Below, piece by piece: positions 1 to 64,000 of a DNA stretch of 64,000 nucleotides. Within the stretch, counting starts at the first letter, position 1. Each line of letters starts with the position of its first letter. Origin of the DNA: an uncultured Actinomycetota bacterium. GTDB lineage: Bacteria; Actinomycetota; Actinomycetes; JAHEKZ01. A program made the translations under genes and the position numbers. The stretch covers positions 1,984,001 through 2,048,000 of the forward strand of contig CAVQYR010000001.1 in the NCBI GenBank assembly GCA_963718235.1, given 5' to 3'. Below the pieces are notes generated by a model. It searched no databases, had not been told where the DNA came from, and saw nothing but the letters and a program-made list of their open reading frames with translations.

Positions 1-1094
1 ATCGTGCGTCCTCCGGGCCGGTAGACCCAGACCCGCGCGGTGACGAAGTCGCCGAACACGTACCGGCCGGCCATGAGGCTCGCGTAGCGACTGCCCCGGT
101 ACACGAACCCCCCGGTCACCGACTCGCCTCGCGGGTGCGGGACCACGACGTCTGGACCCAGGTATGTGCTCCGCTTGCCGCACCGGCTGGCGTTGTACAC
201 GCTCTTGGCCTCGTAGCAGGACCAACCCAGGTTGCGTCGCTTGGGCTGTCCGGGGACCACCGTGACCTCTTCGTAGGCGTCCTGTCCGACGTCACCGACC
301 CAGAGCGCGCGAGTCCGGGGGTCGAAGGAGAACCGCCAGGGGTTGCGCAACCCGCGCAACCAGATCTCGCCCCGACCTCGCGACGATCCCGCATAGGGGT
401 TCGACCGGGGAACGCAGTACTCCTTCGCACCGCACGATCGGCGCACGTCGAGCCGCAGGATCTTGCCTTTGAGCGAGTCCTTGTCCTGGGCCGCGTTGTA
501 CGGGTCGCCCGAACCACCGCCGTCACCGGTACCCAGGTACAGGTACCCGTCAGGACCGAACATGAGCTGGCCCCCGTAGTGGTTGCGGTTCTCCTTGTGC
601 TCCACGGTCAGCACCTTGCGCAGGGTGTTTCTCGACACGTGCCGCGCCCCCGGGCCAGGCGCCCGCAGTCGGGCCAGCACCAGGTTGCCGTTGCCCTGGC
701 TGTAGGTGACCCACAGCCTGTGCGTAGCGCGGAACCGAGGGTCGAAGGCCAAAGAGAGCAAGCCTCCCTCGCCCTCGTTCAGGACGACCCGCTTGATGTT
801 GAGGTAGGGCTTGCTCAGGAGCCTTTCGCCCTGCCAGATCCGCACCGTTCCGGGCTTCTCGACCACGAACATCCGATTGCTGCCGTCCGGAGCGGCCAGC
901 ACCTGGGTGGGCTGGGACAGCCCCCCGAACACGCTCTGCCAGGTCACCCGGACCCCGGCCAGCCGCGCCTCCTGCTCAACGCCGGATGACCCGGGGTCGG
1001 AGGCGGGGGCGGCCGACGCGCAGCTTGCGATGAGCCCCGACACGGCGAGTAGACCGACCAGGCCGAAGGAGGTGGGGCGAAGGTGCAGCATCAT
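1..1094 (-). CDS. PQQ-dependent sugar (glucose/sorbosone) dehydrogenase family lipoprotein; C-terminus runs off the window start
   Basis: Manual translation, not in the ORF track because it is truncated. MMLHLRPTSFGLVGLLAVSGLIASC signal/lipobox, then EGGLLSLAFDP, HYGGQLMFGPDGYLYLGTGDGG, GKILRLD, GLRNPWRFSFD, GDVGQDAYEEV, NLGW, SVTGGFVYRG motifs. Start at 1094 or 1091. Confidence 0.85.
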   Translation of the reverse strand, partial: MMLHLRPTSFGLVGLLAVSGLIASCASAAPASDPGSSGVEQEARLAGVRVTWQSVFGGLSQPTQVLAAPDGSNRMFVVEKPGTVRIWQGERLLSKPYLNIKRVVLNEGEGGLLSLAFDPRFRATHRLWVTYSQGNGNLVLARLRAPGPGARHVSRNTLRKVLTVEHKENRNHYGGQLMFGPDGYLYLGTGDGGGSGDPYNAAQDKDSLKGKILRLDVRRSCGAKEYCVPRSNPYAGSSRGRGEIWLRGLRNPWRFSFDPRTRALWVGDVGQDAYEEVTVVPGQPKRRNLGWSCYEAKSVYNASRCGKRSTYLGPDVVVPHPRGESVTGGFVYRGSRYASLMAGRYVFGDFVTARVWVYRPGGRT

Positions 1095-1201
1095 CCGAGC
1101 GTACGTGAGCGGCCCACGGTCGCCTGTGCGCAACGCGGGTGAATCGTGCCCGTGCGCGAGGGGGCTGGTGCGGGGCTCCTCGGTGTCGGAGACTGCCACC
1201 T

Positions 1202-2602
1202 ATGAGAACCTTGGACCAGCACGGTCTCAGCGTGCACAGCTCCGATGAGACGGCGACCGCTCACTACGACCGCGCCCTCGACCACTTGCTCCATTTTCGG
1301 CCTGCGGTCGGCGACGAGGTCTCCGCAGCGCTCGACGTCGACCCCGAGATGCCCATGGCGCACGTGTTCAGCGCCTACCTGGGCCTGCTCGGCACCGAGC
1401 CGGCCGACGCCGCGGCCGCCCGCGAAGTCTTCGTGACCTGGCGATCCGAGATCGACGAGACGATGCTGAACGAACGCGAGCAGCGGCACGTACAGGCAGC
1501 CCAGGCGTGGCTGGACGGGGATCTTCGCGGCGCTGGGAGGCTGCTCGGAGTGCTGAGCGTGGCCTTCCCGCGAGACGCACTCGCACTCGCCGTGGGACAC
1601 CAGATCGACTTCTTCACCGGCGACGCCGTCACGCTGCGTGACCGCGTGGGCGGGGCGCTCACGGCGTGGAACGACGACGACCGGCACCGCTCCCAGCTGC
1701 TGGGCATGTACGCGTTCGGGCTGGAGGAGGCTGGCCACTACGACCGTTCGGAAGATGTGGGGCTGGCGGCCGTCAGCCAGGACCCGACCGACGTGTGGGG
1801 CATCCATGCGGTCGTCCACACCTACGAGATGCAGGGCCGGTTCGACCGTGGGATCTCCTACCTCGACTCCAGGACCGAGGACTGGGGCAGCGGCAACTTC
1901 CTCAACGTGCACAACTGGTGGCACCGCTGTCTGTACGGGCTGGAGTCCGGAGACCATGATCGCGTCCTGAGCATCTACGACGCGGTGATCCACAACGACG
2001 AGTCGGCGGGCCTCGCGATGGAGATGCTCGACGCAGCCGCCCTGCTGTGGCGGCTCTACCTGGAGGGCGACGACCAGACCGATCGGTGGCGGATGTTGGC
2101 CCCGGTATGGGAACCAACCATGCGTCAGCCCTACTACGCCTTCAACGACATGCACGCTGTCATGTCCTACGTGGGGTCAGGCAACTTCGCGGCTGGCGAG
2201 GCGTTGGTTCGGGAGCGGCGCGACTGGTTGACCACTGCGTCCCCCGACGTCACGAACGTCACCATGACCCGTGACATCGGGCTACCAGCCTGCCAAGCCG
2301 TACTGGACTTCGGGGTCGGACGGTACGACGCGGTCGTCGACGCGCTCATGCCCCTGCGGTATCGCTTCAACGAGTTCGGTGGTAGCCACGCCCAACGAGA
2401 TGCCCTGCAGCGGACTCTCGTCGAGGCGGCGCTCAGGAGCGGGAGCACCGCGACCGCCCGTGAGCTGTTGAGCGAGCGGATCAGCCTCAAGCCGTGCAGC
2501 CCCTACAACTGGCTGAAGCAGGCAGCTCTCGCCGAGCAGCTGGGCCAGGCCGCCCAGGCCGCCGCGGCCCGCGCCGAGGCGGACCGGCTGGCCACCGCAT
2601 GA
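1202..2602 (+). CDS. Tetratricopeptide repeat protein, TTC38-like
   Basis: Motifs [48 protein letters not shown] typical of the TTC38 family. ATG at 1202. Confidence 0.75.
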
Positions 2603-2688
2603 GGTCGCTCAGCCGCCGAACCGAGGCACGCTTCGGGGTGACGACCCGGCAGTCCGGTCCAGCCCGCTCCCCGGAGGAGGCTGACTGC

Positions 2689-4293
2689 TCAGTCGTGCCG
2701 GCCGCCCGCCAACTGCTCGACGAGCCCTAGCGCCTCATCGCGGTCCAGCCCTCGGGCGACGAGCCGAGCCGGGTCGTCGGGGTCACGTAGGAACACGTGC
2801 AACGTGGCGTCCTGCTCTGCGAGCACGACGTCGGTGTTCTCGCGGCTCCCGTCGTCCCGCCAGGTGGTCGCCGTCACGAGCGCCGTGGAACCACTGGCCG
2901 CGAGGACCTGGTCGGCATCGGCGTCCGAGGGTCCTCGGTCTCCCTCGGGAAGCCGTTCCTCGAGCCGGTCGAGTGCATCGTTGGTCAGTCGCAGCCAGTA
3001 GAAGTGGATCCCCAGCGCGTCGATCATGACCTCGAGGGTCACGCCCTCTGGCTGGGGCAGCAACATGATGCGCCACGGCTCGTCCGGGGCGGTTCCGGTG
3101 AGCCGGGTGTCGAGCCCGATCCTCGAGCGCTCCTGGAAGGCGATGGCGATGCCAAGGTCACCGCGCACCTCGACGTCCTCCCGTCCCGGCGCCGTGGTGA
3201 TCAGGTTGCGCGCGGCCAGCGAACGGACGGCTTCGGCAACCACCTCCGGAGCCGGCTCACGCTCGAGGAAGTCGATGATGCCGTTGACAGCCGCGATCTC
3301 GGCCAGCGTGTATGCCCCCAGGGGCACTGGCCCCGTAGCGACGAGCTCGACGACAGCGTCGATGAGACCGGATGGAACGCCGTCTCGGGTCGGCTCGTCG
3401 CTCATGACGGGGTAGCTCCGTTCTTCGGGGACGGTTGCGGCGGACGGCAAGGCCCAACTCGGTGTCGGCTGCTCCTCGACCAGGAGGTCGCGCGCCTGAG
3501 CTGAGGCGGCGTGGGTGATCCACACGTCAGAGCCGCCGAACAGGCCGGACCCGCGCTGATCGCCACCAACGAACACCAGCTCAGCGAGCGAGCTCGCTCG
3601 ATCGGGAGGAGGGAAGCGTCGGGCCAGGTCGGACGACGCAGAGGTGGTGTCGTCGTCGTCCTCGATCCGATCGAGCGTGGCGGTCAGCTCGTCGCTCGCC
3701 GCCCCTGGAAGTGGCACCCGCGCGCTGAGATCAGGGGACAGGTACATGGGGCGCCGTTCCGTGGCACCGGAGAGACCCCACGGCCCGACGTTGCGCTTGG
3801 TGATGCGGTACACGACGTAGTCGAAGAGGTGCTGGACGTCGTGCCAGTTGGGGAGGTGGAAGCCGTCACCCATCGTCGCCGGAGTCTTCTCGAACTGCAC
3901 CCAGGTGCCCTTCTCGGTGCGCCCGTGGAGCTTCTCGCGGACCAGCGGCCCCCTCAGGCCCAGGTCGGGGTACTTCGACTTGTCGACGTGCTTGTGGTGG
4001 CTGGAGAGGCGTTGGCGGCTCTTGGGAAAGTTCCACGCCTGATACAGCTCGGGGTCGTCGACCAGCACGTGCGCGCCACACAGGACCTCACGCATGCGAA
4101 CGACGTCGAGGCCGTGGCTCTCGAGGTCGGCCATGATGGCGGCCTCAGCAGGTGTCAGGTGCTTCGCCGCACTCAGCAGTCCCTTGCGGAACCCGCCTTT
4201 GCGCGCGGTGATCTCGACGAGGAGCTGCACCCTTCGCCGGACCCGCACCGTCTCGCGCCGGGACGCTGAGGTCTGCCGCTCGGATCTGAGCAC
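2689..4293 (-). CDS. Hypothetical protein; possibly two fused genes (internal ATG at 3405)
   Basis: 534-aa ORF with coding-like codon usage. Two compositionally distinct halves. No family recognised. Confidence 0.55.
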   Translation of the reverse strand: MLRSERQTSASRRETVRVRRRVQLLVEITARKGGFRKGLLSAAKHLTPAEAAIMADLESHGLDVVRMREVLCGAHVLVDDPELYQAWNFPKSRQRLSSHHKHVDKSKYPDLGLRGPLVREKLHGRTEKGTWVQFEKTPATMGDGFHLPNWHDVQHLFDYVVYRITKRNVGPWGLSGATERRPMYLSPDLSARVPLPGAASDELTATLDRIEDDDDTTSASSDLARRFPPPDRASSLAELVFVGGDQRGSGLFGGSDVWITHAASAQARDLLVEEQPTPSWALPSAATVPEERSYPVMSDEPTRDGVPSGLIDAVVELVATGPVPLGAYTLAEIAAVNGIIDFLEREPAPEVVAEAVRSLAARNLITTAPGREDVEVRGDLGIAIAFQERSRIGLDTRLTGTAPDEPWRIMLLPQPEGVTLEVMIDALGIHFYWLRLTNDALDRLEERLPEGDRGPSDADADQVLAASGSTALVTATTWRDDGSRENTDVVLAEQDATLHVFLRDPDDPARLVARGLDRDEALGLVEQLAGGRHD

Positions 4294-4332
4294 AGGACGA
4301 CGATAGTGCGTCCGGTCCCCGCGGAGGCGCGG

Positions 4333-4404
4333 TGGGCGATACTGGGTTCGAACCAGTGACCTCTTCGGTGTGAACGAAGCGCTCTACCACTGAGCCAATC
4401 GCCC
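4333..4404 (-). tRNA. tRNA-Val(CAC)
   Basis: Reverse complement GGGCGATTGGCTCAGTGGTAGAGCGCTTCGTT-CAC-ACCGAAGAGGTCACTGGTTCGAACCCAGTATCGCCCA folds as a cloverleaf with T-loop GTTCGAA. Confidence 0.95.
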
Positions 4405-4436
4405 GCGACGTCGATGCGGCAGCCTATCCCACCCGC

Positions 4437-4892
4437 TCACCGGAGGCTGAGCCAGCCGGTCATTCCCCGCAGTGTCCAGCCGTACGACTCGACGTACCAG
4501 GCCACCAGACTGGCGACCACCAGCGCCACGATGACGAGCAGGGCAATCGTACGCCGACGGTTCTCGGGGCTGAAGGCGTTAGCCGTGGCACTGGTCGCCT
4601 TGTCGCGCGTCGCTGTGAGCAACCGATGAGCCCAGGCGTACTCGGTCGCGAGGACGGCCAGGCCAAGGAAGATGATCGCCCAGCCGGGCCCGGGCAGCGG
4701 AAGCAGGACGATCCCTGCGATGACGATGCCCGCCCCCAGCGCCGTCGCGACCGAGCGCCAGACCAGCTGTCGGTAGCGACTGTCCCCCGCCACCCGTCGG
4801 CGCCATCGGTACAACCAGTCAGGCCCCGGGGCGTCGGGTGAACCACGCCGGTGGGCCGGTGCCTCCGAAGACTCCGGATCCTGGGTAGTCAC
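4437..4892 (-). CDS. PGPGW-domain (TIGR02611-type) membrane protein
   Basis: GIVLLPLPGPGWAIIFLGLAVLATEYAWA motif. Typical position next to tRNA-Val. Confidence 0.85.
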   Translation of the reverse strand: MTTQDPESSEAPAHRRGSPDAPGPDWLYRWRRRVAGDSRYRQLVWRSVATALGAGIVIAGIVLLPLPGPGWAIIFLGLAVLATEYAWAHRLLTATRDKATSATANAFSPENRRRTIALLVIVALVVASLVAWYVESYGWTLRGMTGWLSLR

Positions 4893-4912
4893 CCGGCCAG
4901 CCTAGAACGCCG

Positions 4913-6127
4913 TCAACCCAGTGGCCTTCCCTGCGAAGCCACGACCGCACCGGAGAAGATGGTGTGCTCCACGGCTGGAGCACCGAGGTGGGCGACCACG
5001 TCGGACTCGTGGTCGGTGGCGAGGACGACTAGATCGCCGCGCGCGCCGGCCACCACCGAACCCACGTCGTCTCGGCGCAGCGCGGCAGCCCCGCCACGAG
5101 TCGCGGCGCGCAGCGCGGCCTGGACCGGTAGCCCGTAGACCAGGCAGGCCAGCTGGACCGCGTACGGCATGGACTCACACCAGGAGGTGCCAGGGTTGCA
5201 GTCAGTAGCGATCGCCAGCTCGACCCCCGCCTCACGCAGGACCCCCACCTGCCCGAAGGCGAACGTGCGAAGGGAAAGCGTGACTGTCGGCAGCAGCACA
5301 CCCACGACTCCTGCTGCAGCCATTGCGGCCGCATCGGAGGCGCTGACGTGCTCGAGGTGGTCAGCACTCGCACAGCCCATCTCCGCGGCGAGCCCCGCGG
5401 CGCCTGTGTGCGCGATCTCCTCGGCGTGCAGCCGCAGCCCGAGTCCGTGGTCGCGACCCGCGGACAGGATGCGACGGGCCTGCTCGACGGTGAAGACACC
5501 CTCGTCGCAGAACACGTCGACCCAGCGGGCACCGTGCCCGACGGCCGAGGGGATCGTGGCGATGACCTCCGCGACGTAGTTCTCGGGCTCCCGGTCATCG
5601 GGCACGACATGGGCCCCGAGGTAGGTGGGCTCGATGCGCAGCGGCACCCGAGCCGCGAGGGAGGCGATCACGTCGAGATGCCGTAGCTCCTCGGCCGCAG
5701 TCAAGCCATAGCCGGTCTTGACCTCCATCGTCGTCGTGCCCGTGCCCACCGCTGCCCAGGCCCGCTGCTCGGCCAGCATGAGCAGCTCGGCGTCCGGTGC
5801 CGCTCGGGTTGCCGCCACCGTGGTGCGGATCCCACCACCGTCGTAGGTCTCCCCCGCAAGCCGCGCGGCGAACTCCTCTCGTCGGGTCCCGGCCCAGACG
5901 AGGTGGGTGTGGGCATCGACGAACCCGGGAACGATCGCTGCGCCACCCACAGCGAGCTCGGGAAGCACCGGCAGCCCCGCTGGGAGCCGGGAGTCCGGAC
6001 CGCACCAGTCGACCCGTCCGCCACGAATCACGATCGCAGCCTGCTCGACCACGTCGTCGTCCCCCGGCTCACCGACCGGGGACGTCATCGTCAGCAGCCG
6101 GCCGATGTCGCGCACAAGAAGATCCAC
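4913..6127 (-). CDS. hutI: Imidazolonepropionase
   Basis: PGFVDAHTHLV, GGGIRTTV, GTTTMEVKTGYGL, DVFCDEG, HAEE, SADHLEH, ATDCNPG motifs. Confidence 0.93.
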   Translation of the reverse strand: MDLLVRDIGRLLTMTSPVGEPGDDDVVEQAAIVIRGGRVDWCGPDSRLPAGLPVLPELAVGGAAIVPGFVDAHTHLVWAGTRREEFAARLAGETYDGGGIRTTVAATRAAPDAELLMLAEQRAWAAVGTGTTTMEVKTGYGLTAAEELRHLDVIASLAARVPLRIEPTYLGAHVVPDDREPENYVAEVIATIPSAVGHGARWVDVFCDEGVFTVEQARRILSAGRDHGLGLRLHAEEIAHTGAAGLAAEMGCASADHLEHVSASDAAAMAAAGVVGVLLPTVTLSLRTFAFGQVGVLREAGVELAIATDCNPGTSWCESMPYAVQLACLVYGLPVQAALRAATRGGAAALRRDDVGSVVAGARGDLVVLATDHESDVVAHLGAPAVEHTIFSGAVVASQGRPLG

Positions 6128-6158
6128 GCCCTGATGCTCCCACTCCTAGGCTGGTCCC

Positions 6159-7238
6159 ATGCCGATCGACGCCGTCAACATCCGTCAGCTGGAGCAACCC
6201 GCCAGCGAGCTGCTGTCCGAGTCGATCTGGAACTACGTGGCCGGTGGGGCCGGCGACGAGCACACCCTGGCCTGGAACGAGCGGGCCTGGCAGGAGCTCC
6301 GGCTCGCGCCGCGCGTGCTCGTAGACGTGTCAGCCCTCGACACCGGCACCGTGCTGTTGGGCCACCGGCTGGCACACCCGATCGTGGTCGCGCCGACCGC
6401 CGCGCAGCGCAACTACCACCCTGAGGGGGAGCAGGCGACGCGACTCGGCGTCGACGCCACTGGTGGGCTCGCCGTCATGAGCACCTTGGGCTCCACGCCG
6501 GTCGAGGACGTCGGATCTGCGGCAGCTGGGCCGTGGTGGTTCCAGCTGTACGTGCAGTCCGACCGCGCCTACACCTCGGCCCTGGTCGAACGCGTCGTGT
6601 CGTCCGGTGCGAGCGCCCTCGTCCTCACCGTGGACACTCCCCTGCTCGGCGCCCGCGACCGGGACCGACGTCTGGGCGGGCACACCGTCGACGGGCTGGC
6701 CCCAGCGATCCTCGTCGACGCACCGCCGTCCTACGAACCACCGGTCGACCCCAGTCCGGTGGAGCGGGTCTACAACCGCCACCTCGACCCCAGCCTCACG
6801 TGGGACACCCTGGACTGGCTCGTCGACGTCTCACCCGTCCCTGTCCTGGCCAAGGGCGTTCTTCGGGCAGACGACGCCCGGCGCTGCGTCGACCACGGCG
6901 TGGCAGGCGTCGTCGTCAGCAATCACGGTGCGCGCAACTTGGACACCGCCCAGGCCACCGCGGAAGCGCTCCCGGTAGTCGTGCGTGCGGTCGACGGTCA
7001 GGCACCTGTGCTGGTCGACGGCGGGATCCGGCGTGGCACCGACATCGCCAAGGCCCTGTGCCTCGGGGCCAACGCGGTGCTCGTGGGCCGCCCGGCCGTC
7101 TGGGGGCTCACCCTCGACGGGGCCGACGGGGTGCAGTGGGTGCTGGAGACCTTGTGGAGCGAGCTCGCCATGGCCATGGGCCTGCTGGGCGCCCCTACCC
7201 TCGCCGACCTGACGCCTGACCTGATCTGGGGCCGCTGA
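6159..7238 (+). CDS. FMN-dependent alpha-hydroxy acid oxidase/dehydrogenase
   Basis: YVAGGAGDE, WFQLY, LTVD, KGV, VSNHGAR, VDGGIRRGTDIAKALCLGA, GRP motifs. Confidence 0.9.
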   Translation: MPIDAVNIRQLEQPASELLSESIWNYVAGGAGDEHTLAWNERAWQELRLAPRVLVDVSALDTGTVLLGHRLAHPIVVAPTAAQRNYHPEGEQATRLGVDATGGLAVMSTLGSTPVEDVGSAAAGPWWFQLYVQSDRAYTSALVERVVSSGASALVLTVDTPLLGARDRDRRLGGHTVDGLAPAILVDAPPSYEPPVDPSPVERVYNRHLDPSLTWDTLDWLVDVSPVPVLAKGVLRADDARRCVDHGVAGVVVSNHGARNLDTAQATAEALPVVVRAVDGQAPVLVDGGIRRGTDIAKALCLGANAVLVGRPAVWGLTLDGADGVQWVLETLWSELAMAMGLLGAPTLADLTPDLIWGR

Positions 7239-7250
7239 ACAGGCAGGCGG

Positions 7251-8942
<1,692 letters not shown>

Positions 8943-9021
8943 TGCCTCCTGGTGTGCTCGACCACCTCAGCGTCCACCGAACCCTAGCCCGCGCGAAGGC
9001 GTGCGGTCCGCAGACCTCCGG

Positions 9022-9840
9022 TCACGGATCCGGGGTTGCGGCGCTGCGCTCGGCGAACACGCGGGCCGCGTCCCGGGTCACCGGGCCAGGAGCGGTCTCG
9101 AGCACCCGGCCGTCGATGACCCCGATCGACTGCACATCGCGGGTGGACGAGGTCAGGAACGCCTCCTCGACCTCGGCCAGGACGGTCAGGGGGAGGTCGA
9201 CCTCCGCGGCATCGGTCCACTCGAGGAGCAGGTCCCGGGAGACCCCGGCGAGGCAGCCGCTGGACAAAGGAGGGGTCATCAGTCTCCCGTCCACAACAAC
9301 GAAGATGTTCGAGCCGGTCCCCTCACACAGGCGCCCGGCGGTGTTGGCGAAGATCGCCTCACTGGACCCCGCGGCGTGCGCGTGCGCCAGGGCGACCACG
9401 TTCTCGGCGTACGAGGTCGTCTTGAGCCCAGCCACTGCGGACCGCTCGTTGCGCGGCCACGGCACCGTGCTCACCGAGGTCGTCGTCTCCCACCGGCCCT
9501 CCGGGGCCGCCGCCAGGACCAGCGTCGGTCCCGAGTCACCTCGGTCGGAACCGAGCGGCGAGACACCCCCCGTGTAGGTGATGCGCAGGCGGCCCGCCTC
9601 CGGCTCCGCCTCCAGCAGCGATGCGATGGCCGCACGCACGCGTTGGTGGTCGGGCGCGGGCAGGCCCAGACCCGCCGCGGAGCGGTCCAGACGCTGCAGG
9701 TGCCGGGTCAGGGCGAAGGGAATCCCGGCAACCACCTTGCAGGTCTCGAACACACCGTCGCCGACGGTGAACCCGTGGTCGAAGGGCGAGATCCGCGCCT
9801 GCGCGGCCTCGACAAGCTGTCCATCGACCCAGACCCTCAT
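9022..9840 (-). CDS. pabC: Class IV aminotransferase / 4-amino-4-deoxychorismate lyase-like
   Basis: DHGFTVGDGVFET, HLQRL, LKTTSYAENV, EGTGSNIF, GCLAGVSR, FLTSS motifs. ATGA overlap with the upstream chorismate-binding gene. Confidence 0.8.
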   Translation of the reverse strand: MRVWVDGQLVEAAQARISPFDHGFTVGDGVFETCKVVAGIPFALTRHLQRLDRSAAGLGLPAPDHQRVRAAIASLLEAEPEAGRLRITYTGGVSPLGSDRGDSGPTLVLAAAPEGRWETTTSVSTVPWPRNERSAVAGLKTTSYAENVVALAHAHAAGSSEAIFANTAGRLCEGTGSNIFVVVDGRLMTPPLSSGCLAGVSRDLLLEWTDAAEVDLPLTVLAEVEEAFLTSSTRDVQSIGVIDGRVLETAPGPVTRDAARVFAERSAATPDP

Positions 9841-10898
9841 GAGCCCTCCTCCGAGATGGTCGCCGCGACCCGCAGCAACCGGTCAGCCTTCAGTACGGTC
9901 TCCTGCCACTCCAGCCCGGGGTCCGACCCCCACGTGATCCCTGCCCCCGTACCGAAGCACACCCGTGGCGGCTCGCTGGTCACATCGAGGAAGAAGCTGC
10001 GAATCCCCACCGCGAGCTCGGCCCGTCGCCGGTCCGCGTCGACCCAGCCGACCGCCCCGCAGTAGGGGCCACGGGGCACCGGCTCCAGCTCGACGATCGT
10101 GCGCAGGGCCGAGGACTTGGGTGCGCCTGACACCGACCCTGGCGGGAAGGCAGCCTCGAGGAGCTGCGACCACCCGACGTCGGGGCGCAGCTCGCCGCTG
10201 ACGGTGGAAACGAGGTGCACCAGTCCCGGGTGCGGCTCCACCGCCAGCAGGGCATCGACCCGGACGTCGCCGGTGGCGCAGACCCGGCCGAGGTCGTTGC
10301 GTACGAGGTCGACGATCATGATGTTCTCGGCGACGTCCTTGGCCAACATCTCCTCTGCCACGCGCGCAGTCCCCTTGATCGGGGACGACGTGACGGTCGC
10401 ACCGTCGCGGCGCAAGAACAGCTCCGGTGACGCGCAGGCAACGTGGACGTGGGCGCTCGGCAGGGCGATCACGCCCTCGAACGGTGCTGGATGGCTCGCG
10501 GCCAGCACCCGGCCGAGTCCGAGCAGGTGGGTCACGCCCTCAGGGGCGGGGGCGCTCAGCATGCGACACAGGTTGACCTGGTAGACGTCACCAAGGGCGA
10601 TCCGGTCCCGAACCTCCTGGACGCCGACGAGGTACTCCGTCTGGCTCATCGACGACGTCCACCCGCTCGCCGGTATCCCGGGCCAGGGCACTTCGGGCAC
10701 TCGGACACGGTCGTCTCCGTAGTGGCGGACGTCGTCGAAACGGGCGAACGTGGCCGCCCCCTCGAAGTCGACGACCACAGCCCACCAGCCCGTCCCGTCG
10801 AGGACACGTGGGTCGCTGCTGACCTCGACCAGGTCACGCGCGGTGACTCCACGAAAGCAGGCGATCGCCTCCTGGGTGGTGACCAGGCGTCGCGTCAC
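9837..10898 (-). CDS. Chorismate-binding protein (PabB/TrpE-like)
   Basis: GDVYQVNLCR, SPELFL, SPIKGT, KDVAENIMIVDLVRNDL, FPPGSVSGAPK, RGPYCGAVG, GAGITWGSD motifs. GTG start at 10898 overlaps the hutH stop (GTGA). Confidence 0.85.
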   Translation of the reverse strand: MTRRLVTTQEAIACFRGVTARDLVEVSSDPRVLDGTGWWAVVVDFEGAATFARFDDVRHYGDDRVRVPEVPWPGIPASGWTSSMSQTEYLVGVQEVRDRIALGDVYQVNLCRMLSAPAPEGVTHLLGLGRVLAASHPAPFEGVIALPSAHVHVACASPELFLRRDGATVTSSPIKGTARVAEEMLAKDVAENIMIVDLVRNDLGRVCATGDVRVDALLAVEPHPGLVHLVSTVSGELRPDVGWSQLLEAAFPPGSVSGAPKSSALRTIVELEPVPRGPYCGAVGWVDADRRRAELAVGIRSFFLDVTSEPPRVCFGTGAGITWGSDPGLEWQETVLKADRLLRVAATISEEGS

Positions 10899-12454
10899 GC
10901 CAGTGGTCCGGCCACCTGCTCGGCCGCCGAGACCATCTGAGGCAGCAGGGCGTTGGCAGCCACGAGCTGAGGGGCCACGATCCGGTCGACGTCCATGCGA
11001 GGCACCTCGCTCCGTAGGACCTCTGCGGCGGCACTCACCGCGGCGCTGGGGCTGGCGATGTCCCCCCGCAGGTCGAGGGCCTGCGCCGCGCAGACGAGCT
11101 CGACGGAGAGAACAGCGCGCACGTTGTGCACCACAGAACGAAGCTTGCGCATCGAGGTCCATCCCATCGACACGTGGTCCTCCTGGTTGCCCGAGGTGGG
11201 GATGGTGTCGACGCTGCTGGGATGAGCCAGCACCTTGTTCTCGCTCACGAGCGAGGCGGCTGTGTACTGAGCGAGCATGAAGCCGCTGTTGGTGCCGGCA
11301 GCGGGCGCCAAGAAGGGCGGGAGCCCGCGGGAGAAGGCGGGGTCGAGCATCCGGTCCGTGCGACGCTCGCTGATCGAGGCGATCTCGGAGACGGCCATGC
11401 ACAAGGCATCGGCGGCGAAGGCCAGCGGCTCTCCGTGGAAGTTGCCGGTCGACATCACCTCGAAGCCCGGCCCGTCGGCCCGCGGCACGATGACCGGGTT
11501 GTCGACGACCGACGCGAGCTCGATGGTGAGCACGCGCTCGGCGTGGGCCAGCACGTCGCGGACGGCGCCGTGCACCTGTGGCGCGCAGCGCAGAGCGTAG
11601 GAGTCCTGCACTGCGTGCTCGGTGTCGTGCCGGTGGCTGGCCAGCAAACCGGAGCCGGCGAGCAGGCGCCGCAGGTTGTCGGCGCTGGTCAGCTGGCCCG
11701 GATGCGGCCGGATGTCGATGACGCGCGGGTCGTAGGCCCGGTCGGTGCCGAGCAGAGCGTCCAGAGACATGGCGCAGGCCAGGTCCGCCCCCTGCACCAG
11801 GAGCCGGACGTCGTCGATGGCCAGCGTCAGCATCGCCTGCATCGGCTCGGTGCCGTTGATGAGGGACAGGCCCTCCTTGGGGGCCAGGACGAGCGGCTCG
11901 ATCCCGTGCTCGGCCAGGACGTCCGCGGCCGGCCTCCCGGCGTCCGGCGGTTCGCCGTCCACCCGGAGCAGTCCTTCGCCGACCAGCGGGAGCGCCAGGT
12001 GGGCCAGCTGGGCCAGGTCACCGGACGCCCCGACGCTGCCCTGGTCGGGAACGATGGGAAGCAGGCCGTGGCGGAGCAGCTCGAGGAGCTTGCCGGGCAG
12101 CTCGACCCGCACACCGGACAGCCCGACGGTGAGGGTGCGGGCGCGCAGCAGGAGCAGGGCCCGGACGACGTCGTCGGGGAGCGGGTCGCCGATCGCGGCG
12201 GCGTGGGAGCGCACCAGCGCCAGCTGCATGGCCTCCAGGTCGGCTGGCGCGATCCGGGTGTTGGCCAGTGCGCCGAAACCGGTGGTGATCCCGTACATCA
12301 CCCGGTTCTCGGCGACGGCCGAGGCCACCACGTCCCGGCTCCCCGCCATGCGCGCCGCCACGTCGGGACCGAGCTCGGCGTCCGCTCCGTGACGGGCGAC
12401 GTCGATCACGTCGGTCAGGTCGAGGGGGTCGCCGGTGACGGCTACGGTACGCAC
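10895..12454 (-). CDS. hutH: Histidine ammonia-lyase
   Basis: YGITTGFG, GSVGASGDL (MIO Ala-Ser-Gly), KEGLSLINGT, QDSYALRCAPQVHG, GNFHG, NQEDHVSMG motifs. Likely GTG start at 12454 after a TAGCGT -10-like hexamer. Confidence 0.95.
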   Translation of the reverse strand: MRTVAVTGDPLDLTDVIDVARHGADAELGPDVAARMAGSRDVVASAVAENRVMYGITTGFGALANTRIAPADLEAMQLALVRSHAAAIGDPLPDDVVRALLLLRARTLTVGLSGVRVELPGKLLELLRHGLLPIVPDQGSVGASGDLAQLAHLALPLVGEGLLRVDGEPPDAGRPAADVLAEHGIEPLVLAPKEGLSLINGTEPMQAMLTLAIDDVRLLVQGADLACAMSLDALLGTDRAYDPRVIDIRPHPGQLTSADNLRRLLAGSGLLASHRHDTEHAVQDSYALRCAPQVHGAVRDVLAHAERVLTIELASVVDNPVIVPRADGPGFEVMSTGNFHGEPLAFAADALCMAVSEIASISERRTDRMLDPAFSRGLPPFLAPAAGTNSGFMLAQYTAASLVSENKVLAHPSSVDTIPTSGNQEDHVSMGWTSMRKLRSVVHNVRAVLSVELVCAAQALDLRGDIASPSAAVSAAAEVLRSEVPRMDVDRIVAPQLVAANALLPQMVSAAEQVAGPLA

Positions 12455-12509
12455 GGTCCCCCACGCTAGTCGCCGCCCCGGCTCCGGAGTAGAGGCGGCT
12501 CCACCCCGC

Positions 12510-12567
12510 CGATTCCGGAGCTGCGGCGTCCTCGAACCCATGGATTCCCACCACAGCTCCGGAGTCG
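12510..12567. repeat. REP-like palindromic element, copy 1
   Basis: Arms CGATTCCGGAGCTG (12510-12523) and CAGCTCCGGAGTCG (12554-12567) are 13/14 complementary. Confidence 0.6.
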
Positions 12568-12839
12568 TCGTCAGCCGGCCCAACCCTGCTGCCGCAACGC
12601 GGAGCGGACGGCTCGGGCAGCTCGCCGGGAGGCACAGGTCACGACCCAGGTGGACGGAGGCCCGCGTCCGGAACAGATGGCGAGCGACTTGGTGCTTGAC
12701 GTCGGAGCAGCGCACCGGTCCGCCCGTCAGACGGGGCGGAAGCGTCGGACGTCGAGGCATCCGGGCAGCCTGCGCTCCCCGGAAGCGAGCACCCGCGACG
12801 TCGACGACCGCTGTGGACGACGACGCCGCCCCCACCCGC

Positions 12840-12897
12840 CGATTCCGCAGTCATGTAGTCGTTTTGCGCCTGTGTGGACACCGAGACTCCGGATTCG
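12840..12897. repeat. REP-like palindromic element, copy 2
   Basis: Arms CGATTCCGCAGTC and GACTCCGGATTCG are 11/13 complementary. Shares the CCACC(C)CGCCGATTCCG lead-in with copy 1. Confidence 0.55.
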
Positions 12898-13011
12898 ACA
12901 TCGCCTTCGGGGCGGCACCCGACTTTGTTGCCCCTGAGCGGAGATCGGCTATGGTGAGCGGACTCTTCAGGGTATGGATTGACCTGTGAGGTCGTCGACA
13001 CACGTCGACGT

Positions 13012-13084
13012 GCGGACGTAGCGCAGCTGGTAGCGCATCACCTTGCCAAGGTGAGGGTCGCGGGTTCGAATCCCGTCGTCCGCT
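13012..13084 (+). tRNA. tRNA-Gly(GCC)
   Basis: GCGGACGTAGCGCAGCTGGTAGCGCATCACCTT-GCC-AAGGTGAGGGTCGCGGGTTCGAATCCCGTCGTCCGCT. Confidence 0.96.
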
Positions 13085-13113
13085 CGGAGGGGCCCCGTCC
13101 GGGGTTTCGTCAA

Positions 13114-13184
13114 GGTGGAGTGGCCGAGAGGCGAGGCAACGGCCTGCAAAGCCGTGTACACGGGTTCAAATCCCGTCTCCACCT
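13114..13184 (+). tRNA. tRNA-Cys(GCA)
   Basis: GGTGGAGTGGCCGAGAGGCGAGGCAACGGCCT-GCA-AAGCCGTGTACACGGGTTCAAATCCCGTCTCCACCT. Confidence 0.96.
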
Positions 13185-13203
13185 CGTAGCATCTGCAACA
13201 CAC

Positions 13204-13278
13204 GGGCGATTGGCGCAGTCTGGCTAGCGCGCTTCCCTGACACGGAAGAGGTCACTGGTTCAAGTCCAGTATCGCCCA
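13204..13278 (+). tRNA. tRNA-Val(GAC)
   Basis: GGGCGATTGGCGCAGTCTGGCTAGCGCGCTTCCCT-GAC-ACGGAAGAGGTCACTGGTTCAAGTCCAGTATCGCCCA. Confidence 0.96.
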
Positions 13279-13287
13279 CAGAACCGA

Positions 13288-13308
13288 CGGCCGTCCTCGG
13301 GACGGCCG
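13288..13308. terminator. GC-rich hairpin after the tRNA cluster (putative terminator/processing stem)
   Basis: CGGCCGTCC-TCG-GGACGGCCG perfect 9-bp stem. No U-tract. Confidence 0.45.
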
Positions 13309-13396
13309 CAAGACGACGCTCCACCTGGTCTCTTGAACGTCCGACCGTGGCCGTGCTTTCGCCCAAGAACCTGGGTCGGACCGGCGCTCCGCTCCC

Positions 13397-16300
13397 CTAG
13401 GACGCGTTGATCACCCGGATCCGGCGGTTGTTGCGGTCGGCGACCCACAGGTTCCCCTGCGAGTCGAGGACGGTCGCCGAAGGTCGCTGCCAGGTCGAGA
13501 ACACCGGGAAGCCTCCGTCGCCGACAAACCCGAACTGCCCGCTTCCGGCCACGGTGTTGATGTTGCCGTCGTGCACGATCCGAATGCGGTTGTTGTTCGA
13601 CTCGCTGATGTACACGTCACCGGCAGGAGTCACCTGGACGTACTGAGGCTTGTGCAGTCCCGCCTCGACGGCCAGCCCGCCATCACCGTCGATCGTGGCG
13701 ACACCCGTTCCGGCGAAGGTGGAGATGATGCCGTTGGTGTCGACGATCCGAACCCGCTCGTTGTCGTAGTCGGCAATGTACACGTTGCCGTCAGCATCGA
13801 CGTCGACGCTGTACGGGCTGTTGAGCCGTGCGGTCGTCGCCGCAATGTCGTCACCGTTGTAGCCCGCGCTCCCCGTGCCGGCGAAGGTGGAGATGACACC
13901 TGCCGGAGTCACCTTGCGAATCTTGTGGTTGCCTCGGTCGGCGATGTACATCGTGCCGTCAGGGGCGAAAGCGACGTCGTACGGCGTCCGCAGGCGAGCT
14001 GCCGTTGCCTGACCGCCGTCGCCGGTGTTGCCGGCCGTACCGGTGCCAACCACCGTCGAGATGATGCCTGCCGGGGTCACTTTGCGGATTCGGTTGTTGC
14101 TGGAGTCCGCGATGTAGAGGTTCCCGACCGCATCGAAAGCCAACCGCACCGGAGCACTCAGCCGGGCGGCTGTGGCCGGCCCACCGTCACCGGAGTACCC
14201 CGCGGTCCCGGTGCCCGCCACGGTCGTCACCGTGCCGTCAGGGTCGATCCGCCGGACGGCGTTGTTGCCGGCGTCCGCGACGTAGATTCGATCTTGTGCG
14301 TCGATGGCGAGGCCCCACGGGGTGTTGAACCCGACGGTGACCGACTGGCGGCCCTCGCCGGATCCGTACGCGGTCGCTCCGCTGCCCGCCGCGGTCCAAA
14401 GCATGTTCTTGCCGCAGTCCTGCGACACATACGCCGCCGCACGGTTGAACAGGTTCCACGCGACAGAGTTGAACTTCGTGGGGTTGTTGGCGCTGAAGAA
14501 CACTCGGCACGCCACAGCGCTCCCCGCACTCATGGTGGCGCCCTCGTGGTACACGAACTCGCTCGGCTGTCCCGACGGCGTCTTGCGGATGACCTCCGCC
14601 GACGCAGCCGGCGTTCCAAAGCCGGTCTCTATTGAGGCTGTGTTGATCGTCTGGGTGCCAGCCAACGCGACGGACAGGGGGTGCATCGACTTGGCCATGA
14701 CCGTCTGTGTCGTGAGCTCGGTCGCGTTTCCGCCGACCGCGGTCATTCCCATCTCGTCGAGCATCCGGCTGTGCAGCACCATCACCGGTCGATCGAGATC
14801 CCGCAGCCTGCTTCCGAGCTTCGCTTCGACCGTGCTCGGGTAGAGGACCACGTACGAGTAGTCGGGCAAGACATCCGACACCTGAACGGTGTTGTCATCA
14901 ACGTAGGTAATGGTGTAGTTGTCCTCGACGTAGTCCTGCACCTTCTTGTCCGAGCCCGACAGGGCCGCGGGGTTGGCCACGACGGCGAGGACCTTCGTTC
15001 CGCCGACGGGTGGGTTGATGGTCACCGTCTGCGACGACGTGGACGTCAGGACTCCGGAATCGTACGTTGCCGAGCCCGTGAATGAGAACGTCGGCTTCGA
15101 GCCGACCGAGCCGGTCACAAACCGGTCGACATGGCAGTACTTCAGCTCGTTCGGTCCCAGGGCGGCCGGCAGTCCGCACTCGCTCGACAGGTCGCCGAAG
15201 GTGGGACTAGTGAGGCTCGTGACCGTCGTGGAACGCTCGAGGTCGAGGTTCATCATCGTGACGTTGAAGCGGACGGTCGCCCCTGGATAGTTGATCTGAC
15301 CCGGGCCGACCACGGTACGCAGCCGGAAGACTGGTGCCGTCGCAATGACCTGGACGGTCGACTTGTCGCTGTCGGTGACCAACGTGCCGTTCGCGTCGGC
15401 GGTAGCGGTTACCGTCGAGCTCACCTCGGCGGCAGCCACCCCGCTGATGGTCTCGGTTGCAGTGGTGCAGCTGTACATCTCTCCGGGCGCCAGCGTCTGC
15501 GGCAGGGCACAGCTGCCCGACCCGTTCAGGTTGCCCATCCGCTCGTCGTTCAGTGCGGTTACCGTCACCGAGCGGTCGAGGTAAGTGTTCTGGACCCGCA
15601 CCTTGTTGGAGACCGTGCCCGACGGCGCGATGACCCACGCCCGGCTCGGCGCCTTACGCACCTCGATGCCGGGAGATGGCGTCGGCCAGAAGGCGTTGCG
15701 ACCGTGGTTCACCACCCCGAAGGCGTCCCCGTCACTTCCTGCGAACAGACCTGCCGGCTCCAGCTCGACGGTGAGGACCCCACGGAACCCTCCCGCGTTC
15801 GGGATCCAGTTCAGCCCGGCACCGGTCTGAGCATCAACCGCCGCGATCTGGAACCGTGGCTGTGTACGCGTCTCGGTCTCGAGGTAACGGAAGTGGCCGC
15901 TGACGTAGACCGTGTCCTGGTCGGCCGCCACGCCCTCCATCGTGTCCCCGATCTTGTCGGTCCACAGGGGAAGCACGTTGCTGCCGCCCGAGGCCATCGG
16001 GAAGGCGTTCAACGAGTCGCACGCCGGGTAGTAGAAGTGCCCGGCGCTCACCACGTAGGCCTTCGTGCCGTCCGGTGAGATGTCGACGTCTCGCATGAAC
16101 CCGACCTTGCCGCTGCGCGCACAGGGCTGGTCATACAAATCGGTGGTCCAATCGGTCACCGACGGTGTCTGCGTCGCCACGTCGATCTGGGCGATCAGTG
16201 GCCGTTCGATGCCCGCGACCTTACGGAAGTTGCCGATGATCATGAGCCGCGTTTCGTCAGAGGACAGCGCCATAGCACGCAGTCCACCCTCACTCATGTC

Positions 16301-17995
16301 GTTTGTGGGCTCGGTCAACGGCATGGAGAAGTCAGGAAGGGTACCGCCCGTCTGCGCATCGATGGCGACGAGACGACTGGCATTGGCATCATTAAAGATG
16401 TCGAAGTTGCCACCGACGTACACCGTGGACCCGTCGGTGCGGACCTGCATGTCCTTGACGTAGGAGTTCGCCGAGGCGTTGAAGCCGGCCACGTTGTTCC
16501 CTGTTGCGATATCCAACTTCGCGATGCGGCTGCGAGGCGCGCCAGCGATTGAGGTGAAGTCGCCACCCACGAAGACGGCCTGCGCGTTGGCCGAGGCCTT
16601 CACGGTGTTGACCTGGCCGTCAGGGTTGGGGTTGAAGTCCGATCGCAGGGCGCCGGTCGTCAGGTCGTACGCAGCCAGTCCGTTGCGCGTGGTGACGCCG
16701 TAGTCGGAGAAGTCTCCGGCGACCAGGAGCGACGACCCCTGTCGCACCAGTGCAAGGGCGCCGCTAGTCCCGCTCACCGCGGGCCGGGCCAGGGAGCGTG
16801 GTGTCTCGTAGTAGGGCACGAGGGCGGTCACGACGCTGGTCGACAGGGCCACTCGGGCGATGATCGCCGGGTTGCCCTTCTCCGGGGTGATTCGGAACGA
16901 GCCACCGATGAAGAGTCCACCGGCACCGTCGAGGGTCAGGGTGCTCACGTTGCCAGTGATGTTGGTCAAGTTGAGCGGGGTTACGGCACCAGTACCCAGG
17001 TCGACCCCGGCGAGCCTGAGCCGGGCCAGCCCGCCCACCTGCCCGAAGGCACCGCCCAGGTAGAGCGTGTTGGTCGACGGGTCCAGCTCGATGTCGAACA
17101 CCGTCCCGTTGACACTGACGTTCAGCGGCCCGAGTGAGCCGGTGGTGCCGTCGACCTGAGCGAGCCGGTTACGGGTGACGCCGTTGACCTTGGTGAACTC
17201 CCCGGCAAGCAGGACCTCGCCGCTCGGTCGAACCACGATGTCGTTGACCGGGGTGTTGGCTACCCCGGGGGCGAACGCGGTGTTCCGCGTGCCGTCGGCG
17301 GCGTTCACGGCTCCGACGCGACGTGTGGTGACCCCACCGATCTGGGCGAAGTCACCGCCCACATAGACCCGCGTCTCGTCGACGGACAGCGCAACCGTAC
17401 GGACGGCTCCTCCGCTGATCGAGCCACCCCACAGCAGCGCGCCTCCCGCACCGAACGAGGCGATGCCGTTGGCCGCCTGGCCGGCGGCGGTCGAAAAGGA
17501 TCCACCAACGATGACACCACCGGTCGTCGTCGCGGCAAGGTCGAGCACCGGTCCGTTGGGCGCCGGGTTGAACGAGGTGACGGCACCACCTGAGTCGACC
17601 TGGGCCAGGTTCGCCCGGTTGACCCCGCCGACGCTGCTGAAGGACCCACCGAGGTACCAGCCGCCCGACCCGTCGGGCACCGCGGCACTGACCGAACCCA
17701 CGACGTCGGGGAAGCCCGGCTGGAAGCTCTTGCCGGCCACGTCGACCACTCCGGCCGCGCCTCGGGTCACCGGGCCGATCTTGGTGAAGTTCCCACCGAT
17801 GACCACCGAGCCACCCACCTGGGCGATCGTGCGGACCTCGCCGTCGACCGCGTGGACCCCCGCGTCACGAGGCCGCTCCGCGACCGTTCCTGGGCGGGAG
17901 TTCGGGTCGGCCGAGGCTGAGGGGACGGCGAGCGCGCCCAGCACACCGATGGAGACAGCCATGGCGGCAGCGGTGGAACGAACGACGAGCTTCAA
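13397..17995 (-). CDS. Large secreted multi-domain protein: beta-propeller repeats, Ig-like domains, C-terminal NHL repeats
   Basis: GGAGG RBS then TTG start. Signal peptide ending ASA-D. Many GGxF..vxG..R..LA.D..TG blades. C.LP..L.P.E...C Ig-like units. About 6 NHL repeats (e.g. AGTGTAGYSGDGGPATAARL..P.....D..GNLYIAD..NNRIRKV). Confidence 0.85.
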   Translation of the reverse strand: MKLVVRSTAAAMAVSIGVLGALAVPSASADPNSRPGTVAERPRDAGVHAVDGEVRTIAQVGGSVVIGGNFTKIGPVTRGAAGVVDVAGKSFQPGFPDVVGSVSAAVPDGSGGWYLGGSFSSVGGVNRANLAQVDSGGAVTSFNPAPNGPVLDLAATTTGGVIVGGSFSTAAGQAANGIASFGAGGALLWGGSISGGAVRTVALSVDETRVYVGGDFAQIGGVTTRRVGAVNAADGTRNTAFAPGVANTPVNDIVVRPSGEVLLAGEFTKVNGVTRNRLAQVDGTTGSLGPLNVSVNGTVFDIELDPSTNTLYLGGAFGQVGGLARLRLAGVDLGTGAVTPLNLTNITGNVSTLTLDGAGGLFIGGSFRITPEKGNPAIIARVALSTSVVTALVPYYETPRSLARPAVSGTSGALALVRQGSSLLVAGDFSDYGVTTRNGLAAYDLTTGALRSDFNPNPDGQVNTVKASANAQAVFVGGDFTSIAGAPRSRIAKLDIATGNNVAGFNASANSYVKDMQVRTDGSTVYVGGNFDIFNDANASRLVAIDAQTGGTLPDFSMPLTEPTNDMSEGGLRAMALSSDETRLMIIGNFRKVAGIERPLIAQIDVATQTPSVTDWTTDLYDQPCARSGKVGFMRDVDISPDGTKAYVVSAGHFYYPACDSLNAFPMASGGSNVLPLWTDKIGDTMEGVAADQDTVYVSGHFRYLETETRTQPRFQIAAVDAQTGAGLNWIPNAGGFRGVLTVELEPAGLFAGSDGDAFGVVNHGRNAFWPTPSPGIEVRKAPSRAWVIAPSGTVSNKVRVQNTYLDRSVTVTALNDERMGNLNGSGSCALPQTLAPGEMYSCTTATETISGVAAAEVSSTVTATADANGTLVTDSDKSTVQVIATAPVFRLRTVVGPGQINYPGATVRFNVTMMNLDLERSTTVTSLTSPTFGDLSSECGLPAALGPNELKYCHVDRFVTGSVGSKPTFSFTGSATYDSGVLTSTSSQTVTINPPVGGTKVLAVVANPAALSGSDKKVQDYVEDNYTITYVDDNTVQVSDVLPDYSYVVLYPSTVEAKLGSRLRDLDRPVMVLHSRMLDEMGMTAVGGNATELTTQTVMAKSMHPLSVALAGTQTINTASIETGFGTPAASAEVIRKTPSGQPSEFVYHEGATMSAGSAVACRVFFSANNPTKFNSVAWNLFNRAAAYVSQDCGKNMLWTAAGSGATAYGSGEGRQSVTVGFNTPWGLAIDAQDRIYVADAGNNAVRRIDPDGTVTTVAGTGTAGYSGDGGPATAARLSAPVRLAFDAVGNLYIADSSNNRIRKVTPAGIISTVVGTGTAGNTGDGGQATAARLRTPYDVAFAPDGTMYIADRGNHKIRKVTPAGVISTFAGTGSAGYNGDDIAATTARLNSPYSVDVDADGNVYIADYDNERVRIVDTNGIISTFAGTGVATIDGDGGLAVEAGLHKPQYVQVTPAGDVYISESNNNRIRIVHDGNINTVAGSGQFGFVGDGGFPVFSTWQRPSATVLDSQGNLWVADRNNRRIRVINAS

Positions 17996-18166
17996 GGGAG
18001 GTACCTCCGGTTGGCGGGCCGCCTCCGGTGCGGCAAAACGCCAGCCCCCAGAAGCCCACCCAGCCTACGCCCCGCTGACCCACTCCCTGGAACAGGTCGC
18101 CGGATTCGCAGCGGACGGTGACCGTGCGTGCACGGTTAGCCCACGCGGGCTACGGGAAGGGACCGG

Positions 18167-18964
18167 TCAGGTCTGGAGTTCCACCCGGGGTAGCTGCGCA
18201 GGTGCGGCACCTGCGTGGTCGCCCGCGCCAGGGGTGTGCACGACGATCCGGGTCCGGTCGGCGCGAAACAGGTCATGGGAGTACTCGATGGGAACACCCT
18301 GCTCGTCGCGCGTCACGCGAGTGACCGACAACAGGGGTGCACCTTCGGCCAGCCCCAGGATCCGGCTCTCGTCGGACGACGCCTCGACGACCTCGATGTG
18401 CTCCACCGCCCCGTCCGGGCGCACCCCGTAGTGCTCCTCGAGCAGCTCGTAGACGGACCCACCGAGCGGGAGGTCCAACAGCCCGGGGAACCGGTCGGCT
18501 GGGAGCCGAGCGTGCTCCAGGGAGATCGGGCTGCGGTTGGCGAGTCGGATCCGCACGATGTCGCACACGAAACCGCCCGGGGGCAGCTCCAGGGCCGCGA
18601 CTGTGTCGTCGTCCGCCGCTACGACCCCGGTACGCACCACGCGGGTTCCCGCGACGATCCCCTGGCTGCGAAGCAGCTGCGGGACGCCGACGACGCGGGA
18701 CAAGTCGCGTTCGACCTTCCCGTGCCCCACGAAAGTCCCCCCACCACGTCCGGGGACGCGGTGCACCGCGCCAGACGCCTCGAGTGCGGCCAGCGCCTGC
18801 CGCAGCGTCGACCGACTCACCCCGAACTCCACTGCCAGCTCTCGCTCGGACCCCAGCCGGTCCCCCGGCTTGAGCTCGCCGCGGTGAATGCGCTCCACGA
18901 TCGTTCGGCGCACCTGGTCGGCCGCCGGCCCCGGGAGCTCCGGAGCCGGGTCAGCATCCCTCAC
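18167..18964 (-). CDS. GntR family regulator, HutC/UTRA subfamily (microcompartment locus regulator)
   Basis: wHTH LGSERELAVEFGVSRSTLRQAL...GGTFV. UTRA domain with SVYELLEEHYG and IEYSHDLFRADR. Confidence 0.9.
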   Translation of the reverse strand: MRDADPAPELPGPAADQVRRTIVERIHRGELKPGDRLGSERELAVEFGVSRSTLRQALAALEASGAVHRVPGRGGGTFVGHGKVERDLSRVVGVPQLLRSQGIVAGTRVVRTGVVAADDDTVAALELPPGGFVCDIVRIRLANRSPISLEHARLPADRFPGLLDLPLGGSVYELLEEHYGVRPDGAVEHIEVVEASSDESRILGLAEGAPLLSVTRVTRDEQGVPIEYSHDLFRADRTRIVVHTPGAGDHAGAAPAQLPRVELQT

Positions 18965-18979
18965 GGCCAGCCTCCATCG

Positions 18980-19765
18980 TCAGGCACGAGCCGCGGCCAG
19001 TGCCTCCAACGACTCCGGAAGAACCTGCCCCCCGTCGACCACGATCGACTGGCCGGTGATGTAGCCGGCTTCGTCGGTCGCGAGGAACAGAGCCGCGTTT
19101 CCGATGTCGGCCACGTCACCGATGCGCCCGAGCGGGATCGACGCGGCCATCCCGGCGATGTAGTCGTCGCCCATACCGATGAGACCCTCGGTCATCACGT
19201 TGCCGGGAAGGACCGCGTTGACGGTGATTCCCATCGGCGCCAGCTCGATCGCCGCGGTACGCATGAAACCCAGCTGAGCGGCCTTGCTCGCTCCGTAGTG
19301 GGACCAACCGGGGTAGCCGGTGATCGGCCCGGTGATGGACGACGTCAGCACCACCCGCCCGTGTCCACTGGCGGTCAGCGCATCGATGCACGCCTGGACC
19401 GACCACAGCGTGCCCTTGACGTTCGTGCCGAGCACGAGGTCCCAGTCGGCCTCCGTCATCTCGGCGAGGCGCTTGTCCGGGAAGACCCCGGCGTTCGCGC
19501 ACAGGACATCGATCCCGCCGTGCCGCTCGACCGCGGTCGCCGCCATGCGTCTGGCGTCGTCCTGCACACTCACATCCGCTACGACGTAGGACACAGAGCC
19601 ACTGGACGACGCAAGGTCGGCCACTGCCGCCTGCGCGGCCGACTCGTCACGGGCTGCTATCAGCACGTTGGCCCCGGCGTCGGCGAAGACCCTGGCGATC
19701 CCCTTTCCTATTCCCTTGCTGCCCCCGGTGACGATCACCGAACGTCCTGCGACCGACGTGAACAT
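18980..19765 (-). CDS. SDR; 1-amino-2-propanol (amino-alcohol) dehydrogenase of RMM/AAU microcompartment
   Basis: [16 protein letters not shown] catalytic motif. [24 protein letters not shown] segment recalled from Rhodococcus/Mycobacterium amino-alcohol dehydrogenases. Locus context. Confidence 0.85.
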
Positions 19766-19808
19766 TGGACCTCCCTCGGCGTGCCCGGTTCGTCAGGCAC
19801 CGAATCTG

Positions 19809-20828
19809 TCAGGCGAACTGCGACAAGTAGCGCTCCGCCAGCTCACAACTGCCGACCGTATAGCCAGCACCGAGCTCTTGGGCGATCTCGACGGCACTGT
19901 GCGACCCGATCCAGGCCACCAGCAACAGCCGACGGAACATGATGAAGGTCCAGATCTCGTCCTCGTCGGCCTTCGGCAGCTCGAGTACCTGGCGGTAGCC
20001 GCGTACCCACGAGTCGACCATCTCCGGGACCTGCGGGTAGTGCTCGATGAAGCTGACGGCGGTCCCCAGGTCGTACAGGAACCAGCTGAACCCACTGTCG
20101 TCGAAGTCGATGACGCTCACATTGCGGCCTTTGGGAGAGTCCTCCACCAGGAGATTCGCCAGCCTCGTGTCCGCATGCACGAGCCCGAACCGGTCCGGTC
20201 CGGCTCCGAAGGCCTCGAGCCGCCGTCTCAGGGTGTCGTCCAACCGGCCGAGCACCTGGCGCTCCTCGACCCCCACTCCGACGCCCTGCTGCCAACGCCC
20301 CCAGCGAGCCTCCGAGCCGAACGCTGCGTCGTAGTCCCATGCGAAGCGGGTGAAGTCGACGGGACGCACCCACTGCCTGGAGTGCCGGTGCATGCGGGCC
20401 GTGATCCGGCCCAGCTCCTCGAAGTCCTCGACCAGTCGGTCCTCCAGGGGCTCGTGCCCGCCCAGGAACTCGAACATGACCACGTTCCGCGGGTGTGCGG
20501 AGCCGGGGTCGGGCACGGTGACCACCCGCTCGCCGACGGTGGTCGGGATCACGTGCGGTGTGCGGATGTCCGCCTCGTCACGTAGGGCGTCGACCCAGGC
20601 CAGCTCGGACTCGATGGCCTCGCGGGTGTGGTAGTCGAGTCGATGCACGCGCAGGATGTGCTTGTCTCCGGTCATCGGGTCGTCCACGCGGAAGGTCGCG
20701 TTCTCCGACACGTTGAGGAGGGACACCGTGCAGTCCGGCGAGACGTCGTACGCCTCGAGCGCCTGCTGGGCCACCTCGGTCATCCGGGCCAGGACCTCGT
20801 CACCACCCGACAGGTCATGCACCTGCAT
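19809..20828 (-). CDS. Aminoglycoside-phosphotransferase-fold kinase; probable aminopropanol kinase
   Basis: SENATF, LRVHR, HADTRLANLL (HxDxxxxN), IDFDD motifs. Position in the RMM-type operon. Confidence 0.82.
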   Translation of the reverse strand: MQVHDLSGGDEVLARMTEVAQQALEAYDVSPDCTVSLLNVSENATFRVDDPMTGDKHILRVHRLDYHTREAIESELAWVDALRDEADIRTPHVIPTTVGERVVTVPDPGSAHPRNVVMFEFLGGHEPLEDRLVEDFEELGRITARMHRHSRQWVRPVDFTRFAWDYDAAFGSEARWGRWQQGVGVGVEERQVLGRLDDTLRRRLEAFGAGPDRFGLVHADTRLANLLVEDSPKGRNVSVIDFDDSGFSWFLYDLGTAVSFIEHYPQVPEMVDSWVRGYRQVLELPKADEDEIWTFIMFRRLLLVAWIGSHSAVEIAQELGAGYTVGSCELAERYLSQFA

Positions 20829-20846
20829 CAGCCGCCTCCTTCCGCG

Positions 20847-21515
20847 TCAGTGGTCGCGTCCTTCGACCGCCTCGAGCACCTGGGTGATGCCCTCACGCGC
20901 CCGCTCGACCCCCTCAGTGTCCCCCGAGATGAACAGCCGTCCAGCTGCACCGATCATCTGGACGTCGACCAGAGTGTTCTCCGGGGCCACCTTCTCCGCC
21001 TCGTTCGCCGCAACCGCTGCGAACAGCGCTGGCGTCATCTCGTACACCAACAGCGTCTCACCGGGCATGACCATGGACGCCTGGCGGTTCCGGTTCACGA
21101 TGACGGCGTGCTGGTCGGTGATGTCGTGGATCACGTCGGAGTAGAGGACTCGCGGCCGGAGCTGGTCCGACGGTGACGCACCGATCCCGTTCAAGATCGC
21201 GCGCCCCGCGCGCTGGACGTCCTCGAGGTCACGACCGTGCACCTCGAGCACCCCGAACTGGCGCTCGACGAACAGGATCCCGGGTTCGACCGTCGGCACC
21301 GACTTCAGCGCCAGGTCGATCACTCGCTCGATCGCCAGGCCCGGTGCCACCTCGACGATCAGCGCATGGTCACCCTGGAAGGGTGGATACCCCCGCGCCC
21401 GGGTGGGCGTCCCGAGGTACGCAGCGAACTGACGCTGCAGGTCCTCGATCAGCAGGTAGACGCGTAGCTCGGTCCGAGGAGCCTCCGACGCGCCTGCCAG
21501 GGGCGAGTCCGTCAT
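20847..21515 (-). CDS. BMC shell protein, tandem-domain BMC-T
   Basis: ELRVY, EVAPGLAIE, VERQFGVLEVH, ANEAEK, GAAGRLFISG: circularly permuted BMC-T signature. Confidence 0.88.
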   Translation of the reverse strand: MTDSPLAGASEAPRTELRVYLLIEDLQRQFAAYLGTPTRARGYPPFQGDHALIVEVAPGLAIERVIDLALKSVPTVEPGILFVERQFGVLEVHGRDLEDVQRAGRAILNGIGASPSDQLRPRVLYSDVIHDITDQHAVIVNRNRQASMVMPGETLLVYEMTPALFAAVAANEAEKVAPENTLVDVQMIGAAGRLFISGDTEGVERAREGITQVLEAVEGRDH

Positions 21516-21518
21516 GCC

Positions 21519-21803
21519 TCACTCTCCCCCGGTGACCTTGAAGTTCTTGCTCAGCTCGGCGTGCGGGCGTGGGATGACGTGCACGGACACGAGCTCTCCG
21601 ATCGAGGCAGCGGTCTCTGCCCCGGCCTCGGTGGCTGCCTTGACGGCTCCCACGTCACCGACGATGGTCACGGCGACGAGCCCGTCGCCCACCTCGTCGC
21701 GGCCGACGATGGTCACGTTGGCCGCCTTGACCATGGCGTCGGCCGCTGCCAGCGCAGCGACGTACCCCTTGGTCTCGATCATTCCGATCGCGTTGTTCGA
21801 CAT
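21519..21803 (-). CDS. BMC shell protein, BMC-H hexamer
   Basis: [37 protein letters not shown] canonical BMC-H motifs. GGAGAG RBS. Confidence 0.95.
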
Positions 21804-21846
21804 CACTCTCTCCTCTTGCAGTGCGCGACGTACGTCGTCGCGGGCT

Positions 21847-22131
21847 TCAGGACTCCGCCCGGTGGGCACCGGTCGGTGCGGGTACGTCGACGTGGTCGAT
21901 GGACCCGATGATCAAGGCATCCAGGGGCGGTGGCTTGCCGGGAAACCAGGCCGCGGCTACCGACCCGGTGGCAACCAGGACGTGCTCACCGACCCCACTG
22001 CCGAGGACGTCGAACGCCACCATGCGGCTCCCGGAGTCCTCCACCTCGACCTCGAGGAACGCACCGTTCGGCAGCTCCTCCAGCCGTCTGGTCGCCCAGA
22101 CGTTCCCGACGACGACTGCTCGCAACATCAC
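21847..22131 (-). CDS. BMC vertex protein, BMC-P (EutN/CcmL family)
   Basis: [36 protein letters not shown] motifs. Confidence 0.92.
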
Positions 22132-22589
22132 GGCTCCCTTTCGATGACGACGCCCAGGGCTCGCGCCTTGTCGCGGGCCAACGGCGTCAGAACGGCGCGC
22201 CGGCCGAGGAGCAGGGTCGCCCCGACCCGTGCGGCGTCCTTCACCTGCGCCTCGGTGACAGCTCCCTTGTCGATCCGACGCGAGGGGGGTGTTCGACCCG
22301 GCTGGGACCCGGCGGTCAGAACGAACCTGATCCGGCCGGACACCAGGTCGGCCCGCTGCTTGGGGTTGTCGGCCATGCTCAACACCCGCAGTGCGAACGC
22401 ATGCAGCTCGGTGTCGTCGCGCAAGGACACCTCATGGACGGTCTGCCCTGCGGCAGCGTCTGTGGAGAGCACCGTCGATGTGTCTCGGGCGGGCATCGTC
22501 CCGACGGCGTCTGGCAGCTCGTCCGACAGCACCTGTCGGATCATGGCACGCAGCCCGTCTCGGTCGAGGGAGCCCATGGACGAGGTCAC
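22128..22589 (-). CDS. BMC-associated hypothetical protein with N-terminal encapsulation-peptide-like helix
   Basis: N-term LDRDGLRAMIRQVLSDEL amphipathic helix. C-term GAVTEAQV...AVLTPLARDKARALGVVI module seen in BMC loci. Confidence 0.7.
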   Translation of the reverse strand: MTSSMGSLDRDGLRAMIRQVLSDELPDAVGTMPARDTSTVLSTDAAAGQTVHEVSLRDDTELHAFALRVLSMADNPKQRADLVSGRIRFVLTAGSQPGRTPPSRRIDKGAVTEAQVKDAARVGATLLLGRRAVLTPLARDKARALGVVIEREP

Positions 22590-23188
22590 CCGACCTCCCG
22601 CAGCGCGGCTTCGGCGGCCTCGGCCGCCTGCCGGACGTCGGACTCGGCACCGGCGAGGTACACCCGGCCCGTCGCTCCGATCATCCGATAGTCGACCACC
22701 TTGATCCGAGCGGCCTTCTCGGCTTCGTTGGTCGCGAGAATGGCGTACGACGCCGGCTGCATCTCCAGGACGAACAGCGACTCGCCGGGGAGGGCCATCG
22801 AGCCCATCTTGTTGCGGTTGATCAAGAACGCGTGCTGGTTGTCCAGCATGGTGATGATCTTCGCCGCCAGCACCTGTGGCTTGGTCGCGTCACTCTCCCG
22901 GGCCCCGAGCTCGTCGAGGACGGCGGACGCTGCGCTACGCACCTGAGCGGTGGGCCCGTGGATCTCGAGGTAGCCGAACTGTCGTTCGACGACGAGGATC
23001 CCGGCCGACACCTCAGCGTGCTTGAGCGCGACGTCGGTGAGCGGCTCGATGTCCAGCCCTGGAGCGATCTCGATCACCTGGGCCGCCATGTTGCTGCGCG
23101 GGAGGCTGCCCTTGATCCAGGTGCCGAGGTAGCTCATGGTCTGAGGCTGCATCTGGTCGATGAAGATGAACGAGCGAAGGTCTGCCAC
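22586..23188 (-). CDS. BMC shell protein, tandem-domain BMC-T (second copy)
   Basis: DLRSFIFID, EIAPGLDIE, VERQFGYLEIH, NEAEKAA, GATGRVYLAG. Paralogue of 20847..21515. Confidence 0.88.
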   Translation of the reverse strand: MADLRSFIFIDQMQPQTMSYLGTWIKGSLPRSNMAAQVIEIAPGLDIEPLTDVALKHAEVSAGILVVERQFGYLEIHGPTAQVRSAASAVLDELGARESDATKPQVLAAKIITMLDNQHAFLINRNKMGSMALPGESLFVLEMQPASYAILATNEAEKAARIKVVDYRMIGATGRVYLAGAESDVRQAAEAAEAALREVG

Positions 23189-23189
23189 G

Positions 23190-24764
23190 TCAGCCCCTGA
23201 TGATCTGGTTGAGCTCTTCGACGATCATGCGTCGGATCTCCTCACGGACGTCAGCGGCTTCGATGGTCAGGTCGGCACCCTGCCGGTGCGCAGCGGCTTC
23301 CGTCGCTGGTGAGGCAGCGTCGAGGTTCGACGCCGTCGGGTAGGGCGGCACGTGTCCTTGCGGATGAACCCACGGCACCATCCCCGAGAACTCGCCGAAC
23401 GGCTCGTCGACGTCGGAGTTGTAGGCGATCCGCGTCCAGTTCACCAGGTGCTTGGGCTGCAGGTTCTCACCCACCGAGGATCGTCCGGCGAATCCGGTCC
23501 CGATGGTCATCGACGGCGGCAGGTTGGTCTCGATCCCCGAGCTACCGAGGCTGTTGCCCACGTTGACCGACACGCGCAGCACCGGCACGGCTGCGCTGTA
23601 GCTCATCACCGTGCGAGCGTCCTTGCTGTGAATGGCGGCCGAGTGGCCAGCGCCGGTGATCCGGAGCACCGCGCGTGCCACATCGATCCCGCGGTCCACG
23701 TTCGGCACGGTCACCAGGCCGAGCACGGGACACAGCTTCTCGTGCGCCAGCAGCTCCTCTGGCACCACGAGGTCGAACGGGGCCAGCAGCACCTTGGTGT
23801 TGGCGTGCACCCTGATCCCCGCCTGGTCGGCGATCCAGGCTGCGCTCTTGCCCACCATGCGGGTGTCGAAGTGACCGGCAGGGAAGAGCAGGGCCCGGAT
23901 GCGGTCCCGCTCGTCGTCCGCCAACAGGTAGGCGCCCTCCCGCTCCATGAGCTTGGTGAGCCGTTCGCGAACCGACTCCTCGACGATGAGGACACTCTCG
24001 TTGGTGCACAGGATCGAGTGGTCGAAGCTCTTGCTCTCGATGATCCGGCGGGCCGCCTTCGCCAGATCTGCCGAGGCATCGACGAGCACGGGGACGTTGC
24101 CCGGCCCCACCCCGATCGCCGGGTTCCCCGACCGGTAGGCGGCCCGGACGACGGGAGATCCCCCGGTCGCCACGATGACGTCGGTCCGCTCGTCGGTCAT
24201 GAGGGCGTTGATCAGGGGGACCGACGGCTCCTCGACAACCTGCACGATCCCGTCCGGGGCGCCGGCAGCGACCGCGGCGTCCGCCATCGTCCGCGCTGCA
24301 TCGGCACAGACCACGCGAGCGAACGGGTGCGGACTGATCACGATGGCGTTCCGGGTCATCAGCGCCAGCAGCGTCTTGAAGAAGACACTGGCCACCGGGT
24401 TCGTGGACGGCGTGAGCGCGAGGACGACACCGGCCGGCCTGGGTACCTCGACGATCTTCGCGGCGTGGTCGATCCGGGGGGTCACGTAGTCGTGGTCGCG
24501 GTACGTCTGGACCAGGCCCCGCGAGCAGGACATGTTCTTCAGCAACTTGTGCTCGGCGACGCCGAAGCCGGTCTCGGCCACCGCGCGCTCGGCGAACTCC
24601 TCAGCCCGCGCCGCCCCGGCCTCGGCCGCGGCTTGAACGACACGGTCGACGGTGGCCTTGTCGTAGCGGGCGTATGCCTGCGCTGCCCAGTCGGCGCGCT
24701 CGACCATGGCACGACCCCGGGGCACCCCGGCGGGTTCCATCACCAGCTCTGCGGTCTCGCTCAC
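23190..24764 (-). CDS. CoA-acylating aldehyde dehydrogenase (EutE/PduP-like) with C-terminal encapsulation peptide
   Basis: TPSTNP, SPHP, ATGG, GVGPGN, SKSFDHSILCTNE (catalytic Cys), EKLCPVL, GHSAAIHS motifs. GTG start overlaps the upstream stop. Confidence 0.88.
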   Translation of the reverse strand: MSETAELVMEPAGVPRGRAMVERADWAAQAYARYDKATVDRVVQAAAEAGAARAEEFAERAVAETGFGVAEHKLLKNMSCSRGLVQTYRDHDYVTPRIDHAAKIVEVPRPAGVVLALTPSTNPVASVFFKTLLALMTRNAIVISPHPFARVVCADAARTMADAAVAAGAPDGIVQVVEEPSVPLINALMTDERTDVIVATGGSPVVRAAYRSGNPAIGVGPGNVPVLVDASADLAKAARRIIESKSFDHSILCTNESVLIVEESVRERLTKLMEREGAYLLADDERDRIRALLFPAGHFDTRMVGKSAAWIADQAGIRVHANTKVLLAPFDLVVPEELLAHEKLCPVLGLVTVPNVDRGIDVARAVLRITGAGHSAAIHSKDARTVMSYSAAVPVLRVSVNVGNSLGSSGIETNLPPSMTIGTGFAGRSSVGENLQPKHLVNWTRIAYNSDVDEPFGEFSGMVPWVHPQGHVPPYPTASNLDAASPATEAAAHRQGADLTIEAADVREEIRRMIVEELNQIIRG

Positions 24765-26051
24765 GACGCCCTCCGACCGAGGTGGGCGACCTCGGCCCGG
24801 GCTTTGGCTATCGCCACCTCGGTCCGGTCGAGCAGCTCCTCCACGATCTCCGGCTTGAGCAGGATCCCGGGCTTGTACTGCAGCACCCGGGGGTCGAGTG
24901 TGGAGAAGATCGCCCACACGCCGTTCTCGTACAGGTTCTTCATGACGTACTTGGCGCCCTGGGGGTGGTCGAACTCAAGCCCCATTACGACGCCGTTCTG
25001 CCGGATGCCGACGAACCAGTCCGGGTACGTCGCCTGGATCTCACGCAAGCCTCGTCCGATCCGGTCGGCGATGTAGTGCACCATCGAGCGGGTCTCGGGC
25101 CGGCTGGAGATCTCCAGGGCCTTCAACGCGGCGATGCACCCCAGCTCGGCCCCGCCGAACGTGGAGATGTGGCCGAAGCCGTCCTCCTCCAGCCACCCGG
25201 CGGCGGCGTCGGTGACCAGGACGGCTGCGATCGGGTACATACCCCCGCTGATGCCCTTGCCGGTGACCAGGATGTCCGGGGTGATGCCGTGCTTGGTGAT
25301 GCCCCACAGCTCACCGGTCCGCATCAGGCCGGTCTGCACCTCGTCGGCGATGTAGAGGGAGCCGTACCTCTCACACATCCCTTTGACGGCCTCGAGGTAG
25401 CCCGGGTTCAGGCAGGGGGAAACCGTAGGTGGCCGGGATCGTCTCCATGATGACGGCCGCCACGTCACGCCCACGCAGCGCGGCGTCCATGGCGTCGAGG
25501 TCGTTGAACGGGACGTGCGGGAACTCCTCCGGCTGGTCGGACAGGAACAGCTTGGAGAACCGGTCGTCACCGGTGGCCACGGCCAGGCCGGTGTGTCCGT
25601 GGTACGCCTTGACGATGGACACGATCTTGCGTCGCTGTGTGGCATGGCGAGCGGTCTTGAGCGCGATGTCGATCGCCTCACCACCGCCACTGCCGTAGAC
25701 GACCTTGGCCAGACCCTCAGGGGCTGAGGTGATCAACGCCTCGGCGAGCGCCGTGCGCGCGAGCGAAGGGAAGTGGTGGTTGCCGATGTCGAAGCGCTGC
25801 ATGGCCACGGTGACGGCCTGAACGATCTCGCTGTTGCGGTGGCCGAGGCTGTAGGTGCCGCCGTTGAGGTGCACGTCGATCAACCGCTGGCCGGACATGT
25901 CGTAGATGAAGTACTCCTCGCGCCGGTCGATGACCAGCGGTACCCCTGAGTCGATCCAGAACTGGGTCTTGCCGGGGTTCCAGAACTCCTTCGACTTCGC
26001 CAGGACGTCGTCCTTGGAGTCGAAGCTGAAGAACCCGTAGTCGAAGGCCAT
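24761..26051 (-). CDS. Class III PLP enzyme; probable aminopropanol-phosphate phospho-lyase; one apparent +1 frameshift at ~25401-25406
   Basis: N-half in ORF 25371..26141 (LGHRN, GGEAIDIALK, YHGHT, ETIPATYG). C-half in ORF 24761..25690 (ADEVQTGLMRTG, PDILVTGKGISGG, HISTFGG). Removing one G from CCCGGGCTAC restores FPLPEPGYLEAVK. Confidence 0.82.
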
Positions 26052-26109
26052 GACCACCGTCCGTCGCCCGGCGTCCCTTCGGTCGAGCGGCCCGTGCCCG
26101 AAGTCGCCG

Positions 26110-26165
26110 TGTAGACCAAATACGAATTGGTACAGACCCAATTGTTACCTGATCAGACCAAAACG
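26110..26165. promoter_or_regulatory. Putative GntR/HutC-family operator array in the divergent promoter
   Basis: AGACC(A/C) at 26113, 26134 and 26155 (exact 21-bp period). Central palindrome AATTGG-TACAGAC-CCAATT (26125-26143). AT-rich patch. Resembles the TGGTNTAGACCA-type HutC-subfamily consensus. Confidence 0.6.
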
Positions 26166-26395
26166 GTCAATAGGTCCCGCAAGAGCGAGCCGAAACCGGT
26201 CGAAGACTCGCCCGCGAACCCCTCGAGAAACGCTGGACACTGGGCCGAACGAGTGCCACCATCGGCCCACCCTGTGGCGTAGGTCACAAGGGACGCGGTC
26301 CAGGTTGGCGCCGATCGGGGCGATTCGGTCCGGTCGGTGAGCCACCTTGGCTCGCGCAGGTGTCCAGTAGATCGGCCACGACGAAGGGCGAACTC

Positions 26396-27987
26396 GTGAC
26401 AGCACCCCAGAACCTGACGGGCGACCAGTTCGAACACGCGCCCGTCCCCCGCGCAGAGAGCTCCAACAAGCTCAAGGTCGGCGCCATCGGACTGTTCGGC
26501 GTCTTGTTCATGGCGGTGGCCAACGCGGCCCCGATCACGGCCATGACCGGCAACGTGCCGATCGCGGTCGCCTTCGGCAACGGCATCGGCGCCCCCGCCG
26601 GCTTCCTCGTCGCCACGATCGTGCTGACCCTCTTCACGGTCGGCTTCATCGTCGATGGCTCGGTACATCACCACCGCAGGTGCCTTCTACGGCTTCATCT
26701 CGCACGGGCTCGGCCAGATCTGGGGTATGGCCGCCGGGGCGCTGGCCACCATGGCCTACGTCGTGTTCGAGGGCTCCCTGATCGGGATCTTCTCCTACTT
26801 CGGCAACAGCGTGCTCAACGACTGGTTCGGCTGGAACATCAACTGGCTGATCATCGCCATCATCGGCATCGTGGTCGATCGCGATCTTCGGCTACTACGA
26901 CATCAACATCGCCGCCGCCGTGCTCGGCGTTCTTCCTGTCTGCGAGGTGCTCCTCCTCGGAGCGATCGCCTTCGGGATCTTGTTCCAGGGCGGCGGACCC
27001 GACGGCATCATCACCGAGGCGGTCAACCCGGCAAACGCCTTCAAGAACGGCCCTGAAGGGGGCGGGCTTCGGCATCGAGGGCCTTGCTGCCGGCAGCGCC
27101 GCGATCGGCGTCTTCTTCGCCTTCTGGTCGTGGGTGGGCTATCGAGACGACCGCGGTGTACGGCGAGGAGTCGCGGAACCCGAAGAAGATCGTGCCGATG
27201 GCCACGCTCATCGCGGTGGTCGGCCTCGGCCTGTTCTACACCTTCGTCTCATGGATGGTCATCTCCGGGAACGGCGTCGAGCAGTCGTTCAAGCTTGGCC
27301 CTCACCGACAGCATCGGGATGTTCACCGGGCAGGCCGACGACGTGCTGGGCAGCTGGTCGGTCTACGTCTACCAGTTCCTCATCGTGATGGGTTCCTTCG
27401 CGTGTGCGCTTGCCTTCCACAACGCGGCATCTCGCGTACATCTACGCAGTCGGCCGCGAGCTTCCTGCCACCAAGAACACCCTGGGCGCGACGCATGGAG
27501 TTCACCACTCGCCCCACATCGCGTCGGCGGTGCAGGCGGTGATCACCCTGCTGTTCACCTCGGCTTCTACTTCCTGACCGTCGGGGGCGACGACCCAGTT
27601 CAAGGCGCGTACATCTACCAGTACGGCCTGCTCGCAGTGCTCGGGACGTTCGCGATCTTGATCGTGCAGGCCATCTGTTCGCTCGCCGTCATCTGGTACT
27701 TCCATGTGAAGAAGGTGCACCCCGGCAACATCGTCACTACGGGGATCATCCCGGCACTCGGCGGGCTCGGCATGGCTCTACGTCTGCTACTTGCTGATCA
27801 GAACACGGGAGTTCGCCGGCGGCGGTGCGGCGGGCTCGCCGTTCTTCACCTGCATCTGGTATCACCGTGGTGGGTACTTTCCTCCTCGGCCTGTTCGGGG
27901 CTTTGTACCTGCGCAGCTCCAGCCCGACGTTTCCAGTCGATCGGCCGCACCGTGCTCGAAGAGCGCGCGAACGCGCCTGTCCCCTGA
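26396..27987 (+). pseudogene. APC-family amino acid/amine permease with many frameshifts (pseudogene or sequencing error)
   Basis: Permease segments alternate among frames: ANAAPITAMTGNVP; MARYITTAGAFYGFISHGLG; FFAFWSWVG / ETTAVYGEESRNPKK; GSFACALAFHNAASR; HSPHIAS; IIPALGGLGM. At least 8 frame changes. Confidence 0.8.
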
Positions 27988-28050
27988 CCTGACCGGATGC
28001 GAGGTGCGGGAAGCTCTCCGCACCCGCTCTGGCGTCCGGACGCGAACTCG

Positions 28051-29091
28051 ATGGAGTTCCAGCCGATGATCCGTCCAGTTCGGCATGATCGACCGGACGC
28101 CGAGCCGAGCGGCCCGACCTACACCTTCGGCGGGGCGGCGCCGGTGGCCACCATCCGTCCGGGCACGATCCTGTCGACATCGACCCTGGACTGCTTCGCC
28201 GGCAGGGTCCGCACGACGTCCGACCTGTCGTCGCAGGTGTGCGACCCGCGCTACCTGAACCCGCAGACCGGGCCCTTCTACGTCGAGGGCGCCGAGCCGG
28301 GAGACACCCTGGCGGTTCACTTCGTCAGCATCGAGCCCCATGAGGACTGGGGCGTGAGCACGACGGTCCCACTCTTCGGAGCCCTCACCAGCACACCGAC
28401 CACGGCAACCCTGCAGCCCGCGCTGCCCGAGCTGACCTGGATCTACGAGCTCGACCGGCAGGAGCGCCTGGTCCACTACAGCGCCCTGCGCAGCAGCCAC
28501 ACCGTGGCCCTGCCCATGGACCCGATGCACGGAACGGTGGGAGTCGCACCCGGACTCGGAGAGGTGCGCTCGTCACTGGCCCCGGGCGACTGGGGCGGGA
28601 ACATGGACACCCCGGAGATGCGCGTCGGGACGACGTGCTACCTCGGGGTGAACGTCGAAGGAGCCCTGTTCAGCCTGGGTGACGGCCATGCCCGACAGGG
28701 CGAGGGGGAACCCTGCGGGGTCGCGGTCGAGTGCGCCATGGACTCCGTGCTCCTCGTCGAACTCATCAAGGGAGTCCCCACACCGTGGCCGCGGCTCGAG
28801 AACGACACCTTCGTCATGACCACCGGGTCGACCAAGCCGCTCGAGGACGCCTTCCGGGTGGCCCACGTGCAGATGGTGCGGTGGGTCGCCGAGCTGACCG
28901 GGCTGGACGAGATGGATGCCTACCAGCTCGTGGCACAGGCCGCACTGACGCCGGTGGCCAACGTCTGCGACACCGTGTACACCATGGTCTGCAAGGTCGC
29001 CAAGGACTACCTGCCCGGCGCCCAGCCGATGCAGGGCACGCACACCCGGATGCGAGCAGTCGCCGACACCTGGCGTGAGGCGCAACGATGA
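28051..29091 (+). CDS. Acetamidase/formamidase family protein
   Basis: LNPQTGPFYVEGAEPGDTLAV, PMHGTVGVAP, GGNMD, GALFSLGDGHARQGEGE..G.AVE motifs. Start uncertain (28051-28066). Confidence 0.88.
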   Translation: MEFQPMIRPVRHDRPDAEPSGPTYTFGGAAPVATIRPGTILSTSTLDCFAGRVRTTSDLSSQVCDPRYLNPQTGPFYVEGAEPGDTLAVHFVSIEPHEDWGVSTTVPLFGALTSTPTTATLQPALPELTWIYELDRQERLVHYSALRSSHTVALPMDPMHGTVGVAPGLGEVRSSLAPGDWGGNMDTPEMRVGTTCYLGVNVEGALFSLGDGHARQGEGEPCGVAVECAMDSVLLVELIKGVPTPWPRLENDTFVMTTGSTKPLEDAFRVAHVQMVRWVAELTGLDEMDAYQLVAQAALTPVANVCDTVYTMVCKVAKDYLPGAQPMQGTHTRMRAVADTWREAQR

Positions 29092-29498
29092 CCTCAGTCG
29101 ACCTGGCCTTCGCCCTGCGCATGTGCCGTGCAGCCGTCGAGCGCGCATCCCACCTCGACGCGCTCGTCTCGGTCGCCGTGGTCGATGCGGGAGGCCACCT
29201 CGTCGCCTTCCAGCGCATGGACGGCGCCGAGATCGCCGGGCCGACGCTGGCCACCGACAAGGCGTACACGGCGGTCGCACACCGGATCGCGACCCATGAG
29301 CTCACCGCGCTCACCGCACCCGGGGGCGCGCTGCAAGGCATGTACTCGAACGGTGGGGGCCGCTACATCGCCTTCGGCGGTGGCCTGCCACTGTGGCGGG
29401 CCGGCGGCGTGGTCGGGGGCGTCGGCGTCAGCGGCGGGACCGCGGCGCAGGACCTCGAGAGCGCGCGGTCCGCGGCCGCACTGTGGGACATTGACTGA
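29088..29498 (+). CDS. GlcG/HbpS/PduO-C-terminal-type heme-binding protein
   Basis: VAVVDAGGHLVAFQRMDGA, KAYTA, FGGGLPL, GGVGVSGG...QD motifs. Confidence 0.88.
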   Translation: MTSVDLAFALRMCRAAVERASHLDALVSVAVVDAGGHLVAFQRMDGAEIAGPTLATDKAYTAVAHRIATHELTALTAPGGALQGMYSNGGGRYIAFGGGLPLWRAGGVVGGVGVSGGTAAQDLESARSAAALWDID

Positions 29499-29499
29499 C

Positions 29500-31743
29500 A
29501 TGGGTGGGGCGAGGGAACCGGTCGGACGCATCCGGTTCATGGATGCCCAGAACGTCAACCTCGACGGGTTCGCCGTCGAGAACGCCGATCTCGGCCTGAT
29601 CGCACTGCACTCACCGCACGACCCCGAGCCGAGCCTGGTCGTTCGCGACAACCGGGTCGTCGAGCTGGACGGGGTCGCCGAGGAGGACTTCGACTCCCTC
29701 GACGAGTTCATCGCCCGTCACGGGCTCGACCTGTCCGTGGCTGCCGAGGCGATGGCCCTGACCGACCTCGACGTCGCCCGCCTGCTGGTCGACTCCGCAG
29801 TTCCCCGTACCGAGGTCGTCCGGCTGTCGGCCGGCATGACGCCGGCCAAGCTCACCCGCTGCCTCGCCCTGTTACGTCCGGCGGAGCTGGTCATGGCGAT
29901 GACCAAGATGCGCGCCCGGCGCACGCCCAGCAACCAGGCACACGTGACCAACCGACTCGACGACCCGATGCTCCTGGCGGCCGACGCCGCCACCGCAGCC
30001 GCCTTCGGGTTCCGCGAGGTCGAGACCACCGTGCCGGTGCTCGCCGACGCGCCGTCGAACGCCGTGGCGGTGACGATCGGTGCGGCAGTCGGCTCCCCCG
30101 GGGTGCTCGTGCAGTGCTCGGTCGAGGAGGCCCTCGAGCTCGAGCTCGGCATGCGCGGCTTCGTGTCGTATGCCGAGACCGTGTCGTTGTACGGCACCGA
30201 GCAGGTGTTCACCGATGGTGATGACACTCCGTGGTCCAAGGCCTTTCTGACGTCTGGATACGCCTCGCGGGGCATCAAGATGCGCGTCTCCTCCGGTGCC
30301 GGGTCCGAGGTGCTGATGGGTGGGGCGGAGCGCCGCTCGATGCTCTACCTGGAGGCGCGCTGCGTCGCTCTGGCCCGGGCCATGGGTTCGCAGGGCGTGC
30401 AGAACGGCGGCATCGACGGTGCGAGCGTCGCCGGGGCCGTTCCCCGTGGCGTGCGTGAGCTGATGTGCGAGAACGTCATGGTGATGATGCGCAACCTTGA
30501 GTCCTGTTCCGGCAACGACGCGTTGATGTCGGAGTCCGACGTGCGCCGCACGTCGCGCACGCTGCCGATCTTCCTAGCCGGCTCGGACTTCATCTGCAGC
30601 GGCTTCGGCTCGATCCAGCGCTACGACAACATGTTCGGGCCGAGCCAGTGGAACGCCGAGGACATCGACGACTACCTGGCGATGCAGCGCGACTGGGGCG
30701 TCGACGGTGGGCTACGCACGGCCCAGGCCGAAGATGTCGCGCGGCTGCGGCGCCGCGCAGTCGATGCGGTGCGAGCCGTGTACGGGTGGTTCGGGCTGGC
30801 CGAGTTCGACGACCAGCACGCTGCCCTCGCCGTCGACGCGGCTGGTTCGAAGGACCTCGGCGACACCGACGCCATGAAGGTGCTCGACGCGGCTCGAACG
30901 ATCCAGGAGTCCGGCCTCACGATCCTCGACGTCGTCACGGCGCTGTACGAGACGGGGTTCGAGACCGAAGCCGCACGGGTGCTCGAGATGATGAAGGCCC
31001 GGGTGGCCGGTGACTACCTGCAGTCCGCGGCCATCTTCGACGAAGCGATGAACGTCCTGTCCCTCGTCACCGACCCCAACGACTACGCGGGTCCCGGCAC
31101 CGGCTACACACCCACGGCGGAGCGGCAGGACGAGATCGATGCGATCCGTCAGCAGCGGTCGGTCGAGGACCTCCGGGCCGAGCAGCGCAGCCACGCGAGT
31201 GCCGCACTTCGGCAGGTCGGAGTGGCGGGGCCCGGGGCCGATCCCCGAGAAGTGGTCATCGGTGTCTCGCCCGCGGTGGGACGCGACATCTGGCTGACCC
31301 TCTCCGGACTCTCCGTCGTCGATGCCCTCGCCGAGCTGCTGGCGGGCCTCGAGGAGGAAGGATGCGTCGGCCGCATCATTCGGGTCAACGACACCATCGA
31401 CCTCGGCATGATCGGCCTGACCGCCGCACGGCTGTCCGGGTCGGGGATCGGCATCGGCCTGCAGGGCAAGGGAACGGCGCTGATCCACCGACGCGACCTG
31501 CCCCCCTTGGCGAACCTCGAGCTGTACAGCATCGCGCCTGTGGTCGGAGCAGACCTGTACCGCCTGCTCGGCGTGAACGCGGCCCGCCACGCGAAGGGCG
31601 CCACACCGGAGCCGGCCCGCAACCCCTACACCGACGAGGCGATCGAGGCGCGCTACCACACCAAGGTGGTCTCGCTGGTCGCGATCGAGCGTGCTCACTG
31701 CAGGCCCTCTGCGCCACCTGACGAGCTGGAGTCACCGGTATGA
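29500..31743 (+). CDS. Adenosylcobalamin-dependent diol/glycerol dehydratase homologue, fused large (alpha) + medium (beta) subunits
   Basis: Alpha motifs: VNLDGF, RARRTPSNQAHVTN, ETTV, QCSVEEA, YAETVSLYGTE, DGDDTPWSK, YASRGIKMR, YDNMF, GDYLQS, NDYAGPGTGY. Beta motifs follow in frame: EVVIGVSPA, GLEEEG, LSGSGIGIGLQGKGT, LANLELY, NAAR.AKG. Confidence 0.92.
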   Translation: MGGAREPVGRIRFMDAQNVNLDGFAVENADLGLIALHSPHDPEPSLVVRDNRVVELDGVAEEDFDSLDEFIARHGLDLSVAAEAMALTDLDVARLLVDSAVPRTEVVRLSAGMTPAKLTRCLALLRPAELVMAMTKMRARRTPSNQAHVTNRLDDPMLLAADAATAAAFGFREVETTVPVLADAPSNAVAVTIGAAVGSPGVLVQCSVEEALELELGMRGFVSYAETVSLYGTEQVFTDGDDTPWSKAFLTSGYASRGIKMRVSSGAGSEVLMGGAERRSMLYLEARCVALARAMGSQGVQNGGIDGASVAGAVPRGVRELMCENVMVMMRNLESCSGNDALMSESDVRRTSRTLPIFLAGSDFICSGFGSIQRYDNMFGPSQWNAEDIDDYLAMQRDWGVDGGLRTAQAEDVARLRRRAVDAVRAVYGWFGLAEFDDQHAALAVDAAGSKDLGDTDAMKVLDAARTIQESGLTILDVVTALYETGFETEAARVLEMMKARVAGDYLQSAAIFDEAMNVLSLVTDPNDYAGPGTGYTPTAERQDEIDAIRQQRSVEDLRAEQRSHASAALRQVGVAGPGADPREVVIGVSPAVGRDIWLTLSGLSVVDALAELLAGLEEEGCVGRIIRVNDTIDLGMIGLTAARLSGSGIGIGLQGKGTALIHRRDLPPLANLELYSIAPVVGADLYRLLGVNAARHAKGATPEPARNPYTDEAIEARYHTKVVSLVAIERAHCRPSAPPDELESPV

Positions 31744-32099
31744 GCGCGCCTGGACGCTCCGGGCGCCTCGCGCACGAGGTCACCCTCGATGCCGTGCGGT
31801 CCGGTGATGTCACCATCGACGACGTACGCATCCACCCAGACACCCTCGAGCACCAGGCGCAGGTCGCCGAAAGCCACGGAAACCCTCAGCTCGCGGCCAA
31901 CTTCCGCCGCGCTGCAGAGCTCACCGCGATTCCCGACGCCGACGTGCTGCGCATCTATGAGGCCCTGCGGCCCCACCGCAGCACTCCCGACGACTTCGAA
32001 GCCATCGCCCGCTGGCTGGAGGAGCGCGCCGCCCCACTCAACGCGGAGCTGGTCCGAGAGGCGGCACGCGTCTACGTCCGGCGGGGTCTCAGCCGGTGA
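31740..32099 (+). CDS. Diol dehydratase small (gamma) subunit, N-terminally short
   Basis: GRLAHEVTLDAV, QLAANFRRAAEL, YEALRPHRST, VREAARVY..R motifs of the PduE/DhaB3 family. ATGA overlap. Confidence 0.9.
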   Translation: MSAPGRSGRLAHEVTLDAVRSGDVTIDDVRIHPDTLEHQAQVAESHGNPQLAANFRRAAELTAIPDADVLRIYEALRPHRSTPDDFEAIARWLEERAAPLNAELVREAARVYVRRGLSR

Positions 32100-33790
32100 C
32101 CGTTGTCGCCGGGGTGGACATCGGAAACGCGACCACCGAGGTCGTGGTGGCGCGCCTCGACGGCAACGCGCTGGTCCCCGTCGCCTGGGACCGCACGATG
32201 ACCCGTGGCGGCAAAGGCTCCCAGTCGTCTGTGGACGGGGCGGCAGCGCTGTTGCGCCGGCTGGAGCGACAGGGGGCCCCATCGCCGACGGTCGTTGCTC
32301 TTGCACCGCTGCGACCCGTGGGCACCGAGGCGCTCGTGCTCCCCGAGCCACCCCTCGACACCGGGCGGCTCGTGATCGGTGCCTCCGGGGTTCCGACCGC
32401 GGGTGGAGCCGGCCATGGAGTGGGCAGGCCGGTCATGCTCGCCGACCTCACCGGCTCCGGCGCCTCAGCCACCGACACGATCGTCCTGGCGCCGAGCGAC
32501 GTCGGCTATCGCGACGTTGCCTCGGCTGTCGCCTCGGCACTGGAGGCAGGGGTGCCCGTGCGTGGCGTCGTCCTGGCCAGCGACGACGCGGTGCTCGTGG
32601 CCAACCGGCTGCCGACCGACCTTCCGGTCGTCGACCAGGCGGACGTCGTCGCCCTTCAGCTCTGTCGGAAGGTCATCGTCGAGGTGCGCGCCGCTGGACA
32701 ACCGGTGCGGGCGGCCTCCGACGCGCTGCACCTCGCGTCGTCGCTGCACCTCGGTCCTCCGGACGCGACGGCGGTTGCCGTGGTGTGCCGGTCCCTGTTC
32801 GACGTGTCGAACGCGGTGGTCGGGGTTCGCGAGGAGCCGGCGCCTCCCGCTGCGTCGATGCCGAGCGCGTGGGTCGAGCTGTCCGACGGGGCGTCACTGC
32901 CGATGTCCGAAGCCCATCACCTGCTCCGGGATGGCCCCCCCGGTCTGGCTCACCGGGTCGGCCTCCCAGCGGCGTCCGGGGACCGCGTGCTCGAGGTCGA
33001 CGACCTCGGGACCGTGCATCTGGGCGCAGTGGCGGACGTCGTCGTCAGTCGCTCCGGCAGCACCGTCTCGCGGTCCTACGCGCTGTCCGCACTTCACCGT
33101 GACCCGGTGGTCGTGGCGGCCGCGCAGCTGGGTGAGGCAACCGGTTTGCCGGTGGTCACGGTCGACAGCGAGGCAGCCTCGTCGAGACGAGGTGCCCTGA
33201 CGACACCAGGAGCGACCACGGACTGCGCTGTGGTGGACCTGGGTGGTGGCACGGTCGACGTGACCACCACCGAGGCTGAGACCGTCGTCGCCGGCGCCGG
33301 CGACCTGCTCACCGTCTCCACCGCAGCCACGCTTGGACTGCCCCGAGGAGCGGCCGAGTGGGTCAAGCGGGTGCCGTGCCATCGGGTCGAGACGCCACAC
33401 CTGCTCGTCGGCGAGGACGGGTCGCGCACCTTCGTCGACGGACGTCTGCCCGGTGACCACGTGGGATCCCTGGTGGTGCCCGGACCGGCCGGCTGGCTGG
33501 CCTTCGACCGGTCGTTGGCGGCGGCCGAGTGGCGAGCCCTTCGTCTCGCCCTGAAGCGCGAGGTGCTCGGGGGTGCGGTACGACGGGCGCTGCGCGCCTG
33601 CGGACCGCTGCCCAGCACCGTGGTGCTCGTCGGCGGGCCGGCAGGGGACGACGAGGCCGTGGCCACCGTGTCGCGCGTGCTCCCGGCCCAGACAGCAGTG
33701 GGGCGCGGTAACGTCGCAGGTATGCTCGGGCACCGCTACGCCGTCGCCTTCGGCCTGGCGCTGGGCGCCACGGCGCACCACTCGGCCTGA
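32096..33790 (+). CDS. Diol dehydratase reactivase alpha subunit (PduG/DdrA-like)
   Basis: GVDIGNATTEV, DDAVLVANRL, DLGGGTVD, AGAGD, VVLVGG, GRGNVAG...YAVAFGL motifs. Confidence 0.85.
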   Translation: MTVVAGVDIGNATTEVVVARLDGNALVPVAWDRTMTRGGKGSQSSVDGAAALLRRLERQGAPSPTVVALAPLRPVGTEALVLPEPPLDTGRLVIGASGVPTAGGAGHGVGRPVMLADLTGSGASATDTIVLAPSDVGYRDVASAVASALEAGVPVRGVVLASDDAVLVANRLPTDLPVVDQADVVALQLCRKVIVEVRAAGQPVRAASDALHLASSLHLGPPDATAVAVVCRSLFDVSNAVVGVREEPAPPAASMPSAWVELSDGASLPMSEAHHLLRDGPPGLAHRVGLPAASGDRVLEVDDLGTVHLGAVADVVVSRSGSTVSRSYALSALHRDPVVVAAAQLGEATGLPVVTVDSEAASSRRGALTTPGATTDCAVVDLGGGTVDVTTTEAETVVAGAGDLLTVSTAATLGLPRGAAEWVKRVPCHRVETPHLLVGEDGSRTFVDGRLPGDHVGSLVVPGPAGWLAFDRSLAAAEWRALRLALKREVLGGAVRRALRACGPLPSTVVLVGGPAGDDEAVATVSRVLPAQTAVGRGNVAGMLGHRYAVAFGLALGATAHHSA

Positions 33791-33825
33791 GGCATTCGCA
33801 CGGCCCGTGGGTCAGTACCGGTGGG

Positions 33826-35493
33826 TCAGATGCCGGTGGTGACCTCGACCGTGCCGTCGGCGATCGCCTGGGTGAGCTCGGCGTAGTCGCGCTCGGCCTG
33901 GTCCGCGTACTGCTCGGCGAAGCTCACGACGGCCTGGCCGAACGTGTCGTCGTCACCGAGGTAGGTGCTGATCGCCAGCACGTCGCCTCCGCGAGCGTGC
34001 GCGCGGGCGAGAGTGGCGCCGCAGAGCCGGGCGTAGGCCACCAGGCCGATCGGCTGGATCTTGGTCAGGTCCAGGCTTCCCTTCATGTCATGCAGCTGAC
34101 GCACGAAGAAGTCGTTGCCGGCGGGGCCTCTTGTCCAGCCCAGGAAGATGTCGCTGGCCGCCTGCATGTACCGCTGCCCTTGAACCACCCGCTCACCGTG
34201 GTTCTCGAACGCGCTCGGCCGAAGGTGCGGCTCCAGTACGGACTGGCTCGCCTGCTTGACCTGGAGCACCAGCGGGTCGTCGACGTCGCGGCCTTCCATC
34301 AGCATGATGAACGCGCGTGTGCCGACGCTGCCCACACCGACGACCTTGCGGGCGAAGTCGGTCCAGCGGTACCGCTCGAGCAGCCAGCGCCGGTCGTTCT
34401 GCAGGGTGGCCCGGTATTGGGTGTAGACGGCCTCGAGCTGCTCCCGTTCCCGCGGTGCGGGGGTCTGACGGACCAGGACGGGAGGTTGGTCGAGGAACCG
34501 GCGCTCGCCGTCGACGACCTCGGTGAGCTTCTCAGCGGCGCGCAAGGACGTCTTGCCGCGGGCCTTGTCGAAGATGCTGGACAGCTTGGCTTCGCCCTTC
34601 TTGGCGACCTTCTTGGACGGCGCGAGCCGCAGAATCGCGTCCCGGATCTCCTGGGCGTCGATCTTGGTGTACCAGATCTCGAGGTTGCCCATCTGGGCCA
34701 GCTCACCCATGATGTTTCGGTACGACTCAACGGCCGCCAGAGCCGCCGCCCGGCCCTCCTTGCGCTTGAACCCCCGGTCGCGGGCAGCGAGCAGGACCGA
34801 GACCACAAGCCGTTTCACGTCCCACTCGAACGGGCCTGGGAGAGTCTCGTCGAAGTCGTTGACATCGAACACCAGGTCGCGCTCGGGGGAGCCGAAGAAG
34901 CCGAAGTTCGACAGATGCGCGTCACCGCAGATCTGGGTGCCGCCCGGGGTGTACGGCTGCTGGGCCAGGTCATAAGCCATCACCGCGGCCGACCCACGGT
35001 AGAAGGAGAACGCCGAGGCGCTCATCCGTCCGTAGCGCAGCGGTACGAGGTCGGACAGCCGGTTGGTGTCCTGGGCCTGGAGCATGCCCAAGGCGCTGGG
35101 TCGGCCTGGGTCCACGTCGAACCGCGCTTGCCCCTCCAACGGCGCGACCTGGCGCCACTGCATGCCTCGCGCGATCCGCTCGTCGAACGTGCGGTGCGGG
35201 TGGAGCCTCGCTGTCGAGCTCGTCGGCCGGGTCTTGGTGGCGGCCGCCTTCTTGGCCGGCGCCCGCTTCGTCGGCGTCTTCTTCGCTGTGACCTTCTTGG
35301 CCGGCGCCCGCTTCGAGGGGGCCTTCTTGGCGGCCGTCGAACGAGCCGCAGTTGTCCGTACCGGCGCCTTCTTGGCCGCCGTCTTCTTGGCCGCCGTCTT
35401 CTTGACTGCGGCCTTCTTTGCTGGGGTCTTCTTCGCCGGGGTCTGCTTCGCGGTTGAAGACGTGCCCTGAGGCGCCACGGTGGGCTCAGACAT
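33826..35493 (-). CDS. DUF2252 family protein with Lys/Ala-rich histone-like N-terminal extension
   Basis: LRYGRMSASAFSFYRGSA, GDAHLSNFG, FDVNDFDE, KVVGVGSVGTR, LQVKQA, SDIFLGW, LARAHAR motifs. N-term (P/A)AKK repeats. Confidence 0.85.
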   Translation of the reverse strand: MSEPTVAPQGTSSTAKQTPAKKTPAKKAAVKKTAAKKTAAKKAPVRTTAARSTAAKKAPSKRAPAKKVTAKKTPTKRAPAKKAAATKTRPTSSTARLHPHRTFDERIARGMQWRQVAPLEGQARFDVDPGRPSALGMLQAQDTNRLSDLVPLRYGRMSASAFSFYRGSAAVMAYDLAQQPYTPGGTQICGDAHLSNFGFFGSPERDLVFDVNDFDETLPGPFEWDVKRLVVSVLLAARDRGFKRKEGRAAALAAVESYRNIMGELAQMGNLEIWYTKIDAQEIRDAILRLAPSKKVAKKGEAKLSSIFDKARGKTSLRAAEKLTEVVDGERRFLDQPPVLVRQTPAPREREQLEAVYTQYRATLQNDRRWLLERYRWTDFARKVVGVGSVGTRAFIMLMEGRDVDDPLVLQVKQASQSVLEPHLRPSAFENHGERVVQGQRYMQAASDIFLGWTRGPAGNDFFVRQLHDMKGSLDLTKIQPIGLVAYARLCGATLARAHARGGDVLAISTYLGDDDTFGQAVVSFAEQYADQAERDYAELTQAIADGTVEVTTGI

Positions 35494-35605
35494 GGTTCTC
35501 CCCTGCTCGACTGCCCCAAGAATGCCCGTCACGAGCCTCCGCGCACAACGCGGGTCACTGCATTGACCCCGACGGGGTGAGTCGGCCCCCCGGCTGTGAC
35601 ACCCT

Positions 35606-35863
35606 GTGGACATGCAGATCGACGGGATCATCTCCGGCCTTTTCGCTGCCGTGGTCGTCGGTGTCGTCGCCCGCCTGCTCGTCCGTGGCTACCAGCCGAT
35701 CGGCTGCCTGCTCACCCTGCTCATCGGTCTCGTGGGTGCCGCAGTCGGCGCCTGGATCGGCAACGTGTTCGACCTGGCCTGGTTCCTCACCTTCGCCATC
35801 CAGATCCTGATCGGCGCGCTCCTGGTGCTGCCGTTCACCGTCGCCACTCGCGACCGCTTCTAG
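35606..35863 (+). CDS. GlsB/YeaQ/YmgE (transglycosylase-associated) small membrane protein
   Basis: Three hydrophobic helices with G.VARLL.....IG...T..IG.VGA..G pattern. Confidence 0.65.
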   Translation: MDMQIDGIISGLFAAVVVGVVARLLVRGYQPIGCLLTLLIGLVGAAVGAWIGNVFDLAWFLTFAIQILIGALLVLPFTVATRDRF

Positions 35864-36870
35864 TCGGCCTGGTTCGTGAGGGCGACCAGGCGCGACAAGG
35901 CCCGGTAGTACTTCTTCCGGTACCCCCCGCGCAGCATGTCCTCGCTGAAGACCCGGTCGATCGGCACGCCCGAGGTCACCAACGCAACGTCGCGGTCGTA
36001 GAGCCGGTCGGCGAGCACCACGAGGCGCAGGGCGACAGCTTGGTCCGAGACCGGCACCAACGAGGTCCAGCAAGCGGTGGAGACGCCGTCGAGCATGGCG
36101 CCGTAGCGACTGGGGTGCACGGCCGACAGGTGCTCCAGCAGCGCACCGAAGTCGTCGAGCGTGGCGTCGGGTGACTCATTGGCGATCCGGGTGACCTCGC
36201 CCTCGGACAGCGGAGTCGGGGCACCAACCGCGCCACGGTGGCGGTAGTCGTCACCCTCAATGCGCACCACGTCGAAACGGGCGGCCAGGCCCTGGATCTC
36301 CCGGAGGAAGTCGTCGGCGGCGAACCGCTGCTCGCCGAGTCGGTCCGGCAGGGTGTTCGACGTCGCCGCCAGCCGCACCCCCGCCCCGGCGAGCTGACCG
36401 AGGAGGGTGCTCATCAGCACCGTGTCCCCAGGGTCGTCCAGCTCGAACTCGTCGATGCACAGCAGGGTGAGGCGGCTCAGCTCCTCGACCGCTGGACGGA
36501 AGCCGAGCGCACCGACGAGGTGGGTGAGCTCCACGAACGTCGAGAACGCCTTCGGGCCCACCCCGAAGTGCCACAGGGCCGCGAGCAGGTGGGTCTTGCC
36601 CACGCCGAAGCCGCCGTCGAGGTAGACCCCCTGCCGGGACTCCGGAGGCTCGGGTGCCCTGCGGGTCCAGCGACGGCGTGCGGTCGCAGGGGCACCCAGG
36701 CGGTCGGCGAAGACCTCGAGGGCGGCGACGGCGGCGGCCTGCGTCGGCTGGGCCGGGTCGGGCCGGTAGGTGTCGAACCGCACCTGCGAGAACCGCGGCG
36801 GGGGCACCAGCGCCGCAACCAGCTGCTCGGTCGTCACGGCCGGCTGGACATCGACCAGGCGCTTCGGCAC
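35860..36870 (-). CDS. zapE: Cell division ATPase ZapE (AFG1 family)
   Basis: PPPRF, GVYLDGGFGVGKTHLL, DEFELDDPGD, ATSNT, DYRHRG, KKY.RA.SRL motifs. GTG start after TAGGCT. Confidence 0.88.
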   Translation of the reverse strand: MPKRLVDVQPAVTTEQLVAALVPPPRFSQVRFDTYRPDPAQPTQAAAVAALEVFADRLGAPATARRRWTRRAPEPPESRQGVYLDGGFGVGKTHLLAALWHFGVGPKAFSTFVELTHLVGALGFRPAVEELSRLTLLCIDEFELDDPGDTVLMSTLLGQLAGAGVRLAATSNTLPDRLGEQRFAADDFLREIQGLAARFDVVRIEGDDYRHRGAVGAPTPLSEGEVTRIANESPDATLDDFGALLEHLSAVHPSRYGAMLDGVSTACWTSLVPVSDQAVALRLVVLADRLYDRDVALVTSGVPIDRVFSEDMLRGGYRKKYYRALSRLVALTNQAD

Positions 36871-36927
36871 GTCGGCCAGCCTAGAGAGGCAGGCGGGGGC
36901 GTGGTCTGCCGTGGCACGATCCGTGGC

Positions 36928-37677
36928 ATGCACCGTCTCCTGGGCGACCCGACCCGCCCTATCGACCTCGAGGCGCTGGCCCACTGGTACGCCTACCCCG
37001 ACCCCTGCCCCCCACGAGGCTGGCTCCGGGCGAACATGGTGACCACGCTCGACGGCGCCGCCACCCACGAGGGAGCCACTTCGGCCCTGTCGACACCGGC
37101 GGACCAGCAGCTGCTCGGGCTCCTGCGCGGCCTCAGTGACGTCGTGGTCGTCGGGGCCGGCACGGTTCGGGCCGAGGGTTACGGCCCCACCAAGGCCCAC
37201 GAGCGACATGCAGCGCGCAGAGCCGCGGCCGGACAGCTGGTGGCGCCGGTGATCGCCATCGTGTCGGGGCGGCTCGACCTGGACCCTACGTCTTCCCTGT
37301 TCACCGAGGCCGTGGTACGCCCGGTCGTGGTCACGCATGCGCGGGCCCCAGAGTCCCGTCGGGAGGCACTGGCCGAGGTGGCCGACGTCCTCGTGTGTGG
37401 CGACGAGGGAGTCGATGTCCTGGCCGCGTTGGACGAGCTGGCCGCTCGTGGCCTGCGCCGACAGCTCACCGAGGGAGGACCGCACCTGCTCGCCGACCTG
37501 CTGCGAGCCGACCGGGTCGACGAGCTGGCCCTGACCTTCGCTGCGTCCGTGGCCGGGCCGGGAGCCACCCGCATCGTGGCCGGTCGACCGCAACCCACCG
37601 TGCACCCGATGCGGCTCGTCGGCCTGCTGCAGGACGACAGCACCGTCTTCGCGCGGTACCTGCGGGACGCCGGATGA
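36928..37677 (+). CDS. RibD C-terminal / pyrimidine reductase family protein
   Basis: LRANMVTTLDGA, VGAGTVRAEGY, EGGPHLL, VDEL motifs. Confidence 0.85.
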   Translation: MHRLLGDPTRPIDLEALAHWYAYPDPCPPRGWLRANMVTTLDGAATHEGATSALSTPADQQLLGLLRGLSDVVVVGAGTVRAEGYGPTKAHERHAARRAAAGQLVAPVIAIVSGRLDLDPTSSLFTEAVVRPVVVTHARAPESRREALAEVADVLVCGDEGVDVLAALDELAARGLRRQLTEGGPHLLADLLRADRVDELALTFAASVAGPGATRIVAGRPQPTVHPMRLVGLLQDDSTVFARYLRDAG

Positions 37678-38771
37678 GCCCCCCACCGCCCGTCGTGCCA
37701 CCTCTGGCTCCGATGCTCGCCAAGTCTGTGCCCCGGGTACCGATGCCGGACACCGTCGAGGGTGGGTTCCTCTACGAGCCCAAGTGGGACGGCTTCCGCT
37801 GCATCGTGTTCAAGGACGGCGACGACGTGGTGCTCGGCAGCCGCAACGAGAAGCCGCTCACGCGGTACTTCCCCGAGCTCGTCGAGGCGGCCCGCGCTCA
37901 GCTCGCCGACCGAGTCGTGCTCGACGGTGAGATCGTCGTCGTGCAGGGCGAGCGACTGGAGTTCGAACGGCTGCTCGACCGGATCCATCCGGCGGCCTCT
38001 CGGGTCGAGCGGCTGGCCCGCGAGACACCGGCGTCCTTCGTCGCCTTCGACCTGCTGGCCAGCGGGGAGGAGTCCTGGCTGGAACGCAGCCAGGACGACC
38101 GCCGGGCCGAGCTGCAGCGGCTGCTCCTCGACGTCGAGCCGCCGTTCCACGTAACACCCGCAACGACCGACCCCGACGTTGCCCAACGCTGGTTCGACCA
38201 GTTCGAGGGTGCGGGTCTCGACGGCGTCGTGGCGAAACCTCGGCTCGCCCCGTACCAGCCCGACAAGCGAGCCTTGTTCAAGGTCAAGCACGGCCGCACC
38301 GCCGACTGCGTGGTCGCCGGCTACCGCTGGCACAAGTCCGGCGACGTGGTCGGCTCGCTGCTGCTCGGCCTGTACGACGGCTCCGGCGCCCTGCACCACG
38401 TGGGCGTCGCCGCGTCCTTCACGATGTCCCGTCGGGCCGAGCTGGTCCGCGAGCTGGCCGAGTACCGGCTGCCCGACGTCGCAGCGCACCCATGGGCGTC
38501 GTGGGCCAACGCCGACTCCGGTGGTGGGACTCCGTCGAGCCGAATGCCCGGTGGGCAGACCCGGTGGAACTCCGGCAAGGACCTGTCCTGGGTCCCCCTT
38601 CGCCCGGAGCTCGTGTGCGAGGTCGCCTACGACCAGCTGCAGGGTGACCGCTTCCGCCACACCGCCCAGTTCCGCCGCTGGCGGCCCGACCGCTCGCCCA
38701 CCTCGTGCACCTACGCACAGCTGGACCAGCCCGTGCGGTACGACCTGCGCGAGGTCCTGGGTCGAGGATGA
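37674..38771 (+). CDS. ligC: ATP-dependent DNA ligase LigC
   Basis: PMLAK, YEPKWDGFR, DGEIV, FDLL, GLDGVVAK, RTADCVVAG, GSLLLGLY, RFRH...RWRPDR motifs. Confidence 0.88.
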   Translation: MSPPPPVVPPLAPMLAKSVPRVPMPDTVEGGFLYEPKWDGFRCIVFKDGDDVVLGSRNEKPLTRYFPELVEAARAQLADRVVLDGEIVVVQGERLEFERLLDRIHPAASRVERLARETPASFVAFDLLASGEESWLERSQDDRRAELQRLLLDVEPPFHVTPATTDPDVAQRWFDQFEGAGLDGVVAKPRLAPYQPDKRALFKVKHGRTADCVVAGYRWHKSGDVVGSLLLGLYDGSGALHHVGVAASFTMSRRAELVRELAEYRLPDVAAHPWASWANADSGGGTPSSRMPGGQTRWNSGKDLSWVPLRPELVCEVAYDQLQGDRFRHTAQFRRWRPDRSPTSCTYAQLDQPVRYDLREVLGRG

Positions 38772-39298
38772 GGCAAGATGGCTCCGTGTTGACGATGCTG
38801 GTGCTGACCGAGAGCGCCCTCCTGCCCCATGACGTCGAACGGCTGGTCGGATTGCACGATGACGTCGGCGAGGTCCGGGTCCACATCTGCGTCCCGGCGC
38901 GGTCGGACGGCACCGGTCTCGAGCAGGCCGACGAGCTCGTCGAGGACGTCGCCCGCACCGACTTCAGCGAGCTGAAGGAGGACGTGGAGGGAAACGACCG
39001 CACCCCGGCCGAGCTGAAGGCCCGCGCGAACCGTCACCTGGCCGCATCGGTCGAGGCCCTCGTCGCCGCGGGCTTGGCCGCCGATGGTGAACTGGTCCCC
39101 GACTCCCCGGTCGACCGGGTCGTCGAGATCGCCGAACAGACCGAGGCCGACGAGGTGATCGTGATCACCGCGCCGCACTGGTTGGAGGAGGTGCTGCGCC
39201 GCGACTGGGCCACCAAGATCTACAAGCGGCTCAAGCACGACCACCGAGAGATCCCGGTCCTCCACTTCATCGCGGGCACCGACACCATCGTGCGCTGA
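38768..39298 (+). CDS. Hypothetical protein, universal-stress-protein-like fold
   Basis: ADEVIVITAPHWLEE..RRDWA...IPVLH resembles the USP-like actinobacterial family. Start may be 38786 or 38795. Confidence 0.55.
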   Translation: MRQDGSVLTMLVLTESALLPHDVERLVGLHDDVGEVRVHICVPARSDGTGLEQADELVEDVARTDFSELKEDVEGNDRTPAELKARANRHLAASVEALVAAGLAADGELVPDSPVDRVVEIAEQTEADEVIVITAPHWLEEVLRRDWATKIYKRLKHDHREIPVLHFIAGTDTIVR

Positions 39299-39319
39299 CG
39301 CCGGCGGGGCCGACCACCG

Positions 39320-42250
39320 ATGAGCAACCCCTTCGAGGGGCACGAGCTCCCCAGCCCCGATCTGGGCGACGCCGACGCCCACCGCCTGCTCACCGAGCGC
39401 TTCGGCGTCGACGGAACGCTGCACCCGCTCGGCAGCCACCAGGACCAGAACTGGAGGGTGGACACCCAGCACGGCCGCTTCGTGCTCAAGGTGTCCAACC
39501 CCGGCTTTCCCCGCACTGGGCTCGAGGCGCAGAACGCGGCGATGCTCCACCTCGCCGCGGCTGGGGTCGACTTCGACGTCCCCGTGCCCCAGCCGTCAAC
39601 GACCGGAGAGCTGATCCCCCAGTGGCAGCACCGCGACCGGGTCTTCGACGTGCGGCTCGTGACCTACCTCGACGGTCAGCCCCTGGCCGACTTCGACCAC
39701 CTGGACCCATCGGTGCTGGGCCGGCAGGGCGCACTGGCCGCTCGTTGCGCGCTGGCCTTGTCGGACTTCGACCATCCCGGTCTCGACCGTGATCTGCAGT
39801 GGGACTGCCGACACGCCTTCGACGTCGTTGCCGCACTCATCCAGCACGTCGCCGACCCGGACCTCCGCGACCTGGTCCTCCGGCACGCGGGGTCCGCAGA
39901 GCATGCCCTGTCTCCGCTGGCACGGGACCTACGCATTCACGTCGTCCACGCCGACGTCACCGACGTCAACGTCGTGGCGTCCAGGGACGCAGCAGGCCGG
40001 CCACTCCCCCATGGGCTGATCGACTTCGGTGACATCTCGCGCACCTGGCTCGTCTCCGACGCCGCCGTCGCCGCGGCCTCACTCGTCCTTCACGACGTCG
40101 ACGACCCACTGCCACTCGTGCGTGATGTCGTGCTCGGCTTCCACGAGGTCATGCCGCTGTCCCAGACCGAGATCGACGCCGTCTGGCCACTGGTGGTCGC
40201 GCGGGCCGCCTTGTGCGTGGTCAGCAGCGAGCAGCAGGCAGCCCTCGAGCCGAACAACGAGTACGCCCAGGAGTCCCGCCAAGGTGACGAGGCGATCATG
40301 CGGGCGGTTGCGGCCGTACCGCCTGCCCTTGCCCAGGCCGTGCTTCGTGCGGCCGCCGGTTTCGTCGCGGTCACCGAGGGGTCGTCACTCCCTCGCCTCG
40401 GCCCGGTCGTGGCCGACCAGCAGACCCTCCAGCCGGTCGACCTGTCGGTCACCTCGACCCGCCTGCTCCCGGATCGATGGAGCCAGCGAGACGACCTCGC
40501 CGCCGCCCTGGCTCCGGCCGGGCCGGGGGCCACCGTCGTCGGCCGCTACGGCGAGGCTCGGCTTCCTGACGCGGTCGACGACAGCCCCGAGGAGCCCGCG
40601 ACCATCCACCTCGGCATCGACGTCTTCTCCGCAGCGGGGACACCGGTGCTCGCCCCGGTCGACGCCGTCGTGTCATCGGTCGCGCCGCTGCGTCTGGCAG
40701 CACCGCGCGCCAGTCACCATCTCGTGCTGGGCGGGGTCGAGCCCATCGTCGCGACCAGGCAGAGTGTGACGACCGGACAGGTCATCGGCTACGTGTCGTC
40801 GGACGCCGGCTCTTCGTGGCCGCCCCATGTGCACGTGCAGTGGGTCGAGCCCGACCTCGAGGCACCCGACCGGTGCCGGCCGTCGGTTCGCTCGGGGTGG
40901 ACCGCCCTGTGCCCGGACCCGTCAGCGTCGCTCGGCGTCCCACCTCCCACCGAGGAACCGACAAGCAGCCGCGAGCTCCTGTCGCGAAGAGACGCGGTCG
41001 TGGCCGCCGTCCAGGAGCACTACTACGCCACTCCCCCCAGGATCGAACGAGGGTGGCGACACCACCTGTACGACGCGGACGCCCGCTCCTACCTCGACAT
41101 GGTCAACAACGTCGCCACGTTGGGTCACTCGCACCCGGCCGTCACGGAGGCGGTGTCCCGCCGACTGCAGCTGCTCAACACCAACTCACGGTTCAACTAC
41201 GAGGTCATCGTCGAGTTCAGCGAGCGACTGGCCGGCCTGCTGCCCGACCCGCTCGACACCGTGTTCCTCGTGAACAGCGGGAGCGAGGCTGTCGACCTGG
41301 CGCTCCGGATCGCCTGGAACGCCACGGGCCATGAGCATGTCCTCGCCGTCGAGAGTGGATATCACGGCTGGACGACGGCCACCGATGCGATCTCGACCTC
41401 CCTGGCCGACAACCCCGACGCGCTGACCACCAGGCCCGACTGGGTGCACACCGTGCTCTCGCCCAACCGCTACCGCGGCCAGCACCGCGGCCCCGATGCC
41501 GCCCAGCGCTACGCCGAGGACGTGGCCCGCGCAGTCGCCGACGTGCGTACTGGCGGCGGTGGTGTCGCCGCGTTCATCGCCGAGGCGCTCTATGGGAACG
41601 CGGGCGGTGTTCTCCTGCCCGCTGGGTACCTGAGCAGCGCCTATGAGACCGTCCGTGCCGCGGGAGGGTTGTGCATCGCCGACGAGGTGCAGGTCGGCTA
41701 CGGGCGGACAGGGCATCACTTCTGGGCGTTCGAGGAGCAAGGCGTCGTTCCCGACCTCGTCACCGTGGCCAAGGCGGCTGGCAACGGCATCGCCCTCGGG
41801 GCGGTCGTCACCACCCGGGCGATTGCCGACGCGTTCGCCGCCCAGGGCTCCTTCTTCTCGTCCGTGGGTGGTAGCCCAGTGAGCTGCGCCGCGGGCCTCG
41901 CGGTGATCGACACGATGCAGTCGGAGGGATCGCAGCAGAACGCGCAGGTCGTCGGTGACCGTCTTCGCCGGCGGCTCGAGCAGCTGGCCGAGCGGCACCC
42001 CCTGATCGGTGCCGTGCACGGCCTGGGGCTTTACCTCGGCGTCGAGCTGGTGCGAGACCAGGTGACGTTGGAGCCCGCCGTCGAGGAGACCGCAGCGATC
42101 TGCGACCGGATGCTCGCCCTGGGCGTAGTTGTTCAGCCGACCGGAGACCACCTCAACGTGCTCAAGGTCAAGCCGCCCTTGTGCCTCACCTCGTCGAGCG
42201 CCGACTTCTTCGTCGACACCCTGGACGAGGTGCTCAGTCGCGGGTGGTGA
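39320..42250 (+). CDS. Fused APH-type kinase + M23-like domain + class III PLP aminotransferase/phospho-lyase
   Basis: Kinase: GSHQDQN, VLK, HADVTDVNV, IDFGD. M23-like: IHLGID..GTPVLAPVD, PHVHVQ. PLP domain: YLDMVNNV..LGHSHP, NTNSRF, NSGSEA, YHGWT, DEVQVGYGR, AKAAGNG, KVKPPLC. Confidence 0.88.
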   Translation: MSNPFEGHELPSPDLGDADAHRLLTERFGVDGTLHPLGSHQDQNWRVDTQHGRFVLKVSNPGFPRTGLEAQNAAMLHLAAAGVDFDVPVPQPSTTGELIPQWQHRDRVFDVRLVTYLDGQPLADFDHLDPSVLGRQGALAARCALALSDFDHPGLDRDLQWDCRHAFDVVAALIQHVADPDLRDLVLRHAGSAEHALSPLARDLRIHVVHADVTDVNVVASRDAAGRPLPHGLIDFGDISRTWLVSDAAVAAASLVLHDVDDPLPLVRDVVLGFHEVMPLSQTEIDAVWPLVVARAALCVVSSEQQAALEPNNEYAQESRQGDEAIMRAVAAVPPALAQAVLRAAAGFVAVTEGSSLPRLGPVVADQQTLQPVDLSVTSTRLLPDRWSQRDDLAAALAPAGPGATVVGRYGEARLPDAVDDSPEEPATIHLGIDVFSAAGTPVLAPVDAVVSSVAPLRLAAPRASHHLVLGGVEPIVATRQSVTTGQVIGYVSSDAGSSWPPHVHVQWVEPDLEAPDRCRPSVRSGWTALCPDPSASLGVPPPTEEPTSSRELLSRRDAVVAAVQEHYYATPPRIERGWRHHLYDADARSYLDMVNNVATLGHSHPAVTEAVSRRLQLLNTNSRFNYEVIVEFSERLAGLLPDPLDTVFLVNSGSEAVDLALRIAWNATGHEHVLAVESGYHGWTTATDAISTSLADNPDALTTRPDWVHTVLSPNRYRGQHRGPDAAQRYAEDVARAVADVRTGGGGVAAFIAEALYGNAGGVLLPAGYLSSAYETVRAAGGLCIADEVQVGYGRTGHHFWAFEEQGVVPDLVTVAKAAGNGIALGAVVTTRAIADAFAAQGSFFSSVGGSPVSCAAGLAVIDTMQSEGSQQNAQVVGDRLRRRLEQLAERHPLIGAVHGLGLYLGVELVRDQVTLEPAVEETAAICDRMLALGVVVQPTGDHLNVLKVKPPLCLTSSSADFFVDTLDEVLSRGW

Positions 42251-42459
42251 TCGCCGGGGGTCGTCATCTCGTGGAACCTTCACCGCGCTCAGCACGGCGA
42301 GCCCTCCACCAGATCACCTCGTCGCCGAGGCTCGGGTGGCTTCGACCGGACAGGACGTGGATCGCAGGTGCCTTGGCCCCTCGATACGGCGGACCAAGGG
42401 CCTTCTCCTCTACCCCAAGACTCGCCGACCCACCAGGCTGAGTGGTGAGGGAGAAGGCC

Positions 42460-43563
42460 ATGGTCCGTGTGGTCGCCTGCACCGTCGCCATCGCCGCTCT
42501 GGCTGTGCTAGGGGCCGGCTGTGGGTCTGAGCCAGTGGCTACGCAGTCTCCTGGCGCAACACCCTCAACGCCGACGACGAGCGCTTCACCTGCAACACCG
42601 CCGCACCGAGAGCAGACGCGTTCGCCTTCCCACCGGCCGACCCCGTCGGACCGGACCCCAGGTGATGTTCTTGATCCGGTCGACGGCACACAGCTTCTCC
42701 TCACCTGGGTTCTGCCGGACCGGAGCCGGGTCCTCGGCACGCTGGTCTACGAGACCGGTGAGCTGCGTCGTCTGGCGACCCTGCGGAAGGAAGTGGCCCC
42801 GGTGGTCGACCCGACGGGTCGGTACGTGGCGATGGTCGCTGCCGAGCACACTCCCGTCTCCTACCAGGGCGACAACTACCCCAGCAACTCGCACGTGGTC
42901 CTGCTCGACCTGGCTACCGGTGAGCGCAGGACGTTGACTCCCCCTCCCACGCGGTGGTCGGACTGGAAGCCGGACTGGTCACTGGACGGACAGTTCGTGT
43001 ACTTCGTCCGATACCGGAGCGACCGCCGGCACCAGCTCATGGCGGTCGACCCGGCGACCGGTGCGGTGAGCGAGATCGCCGGGGCTGAACAGGTGACGTC
43101 GTACGCGCTGGAGCCCGACGGTCGCCACGCATGGGTGAGCTACAGCGCACCTAGCGGACTGCCGGCCGGCTTCCGTCGGCTTGATCTGCAGACGGGCCGC
43201 CTGCATCGCTACGACGGTCACCGGGAGTTCCCGGCCGCAAGTGACGTCGAGCTGTCCGAACCTGCATGGTCACCGGACGGGCTCGCCTTGGCCTGGGCGT
43301 TCAACGGGAGTGACCAGAGCGGCGTCCTGTCCACCCAGACCCTGAACCAGGTGCGGTACCGGCTTCGCTTCGTGGGGCCGCCGAGGTCCACGGCGTGGCA
43401 GGCCCGCTGGCTGCCGTCGGGCCGGCAGGTGCTCGTCCTCGTCGGGCAGAGCTACCGAACGTCCGTACTCATGCTCGTCGCTCCCGGCGCCAAAGCCACG
43501 GCCGTGCCTCTGCCCGACGGCGTAGCTCCACTGTCACTCGATGTATGGACGCCCAGCACGTGA
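42460..43563 (+). CDS. Lipoprotein with TolB/PD40-like beta-propeller
   Basis: Lipobox LGAGC, Pro/Thr linker, PDWSLDG and PAWSPDG repeats. Confidence 0.7.
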   Translation: MVRVVACTVAIAALAVLGAGCGSEPVATQSPGATPSTPTTSASPATPPHREQTRSPSHRPTPSDRTPGDVLDPVDGTQLLLTWVLPDRSRVLGTLVYETGELRRLATLRKEVAPVVDPTGRYVAMVAAEHTPVSYQGDNYPSNSHVVLLDLATGERRTLTPPPTRWSDWKPDWSLDGQFVYFVRYRSDRRHQLMAVDPATGAVSEIAGAEQVTSYALEPDGRHAWVSYSAPSGLPAGFRRLDLQTGRLHRYDGHREFPAASDVELSEPAWSPDGLALAWAFNGSDQSGVLSTQTLNQVRYRLRFVGPPRSTAWQARWLPSGRQVLVLVGQSYRTSVLMLVAPGAKATAVPLPDGVAPLSLDVWTPST

Positions 43564-43771
43564 GGCGCTCCGAGTCCCGTTGACCGGCCCGATGGGTGGA
43601 GATCGATCGCGGGCTGAGGACCCTTCTCGATCTGTGAGGTCCAGACATATGGACGTCGAAGGGTCGTCGCGTGCACGAGCGATGACGTTCGACCCTGCCG
43701 ATGTTCTCGCCATCGCGCCAGGCTTGAGGTGCAGGTCATGGATATGTGTTCTCGCATGAGGGAGGTGTGCC

Positions 43772-44476
43772 ATGACCGTCACGAACTCCACCCGACGAGC
43801 CTCAGGCATCGCGGCGCTGTACCTCGCAGCGGCGCTGGTGGTCGCAATGCTCTACTTCCTCGTCGGCACCAAGATGCCGTCGGTGACCGACCCCGCCGAG
43901 CAGGTCGACCTGCTGATCGACCATCAACTCGGCCTCCACCTCATGTACCTCATCGCGTACGTGGTCTTTGGCCTGGTGCTGGCCGTTCTCGCGCTGGGGC
44001 TGCACGATCGGCTGGCCGGCATCGCACCAACCACCTCGCGGGTGGCCACGGCGGTCGGCCTGATCTGGGCCGGCGTGCTGGTGGCCAGCGGGCTGGTCTT
44101 CATCGTCGGTATGGACTCTGTGGTTGATCTGCACGCGACGGACCCGGCAGGGGCTGTCGTCGCGTGGCAGGCGATCTACCCTGTCACGCTTGGCCTCGGC
44201 GGAGCCGGTGGCGAGGTGCTCGGCGGCACATGGCTGCTGCTGGTGAGCCTGGTGGCGCTGCGCGGACACGCGCTCCCGACCTGGCTGAACTGGTTCGGCC
44301 TTGTGGCTGGCGCCGCGGGGATCATCTCGGCGGTTCCGGGTCTTGCCGACGTCGCGGTGGTGTTCGGGCTGCTGGTCATCGTCTGGTTCGTGGGGCTTGG
44401 CGTCACCCTGCTTCGCGAGCACCCTGCACCTGATGAAGACGTTGCGTCTGCACGTCACGCCGTGGCGGCTGGCTAG
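43772..44476 (+). CDS. DUF4386-like multi-pass membrane protein
   Basis: About 6 TM helices. GLIWAGVLVASG, GGEVLGGTW, LP.WLNWFG pattern. GGAGG RBS. Confidence 0.65.
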   Translation: MTVTNSTRRASGIAALYLAAALVVAMLYFLVGTKMPSVTDPAEQVDLLIDHQLGLHLMYLIAYVVFGLVLAVLALGLHDRLAGIAPTTSRVATAVGLIWAGVLVASGLVFIVGMDSVVDLHATDPAGAVVAWQAIYPVTLGLGGAGGEVLGGTWLLLVSLVALRGHALPTWLNWFGLVAGAAGIISAVPGLADVAVVFGLLVIVWFVGLGVTLLREHPAPDEDVASARHAVAAG

Positions 44477-44493
44477 GACGTGACCGCCACTGG

Positions 44494-45543
44494 CTAAGGC
44501 GCCGGGGTGTCGGTGTTCGCCCTGGTCACACGCTTGGCTCGACTGGGTTGCACCCGATCAGGCTCCCCCGGCATCTTCGGGTAGTTCGGCGGGAACGGCG
44601 CCTCACCCTCTCCTTCGGCCTCGTCGCGGGCCACCCAGTCGAGCAGCGGCTCGAGCGAGAACGCGAGCCCGTCCATCGACTCCTGAAGGTCACCGACCGA
44701 CCGCAGGCGCGCAGGCACGGTGGCAATCGTGCAGTCGAGGGGGTCGACGTCGCCCAGCTCGTCCCAGGTGACCGGTGTCGACACCGTGGCCGTCGCGGTT
44801 CGCCGGACCGAGTAGGCAGAAGCGATCGTGCGGTCACGCGCGTTCTGGTTGTAGTCGACGAACACCCGCTCGCCACGCTCCTCCTTCCACCATTGCGCCG
44901 TGACCCGCTGAGTGTCTCGTCGAACCATCTCGCGGGCCAAGGCAAGTGCGCATCGCCGAACCTCGACGATCGGCCAGCGGGGCTCGATCGGCACGTCGAC
45001 GTGCACACCGCGACCCCCTGAGGTCTTCACGAAACCGGTGTACCCGAGCTCGTCGAGCAGCGGGCGCAGGGTCTCCAGGGCCACCTGCCGGGCGTCACCG
45101 AAGTCGGTACCCGGCTGGGGATCGAGGTCGATCCGCAGCCGGTCGGGGTGCTCGACGTCCGGGCAGCGCGACGGCCACGGGTGGAAGGTGACGGTGCCGT
45201 AGTTGGCCGCCCAGACGACAACCGCCGGCTCGGTGGCCCGCAGCGCATCCGCCTCACGCCCGCTGGGGAAGGTGACCCGGCACCGCTCGACCCACTCGGG
45301 AGCGTGCTTGGGCAGGCGCTTCTGGTACACCTCCTCACCCTCGATGCCGTCGGGGAACCGCTGGAGGTACGTCGGCCGGTCCCCGATCGCGGTGAGCACG
45401 GCGGAAGAGGACTGGACGTAGTAGTCGACAAGGGCCCCTTTGGTCCCGGCCGCTCCCAGCGCAGGGAAGTAGGGCTTCTGCGGGTTCGACACCCGCACCG
45501 AGCGCCCGGCGACATCCACCTCGATCGCGCTGCTTTCCGCCAT
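44494..45543 (-). CDS. LigD-type primase-polymerase domain protein (Prim-PolC, partner of LigC)
   Basis: RFPDGIEGE, YQKR, FHPW, DLDPQPG, KTSGGRGVH, WWKEERG.RVFVD.NQNARDRT, PPNYPKMPGEP.RVQPSR motifs. Confidence 0.88.
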   Translation of the reverse strand: MAESSAIEVDVAGRSVRVSNPQKPYFPALGAAGTKGALVDYYVQSSSAVLTAIGDRPTYLQRFPDGIEGEEVYQKRLPKHAPEWVERCRVTFPSGREADALRATEPAVVVWAANYGTVTFHPWPSRCPDVEHPDRLRIDLDPQPGTDFGDARQVALETLRPLLDELGYTGFVKTSGGRGVHVDVPIEPRWPIVEVRRCALALAREMVRRDTQRVTAQWWKEERGERVFVDYNQNARDRTIASAYSVRRTATATVSTPVTWDELGDVDPLDCTIATVPARLRSVGDLQESMDGLAFSLEPLLDWVARDEAEGEGEAPFPPNYPKMPGEPDRVQPSRAKRVTRANTDTPAP

Positions 45544-45594
45544 CGCTGAACCGTAGCCCTGGCGGGACGGGGATGCGACGCCTACCGTTCCTCC

Positions 45595-45999
45595 ATGGAG
45601 TACGAAGTCAGCAAGGACGACGACCAGTGGCGCAACGAGCTGTCACCCGGTGAGTTCAGGGTGCTTCGCCAGGCCGGCACCGAGTCCCCCTGGACTGGGG
45701 AGTACGTCGACACCAAGACCACCGGCGTCTACAGCTGCCGGGCGTGCGGCAACGAGCTGTTCCGCTCGGACACCAAGTTCGAGAGCCACTGCGGGTGGCC
45801 GTCGTTCTACCAGCCCACCAAGGACGACGCGGTCGAGCTGATCCCTGACTACTCCTCCGGCATGGTGCGCACCGAGGCACGCTGCGCCCGCTGCGGCTCC
45901 CACCTGGGGCACGTCTTCGAGGGTGAGGGGTACGCGGTGCCCACGGACCAGAGGTGGTGCATCAACAGCATCAGCCTGAGGCTTCAGCCCAACGAGTGA
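45595..45999 (+). CDS. msrB: Peptide-methionine (R)-S-oxide reductase
   Basis: CRAC, KFESHCGWPSF, CARCGSHLGHVF, RWCINS motifs. Confidence 0.95.
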   Translation: MEYEVSKDDDQWRNELSPGEFRVLRQAGTESPWTGEYVDTKTTGVYSCRACGNELFRSDTKFESHCGWPSFYQPTKDDAVELIPDYSSGMVRTEARCARCGSHLGHVFEGEGYAVPTDQRWCINSISLRLQPNE

Positions 46000-46020
46000 C
46001 GGGCCATCGCGCCTGGGGGG

Positions 46021-46557
46021 TCAGGCCTCGGTCGGCGCCGCTGAGGCTGCGTCCTGGTCATGCAGCTCGCGCAGCTCCTTGACCAGTGCCTCGATGTCCT
46101 CGTGCTTGTGCTGCATCTCCCGGTGAACCACGTGGGTCGCTTGCGGCAGGACGGCGTCGACGTCGGCCGGCAGCTTCGCGGCGATGACGAGCACCGCACC
46201 TTCGCCGGAGTCGATCGCGGTACCCAGCTCGGAGATGTCCTTGCGGGACACCCCGTGCCACAGGTGTGCGGCGGCACGGCCGACCCCGAGGCCGGCCCCG
46301 GCCGTGACGACGATCAACGGCGGGTACAGCAGACCGACAAGTCCACCCACGATCGTGCCGCTGATGGCGCCGATGTTGCTGTCGGGCTCGAGATGGTTGA
46401 CGACCTTCGCCTTGCCGGTGGCCGTGCGTTCCACCAGTCCCAGCGCGTAGAGGCGCTCGTCCCACAGCTCACGACGCTCCTGGGCGATGCGCTCGTAGTC
46501 GGCTTCGGCGCGCAGGCGGTTGTTGTACGAGCCCACCACGATGACCGGGTTTGACAT
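46021..46557 (-). CDS. DUF1269-like membrane-associated protein
   Basis: Glycine-zipper GAISGTIVGGLVGLL and G.GAVLVI pattern. Confidence 0.55.
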   Translation of the reverse strand: MSNPVIVVGSYNNRLRAEADYERIAQERRELWDERLYALGLVERTATGKAKVVNHLEPDSNIGAISGTIVGGLVGLLYPPLIVVTAGAGLGVGRAAAHLWHGVSRKDISELGTAIDSGEGAVLVIAAKLPADVDAVLPQATHVVHREMQHKHEDIEALVKELRELHDQDAASAAPTEA

Positions 46558-46633
46558 GTCGCCACTCCTCCATCGGCTGTGCTCCGCAGGCTAGCGCGAC
46601 TGGTGTCGAAAAGGGACTACCGAAGGACCCTGC

Positions 46634-47365
46634 TCACGGCAGCGAAGCCACGAGCTCGTCGAAGGGCCGGCGCAGGCCGGTGTAGAAGGGGATCTCCTCG
46701 CGCACGTGCAGACGCGCCTTGGACGCACGAAGGTCACGCATCAGGTCGACGATCCGGTACAGCTCGTCGGCCTCGAACGCCAGGATCCACTCGTAGTCGC
46801 CCAAAGCGAAACCGGCCACCGTGTTGGCGCGGACGTCGGGGTACGCGCGGCCCATCTGCCCGTGCTCCACCAGCATCGCCCGGCGCTCGTCGTCGGGCAG
46901 GACGTACCACTCGTAGGAGCGCACGAACGGGTAGACGCAGACGTAACGACGCGCCTCCTCGTCGGCCAGGAACGCCGGCACATGGCTGCGGTTGAACTCA
47001 GCCGGCCGGTGCAGGGCCATGACCGACCACACCGGCTCGAACTGCCGGCCCACCGCGGTGCGCCGAAACCGCGCGTAGGCCTCCTGCAGGTCGTCTGATG
47101 ACTCGGCATGCCACCACACCATGAAGTCGGCGTCGGCCCGCAGCCCCTGGACGTCGTACACGCCGCGCACGACGACGTCCTTCGCCGCCAGCTGCGCAAA
47201 GAGCTCGTCGACCTCGCTGGCCAGTGCGCGACGGTCGTCGGGGAGTAGACCCTTCACCTTGAAGACCGACCACATCGTGTAGCGGATCACGTCGTTCAGG
47301 TCGCGGGCCTGCTTGCCGGTGATCGTTCGCCCGGCGGGTCCAGGGGTTCCAGCGGTGTCGGTCAT
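46634..47365 (-). CDS. hemQ: Coproheme decarboxylase (HemQ/ChdC)
   Basis: [50 protein letters not shown] motifs. Confidence 0.95.
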
Positions 47366-48795
47366 GGGTTCATTCTGCCGTCCTCGAGCTGGAGGGCGGT
47401 CGTCACCTGCAGTGCGGCCGCCTGGCCGCTTCCGATGCAGGCCGGGATCCCGACCCCCTCGTAGGCGGCCCCGCAGAGGGCCAGCCCTGCGTGCTCACCG
47501 ACGGTCTCCTGGATCCGGGCGACCCGGTGCAGGTGCCCGACCCGGTACTGGGGCAGGGCGTCGTCCCAGCGGGTGACTGCTGTGGCGATGGGGGCGTCGG
47601 AGAGCCCCGTCGCCGCGGCTAGCTCACCCCAGGCGGCCCAGGCGAGGTCGTCGTCGCCACGGTCGAGATGCGCCGTCTCCCCGAACCGTCCCACCGAGCA
47701 GCGCACGACGACCTGGTCGGGATGGTCCTCGGCCAGCCAGCCCCACTTCTGCGAGGCGAACGTGGCCGCCTTGATCACGCGGTCCTCCGCAGGCGGTACC
47801 AGGAAGCCGGTTCCGACGAGAGGCTCGGTCACGGCCGCCGGCGGCAGGACGAAGGTCGCCAGGGCGACTGACGCGTAGTCGATCTGGCCCAGGTCCAACG
47901 CCGCCCGTGGACTCACCGTCGCCAGCAGCCCGGCCGCCGCCGGCGCGGGGGTGGCCACGATCACCGCGTCGGCCCGCAGGTCGTGCGTCACCGCCCCCTG
48001 CCGGGTCTGCACCACCCAGCCGCCCGACGGGTGCGGGCGTAGTCCCCGGGCCGCGGTGTTCAGCTGGACCTGCGCCCCGGCGGCCTCGACGAGAAGTCCC
48101 GGGAGCCGGCCCAGCCCGCCACGTAACGACGCGAAGACCGGCCCGCTCTGCCCTGCGGACAGCTGCTGCACCTGCTCGGCGGCAGTGAGCAGCGACTTCT
48201 CGATCTGGGCCAGCCGCGCAAGCTGCGGCAGCGTGGCGGCGAAGGACAGCTCGTCGGCGTGCCCGGCGTAGACCCCGCCGAGCAGTGGTTCGACGAGCCG
48301 GTCGACCACCTCACGGCCCAGCCGGGCCGCCACGTAGGTGCCGATCGCGACGTCGTCGGTCTCGGGGTCGAACCGGGTCGCGGGAAGCACCCGGTCAAGG
48401 GGGACCCGCAGCAGTCCCTGCACCGACAGCACCCCACTTGCCGCCAGCGACGTGAGGTCCTGGGGAATGCCGAGCAGAGTGCCCCGGGGTAACGGGCGCA
48501 GGACGCCGTCCAGCCAGAGTGAGGCACCCTCGACCGCCGGGTGGACCACCTGGTCGGACAGCCCCAGCTCGTCGAGCAGGGCGATCCCCTCCGGCCTGCG
48601 GGCGAGCAGCGACTCCGCACCCGCGTCGACGGTGACCCCGCCCACCTCGTGCGACGCGAGCTTGCCGCCGATCCGGTCGCCGGCCTCGACCACCGTGATG
48701 GTCAGCTCGTCACCCAGGCGCCGTCGGGCCTCGTACGCCGCCGACAGGCCGGAGATGCCGGCCCCGATGACGACGAGGTGCGTGGTTCTGCTCAC
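47362..48795 (-). CDS. hemY: Protoporphyrinogen/coproporphyrinogen oxidase (HemY/CgoX)
   Basis: [46 protein letters not shown] motifs. Confidence 0.93.
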
Positions 48796-48825
48796 TCCCC
48801 CAGCCTCGCAGAGCCGCTCAAGGGA

Positions 48826-49944
48826 CTAGGACGTGGTCTCACGATGGACGACTTCGACGACGTGCGCGAGGGCGGCCGGGTCTGTGGTGGGCAGCACGCC
48901 GTGCCCGAGGTTGAACACGTGGCCAGGCAGCTCACTGGCCGCAGCCAGCACCTCGAGCGTGCGCCGTTCGACCACCGACAGTGGAGCGAAGAGGACCGCC
49001 GGGTCCAAGTTCCCCTGAAGCGCCTTGTCGGGTCCGACCCGGCTCGCGGCCACGTCGAGCGGCACCCGGAAGTCGACCCCGACCACGTCGGCCCCCACCT
49101 CGCCCATGAGGCCCAGCAGCTCACCGGTGTTGACCCCGAAGTGGATGCTCGGCACGTCGAGGTCGGCCAGCCCGGCGAAGATCCGCCTCGAGTGCGGCAT
49201 CACGTACCGCACGTAGTCAGCGGCAGGGAGCGCACCCACCCAGGAGTCGAAGAGCTGGACGGCCGAGGCGCCGGCCAGCACCTGGGTCCGCAGGTAGGCC
49301 AGCGCCAGGTCCGCCAGGCGCTCCATCAGGGCGTGCCACGTGCCGTCGTCGCCGTACATCAGAGCTTTGGTGTTCTCATGGTTGCGACTCGGTCCTCCCT
49401 CGACCAGGTACGACGCCAGGGTGAAGGGAGCGCCGGCGAAACCGATCAACGGAGTGGACCCGAGCTCGCCGACGAGCTGCCCGACGGCCTCGGTCACGTA
49501 GGGGACGTCGTCAGGCTCCAGCGGCCGGAGCACGACCAGGTCGGCGCGATCCCGGATCGGCGATGCCATCACGGGGCCGACGCCGGGCTGGATGTCCACG
49601 TCGACGCCGATCGCCTTCAGCGGCAGGACGATGTCGCTGAAGAAGATGGCCGCGTCGACTCCGTACCGGCGGACCGGCTGGAGCGTGATCTCGGTGACCA
49701 GGTCAGGACGCATGCACGACTCGAGCATGGTCGTGCCTTCGCGCACCTTGCGGTACTCCGGGAGCGAACGGCCGGCCTGACGCATGAACCACACGGGGGT
49801 GTGCGGCACCGGCAGGCGTCGGCAGGCCCGCAGGAACGCGGAGTCGGCAAGGTCCGGTCGGGAGTCTTGAGCCGTCACGAGCGGTGAGTCTGGCACGGCC
49901 CGCGGTGTCCGGCGGCCGGGGCCTTCGTGGTGCGCCGCGTTCAT
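48826..49944 (-). CDS. hemE: Uroporphyrinogen decarboxylase
   Basis: [49 protein letters not shown] motifs. Start is ATG 49944 (ATGA overlap) or GTG 49878. Confidence 0.95.
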
Positions 49945-50792
49945 GCTCCGGCCGCAGCGAGCACGACGATCCCGGTCATGGCCAGCGTGACCCCCACCCG
50001 TTGGAGCCGGCTGAGCCGCTCGCCCAGCAGCCCTCGGGCCAACAAGAGCGTCATCACCGGGAACAGCGACCCGAAGACTGCCGTCACGCTCAGCAGACCC
50101 AGCGTGCTGGACCAGCCGTAGAAGGCGTTGGCCCCCATGTCGCCGGCACCTACGGCTGCCATCGCCGACAGGTCGCGCCCACTCGGGCGCAACCAGCCGA
50201 CCAAGACGACGACGAGCAGACCCGCCACGGTCGCGCTGACCGAGCGCTGCACGACCAGGGTCATCACCACGCTGTACTGCGAGCCGCCGGCGAGGAAGAC
50301 ATAGCTCGAGCCGAAGCCCAGCGCGGCGACGACAGCGAACGCGATGGGGCGCCAGCCGTGCTCCCGGCTCGTGTCGACGTCGGTGTGCACGTCCGGCCCA
50401 CCGACCAGGACGATGCCAACCGCTGCCACCACGATGCCCACGATCGACCCGGCGTCTGGGCGCTCGCCGGCGGCCATACCGACGACCACCGGGATCACGA
50501 TGCCCATCGCCGAGATGGGGGACACCACGCCCATCGTTCCGATCGACAGCGCGTGGTAGAACGCCGCCAGACCCAGGGGGCCGGTGAAGCCCCAGATGAT
50601 CGCCCACGGCAGGTAGCCCGCCTCGGCGTGCCATGCGCCGGTGACCAGGACCACGGGGAGCAGGAGCAGGACCGCGGTGGCCTGGGACAGCGCCACCACG
50701 AGCAGGGTGGGCAGCCGCTTGGCCAGCAGCCCACCGAAGAAGTCGGCCGTGCCCCACAGCACGCTGGACATCAGCGCGAGGACGGCGGCCAT
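49941..50792 (-). CDS. DMT/EamA family transporter
   Basis: [46 protein letters not shown] motifs. About 10 TM. Confidence 0.88.
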
Positions 50793-50868
50793 GACGCCCG
50801 CAGCGTAGGTCACTGGCTCCGGCGCGCCGGAGCCGGAGCACGTCGGACCGGAGACGTACGCTTCGGCA

Positions 50869-51447
50869 GTGACCGCACAGGAGTCGCCTCCGGAACCGTT
50901 TCAGGCCGCGCTGGCCTCGTTGCGAGGGGTACGCCTGCGTCCGGAGATCCAGCTCGACGAGGCACCGGCCCCGCAACGCCTGGCTCCCTATGCGGTGGCC
51001 CTGACCGCCGACGTCCTCGACGGCGACGACGAGATCGGCACCGGCCGGTTCGTGGTCCTGCACGACCCCGACGGGCACGACGCCTGGGACGGCACCTTCC
51101 GGGTGGTCACCTTCGCCCGGGCCTCACTCGAGCCGGACATCGCCACCGACCCGCTGATCACCGAGGTCGGCTGGGCGTGGCTGATGGAGTGTCTGGCCGA
51201 CCAGCACGCGCAGTTCCGGGCACCGAGCGGCACGGTCACCCGGGTCGCCTCGGAGAGCTTCGGGACGATGGCGGACCGACCGGGGACCGCCGAGCTGGAG
51301 GTGCGGGCCTCCTGGACGCCGAACGACAGCCAGCTTGCTCCACACCTCCAGGCGTGGGCCGACCTGCTGTGCACCGCATGCGGCCTGCCACCCGTGCCGG
51401 CCGGGGTGGTGTCGCTCCCTCGGCGGTCCGGGCTTCGTCGCGCCTGA
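50869..51447 (+). CDS. DUF3000 family protein
   Basis: [18 protein letters not shown]...W.G.FR, SGTVTR..SE.FG, RASWTP motifs. Conserved between hemE and rnd in actinobacteria. Confidence 0.85.
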
Positions 51448-51565
51448 GCCTGCTCCACTCTCCACCGCGGGCGCACCGGGTCAGCCCGCCTCCGACGAGC
51501 CTCCGACGAGCCCGAGAGCCGCCCTGACGCCGCCCGTGCGGGAGACATTCGGCCGCGGCGATGGC

Positions 51566-51593
51566 TACAGGCCCCCCGAGCGCCGTCCGATGG
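51566..51593 (+). promoter_or_regulatory. Possible sigma-28/WhiG-type promoter
   Basis: TACA-N16-TCCGATGG versus the sigma-28 type TAAA-N15/16-GCCGATAA. Lies upstream of the whiI-like gene. Confidence 0.3.
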
Positions 51594-51649
51594 TTGGGGA
51601 GTAACGAACGCGCTGCCATGGCGCTATTGGACCGAACCCAGGAGGACGA

Positions 51650-52270
51650 GTGACCGCACTCGTCGAGCGCAACGGAGTCCCACCGGGGTTCCGCGCCGCT
51701 CGTTTCACGGCGATGGCGGTCGTGGCCCATGCCGACCTGCGGGAGACCGTGGTGCGGCGCCTTCAGGTGCTCGGGGCCGCCGAGGTCTCCGAGGCGGCCA
51801 GCGTGGCGGAGGCCCGCGCCCGGGCGATGGCCACCGGCCCCCGCGACCTGTGCGTCATCGACCTCGCGCTCCCCGACGGCTCCGGGCTCACCCTGCTGAA
51901 CGAGCTCCGGCACGCCGGCTGGAGCCGCTGCGTGGCCCTGTCCCCCGGCGACGACCCCTATTCGGTGCGGGCGGCCCTGGCTGCCGGCGTCAAGGGGTTC
52001 GTGGTGACCGGGTCGGCCACCGAGGGAGCCCGCCCACCGGTCAACCCCCGCGGGCGCAACGGTGGAGGCGGTCCGGACGGGCTGTCCCAGCGCGAGATCG
52101 AGGTGCTGCAGCTGGTCTCCCAGGGCCAGTCCAACCGTGACATCGGCGTGGCCCTGAGCCTGTCCGCCCTGACCGTCAAGAGCCACCTGGCCCGGATCGC
52201 CCGCAAGCTCGGCACCGGGGACCGGGCCGAGATGGTCGCCGTCGCCCTCCGGGCCGGCGTCATCTCCTGA
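51650..52270 (+). CDS. whiI: Atypical LuxR/NarL-family response regulator, WhiI orthologue
   Basis: Receiver lacks the acidic pair (VVAH) and the conserved Lys (GFVVTG). LPDGSGLTLL and LSALTVKSHLARIARKLGTGDRA.MVAVALR.G match Streptomyces WhiI as recalled. DUF3000-whiI-rnd synteny. Confidence 0.8.
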   Translation: MTALVERNGVPPGFRAARFTAMAVVAHADLRETVVRRLQVLGAAEVSEAASVAEARARAMATGPRDLCVIDLALPDGSGLTLLNELRHAGWSRCVALSPGDDPYSVRAALAAGVKGFVVTGSATEGARPPVNPRGRNGGGGPDGLSQREIEVLQLVSQGQSNRDIGVALSLSALTVKSHLARIARKLGTGDRAEMVAVALRAGVIS

Positions 52271-52382
52271 CCGATCGCCTGACCCGTCGCCCGAACGATC
52301 GCCTGACCAGCACGTCTTCGCCTCGCCCGGTCAGGGCTCGGGTCCCGTCCCGCTCAGGGTGCAGAGCGTACGCTGTGCACCC

Positions 52383-53663
52383 GTGACCGAGGAACCTCCC
52401 ACCGCGCCGGTCGCCGTTCCTCTCCTCGAGCCCCGTGAGGGCCTGCCTGACGTCGTCGTCACCGCCGAGGCGCTCGCTCAGGCGGCCCGGCGGCTGGCCG
52501 ACGGTGACGGCCCGATCGCCGTCGACGCCGAGCGGGCCAGCGGATACCGCTACGGCCACCGCGCGTACCTGGTCCAGCTGCGGCGCAGCGGGTCCGGGAC
52601 CGTACTGGTCGACCCGATCCCCTTCCCCGACCTCAGCACGCTGGCCACCGCCATGGACGACGCCGAGTGGGTGCTGCACGCCGCCTCACAGGACCTGCCC
52701 TGCCTGGCCGACATCGGCCTGCGTCCCCGGTCGCTCTTCGACACCGAGCTGGCCGGGCGCCTGCTCGGGCACCCCCGGGTCGGTCTTGCGGCCATGACCG
52801 AGTCGGTGCTCGGGTTCGCCCTCGAGAAGGGCCACTCGGCAGCCGACTGGTCCACCCGCCCGCTCCCGGACGACTGGCTGCGCTACGCGGCGCTCGACGT
52901 CGAGGTGCTGATCGAGCTGCGCGACGCCCTCGTCGAGCAGCTGGACGAGCAGGGCAAGGCGGAGTGGGCTGCGCAGGAGTTCGCCGCGATCGCCGCGGCG
53001 CCCCCACCCACCCCACGGGTCGAGCCCTGGCGGCGCACGTCGGGCCTGCACCGGGTCCGCAAACCGCGCCAGCTCGCGGCCGTGCGAGAGCTGTGGGCTG
53101 CCCGCGACCAGATGGCGCAGCGTCGCGACACCGCTCCCGGTCGGATCCTTCCCGACGCCGCGATCATCGACGCCGCGCAGACGCTGCCGGTCACCCGCGA
53201 CGCCCTGCTCGCCCTGCCGGTCTTCGGCGGCCGGTCGACCCGACGGCACGTCGCGACCTGGTTCGACGCCCTCGAGCGGGCCAGGAGCCTGCCCGACGAT
53301 GCGCTGCCGGCGACCCAGGCCCCCAACGACGGGCCGCCTCCGGCCCGGTCGTGGGGGGACAAGGACCCGGTTGCTGCGGCCCGGCTGGCCGCCCTGCGCG
53401 CGGCGGTGGCTGCGATCGCCGACGAGCACACGCTCCCGACCGAGAACCTCCTGGCCCCGGACACGGTGCGCCGGATCGCCTGGCAACCCCCACCCGACCA
53501 CTCCGAACACGGACTCGAGGACACCCTGCGCGGGCACGGGGCCCGCCCCTGGCAGATCGACCTGACCGCTCGTGCGCTGGCCAAGGCGCTGGACCGGCTG
53601 GAGCGGCAGGACCTGCCGCCCGAACCCGAGCGCGGCCTTGGCGACGTCAGTCACACAAGGTAA
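52383..53663 (+). CDS. rnd: Ribonuclease D (3'-5' exonuclease + HRDC)
   Basis: AVDAERASGYRY, LHAASQDLPCL, FDTELA, DWSTRPL, YAALDV, WRRTSG, ENLL.P motifs. Confidence 0.92.
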   Translation: MTEEPPTAPVAVPLLEPREGLPDVVVTAEALAQAARRLADGDGPIAVDAERASGYRYGHRAYLVQLRRSGSGTVLVDPIPFPDLSTLATAMDDAEWVLHAASQDLPCLADIGLRPRSLFDTELAGRLLGHPRVGLAAMTESVLGFALEKGHSAADWSTRPLPDDWLRYAALDVEVLIELRDALVEQLDEQGKAEWAAQEFAAIAAAPPPTPRVEPWRRTSGLHRVRKPRQLAAVRELWAARDQMAQRRDTAPGRILPDAAIIDAAQTLPVTRDALLALPVFGGRSTRRHVATWFDALERARSLPDDALPATQAPNDGPPPARSWGDKDPVAAARLAALRAAVAAIADEHTLPTENLLAPDTVRRIAWQPPPDHSEHGLEDTLRGHGARPWQIDLTARALAKALDRLERQDLPPEPERGLGDVSHTR

Positions 53664-53679
53664 GGTTCGCCTTACCTAA
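53661..53679 (+). promoter_or_regulatory. IdeR/DtxR iron box
   Basis: TAAGGTTCGCCTTACCTAA matches TWAGGTWAGSCTWACCTWA at 18/19 positions. Lies 30 bp upstream of an iron permease. Confidence 0.85.
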
Positions 53680-53708
53680 GAAGTCCGTCCCGAGCGCGAG
53701 AGGTCCGC

Positions 53709-54563
53709 ATGTTCCTCGCCAACTACCTGATCGGCCTGCGTGAGGGCCTGGAGGCCGCGCTGGTCGTGAGCATCCTCGTGGCCTACCTGGTCAAGACCGG
53801 GAACCAGCAGCTGCTGCGCTGGGTGTGGACGGGGGTCGGGACCGCCGTCGGTCTGTCCGTCGCGGTCTCGGTCGCGCTCCAGGTCACCTCCAACGAGCTG
53901 TCCTTCACCGCGCAGGAGGTCTTCGGCGGGGTGATGTCGATCATCGCGGTGGTCTTCGTCACCTGGATGGTCTTCTGGATGCGCAAGGCATCCCGGTCGA
54001 TCAAGGGCGAGCTCGAGGGAGCGGTCGACAAGGCGCTCGCGATGGGTGCTGGCGCAGTGGCCACCGTCGCGTTCCTGGCGGTGGCGCGCGAAGGACTCGA
54101 GACCGCCGTCTTCGTGTGGAGCAGCGTGTCGAACTCGACGAGCCCGACGGTCGGTTTCAGCGGCGCCGTCCTCGGCCTGGCGACCTCGGTCGTGCTCGGC
54201 TACCTGATCTACCGGGGTGCCCTGCGGATCAACCTCGCGGTGTTCTTCAAGGTCACCGGGGCGCTGCTCATCGTCGTCGCTGCCGGGGTCCTGGCGTACG
54301 GCGTCCACGACCTCCAGGAGGCCGGGGTCCTGCCGGGGCTGAACAACCTCGCGTTCGACGTCTCGTCGGTGATCGCGCCCACCACCGTGCTCGGCACGTT
54401 GCTCAAGGGCATCTTCAACTTCCAGCCCGACCCCACCGTCCTGCAGGTCCTGGTGTGGGTCGCCTATGTGGTGCCCGTCCTCGCCCTGTTCCTGCGTGCG
54501 CCCAGGAGCGCGCGCCCCGCGCCAGCCCGCGCCAACCAGTCCACGAGCGTCGCAGGAACGTGA
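53709..54563 (+). CDS. efeU: FTR1/EfeU iron permease
   Basis: Two REGLE motifs, WMVFWM, GVHDLQEAG.LPG. Confidence 0.92.
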   Translation: MFLANYLIGLREGLEAALVVSILVAYLVKTGNQQLLRWVWTGVGTAVGLSVAVSVALQVTSNELSFTAQEVFGGVMSIIAVVFVTWMVFWMRKASRSIKGELEGAVDKALAMGAGAVATVAFLAVAREGLETAVFVWSSVSNSTSPTVGFSGAVLGLATSVVLGYLIYRGALRINLAVFFKVTGALLIVVAAGVLAYGVHDLQEAGVLPGLNNLAFDVSSVIAPTTVLGTLLKGIFNFQPDPTVLQVLVWVAYVVPVLALFLRAPRSARPAPARANQSTSVAGT

Positions 54564-55318
54564 GCCGGTCGCCGCGCGTCGACCCGGCAGCGGTCGATGC
54601 GGCAGTGGTCGATGTGGCGCTGGTCGCAGACGTACGCAGCGCGCTCACCGAGGTCGCCGACCCCGACCGGGCCCCGGCGATGCAGACCTACATGAAGTCG
54701 TCGATGCCGTTCTACGGCGTTCCCTCCCCCACGCTGCGCCGGGTCCTTCGACCCGTCTTCGACGCACATGTGCTGCCCGGCCGGGGCGCGTTCGAGTCAA
54801 CAGCCCGCGCACTGTGGGACGACGCGACACACCGCGAGGAGCGCTACGCCGCACTCGCCCTGACCGGCCACCGCTCGTACCGGTCGTGGCAGGACCCAGG
54901 GCTGGTGCCCCTGTACGAGCACTTCGTGGTCACCGGCGCGTGGTGGGACCTCGTCGACCCGGTCGCCTCCCGCTCCCTGGGGCCGCTGCTTCGCGGCTTC
55001 CCCGGCGAGGTCGGACCGGTCATGCGTCGCTGGGCCAGTGACGACGACCTGTGGCGCCGCCGGTCCTCGATCATCGTGCAGCTGGGCTCCAAGGCGGGGA
55101 CCGACACCGACCTGCTGGCCGCCTGCATCGAGCCAAACCTGGGCCGTCCGGAGTTCTTCCTCCGCAAGGCGATCGGCTGGGCTCTGCGCGCCTACGGTGC
55201 GTCGAACCCTGAATGGGTGTGGCGGTTCGTCGACGAGCACCGCGAGACGATGGCGCCCTTGTCACTGAGGGAGGCAACTCGGAGACTCCCTCCGCGCTGC
55301 CTCGCAAGACATCCATGA
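54560..55318 (+). CDS. DNA alkylation repair protein (AlkD-like)
   Basis: MQTYMKS, REERY, GAWWDLVD, W.RR.SI..QL..K..TD, EFFLRKAIGWALR, LS.REA motifs. Confidence 0.85.
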   Translation: MSRSPRVDPAAVDAAVVDVALVADVRSALTEVADPDRAPAMQTYMKSSMPFYGVPSPTLRRVLRPVFDAHVLPGRGAFESTARALWDDATHREERYAALALTGHRSYRSWQDPGLVPLYEHFVVTGAWWDLVDPVASRSLGPLLRGFPGEVGPVMRRWASDDDLWRRRSSIIVQLGSKAGTDTDLLAACIEPNLGRPEFFLRKAIGWALRAYGASNPEWVWRFVDEHRETMAPLSLREATRRLPPRCLARHP

Positions 55319-55415
55319 GGACGCCGGTCGGGTCGATCCCCGACCGGCGCCTCGATCCAGCACATCATGGGCGTCACCTTCTCCCACCGGTTCCGGGACT
55401 CACCGAGGATCGCGG

Positions 55416-55916
55416 TCACGGGGTCATGTTCTGCGCCAGGGCCAGGTGCTCACGCGCGGCGCTGTAATCCGACGAGTACCCGGGTGACTGAACCGACGGT
55501 TCATTCGTCGGAACCCGCTGCCCGAGCGGCGACCCGAACAGGTCGACCGAGCCACGGTAGACGTGCGGCGTGGTCACCGGCAGGTTGGAGAGCTCAAGCG
55601 CCGGAACCCGCTGTCCCAGCGACGCACCGCTCAGGTCGACCGGCGCGGTGGGTACCGTCACCGACAGCGACTGCTGGTCCTGCAGCTGGGAGATCTCGTC
55701 AGCACTGTTCCACGTGCCGACCCCGTACCCAGCCAGCAGCCCGACGAGGCCGGACAGCAGTCCCACGGCCAGGAACTTGGGCCAGGTACGCTTCTTGGGC
55801 TCACGTACGTGCGGTGGCAACTGCCACGAGCGTTCGAGAGCCTCGTGCTCTTCGAGCGTCGGAGTCGTTGGACGCTCGATCACTTGCGTTTCAGGACGTT
55901 CGAGAGTGGTTGTCAT
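55416..55916 (-). CDS. Hypothetical single-TM protein with internal repeat
   Basis: GGGAGG RBS. One TM (FLAVGLLSGLVGLLAGYGVG). Repeat VDLSGASLGQRVPA / VDLFGSPLGQRVPT. Confidence 0.55.
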   Translation of the reverse strand: MTTTLERPETQVIERPTTPTLEEHEALERSWQLPPHVREPKKRTWPKFLAVGLLSGLVGLLAGYGVGTWNSADEISQLQDQQSLSVTVPTAPVDLSGASLGQRVPALELSNLPVTTPHVYRGSVDLFGSPLGQRVPTNEPSVQSPGYSSDYSAAREHLALAQNMTP

Positions 55917-56164
55917 GGTCGTCGCCTCCCTCGGTGGCAACGGGGCCGGCGACCGCGGACCGCTCACCGGTCCCACAGTCAGTGTCCCGCGAGACCCGTT
56001 CGCAGGCCAGAGGCGTTCGTCCTTCGTCAGCGCCAGAGTCGTTCGCCCCCACATCCCTGACCCGAAATGACCAAGGGGTCAGGGCCGCAACTGGGCCTGC
56101 TCCCGCCCCACGTCGTCCTCGGTGATGTCGCGCCGTATACCGGGCGGGGGTGCTTCCCTGGCTT

Positions 56165-56180
56165 GTTACCGGCGAGTAGC
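56165..56180. promoter_or_regulatory. Imperfect palindrome upstream of the fadA-fadB operon (possible operator)
   Basis: GTTACC-GGCG-AGTAGC about 50 bp before the thiolase start. Confidence 0.3.
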
Positions 56181-56230
56181 ATCGGGTCGTCCGGCACCTG
56201 CAGCGTCATGCTGCCGTCCCTGGAGGCCCT

Positions 56231-57442
56231 GTGGCACGCATCGTCCGAGAGGTCGTCTTCGTCGACGGCGTCCGCACCCCGTTCGGCAAGGCGGGCGGCA
56301 TGTTCGCCGAGACCCGGGCCGACGACCTCATCGTCAAGGTCATCCGCGAGCTGCTGCGCCGCAACCCGGACCTGCCCGCCGACCGGATCGACGAGGTCGC
56401 CGTCGCCGCGACCACGCAGACCGGCGACCAGGGGCTCACCCTGGGCCGCAGCGCCGGGATCCTGGCCGGTCTTCCGCGCAGCGTCCCCGGCTACTCGATC
56501 GACCGGATGTGCGCCGGGGCGATGACGGCAGTCACCACGACCGCCTCCGCCATCGCGTGCGGTGCCTATGACGTCGCCTTCGCCGGCGGGGTCGAGCACA
56601 TGGGCCGTCACCCCATGGGTGAGGGCATGGACCCCAACCCCCGCTTCGTGGCCGAGAAGCTGGTCGACCCGGAGGCCCTGGTCATGGGCCAGACCGCGGA
56701 GAACCTGCACGACCGGTTCCCCCACCTGACCAGGCAACGGGCCGACGCGTACGCGGTGCACAGCCAGGAGAAGCTGGCCAAGGCCTACGCCGACGAGCTG
56801 ATCCAGCCCGACCTGGTTCCGGTCGCCACCCGCAGCACCGACGACGGCTGGGGACTCGCCACCGCCGACGAGCCCCCACGGCCAGGCACCACGCTCGAGG
56901 GGCTGGCCGGGCTGCGCACACCGTTTCGCGCGCACGGCCGGGTCACGGCCGGAAATGCAGCCGGGCTCAATGACGGGGCAACCGGTGCCTTCGTCGTGGC
57001 CGAGGACGTCGCCGACGAGCTCGGCCTCACCAAGAAGCTGCGGCTGGTGTCCTACGGCTATGCCGGGGTCGAGCCCGAGGTCATGGGCATCGGCCCCGTG
57101 CCGTCCACGCTCAAGGCCCTGAAGGTCGCCGGGCTGTCGATCGAGGACATCGGCCTGTTCGAGGTCAACGAGGCGTTCGCCGTGCAGGTCCTCGCCTTCC
57201 TCGACCACTTCGGTCTGGCCGACGACGACCCTCGGGTCAACGCCTACGGCGGCGCCATTGCCGTCGGCCACCCCCTGGCGTCGTCTGGCGTGCGGTTGAT
57301 GATCCAGCTCGCCCGACAGTTCGAGGAGCACCCCGAGGTCCGCTACGGCGTCACCACGATGTGCATCGGGCTCGGCATGGGCGGCACGGTCATCTGGGAG
57401 AACCCCCACTACGCCACGAGCGCAGACGAGGACGCCGCATGA
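56231..57442 (+). CDS. fadA: Acetyl-CoA C-acyltransferase (thiolase)
   Basis: RTPFGK, DRMCAG (catalytic Cys), GGVEHM, TAGNA..LNDGA, NEAFA, GHPL, CIGLGMG motifs. Confidence 0.93.
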   Translation: MARIVREVVFVDGVRTPFGKAGGMFAETRADDLIVKVIRELLRRNPDLPADRIDEVAVAATTQTGDQGLTLGRSAGILAGLPRSVPGYSIDRMCAGAMTAVTTTASAIACGAYDVAFAGGVEHMGRHPMGEGMDPNPRFVAEKLVDPEALVMGQTAENLHDRFPHLTRQRADAYAVHSQEKLAKAYADELIQPDLVPVATRSTDDGWGLATADEPPRPGTTLEGLAGLRTPFRAHGRVTAGNAAGLNDGATGAFVVAEDVADELGLTKKLRLVSYGYAGVEPEVMGIGPVPSTLKALKVAGLSIEDIGLFEVNEAFAVQVLAFLDHFGLADDDPRVNAYGGAIAVGHPLASSGVRLMIQLARQFEEHPEVRYGVTTMCIGLGMGGTVIWENPHYATSADEDAA

Positions 57443-59499
57443 GCCAGCACGACGAGGTCGTCACCCACGCACACGTCCGCACGGTCTCCATCGGCGAGGG
57501 TCATCAGATCGCCCTGATCACCCTCGACAACGGCTTCGACCACACCAAGCCCAACACCTTCGGTCCCGCCGGGCTCGCCGAGCTCGACGCGGCCCTCGAG
57601 CAGGTGCACCAGATGGTGCACCGTCGAGAGATCACGGCCGTGGCGCTCACCGGCAAGCCGTTCAACTTCTGCGCCGGCGCCGACCTCAAGGCGTTCCGGC
57701 AGATGTCCAGCCGCGAGGAGGTGCTCGACATCGCCAGGCTCGGCCACAGGGTGTTCCGACGGCTCGGCGAGCTGGGCGTCCCGTCGTTCGCCTTCGTCAA
57801 CGGCCTGGCGCTCGGCGGTGGCCTGGAGGTGGCACTGCACTGCACCTACCGGACACTGTCCAGCGGCCCTGGCTTCGTGGCTCTGCCCGAGGTGTTCCTC
57901 GGGCTCATCCCCGGCTGGGGTGGCACCTACCTGCTGCCGAACCTGGTCGGTCCCGAGCGGGCCGTGACCGTCGTCATCGAGAACCCGCTGAACACCAACC
58001 GGATGCTCAAGCCGGAACAGGCCGTCGAGCTCGGCGTGGTCGACGCGGTCTTCGAGCCGGCCGACTTCCTGGAGCAGTCCATCGCCTGGGCCGACGCCGT
58101 GCTGCACGGGGTGCTCGTCGTCGACCGCCCACCGGTCGACCGCCACGAGGCATGGGACGCCGCCCTGGCTCGCGGCCGCGCGATCGCCGACGCGCGCACC
58201 CGCGGAGTGCCCCCGGCTCCGTATCGAGCGCTCGAGCTGCTCGAGCGTGCGCGCCACGCGCACCGGGACGCCGCCTTCGAGGCTGAGGACGAGGCACTGG
58301 CCGACATGGCCACCAGCCCCGAGCTCGCCTCGAGCCTGTACGCCTTCGACCTGGTGCAGCGCCGCGCCAAGCGGCCGGTCGGTGTGCCCGACCGCTCCCT
58401 GGCCCGACCTGTCACCAAGGTCGGGATCGTCGGGGCCGGGCTGATGGCCGGTCAGCTGGCCCTGCTGTTCGCCCGGCAGCTCCAGGTGCCGGTCCACCTG
58501 ACCGACCTCGACCAAAGCCGCGTCGACAAGGGGCTCGCCTACGTGCGGGCCGAGGTCGACAAGCTGCACGACAAGGGGCGGGTCTCTGACGACACGGCCA
58601 ACCGGTTGAAGGCCCTGGTCTCAGGAGGCACCGACAAGTCCGCCTTCGCCGACGCCGACTTCGTCATCGAGGCGGTGTTCGAGGACCTCGCCGTGAAACA
58701 GCAGGTGTTCGCCGAGGTCGAGGCCGTGGTGAGCGACACCTGCGTGCTGGCCACGAACACGTCGTCCCTGTCGGTCACCGACATGGCGGCGAAGCTGGCT
58801 CACCCCGAACGCCTCGTGGGGTTCCACTTCTTCAACCCGGTGGCGGTCATGCAGCTGCTGGAGGTGGTTCGCGGCGAACGCACCGACGACCCGACGCTGG
58901 CCACCGCCTTCGCCGTGGCCAAGACGTTGAAGAAGTCCGCCGTGCTCGTCAAGGACGCGCCGGCGTTCGTGGTCAACCGGCTGTTGGCCAGGTTCCTGGG
59001 CGAGGTGTCGGCTGCGGTCGACGAAGGGACGCCGCTGGAGGTCGCCGACTCCGCCCTCGACCCGCTGGGACTGCCGATGTCCCCGTTCATGCTGCTCCAG
59101 CTGGTCGGCCCGGCAGTGGCCCTGCACGTGTCCGAGGTGATGCACGAGGCCTACCCCGAACGGTTCGCCGTCTCGGAGAACCTGGCCCGGGTGGTGGAGG
59201 CCGGCAAGACCGCCTTCTACACCTGGGACGGCGGCGACCAGCGGGTCGACCCCGACGTCCTGGCCCTCTTCCGCACCGGCGATGCGCCGTCCACCGCCGC
59301 GGAGGTTCGCGCACGGGTACTGGCGGCCCTGGCCGAGGAGATCGAGCTCATGCTGTCCGAGGGCGTGGTGGCCGAGCCGGAGGACATCGACCTGTGCCTC
59401 GTGCTGGGCGCCGGATGGCCGTTCTGGATCGGTGGGATCACCCCCTACCTCGACCGCACGGGAGTCTCGGCCGCGGTCACCGGCAAGACGTTCCACTGA
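57439..59499 (+). CDS. fadB: Multifunctional enoyl-CoA hydratase / 3-hydroxyacyl-CoA dehydrogenase
   Basis: FCAGADL, GGGLE, PE..LG.IPGWGG, GAGLM, EAVFE, TNTSSL, HFFNP, FVVNR motifs. ATGA overlap with the thiolase. Confidence 0.9.
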   Translation: MSQHDEVVTHAHVRTVSIGEGHQIALITLDNGFDHTKPNTFGPAGLAELDAALEQVHQMVHRREITAVALTGKPFNFCAGADLKAFRQMSSREEVLDIARLGHRVFRRLGELGVPSFAFVNGLALGGGLEVALHCTYRTLSSGPGFVALPEVFLGLIPGWGGTYLLPNLVGPERAVTVVIENPLNTNRMLKPEQAVELGVVDAVFEPADFLEQSIAWADAVLHGVLVVDRPPVDRHEAWDAALARGRAIADARTRGVPPAPYRALELLERARHAHRDAAFEAEDEALADMATSPELASSLYAFDLVQRRAKRPVGVPDRSLARPVTKVGIVGAGLMAGQLALLFARQLQVPVHLTDLDQSRVDKGLAYVRAEVDKLHDKGRVSDDTANRLKALVSGGTDKSAFADADFVIEAVFEDLAVKQQVFAEVEAVVSDTCVLATNTSSLSVTDMAAKLAHPERLVGFHFFNPVAVMQLLEVVRGERTDDPTLATAFAVAKTLKKSAVLVKDAPAFVVNRLLARFLGEVSAAVDEGTPLEVADSALDPLGLPMSPFMLLQLVGPAVALHVSEVMHEAYPERFAVSENLARVVEAGKTAFYTWDGGDQRVDPDVLALFRTGDAPSTAAEVRARVLAALAEEIELMLSEGVVAEPEDIDLCLVLGAGWPFWIGGITPYLDRTGVSAAVTGKTFH

Positions 59500-59506
59500 G
59501 GGTCCG

Positions 59507-60037
59507 GTGCGTGCCGATGGGGAGAAAGGCCGACGTCCAGTCCTGTTGCTGACCGGGGCCCCGGGAACCGGCAAGACGTCGGTGGCCATCCAGGTCGGGA
59601 GCGTGCTCGAAGCCCTTGGGCGTACCTACGCATTGGTCGACCTGGACTGGCTGGCCTGGTTCGACACCGGACCGGAGCAGGAGTCGGGCGCGGTTCACGC
59701 CATGCTGCTTCGCAACCTGCGCTCGGTGCTGGCGAACTACGCCGCCCTCTCGTTGGACTGCTATGTGCTGACCCGGGCGCTGCGCACCCAGGAGGAGCTG
59801 GACAGTGTCCGAGCGGTTGTCGGTGCGTCGACCACAGTCGTCGAGCTGCTCGTGCCCGTCGACGAGATCGCCCGTCGACTGGGGGACGACGTGACGTCGG
59901 CCCGCGGCGACGATCTGCGAGAGGGCGAGGAATGGCTCTCCGACCCGGACCGACCACAACCTGACCACCGGGTCGCCAACGACCAGCCCATCGCCGCCGT
60001 CGCGGCTCAGATCGTGGAGCAGATCGGCTGGCGGTGA
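59507..60037 (+). CDS. Small P-loop NTPase/kinase (AAA_33/adenylylsulfate-kinase-like)
   Basis: LLLTGAPGTGKTS Walker A, DLDWL. Confidence 0.7.
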   Translation: MRADGEKGRRPVLLLTGAPGTGKTSVAIQVGSVLEALGRTYALVDLDWLAWFDTGPEQESGAVHAMLLRNLRSVLANYAALSLDCYVLTRALRTQEELDSVRAVVGASTTVVELLVPVDEIARRLGDDVTSARGDDLREGEEWLSDPDRPQPDHRVANDQPIAAVAAQIVEQIGWR

Positions 60038-60041
60038 GCCC

Positions 60042-60986
60042 CTAGCTCGAACCCGCCGCGACGACCCGCGTGCCCGAGGGCATGGTGACCTGTCGGGACT
60101 GCCCCACCCGCCACAGCGTGACGGACTCCTCGCTCATCGGCACGACCACCCACCCCGACCTCGTCCAGGAGACCGTGGCACCGGGCTGCACGGACAGGTC
60201 GGGCACGAGGCGGAGCCCGGTGGCGACCGCGCCCACGGCCAGCCCCGCCGACCCGTCGGACAGGCGCCGGACGACGGCGGCCACCTGCGACCCGTCGGTC
60301 GAGGGCACCGGCCGACCGGAGTACACCGTGCCCTCAGGGGGCCGAAGCTCTCGTCGCTCACCGGTTCGGACGTCGACGACGTACATGGGGCACTCCCCCG
60401 CCCAGCACAGCCCGGTGGTCGTGACGAGCGGGCCACCCACGGCGAGCAGCGCACCCACGCGGCCGAGCCACCGCACCGCCTCCGGGGCGGTCGGGTCCCA
60501 CACGGCCAGTCGACGGTCGCGCTCACGACCGCTGGTCACCAGAAGCCCTTCCGGCACGGCACCCACGACCTCGAACCGGCGAGGTACGGCGAACACGGTG
60601 GTCTGCGAGGTGCCTGCACCGTGGGAGTAGGCAACTGACTCCGGCGATCCGGCCTCGTCCTCCTGCACCAGCCACACGCCGTCGCCGAGACCCGCGAAGA
60701 CCTGGTCGGCTCGGCCGAGCTGCCCGACCCCGTCCGGTCCGTAGGTGAGCACCTCAGGTGCCAGACCCTGGAGGCCAGCGGGCTGCTGGGCGATGATCTG
60801 CGAACCCTGGACGACCACGGTCGACGGGTCGGCAGCGCTGGACAGGTCGGTGATCCGGCCCGTGTCGACGTCCAGGCGTTGGAAGGATTCCCCAGCAAGG
60901 ACGAGGAACACCGATGTCCTGGGTGGGCCGGCCATCGACGGGACCACCTGGAGGAGGACGACGACCAGGAGACCGAGTCCGAGCAC
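60042..60986 (-). CDS. Hypothetical membrane-anchored protein, possible beta-propeller; N-terminus may extend to ~61115 via a frameshift
   Basis: Hydrophobic N-term. LDVDTG, VDVRTG and PSTDG repeats. Confidence 0.5.
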   Translation of the reverse strand: MLGLGLLVVVLLQVVPSMAGPPRTSVFLVLAGESFQRLDVDTGRITDLSSAADPSTVVVQGSQIIAQQPAGLQGLAPEVLTYGPDGVGQLGRADQVFAGLGDGVWLVQEDEAGSPESVAYSHGAGTSQTTVFAVPRRFEVVGAVPEGLLVTSGRERDRRLAVWDPTAPEAVRWLGRVGALLAVGGPLVTTTGLCWAGECPMYVVDVRTGERRELRPPEGTVYSGRPVPSTDGSQVAAVVRRLSDGSAGLAVGAVATGLRLVPDLSVQPGATVSWTRSGWVVVPMSEESVTLWRVGQSRQVTMPSGTRVVAAGSS

Positions 60987-61307
60987 CCACGGCCACCGCC
61001 GCAGCCACCACCTCAGCCACGCGAGGCGAGACGCCGGGCATCACGTCGGTTGACCGCCTCGCCGGCCGGTCGCCCACTCGCGGCTGGTCGCCGACGGCCA
61101 GCTCCTCCACCGTCATGGGTTCACGGTGTCGCCTCCGGACGCACGGGGCAACCGCAGCATCCGACCACGCGACGCCGTTCGGGAGGGCCCGACGATCGGT
61201 CGCTCCCGTGTGTCCGCCGATGGTCACCCACAGTCACTGTCCCGACCGGACGGGTACACCGTGGCAACCACCCGGTGCGCCCGGCCAGACCGGGCTACCG
61301 TGCCTGG

Positions 61308-62162
61308 ATGGCCCCATCCGTCGATCAGGCTCCAGGCGCGGTCACGTTGCGCCGCACCGTGCTCATGGTCTCGGTGCTCGACGGGGTCGATCTCCTGCCC
61401 GGCGACGACGGCATCGTGCTCCCCCCGACCGACCACGGGCCCTCGGTGACCTTGACCTGGTCGGAGGTCGCCCGCGCCGTCGGCTCCGCGTCGGCGGAGT
61501 CCACGACGGCTCGGGTTCGGGTGCGGACCTGGCTGCGCCTGCGACGCGCCCTGGCCGACCTGCTCGACCCGGCCACCCGAGCCCGGCCGGTGGGTCTGCC
61601 CGTCGACCACGTGCTGCACCCCGGGGCGAGCTGGGCGCGACACCGCGTGCTCGGCGGCGCCCTGCACCTCGGTACCGGCTTCGTCGGTTTGCTCGACGAC
61701 CCGGACGCAGTGGCCGTGCTCCCGCCGGGCCTGCTCGACGCAGCCGGGCTCGACGACCGGCCGTGGTGGCCGACCCTGGCCCGGTACCTCGAGGAGAAGG
61801 GGGCGGTGGCCGCCGACCGGGTCGCCCGCGATCCGGGTGGGCCACTTCGCCCGATCGGTGACTGCGACGTGCTGACCCTGTTGGGCTCCACCCGCTTCCG
61901 CGCCGCGCTGTGCGCCAGCGACCCACTCGGTCTGCGCACGGCCGCGGTGCCCATGCGTCGGCGTGGGTGGCTCGACCTGGGCCGAGTCGACCCGGCGTTC
62001 GCCGTGGCCGCTGCATGGGCGACCGACGACGTCGACCGAGGATTCACCCGGCCCGTACTCATCACCCGAGACGAGGTCGCTCTGGCTCCTGAGGGGGGCA
62101 ACCCACGTGAGCAGGCGCTGAGCGACCCGATGGGCAGCCTGGAGGCCTGGCAGCGCCGGTAG
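61308..62162 (+). CDS. Conserved actinobacterial hypothetical protein
   Basis: Coding-like ORF. ATG follows a TACCGT -10-like hexamer. No family recognised. Confidence 0.55.
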   Translation: MAPSVDQAPGAVTLRRTVLMVSVLDGVDLLPGDDGIVLPPTDHGPSVTLTWSEVARAVGSASAESTTARVRVRTWLRLRRALADLLDPATRARPVGLPVDHVLHPGASWARHRVLGGALHLGTGFVGLLDDPDAVAVLPPGLLDAAGLDDRPWWPTLARYLEEKGAVAADRVARDPGGPLRPIGDCDVLTLLGSTRFRAALCASDPLGLRTAAVPMRRRGWLDLGRVDPAFAVAAAWATDDVDRGFTRPVLITRDEVALAPEGGNPREQALSDPMGSLEAWQRR

Positions 62163-62201
62163 CGGTTCCGAGCCGGGGCCGGCGGCGGCCAGTGCAGGGG
62201 G

Positions 62202-64000
62202 CTAGCCGGGGTCGGAAGACGCGGTCTCGGTGCGAGCAGTGGCCTCAGCCTGCGCCGTCGCGTCGCGACGAGCCATCGCCTCGACCACCTCGCGGGAGAT
62301 GTCCTGAGCCGTGAGCCCGAGGCTCGCGAGGACCTCGGCCCGCTTGGCGTGGTCGAGGAACTGCTTGGGCACGCCGAACACCCGGACCGGGACCTCGACG
62401 TCTGCGTCCTGCAGCGCCTGGGTCACCGCCGCCCCCACGCCTCCGTCGCGCAGGCCGTCCTCGACACTGACGACGAACTGGTGGCGGCCGGCCAGGTCCA
62501 CCACCGCCGGGTCGACCGGAACGACCCAGCGCGGATCGACCACGGTGACCCCGATCCCCTGGTCGTTCAGCCGTCCGGCGACCTCCAGGGACAGGGCCGC
62601 CATCGGCCCCACCGCGAGGACGAGCACGTCCGGCTCGCCGTGCCGGTGCAGGACGTCGCAGCGACCGACCCGCTCGAGCGCAGGGACCTGCTGTGGCAGT
62701 GCTCCCTTGGGGTACCGGACGATCGTGGGCGCGTCGCTGACCGCCACTGCCTCGGCGAGCTGCTCGCGCAGCTGTGCTGCATCGCGCGGCGCGGCGATCG
62801 ACAGACCGGGAACGGCGGAGAACACCGCGAGGTCCCAGACGCCGTTGTGACTGGCCCCGTCGTCACCGGTGACGCCAGCCCGGTCGAGCACGAACGTGAC
62901 ACCCGCGCGGTGCAAGGCGACGTCCATGAGCACCTGGTCGAAGGCCCGGTTCAGGAAGGTGGCGTAGACGGCGACCACGGGGTGCAGCCCGGCGAAGGCG
63001 AGACCTGCCGCCGAGGTGGCTGCATGCTGCTCGGCGATGCCGACGTCGAACACCCGATCGGGGAACTCTCCCGCGAACGGCTCCAGACCGGTCGGCTGCA
63101 TCATGGCTGCGGTGATCGCCACGATGTCCGCGCGTTCGCGCCCGAGCTCGCACAGCGCCTCGCCGAAGGTCTGGGTCCAGCCCGGTGCGGAGGTGGTCAT
63201 CGGACGCCCCGTCACCGGGTCGATCACCCCGACCCCGTGGAACCGGTCGGCGTCGTCGTTCTCAGCCGGCGCGTAACCGCGCCCCTTCACGGTGATGACA
63301 TGCACGATGACTGGCCCACCGAAGGCACGGGCCCGGTGCAGCGCATGCTCCACCGCCAGCTGATCGTGTCCGTCGACCGGTCCGATGTACTTCAGCCCGA
63401 GGTCTTCGAACATCCCCTGAGGGGCCACGATGTCCTTCAGGCCCTTCTTCATCCCGTGCAACGTCTCGTACAGCGGCGGCCCGACCACCGGTGTGCGCCC
63501 GAGCACCTGCTTGCCCCACTCCAGGAACCGTTCGTACCCACGGGTGGTCCGCAGCGTCGCCAGGTGGTTGGCGAGACCGCCGATCGTCGGAGCGTACGAC
63601 CGCTCGTTGTCGTTGACGACCACGATCACCGGGCGGTCCGGCGCTGCGGCGATGTTGTTCAGCGCCTCCCAGGCCATGCCACCGGTCAGTGCGCCGTCGC
63701 CGATGATGCCGACGACCGCCCGCCGGTCGAGCTCTCCGCGTAGCTGTAGGCCCTTGGCGATGCCGTCGGCGTACGACAGAGCAGTGGAGGCGTGGCTGTT
63801 CTCGATGACGTCGTGCTCGGACTCCGACCGCGAGGGGTACCCCGACAGGCCCCCTCGCTGCTTCAGCTGGGAGAAGTCGTGTCGTCCGGTGACGATCTTG
63901 TGGACGTAGGCCTGGTGCCCGGTGTCCCAGAGCAGCACGTCGTCCGGGCTGGAGAAGACCCGGTGCAGGGCCAGGGTCAGCTCGACCGCGCCCAGGTTGG
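62202..64000 (-). CDS. dxs: 1-deoxy-D-xylulose-5-phosphate synthase; N-terminus outside the window
   Basis: [75 protein letters not shown] motifs. Confidence 0.97.

What the first reader, a model, noticed from the sequence alone, without database searches (positions are those of the whole stretch)
29500..31743. B12 'diol dehydratase' with an acidic, enlarged substrate pocket (Ser301->Asp, Gln336->Ala): candidate amino-diol dehydratase feeding the microcompartment
Seen: GVQNGGIDGA...ESCSGNDALMS aligns without gaps to the Klebsiella PddA segment I recall as GLQ296NGSV300S301C...ASSND335Q336. Equivalents of the catalytic/metal residues Gln141, His143, Glu170, Glu221, Gln296, Asp335, Ser362 and Phe374 are kept. 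Position 301 is Asp (codon 30415-30417) and position 336 is Ala (30520-30522). Established: Ser301 and Gln336 shape the pocket for the C3 substituent, and S301A/Q336A mutants were used to change substrate range and glycerol inactivation. Inference: a carboxylate at 301 plus extra room at 336 suits a cationic C3 amine, e.g. 3-amino-1,2-propanediol. Its dehydration could yield aminoacetone (the entry substrate of the neighbouring operon) or 3-aminopropanal. A deaminase activity on amino alcohols is an alternative. I know of no characterised B12 enzyme with this chemistry.
Basis: partly seen in the sequence, partly recalled or inferred. Interest (0 to 1): 0.88.

Follow-up and report, generated by a model that had tools for sequence, protein, structure and literature searches.

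The report
Acid-pocket B12 diol dehydratase clade
This is an intact vitamin-B12 diol dehydratase from a large, uncharacterised branch of the family that has an aspartate in its substrate pocket and sits almost always beside amino-alcohol breakdown genes, so it may act on an amine-bearing diol, which nobody has yet tested.

Summary
The 747-aa fused alpha-beta dehydratase (29500-31743) aligns without gaps to solved diol and glycerol dehydratases. The metal and catalytic residues are kept. Position 301 is Asp (GAC, 30415-30417) and position 336 is Ala (GCG, 30520-30522).

Asp301 is not a one-off. On a tree it defines one branch of the family (SH-aLRT 99). Six further columns also separate that branch, among them His340Glu and Tyr178Asp, and all lie on the catalytic face of the modelled barrel.

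In 28 of 29 related loci with full flanks, the enzyme lies within 10 kb of the aminopropanol dehydrogenase, kinase and phospho-lyase genes. This holds in two gene orders and in loci without shell genes. None of 17 Ser301-type loci does.

- The locus type (RMM2) was described in 2014.
- Ala336 is not required, because mycobacterial RMM2 enzymes have Asn336, and Ala336 also occurs with Ser301.
- Canonical regiochemistry predicts 3-aminopropanal as the product, not aminoacetone.

The amino-diol substrate remains an inference (about 0.4). No activity was measured, and 14 mycobacterial relatives showed none of the amine-pathway genes searched for; the two inspected follow a lipid acyltransferase gene.

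The parts
29500..31743 (+). Fused alpha-beta subunit of an AdoCbl diol/glycerol-family dehydratase (747 aa), Asp301 type
   Evidence: PF02286 and PF02288. NF011979 at 848 bits against a cut-off of 788. PDB matches.
30415..30417 (+). Codon GAC = Asp at the position of K. oxytoca Ser301. Gly follows at 302, where the canonical enzymes have Cys.
   Evidence: Asp in 103 of 103 D-branch rows and Ser in 21 of 21 S-branch rows, where the rows were sorted by this residue.
30520..30522 (+). Codon GCG = Ala at the position of Gln336, followed by Leu337 and Met338
   Evidence: This position varies within the Asp301 branch: Ala, Asn, Ser or Thr.
30532..30534 (+). Codon for Glu at the position of His340, a second branch-defining acidic change
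30046..30048 (+). Codon for Asp at the position of Tyr178, a third branch-defining acidic change, in the loop after the Glu170 strand
   Evidence: Column test. Position computed from the offset of 5. Residue D183 of the protein. Strand and loop positions.
31740..32099 (+). Gamma (small) subunit, 119 aa. Its start overlaps the alpha-beta stop (ATGA).
   Evidence: PF02287, E 1.5e-38. Junction read.
32096..33790 (+). Reactivase alpha subunit (564 aa), start overlapping the gamma stop (GTGA). No separate beta subunit was found in the genome.
   Evidence: PF08841 and PF18427. The only PF02288 match in the genome is the beta domain of the fusion.
29088..29498 (+). HbpS/PduO-C-terminal-domain-like accessory protein (136 aa). 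Its stop lies 1 base before the dehydratase start.
   Evidence: PF03928. Best PDB match is 5cx7, an entry titled ATP:cob(I)alamin adenosyltransferase, 147 aa. It is also found beside Ser301-type dehydratases.
27997..29091 (+). Acetamidase/formamidase-family hydrolase (364 aa)
   Evidence: PF03069. PDB 5ubu, E 8.6e-61. Present in 22 of the 61 related loci.
26360..27987 (+). APC-family amino-acid/amine permease, first gene of the dehydratase operon. In the window it reads in several frames.
   Evidence: An intact 535-aa homologue in L005 has AA_permease_2. Frame changes. Near-identical short contigs lack single bases at these places.
18167..26141 (-). Divergent RMM / aminoacetone-utilisation operon: GntR, SDR dehydrogenase, APH-family kinase, BMC-like 222-aa protein, BMC-H, EutN/CcmL BMC-P, an unassigned 153-aa ORF, BMC-domain 200-aa protein, acylating-type aldehyde dehydrogenase, and class-III aminotransferase-fold enzyme (frame break near 25410)
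   Evidence: Pfam. NCBIfam for the aldehyde dehydrogenase. Frame break.

Best explanation
The genes 26360-33790 form one operon: permease, amidase-family hydrolase, PduO-C-like protein, fused alpha-beta dehydratase, gamma subunit and reactivase. It encodes a working adenosylcobalamin-dependent dehydratase of the diol/glycerol dehydratase family.

The radical and metal machinery is canonical, so I expect the canonical chemistry. That means hydrogen abstraction at C1 of a vicinal diol held on the metal ion, a 1,2-shift of the C2 hydroxyl, loss of water, and an aldehyde as product.

What differs is the part of the cavity that holds the substituent on C2/C3. The enzyme belongs to a single branch of the family defined by Ser301Asp, Ser299Gly, His340Glu, Tyr178Asp, Gly174Pro, Leu181Ser and Phe258Val.

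This branch is co-inherited with amine permeases and with the amino-alcohol dehydrogenase, kinase and phospho-lyase module. The co-inheritance holds whether or not a microcompartment shell is encoded.

The most likely reading is that the enzyme is cytosolic. Its substrate would be a small vicinal diol carrying a cationic group next to the diol. The best candidate is 3-amino-1,2-propanediol or a close amino-diol, giving the 3-amino aldehyde.

Shown here: family membership, intact catalytic residues, the clade-wide pocket changes and the gene linkage. Inferred: the cationic substrate, the product and the cytosolic location.
For: Fold and residues:
-.
- Translational coupling of the four core genes.
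- A PduO-type adenosyltransferase and CobS are present in the genome.

Branch:
- Asp against Ser at 301 needs one change on a 124-row FastTree.
- The same holds on a 62-row IQ-TREE, with SH-aLRT 99 for the split.
- Seven columns separate 103 Asp-type from 21 Ser-type rows with no shared residue. The Ser group includes fused enzymes, so the fusion does not explain them.
- In the AlphaFold model all seven lie at the C-terminal end of a barrel strand or in the loop behind it.

Pocket role: Ser301 and Gln336 face the 3-OH of glycerol. S301A and Q336A change Km and the rate of inactivation (review PMC7674605, passages and Table 1).

Linkage:
- Of 61 related loci, 58 read ID[SGA]...DALME.
- 28 of the 29 with at least 9 kb on both sides carry at least two of dehydrogenase, kinase and phospho-lyase. 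24 of those 29 also carry BMC-H.
- Three arrangements occur among those 29: upstream divergent 16, downstream convergent 11, downstream co-directional 1.
- The single exception, L057, is the basal member and has Ser336.
- In a gammaproteobacterial MAG locus (L052) I found no shell gene. There the dehydratase, a PotABCD-like ABC transporter and the three enzymes lie on one strand.

One mycobacterial genus, 59 hits in 41 of 201 genomes; the class counts that follow also include five further loci from the phylum sample:
- 0 of 17 Ser-type loci have these genes or the permease.
- 17 of 36 Asn336 loci have at least two of the enzymes, and five of those 17 have no BMC-H hit.
- 10 of 11 Asp301/Ser-or-Thr336 loci have a divergent APC permease. 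In the one locus inspected, a PucR regulator sits beside it.
Against: - No substrate was measured.
- 16 of the 36 Asn336 mycobacterial loci show none of the amine genes searched for. Two of these are short contigs.
- The two loci of this kind that I inspected (L095, L104) have the dehydratase directly behind a wax-ester-synthase/diacylglycerol-acyltransferase gene. That points to glycerol or lipid metabolism rather than amines.
- An Asp can accept a hydrogen bond from a hydroxyl just as well as it can pair with an amine.
- The locus holds no obvious dedicated enzyme for 3-aminopropanal.
- I know of no abundant natural source of 3-amino-1,2-propanediol (recalled, not searched beyond).
- The model's confidence is low in the pocket loops: mean pLDDT is 61 for residues 301-310 and 54-55 for 341-360. 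No coordinates were available, so no distance was measured.
- Kin are not independent, so the locus counts overstate the number of independent associations.
Confidence: 0.4

Rival explanations
1. It is an ordinary 1,2-propanediol (or glycerol) dehydratase. It would supply propionaldehyde to the aldehyde dehydrogenase of the neighbouring microcompartment. This is the 'bifunctional BMC' of Axen 2014, or a route from aminoacetone through methylglyoxal and propanediol. On this view the pocket changes are neutral drift or tuning.
For: All catalytic and metal residues are canonical. The protein passes the NCBIfam subfamily cut-off for propanediol/glycerol dehydratase large subunits. Axen 2014 offers the bifunctional reading (PMC4207490). 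S301A and Q336A mutants of the Klebsiella enzyme still turn over propanediol and glycerol (PMC7674605 Table 1).
Against: Asp301 is invariant in 103 of 103 rows of the branch, and six other catalytic-face columns are also fixed. That is selection, not drift. A carboxylate next to a methyl group is unfavourable (inference). The enzyme keeps its link to the dehydrogenase, kinase and phospho-lyase genes in loci where the search found neither shell nor aldehyde dehydrogenase genes: L074, L100, L101, L112, L124, L125 and L052. None of the 17 Ser301-type loci lies beside these genes. The same mycobacterial genomes often carry a canonical Ser301/Gln336 enzyme elsewhere.
Confidence: 0.25
2. It dehydrates another polar, uncharged diol or polyol, for example a glycerol derivative or a C4 polyol. 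Asp301 and Glu340 would act as hydrogen-bond acceptors for extra hydroxyls.
For: Ser301 hydrogen-bonds the 3-OH of glycerol in the canonical enzyme. The two relatives inspected that lack amine genes sit behind a WS/DGAT gene. Position 336 varies among Ala, Asn, Ser and Thr within the branch, as expected if sub-clades take different substituents.
Against: This does not explain the near-constant linkage to amine permeases and amino-alcohol enzymes in three sub-clades. It also does not explain three neutral-to-acid changes at once.
Confidence: 0.17
3. It acts directly on an amino alcohol, such as 1-amino-2-propanol, as a B12 ammonia-lyase. That would give propionaldehyde or acetone and bypass the kinase and phospho-lyase.
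For: It is genomically coupled to aminopropanol catabolism. The genome has no EutB-type ammonia-lyase.
Against: All five ligands of the metal ion that binds both substrate hydroxyls are kept. A protonated amine in either hydroxyl site would sit against that cation (inference). The changed residues lie at the C3 side, not at the O1 or O2 sites.
Confidence: 0.1
4. The locus is decaying in this genome, with frame breaks in the permease and the phospho-lyase, and the dehydratase is a relic.
For: Frame changes occur near 25410 and at several places in 26650-27900.
Against: Short contigs from four metagenome runs are nearly identical to the window. They lack single bases at 25410, 26651, 26875, 26928, 27067, 27141, 27293/27298, 27808 and 27861. 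The breaks are therefore probably assembly insertions. The dehydratase, gamma and reactivase frames are intact and full length.
Confidence: 0.04

Closest known systems
Klebsiella oxytoca diol dehydratase PddABC / Salmonella PduCDE / Klebsiella pneumoniae glycerol dehydratase DhaB (PDB 1dio, 1iwp and relatives)
   Same: Same fold and subunit set, and the same metal-ligand and catalytic residues. About 47% identity in the alpha part. An adjacent reactivase alpha and a PduO-C-like protein are present.
   Different: Alpha and beta are naturally fused. The pocket has Asp301, Gly302, Ala336, Leu337, Met338 and Glu340, plus Pro174, Asp178, Ser181, Val258 and Gly299. No reactivase beta subunit was found. 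No N-terminal extension like the targeting peptides of PduD and PduE was seen; the existence of those peptides is recalled.
RMM2 microcompartment locus type (Axen, Erbilgin and Kerfeld 2014)
   Same: The same gene set: GntR, short-chain dehydrogenase, phosphotransferase, shell proteins, aldehyde dehydrogenase, aminotransferase and permease. The diol dehydratase genes lie on the opposite strand.
   Different: In the passages I read, that paper treats the dehydratase as a diol dehydratase homologue and does not discuss its pocket. Here the locus type is found well beyond Mycobacterium and Rhodococcus, in a second gene order, and in versions without shell genes.
Engineered S301A / Q336A diol dehydratase (Yamanishi 2012, seen only as cited in review PMC7674605)
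   Same: The same two positions are changed, and Ala336 in the window matches the engineered Q336A.
   Different: Nature uses Asp, not Ala, at 301, together with six more fixed changes. The engineered variants were made for glycerol resistance and longer 1,2-diols.
Other natural fused alpha-beta dehydratases with Ser301/Ala336 (motif ISC...DAIAH; e.g. L072, P0126)
   Same: Fused architecture and Ala at 336.
   Different: They keep Ser301, Cys302, His340 and the other Ser-branch residues, and fall on the Ser side of the tree. The one locus examined (L072) has no amino-alcohol genes.
Ethanolamine ammonia-lyase EutBC
   Same: A B12 radical enzyme acting on small amino alcohols, and a microcompartment signature enzyme (recalled).
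   Different: An unrelated large-subunit family. No EutB match was found in this genome.

Membership tests
AdoCbl-dependent diol/glycerol dehydratase (PduCDE/PddABC/DhaB123) | Full-length large-subunit domain | tested here: met
   PF02286, positions 5-551 of 552, E 1.7e-235. NF011979 at 848 bits, above the cut-off of 788.
AdoCbl-dependent diol/glycerol dehydratase (PduCDE/PddABC/DhaB123) | Medium and small subunits | tested here: met
   PF02288 is fused at residues 606-703. PF02287 is in the next gene. The beta part aligns to 1iwp_B and 1dio_B.
AdoCbl-dependent diol/glycerol dehydratase (PduCDE/PddABC/DhaB123) | Metal ligands and catalytic residues: Gln141, His143, Glu170, Glu221, Gln296, Asp335, Ser362 | tested here: met
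   All are identical at the gapless offset of 5 and in 58 of the 61 related loci.
AdoCbl-dependent diol/glycerol dehydratase (PduCDE/PddABC/DhaB123) | Propanediol/glycerol-type pocket (Ser301, Gln336) | tested here: not met
   Asp301 and Ala336. This lowers the claim 'it is a propanediol or glycerol dehydratase', not the claim 'it works like one'.
AdoCbl-dependent diol/glycerol dehydratase (PduCDE/PddABC/DhaB123) | Two-subunit reactivase (DdrAB/PduGH) | tested here: inconclusive
   The alpha subunit is present (PF08841 and PF18427). No separate beta was found: the only PF02288 match in the 95%-complete genome is inside the fusion.
AdoCbl-dependent diol/glycerol dehydratase (PduCDE/PddABC/DhaB123) | AdoCbl-dependent dehydration activity | not testable with these tools
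   Needs an enzyme assay.
Encapsulated PDU-type signature enzyme | N-terminal targeting extension on the medium or small subunit | tested here: not met
   The beta domain has no free N-terminus. The gamma subunit is 119 aa and matches the profile from position 20. No conserved upstream extension was seen in 12 loci with shell genes or in 13 without. That such peptides exist in PduD and PduE is recalled.
RMM2 locus (Axen 2014) | RMM core genes together with shell proteins | tested here: met
   GntR, SDR, APH, BMC-H, BMC domain, EutN/CcmL, aldehyde dehydrogenase, class-III aminotransferase and permease.
RMM2 locus (Axen 2014) | Diol dehydratase genes adjacent, on the opposite strand | tested here: met
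   Dehydratase operon at 26360-33790 (+) against the RMM operon at 18167-26141 (-). Definition read.

The most novel reading that the evidence does not exclude
The Asp301 branch is a family of B12-dependent amino-diol dehydratases, a reaction not described for any cobalamin enzyme. They would convert 3-amino-1,2-propanediol, or a related cationic diol taken up by the linked permease, into an amino-aldehyde, as an entry or side route of bacterial amino-alcohol catabolism. The route would be widespread in soil and freshwater Actinomycetota and would have been passed to some Gammaproteobacteria.
Probability: 0.33. Interest if true: 0.8.

Novelty: new variant of a known kind. Interest (0 to 1): 0.62.

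Why it matters
Diol and glycerol dehydratases are textbook B12 radical enzymes, and the substrates I know of (recalled) are uncharged diols. A natural, well-conserved branch with three extra acidic residues on the catalytic face, inherited together with amine transporters and amino-alcohol enzymes, points to a substrate class outside that range.

A handful of assays could settle the matter. If the reading is confirmed, it would add a reaction to B12 enzymology. It would explain why RMM2 loci carry a 'diol dehydratase', a question left open in 2014. It would also correct the 'propanediol/glycerol dehydratase' name given to the relatives that carry one: all 120 best homologues carry the second-site motif and 116 the Asp301 motif, and where a source names them it is as propanediol or propanediol/glycerol dehydratase.

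If the enzyme turns out to be an ordinary propanediol dehydratase, the fixed Asp would still be a useful natural experiment for engineering resistance to glycerol inactivation.

Tried and rejected
- Riboswitch or other RNA element: Rfam at gathering thresholds found only four tRNAs in the window, and no cobalamin riboswitch.
- Expression: no RNA holder listed among the 20 runs returned.
- More specific family names: NCBIfam gave only the generic dehydratase subfamily. It gave nothing above cut-off for the permease, amidase, kinase or phospho-lyase.
- Pocket geometry: the AlphaFold model comes without coordinates and with low confidence in the pocket loops. I could measure no distance and dock no ligand. 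I used it only for strand and loop positions. I ran no fold search, because sequence matches to solved structures were already decisive.

Literature searches:
- Searches for RMM2 with diol dehydratase found only Axen 2014.
- Ser301/Gln336 led to the 2020 review.
- '3-amino-1 2-propanediol' with diol dehydratase gave 0 papers.
- A five-term search on 3-aminopropanal, aminopropanediol, isoserinol, adenosylcobalamin and diol dehydratase listed 15 of 109 papers. None of the 15 listed held any of the three amine terms.
- The M. smegmatis gene names gave only predictions plus one transcriptome, in which none of the three paralogues is highest on glycerol. I did not work out which paralogue is of which pocket type.
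- The library lacks most subscription journals. Liu 2010, Yamanishi 2012 and the Mallette and Kimber papers on the RMM dehydrogenase and kinase were not seen.
- Supplements were closed. Dataset S1 and Table S2 of Axen 2014 and Supplementary Data 3 of Sutter 2021 may list RMM2 gene content that bears on the counts here.

Other points considered:
- Pseudogene idea: rejected as the main reading.
- The fused kinase-M23-aminotransferase gene at 39320-42250 as a conserved partner: only 1 of the 61 loci (L016) has a close homologue, so I dropped it.
- The phylum-wide sample was too sparse for statistics, with 8 of 401 genomes holding the family. The family-level sample gave 3 of 201. I therefore used one genus.
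- Rows dropped: the tree used 118 locus-derived rows, the window and 5 representatives. Loci were left out where the hit began after query residue 30 or the open frame was under 500 aa. In one search only 67 of the 150 listed representatives covered both positions. Many of these are fragments, and some carry frame errors.


Full report
WHAT IS THERE.

The window is high-GC DNA (0.66-0.72). It comes from a 3.17-Mb, two-contig genome that is 95% complete. On the plus strand, 26360-33790 holds six genes:
- an APC-family permease;
- an acetamidase/formamidase-family hydrolase (27997-29091);
- an HbpS/PduO-C-like protein (29088-29498);
- a 747-aa fusion of the large and medium subunits of a B12 diol/glycerol dehydratase (29500-31743);
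- the small subunit (31740-32099);
- a reactivase alpha subunit (32096-33790).

The last four genes are translationally coupled.

Diverging from this operon on the minus strand (18167-26141) is a complete RMM / aminoacetone-utilisation set. It comprises a GntR regulator, a short-chain dehydrogenase, an APH-family kinase, shell proteins (BMC-H, two BMC-like proteins of 200-222 aa, and EutN/CcmL), an acylating-type aldehyde dehydrogenase and a class-III aminotransferase-fold enzyme. The dehydratase and the shell genes are the only copies of their families in this genome.

The alpha part aligns to 1dio_A, 1iwp_A and the engineered fused Klebsiella enzymes with no gap. Query residue n corresponds to K. 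oxytoca residue n-5. At that offset Gln141, His143, Glu170, Glu221, Thr222, Gln296, Asp335, Ser362 and Phe374 are all kept.

QNGAVSC reads QNGGIDG, and NDQTFSHSD reads NDALMSESD. That gives Ser301Asp, Cys302Gly, Gln336Ala, Thr337Leu, Phe338Met and His340Glu.

A 2020 review gives the structural context (passages and Table 1 read). The 3-OH of glycerol points at Ser301 in one binding mode, and S301A and Q336A change Km and glycerol inactivation.

IT IS A CLADE, NOT AN ODDITY.

The word-indexed search scored 7996 relatives. The 120 best are 76-100% identical and 732-799 aa long. All have the second motif, and 116 matched my pattern for the first.

Among 50%-identity representatives, 67 of the 150 listed cover both sites. 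They fall into three pocket types:
- Ser301/Gln336, the canonical type;
- Ser301/Ala336, fused, with motif ISC...DAIAH;
- Asp301-Gly302, fused, with Ala, Thr, Ser or Asn at 336.

On trees of the alpha part, Asp against Ser needs a single change (124 rows). The split has SH-aLRT 99 on 62 rows. The trait's own columns were left in the alignment, 7 of 547.

Seven columns separate the 103 Asp-type rows from the 21 Ser-type rows with no residue shared: Gly174Pro, Tyr178Asp, Leu181Ser, Phe258Val, Ser299Gly, Ser301Asp and His340Glu. The Ser group contains fused enzymes, so the fusion is not the cause.

In an AlphaFold model (mean pLDDT 82) the barrel strands carrying Gln141/His143, Glu170, Glu221, Gln296 and Ser362 are recognisable. 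All seven columns lie at a strand's C-terminal end or in the loop behind it, which is the catalytic face of a TIM barrel. I had no coordinates, so nearness to the substrate rests on the literature for 301 and 336. For the other five columns it is inferred from topology.

GENE LINKAGE.

A pattern scan of one genome per species returned 61 loci. Of these, 58 read ID[SGA]...DALME, one (L057) reads IDG...DSLME, and two are unreadable because of frame breaks.

I searched the loci with the window's own proteins. Of the 29 loci with at least 9 kb on both sides:
- 28 carry at least two of dehydrogenase, kinase and phospho-lyase;
- 24 carry BMC-H;
- 25 carry the aldehyde dehydrogenase.

Three gene orders occur among those 29. 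The amine operon lies upstream and divergent, as in the window, in 16. It lies downstream and convergent in 11, and downstream on the same strand in 1. The exception, L057, is the basal member of the clade and has Ser336. All 28 Ala336 loci with full flanks are therefore linked.

In L052, a gammaproteobacterial MAG with 50% GC, I found no shell gene. The dehydratase genes there are followed on the same strand by a PotABCD-like ABC transporter and the three enzymes.

As a control within single genomes I sampled one mycobacterial genus. 41 of 201 genomes hold the family, with 59 hits in three score classes. I fetched 54 further stretches. The classes, counted together with ten loci fetched from the phylum sample, are as follows:
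- Ser-type loci (16 Ser/Gln and 1 Ser/Ala, five of them from outside this genus): none of the 17 has the amine enzymes or the permease.
- Asp301/Asn336 loci: 17 of 36 have at least two of the enzymes, with the permease directly upstream. Three more are partial contigs with some of the genes. Five of the 17 have no BMC-H hit.
- Asp301/Ser-or-Thr336 loci: none of the 11 has the enzymes, but 10 have a divergent APC permease. In L085 a PucR-family regulator lies beside it.

Against the amine reading, 16 of the 36 Asn336 loci have none of these genes, and two of those are short contigs. In the two I inspected, the dehydratase follows a WS/DGAT acyltransferase gene.

WHAT FOLLOWS.

First, the association of a 'diol dehydratase' with RMM genes is not new. 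Axen and colleagues named it RMM2 in 2014. They noted the opposite strands and left open whether the compartment uses the enzyme. Sutter 2021 keeps the type. In the passages I read, and in eight literature searches, I found no mention of the pocket substitutions or of a B12 enzyme acting on amino-diols. The library lacks many subscription papers, and the supplements were closed.

Second, the linkage is to the amine module and the permease, not to the shell. It survives in loci where the search found no shell or aldehyde dehydrogenase genes. Neither the fusion nor the gamma subunit has an extension in shell-bearing loci that shell-less loci lack. A cytosolic enzyme is the simpler reading.

Third, Ala336 is a feature of the window's sub-clade only. 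The conserved signature is Asp301-Gly302 with Leu337 and Glu340, plus the changes at 174-181, 258 and 299.

Fourth, all ligands of the metal that binds both substrate hydroxyls are kept, so the substrate should still be a vicinal diol. With the amine anchored at the C3 pocket, the canonical 1,2-shift gives a 3-substituted propanal. From 3-amino-1,2-propanediol that product is 3-aminopropanal. Aminoacetone would require hydrogen abstraction at the substituted carbon, which is the opposite orientation. This step is inference from the established mechanism.

HOW IT MOST LIKELY WORKS.

The proposed sequence has four steps:
1. The permease imports a small cationic diol or an amide of one. The amidase-family hydrolase, present in 22 of the 61 loci, may free the amine.
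2. The dehydratase binds the diol on its metal ion, with the ammonium group paired to Asp301. Glu340 and Asp178 may add negative charge to the cavity.
3. The adenosyl radical abstracts hydrogen from C1, the C2 hydroxyl migrates, and water leaves.
4. The reactivase alpha subunit exchanges damaged cofactor. The PduO-C-like protein, together with a PduO-type adenosyltransferase encoded elsewhere, would serve cofactor handling.

The genome lacks CbiC but has CobS, so it probably salvages corrinoids.

I put this reading at about 0.4. The rivals are an ordinary propanediol or glycerol enzyme (0.25), another polar uncharged diol (0.17), a direct amino-alcohol lyase (0.1) and a decaying relic (0.04).

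SIDE RESULT.

The window reads the phospho-lyase in two frames and the permease in at least three. Short contigs from four metagenome runs, some with 0-2 mismatches over 150-356 bases, lack single bases at the same places. These frame breaks are therefore probably insertion errors of the assembly, and the dehydratase genes are unaffected. The best holders may come from the sample the genome was assembled from, so this is a check of the assembly and not independent biology.

VERDICT.

It needs correcting in three respects: novelty of the locus, the role of Ala336, and the expected product. I file it as a new variant of a known kind, with interest 0.62.

Noticed in passing
window 24761-26141 (-) and 26360-27987 (+): The class-III aminotransferase-fold gene has one frame break near 25410, inside a CCCGGG run. 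The permease has several. Near-identical short metagenome contigs lack single bases at 25410, 26651, 26875, 26928, 27067, 27141, 27293/27298, 27808 and 27861. These look like assembly insertions clustered in about 3 kb, while the adjacent 4.3 kb of dehydratase genes have none.
   Followed up: partly
window 32096-33790 and whole genome G000: The reactivase has only an alpha subunit. The sole PF02288 match in the genome is the beta domain of the fused dehydratase. The usual small reactivase subunit, which is swapped for the enzyme's beta subunit during reactivation (recalled), therefore seems to be missing.
   Followed up: partly
window 39320-42250 (+): A 976-aa fusion of an APH-family kinase, a peptidase M23 domain and a class-III aminotransferase fold. 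It may be a second, fused amino-alcohol kinase/phospho-lyase. A 46%-identical homologue lies directly behind the reactivase in L016, but in none of the other 60 loci.
   Followed up: partly
L095 7719-9092 and L104 7719-9113: In mycobacterial Asp301/Asn336 loci without amine genes, a WS/DGAT wax-ester-synthase/acyltransferase gene lies directly upstream of the dehydratase on the same strand. The reason for this pairing is unexplained.
   Followed up: no
L052 8675-9835 and 3423-7824: In the gammaproteobacterial MAG locus, an enolase-superfamily (MR/MLE) gene lies directly upstream of the dehydratase. Nearby are a DHDPS-family gene and an amino-acid ABC transporter. This may be an unrelated hydroxyproline-type cluster.
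   Followed up: no
window 33826-35631 (-): A DUF2252 protein with a low-complexity, histone-H1-like N-terminal region (HC2 and extensin-like Pfam hits) lies just downstream of the reactivase.
   Followed up: no
window 20847-21515 (-) and 22128-22589 (-): The 222-aa protein has no Pfam match but is 41-49% identical at tblastn level to the 200-aa BMC-domain protein of the same operon, so it is probably a divergent shell protein. The 153-aa ORF between BMC-P and that shell gene has no Pfam match.
   Followed up: partly
window 13012-13278 (+) and 4333-4404 (-): Four tRNA genes, three of them clustered.
   Followed up: no
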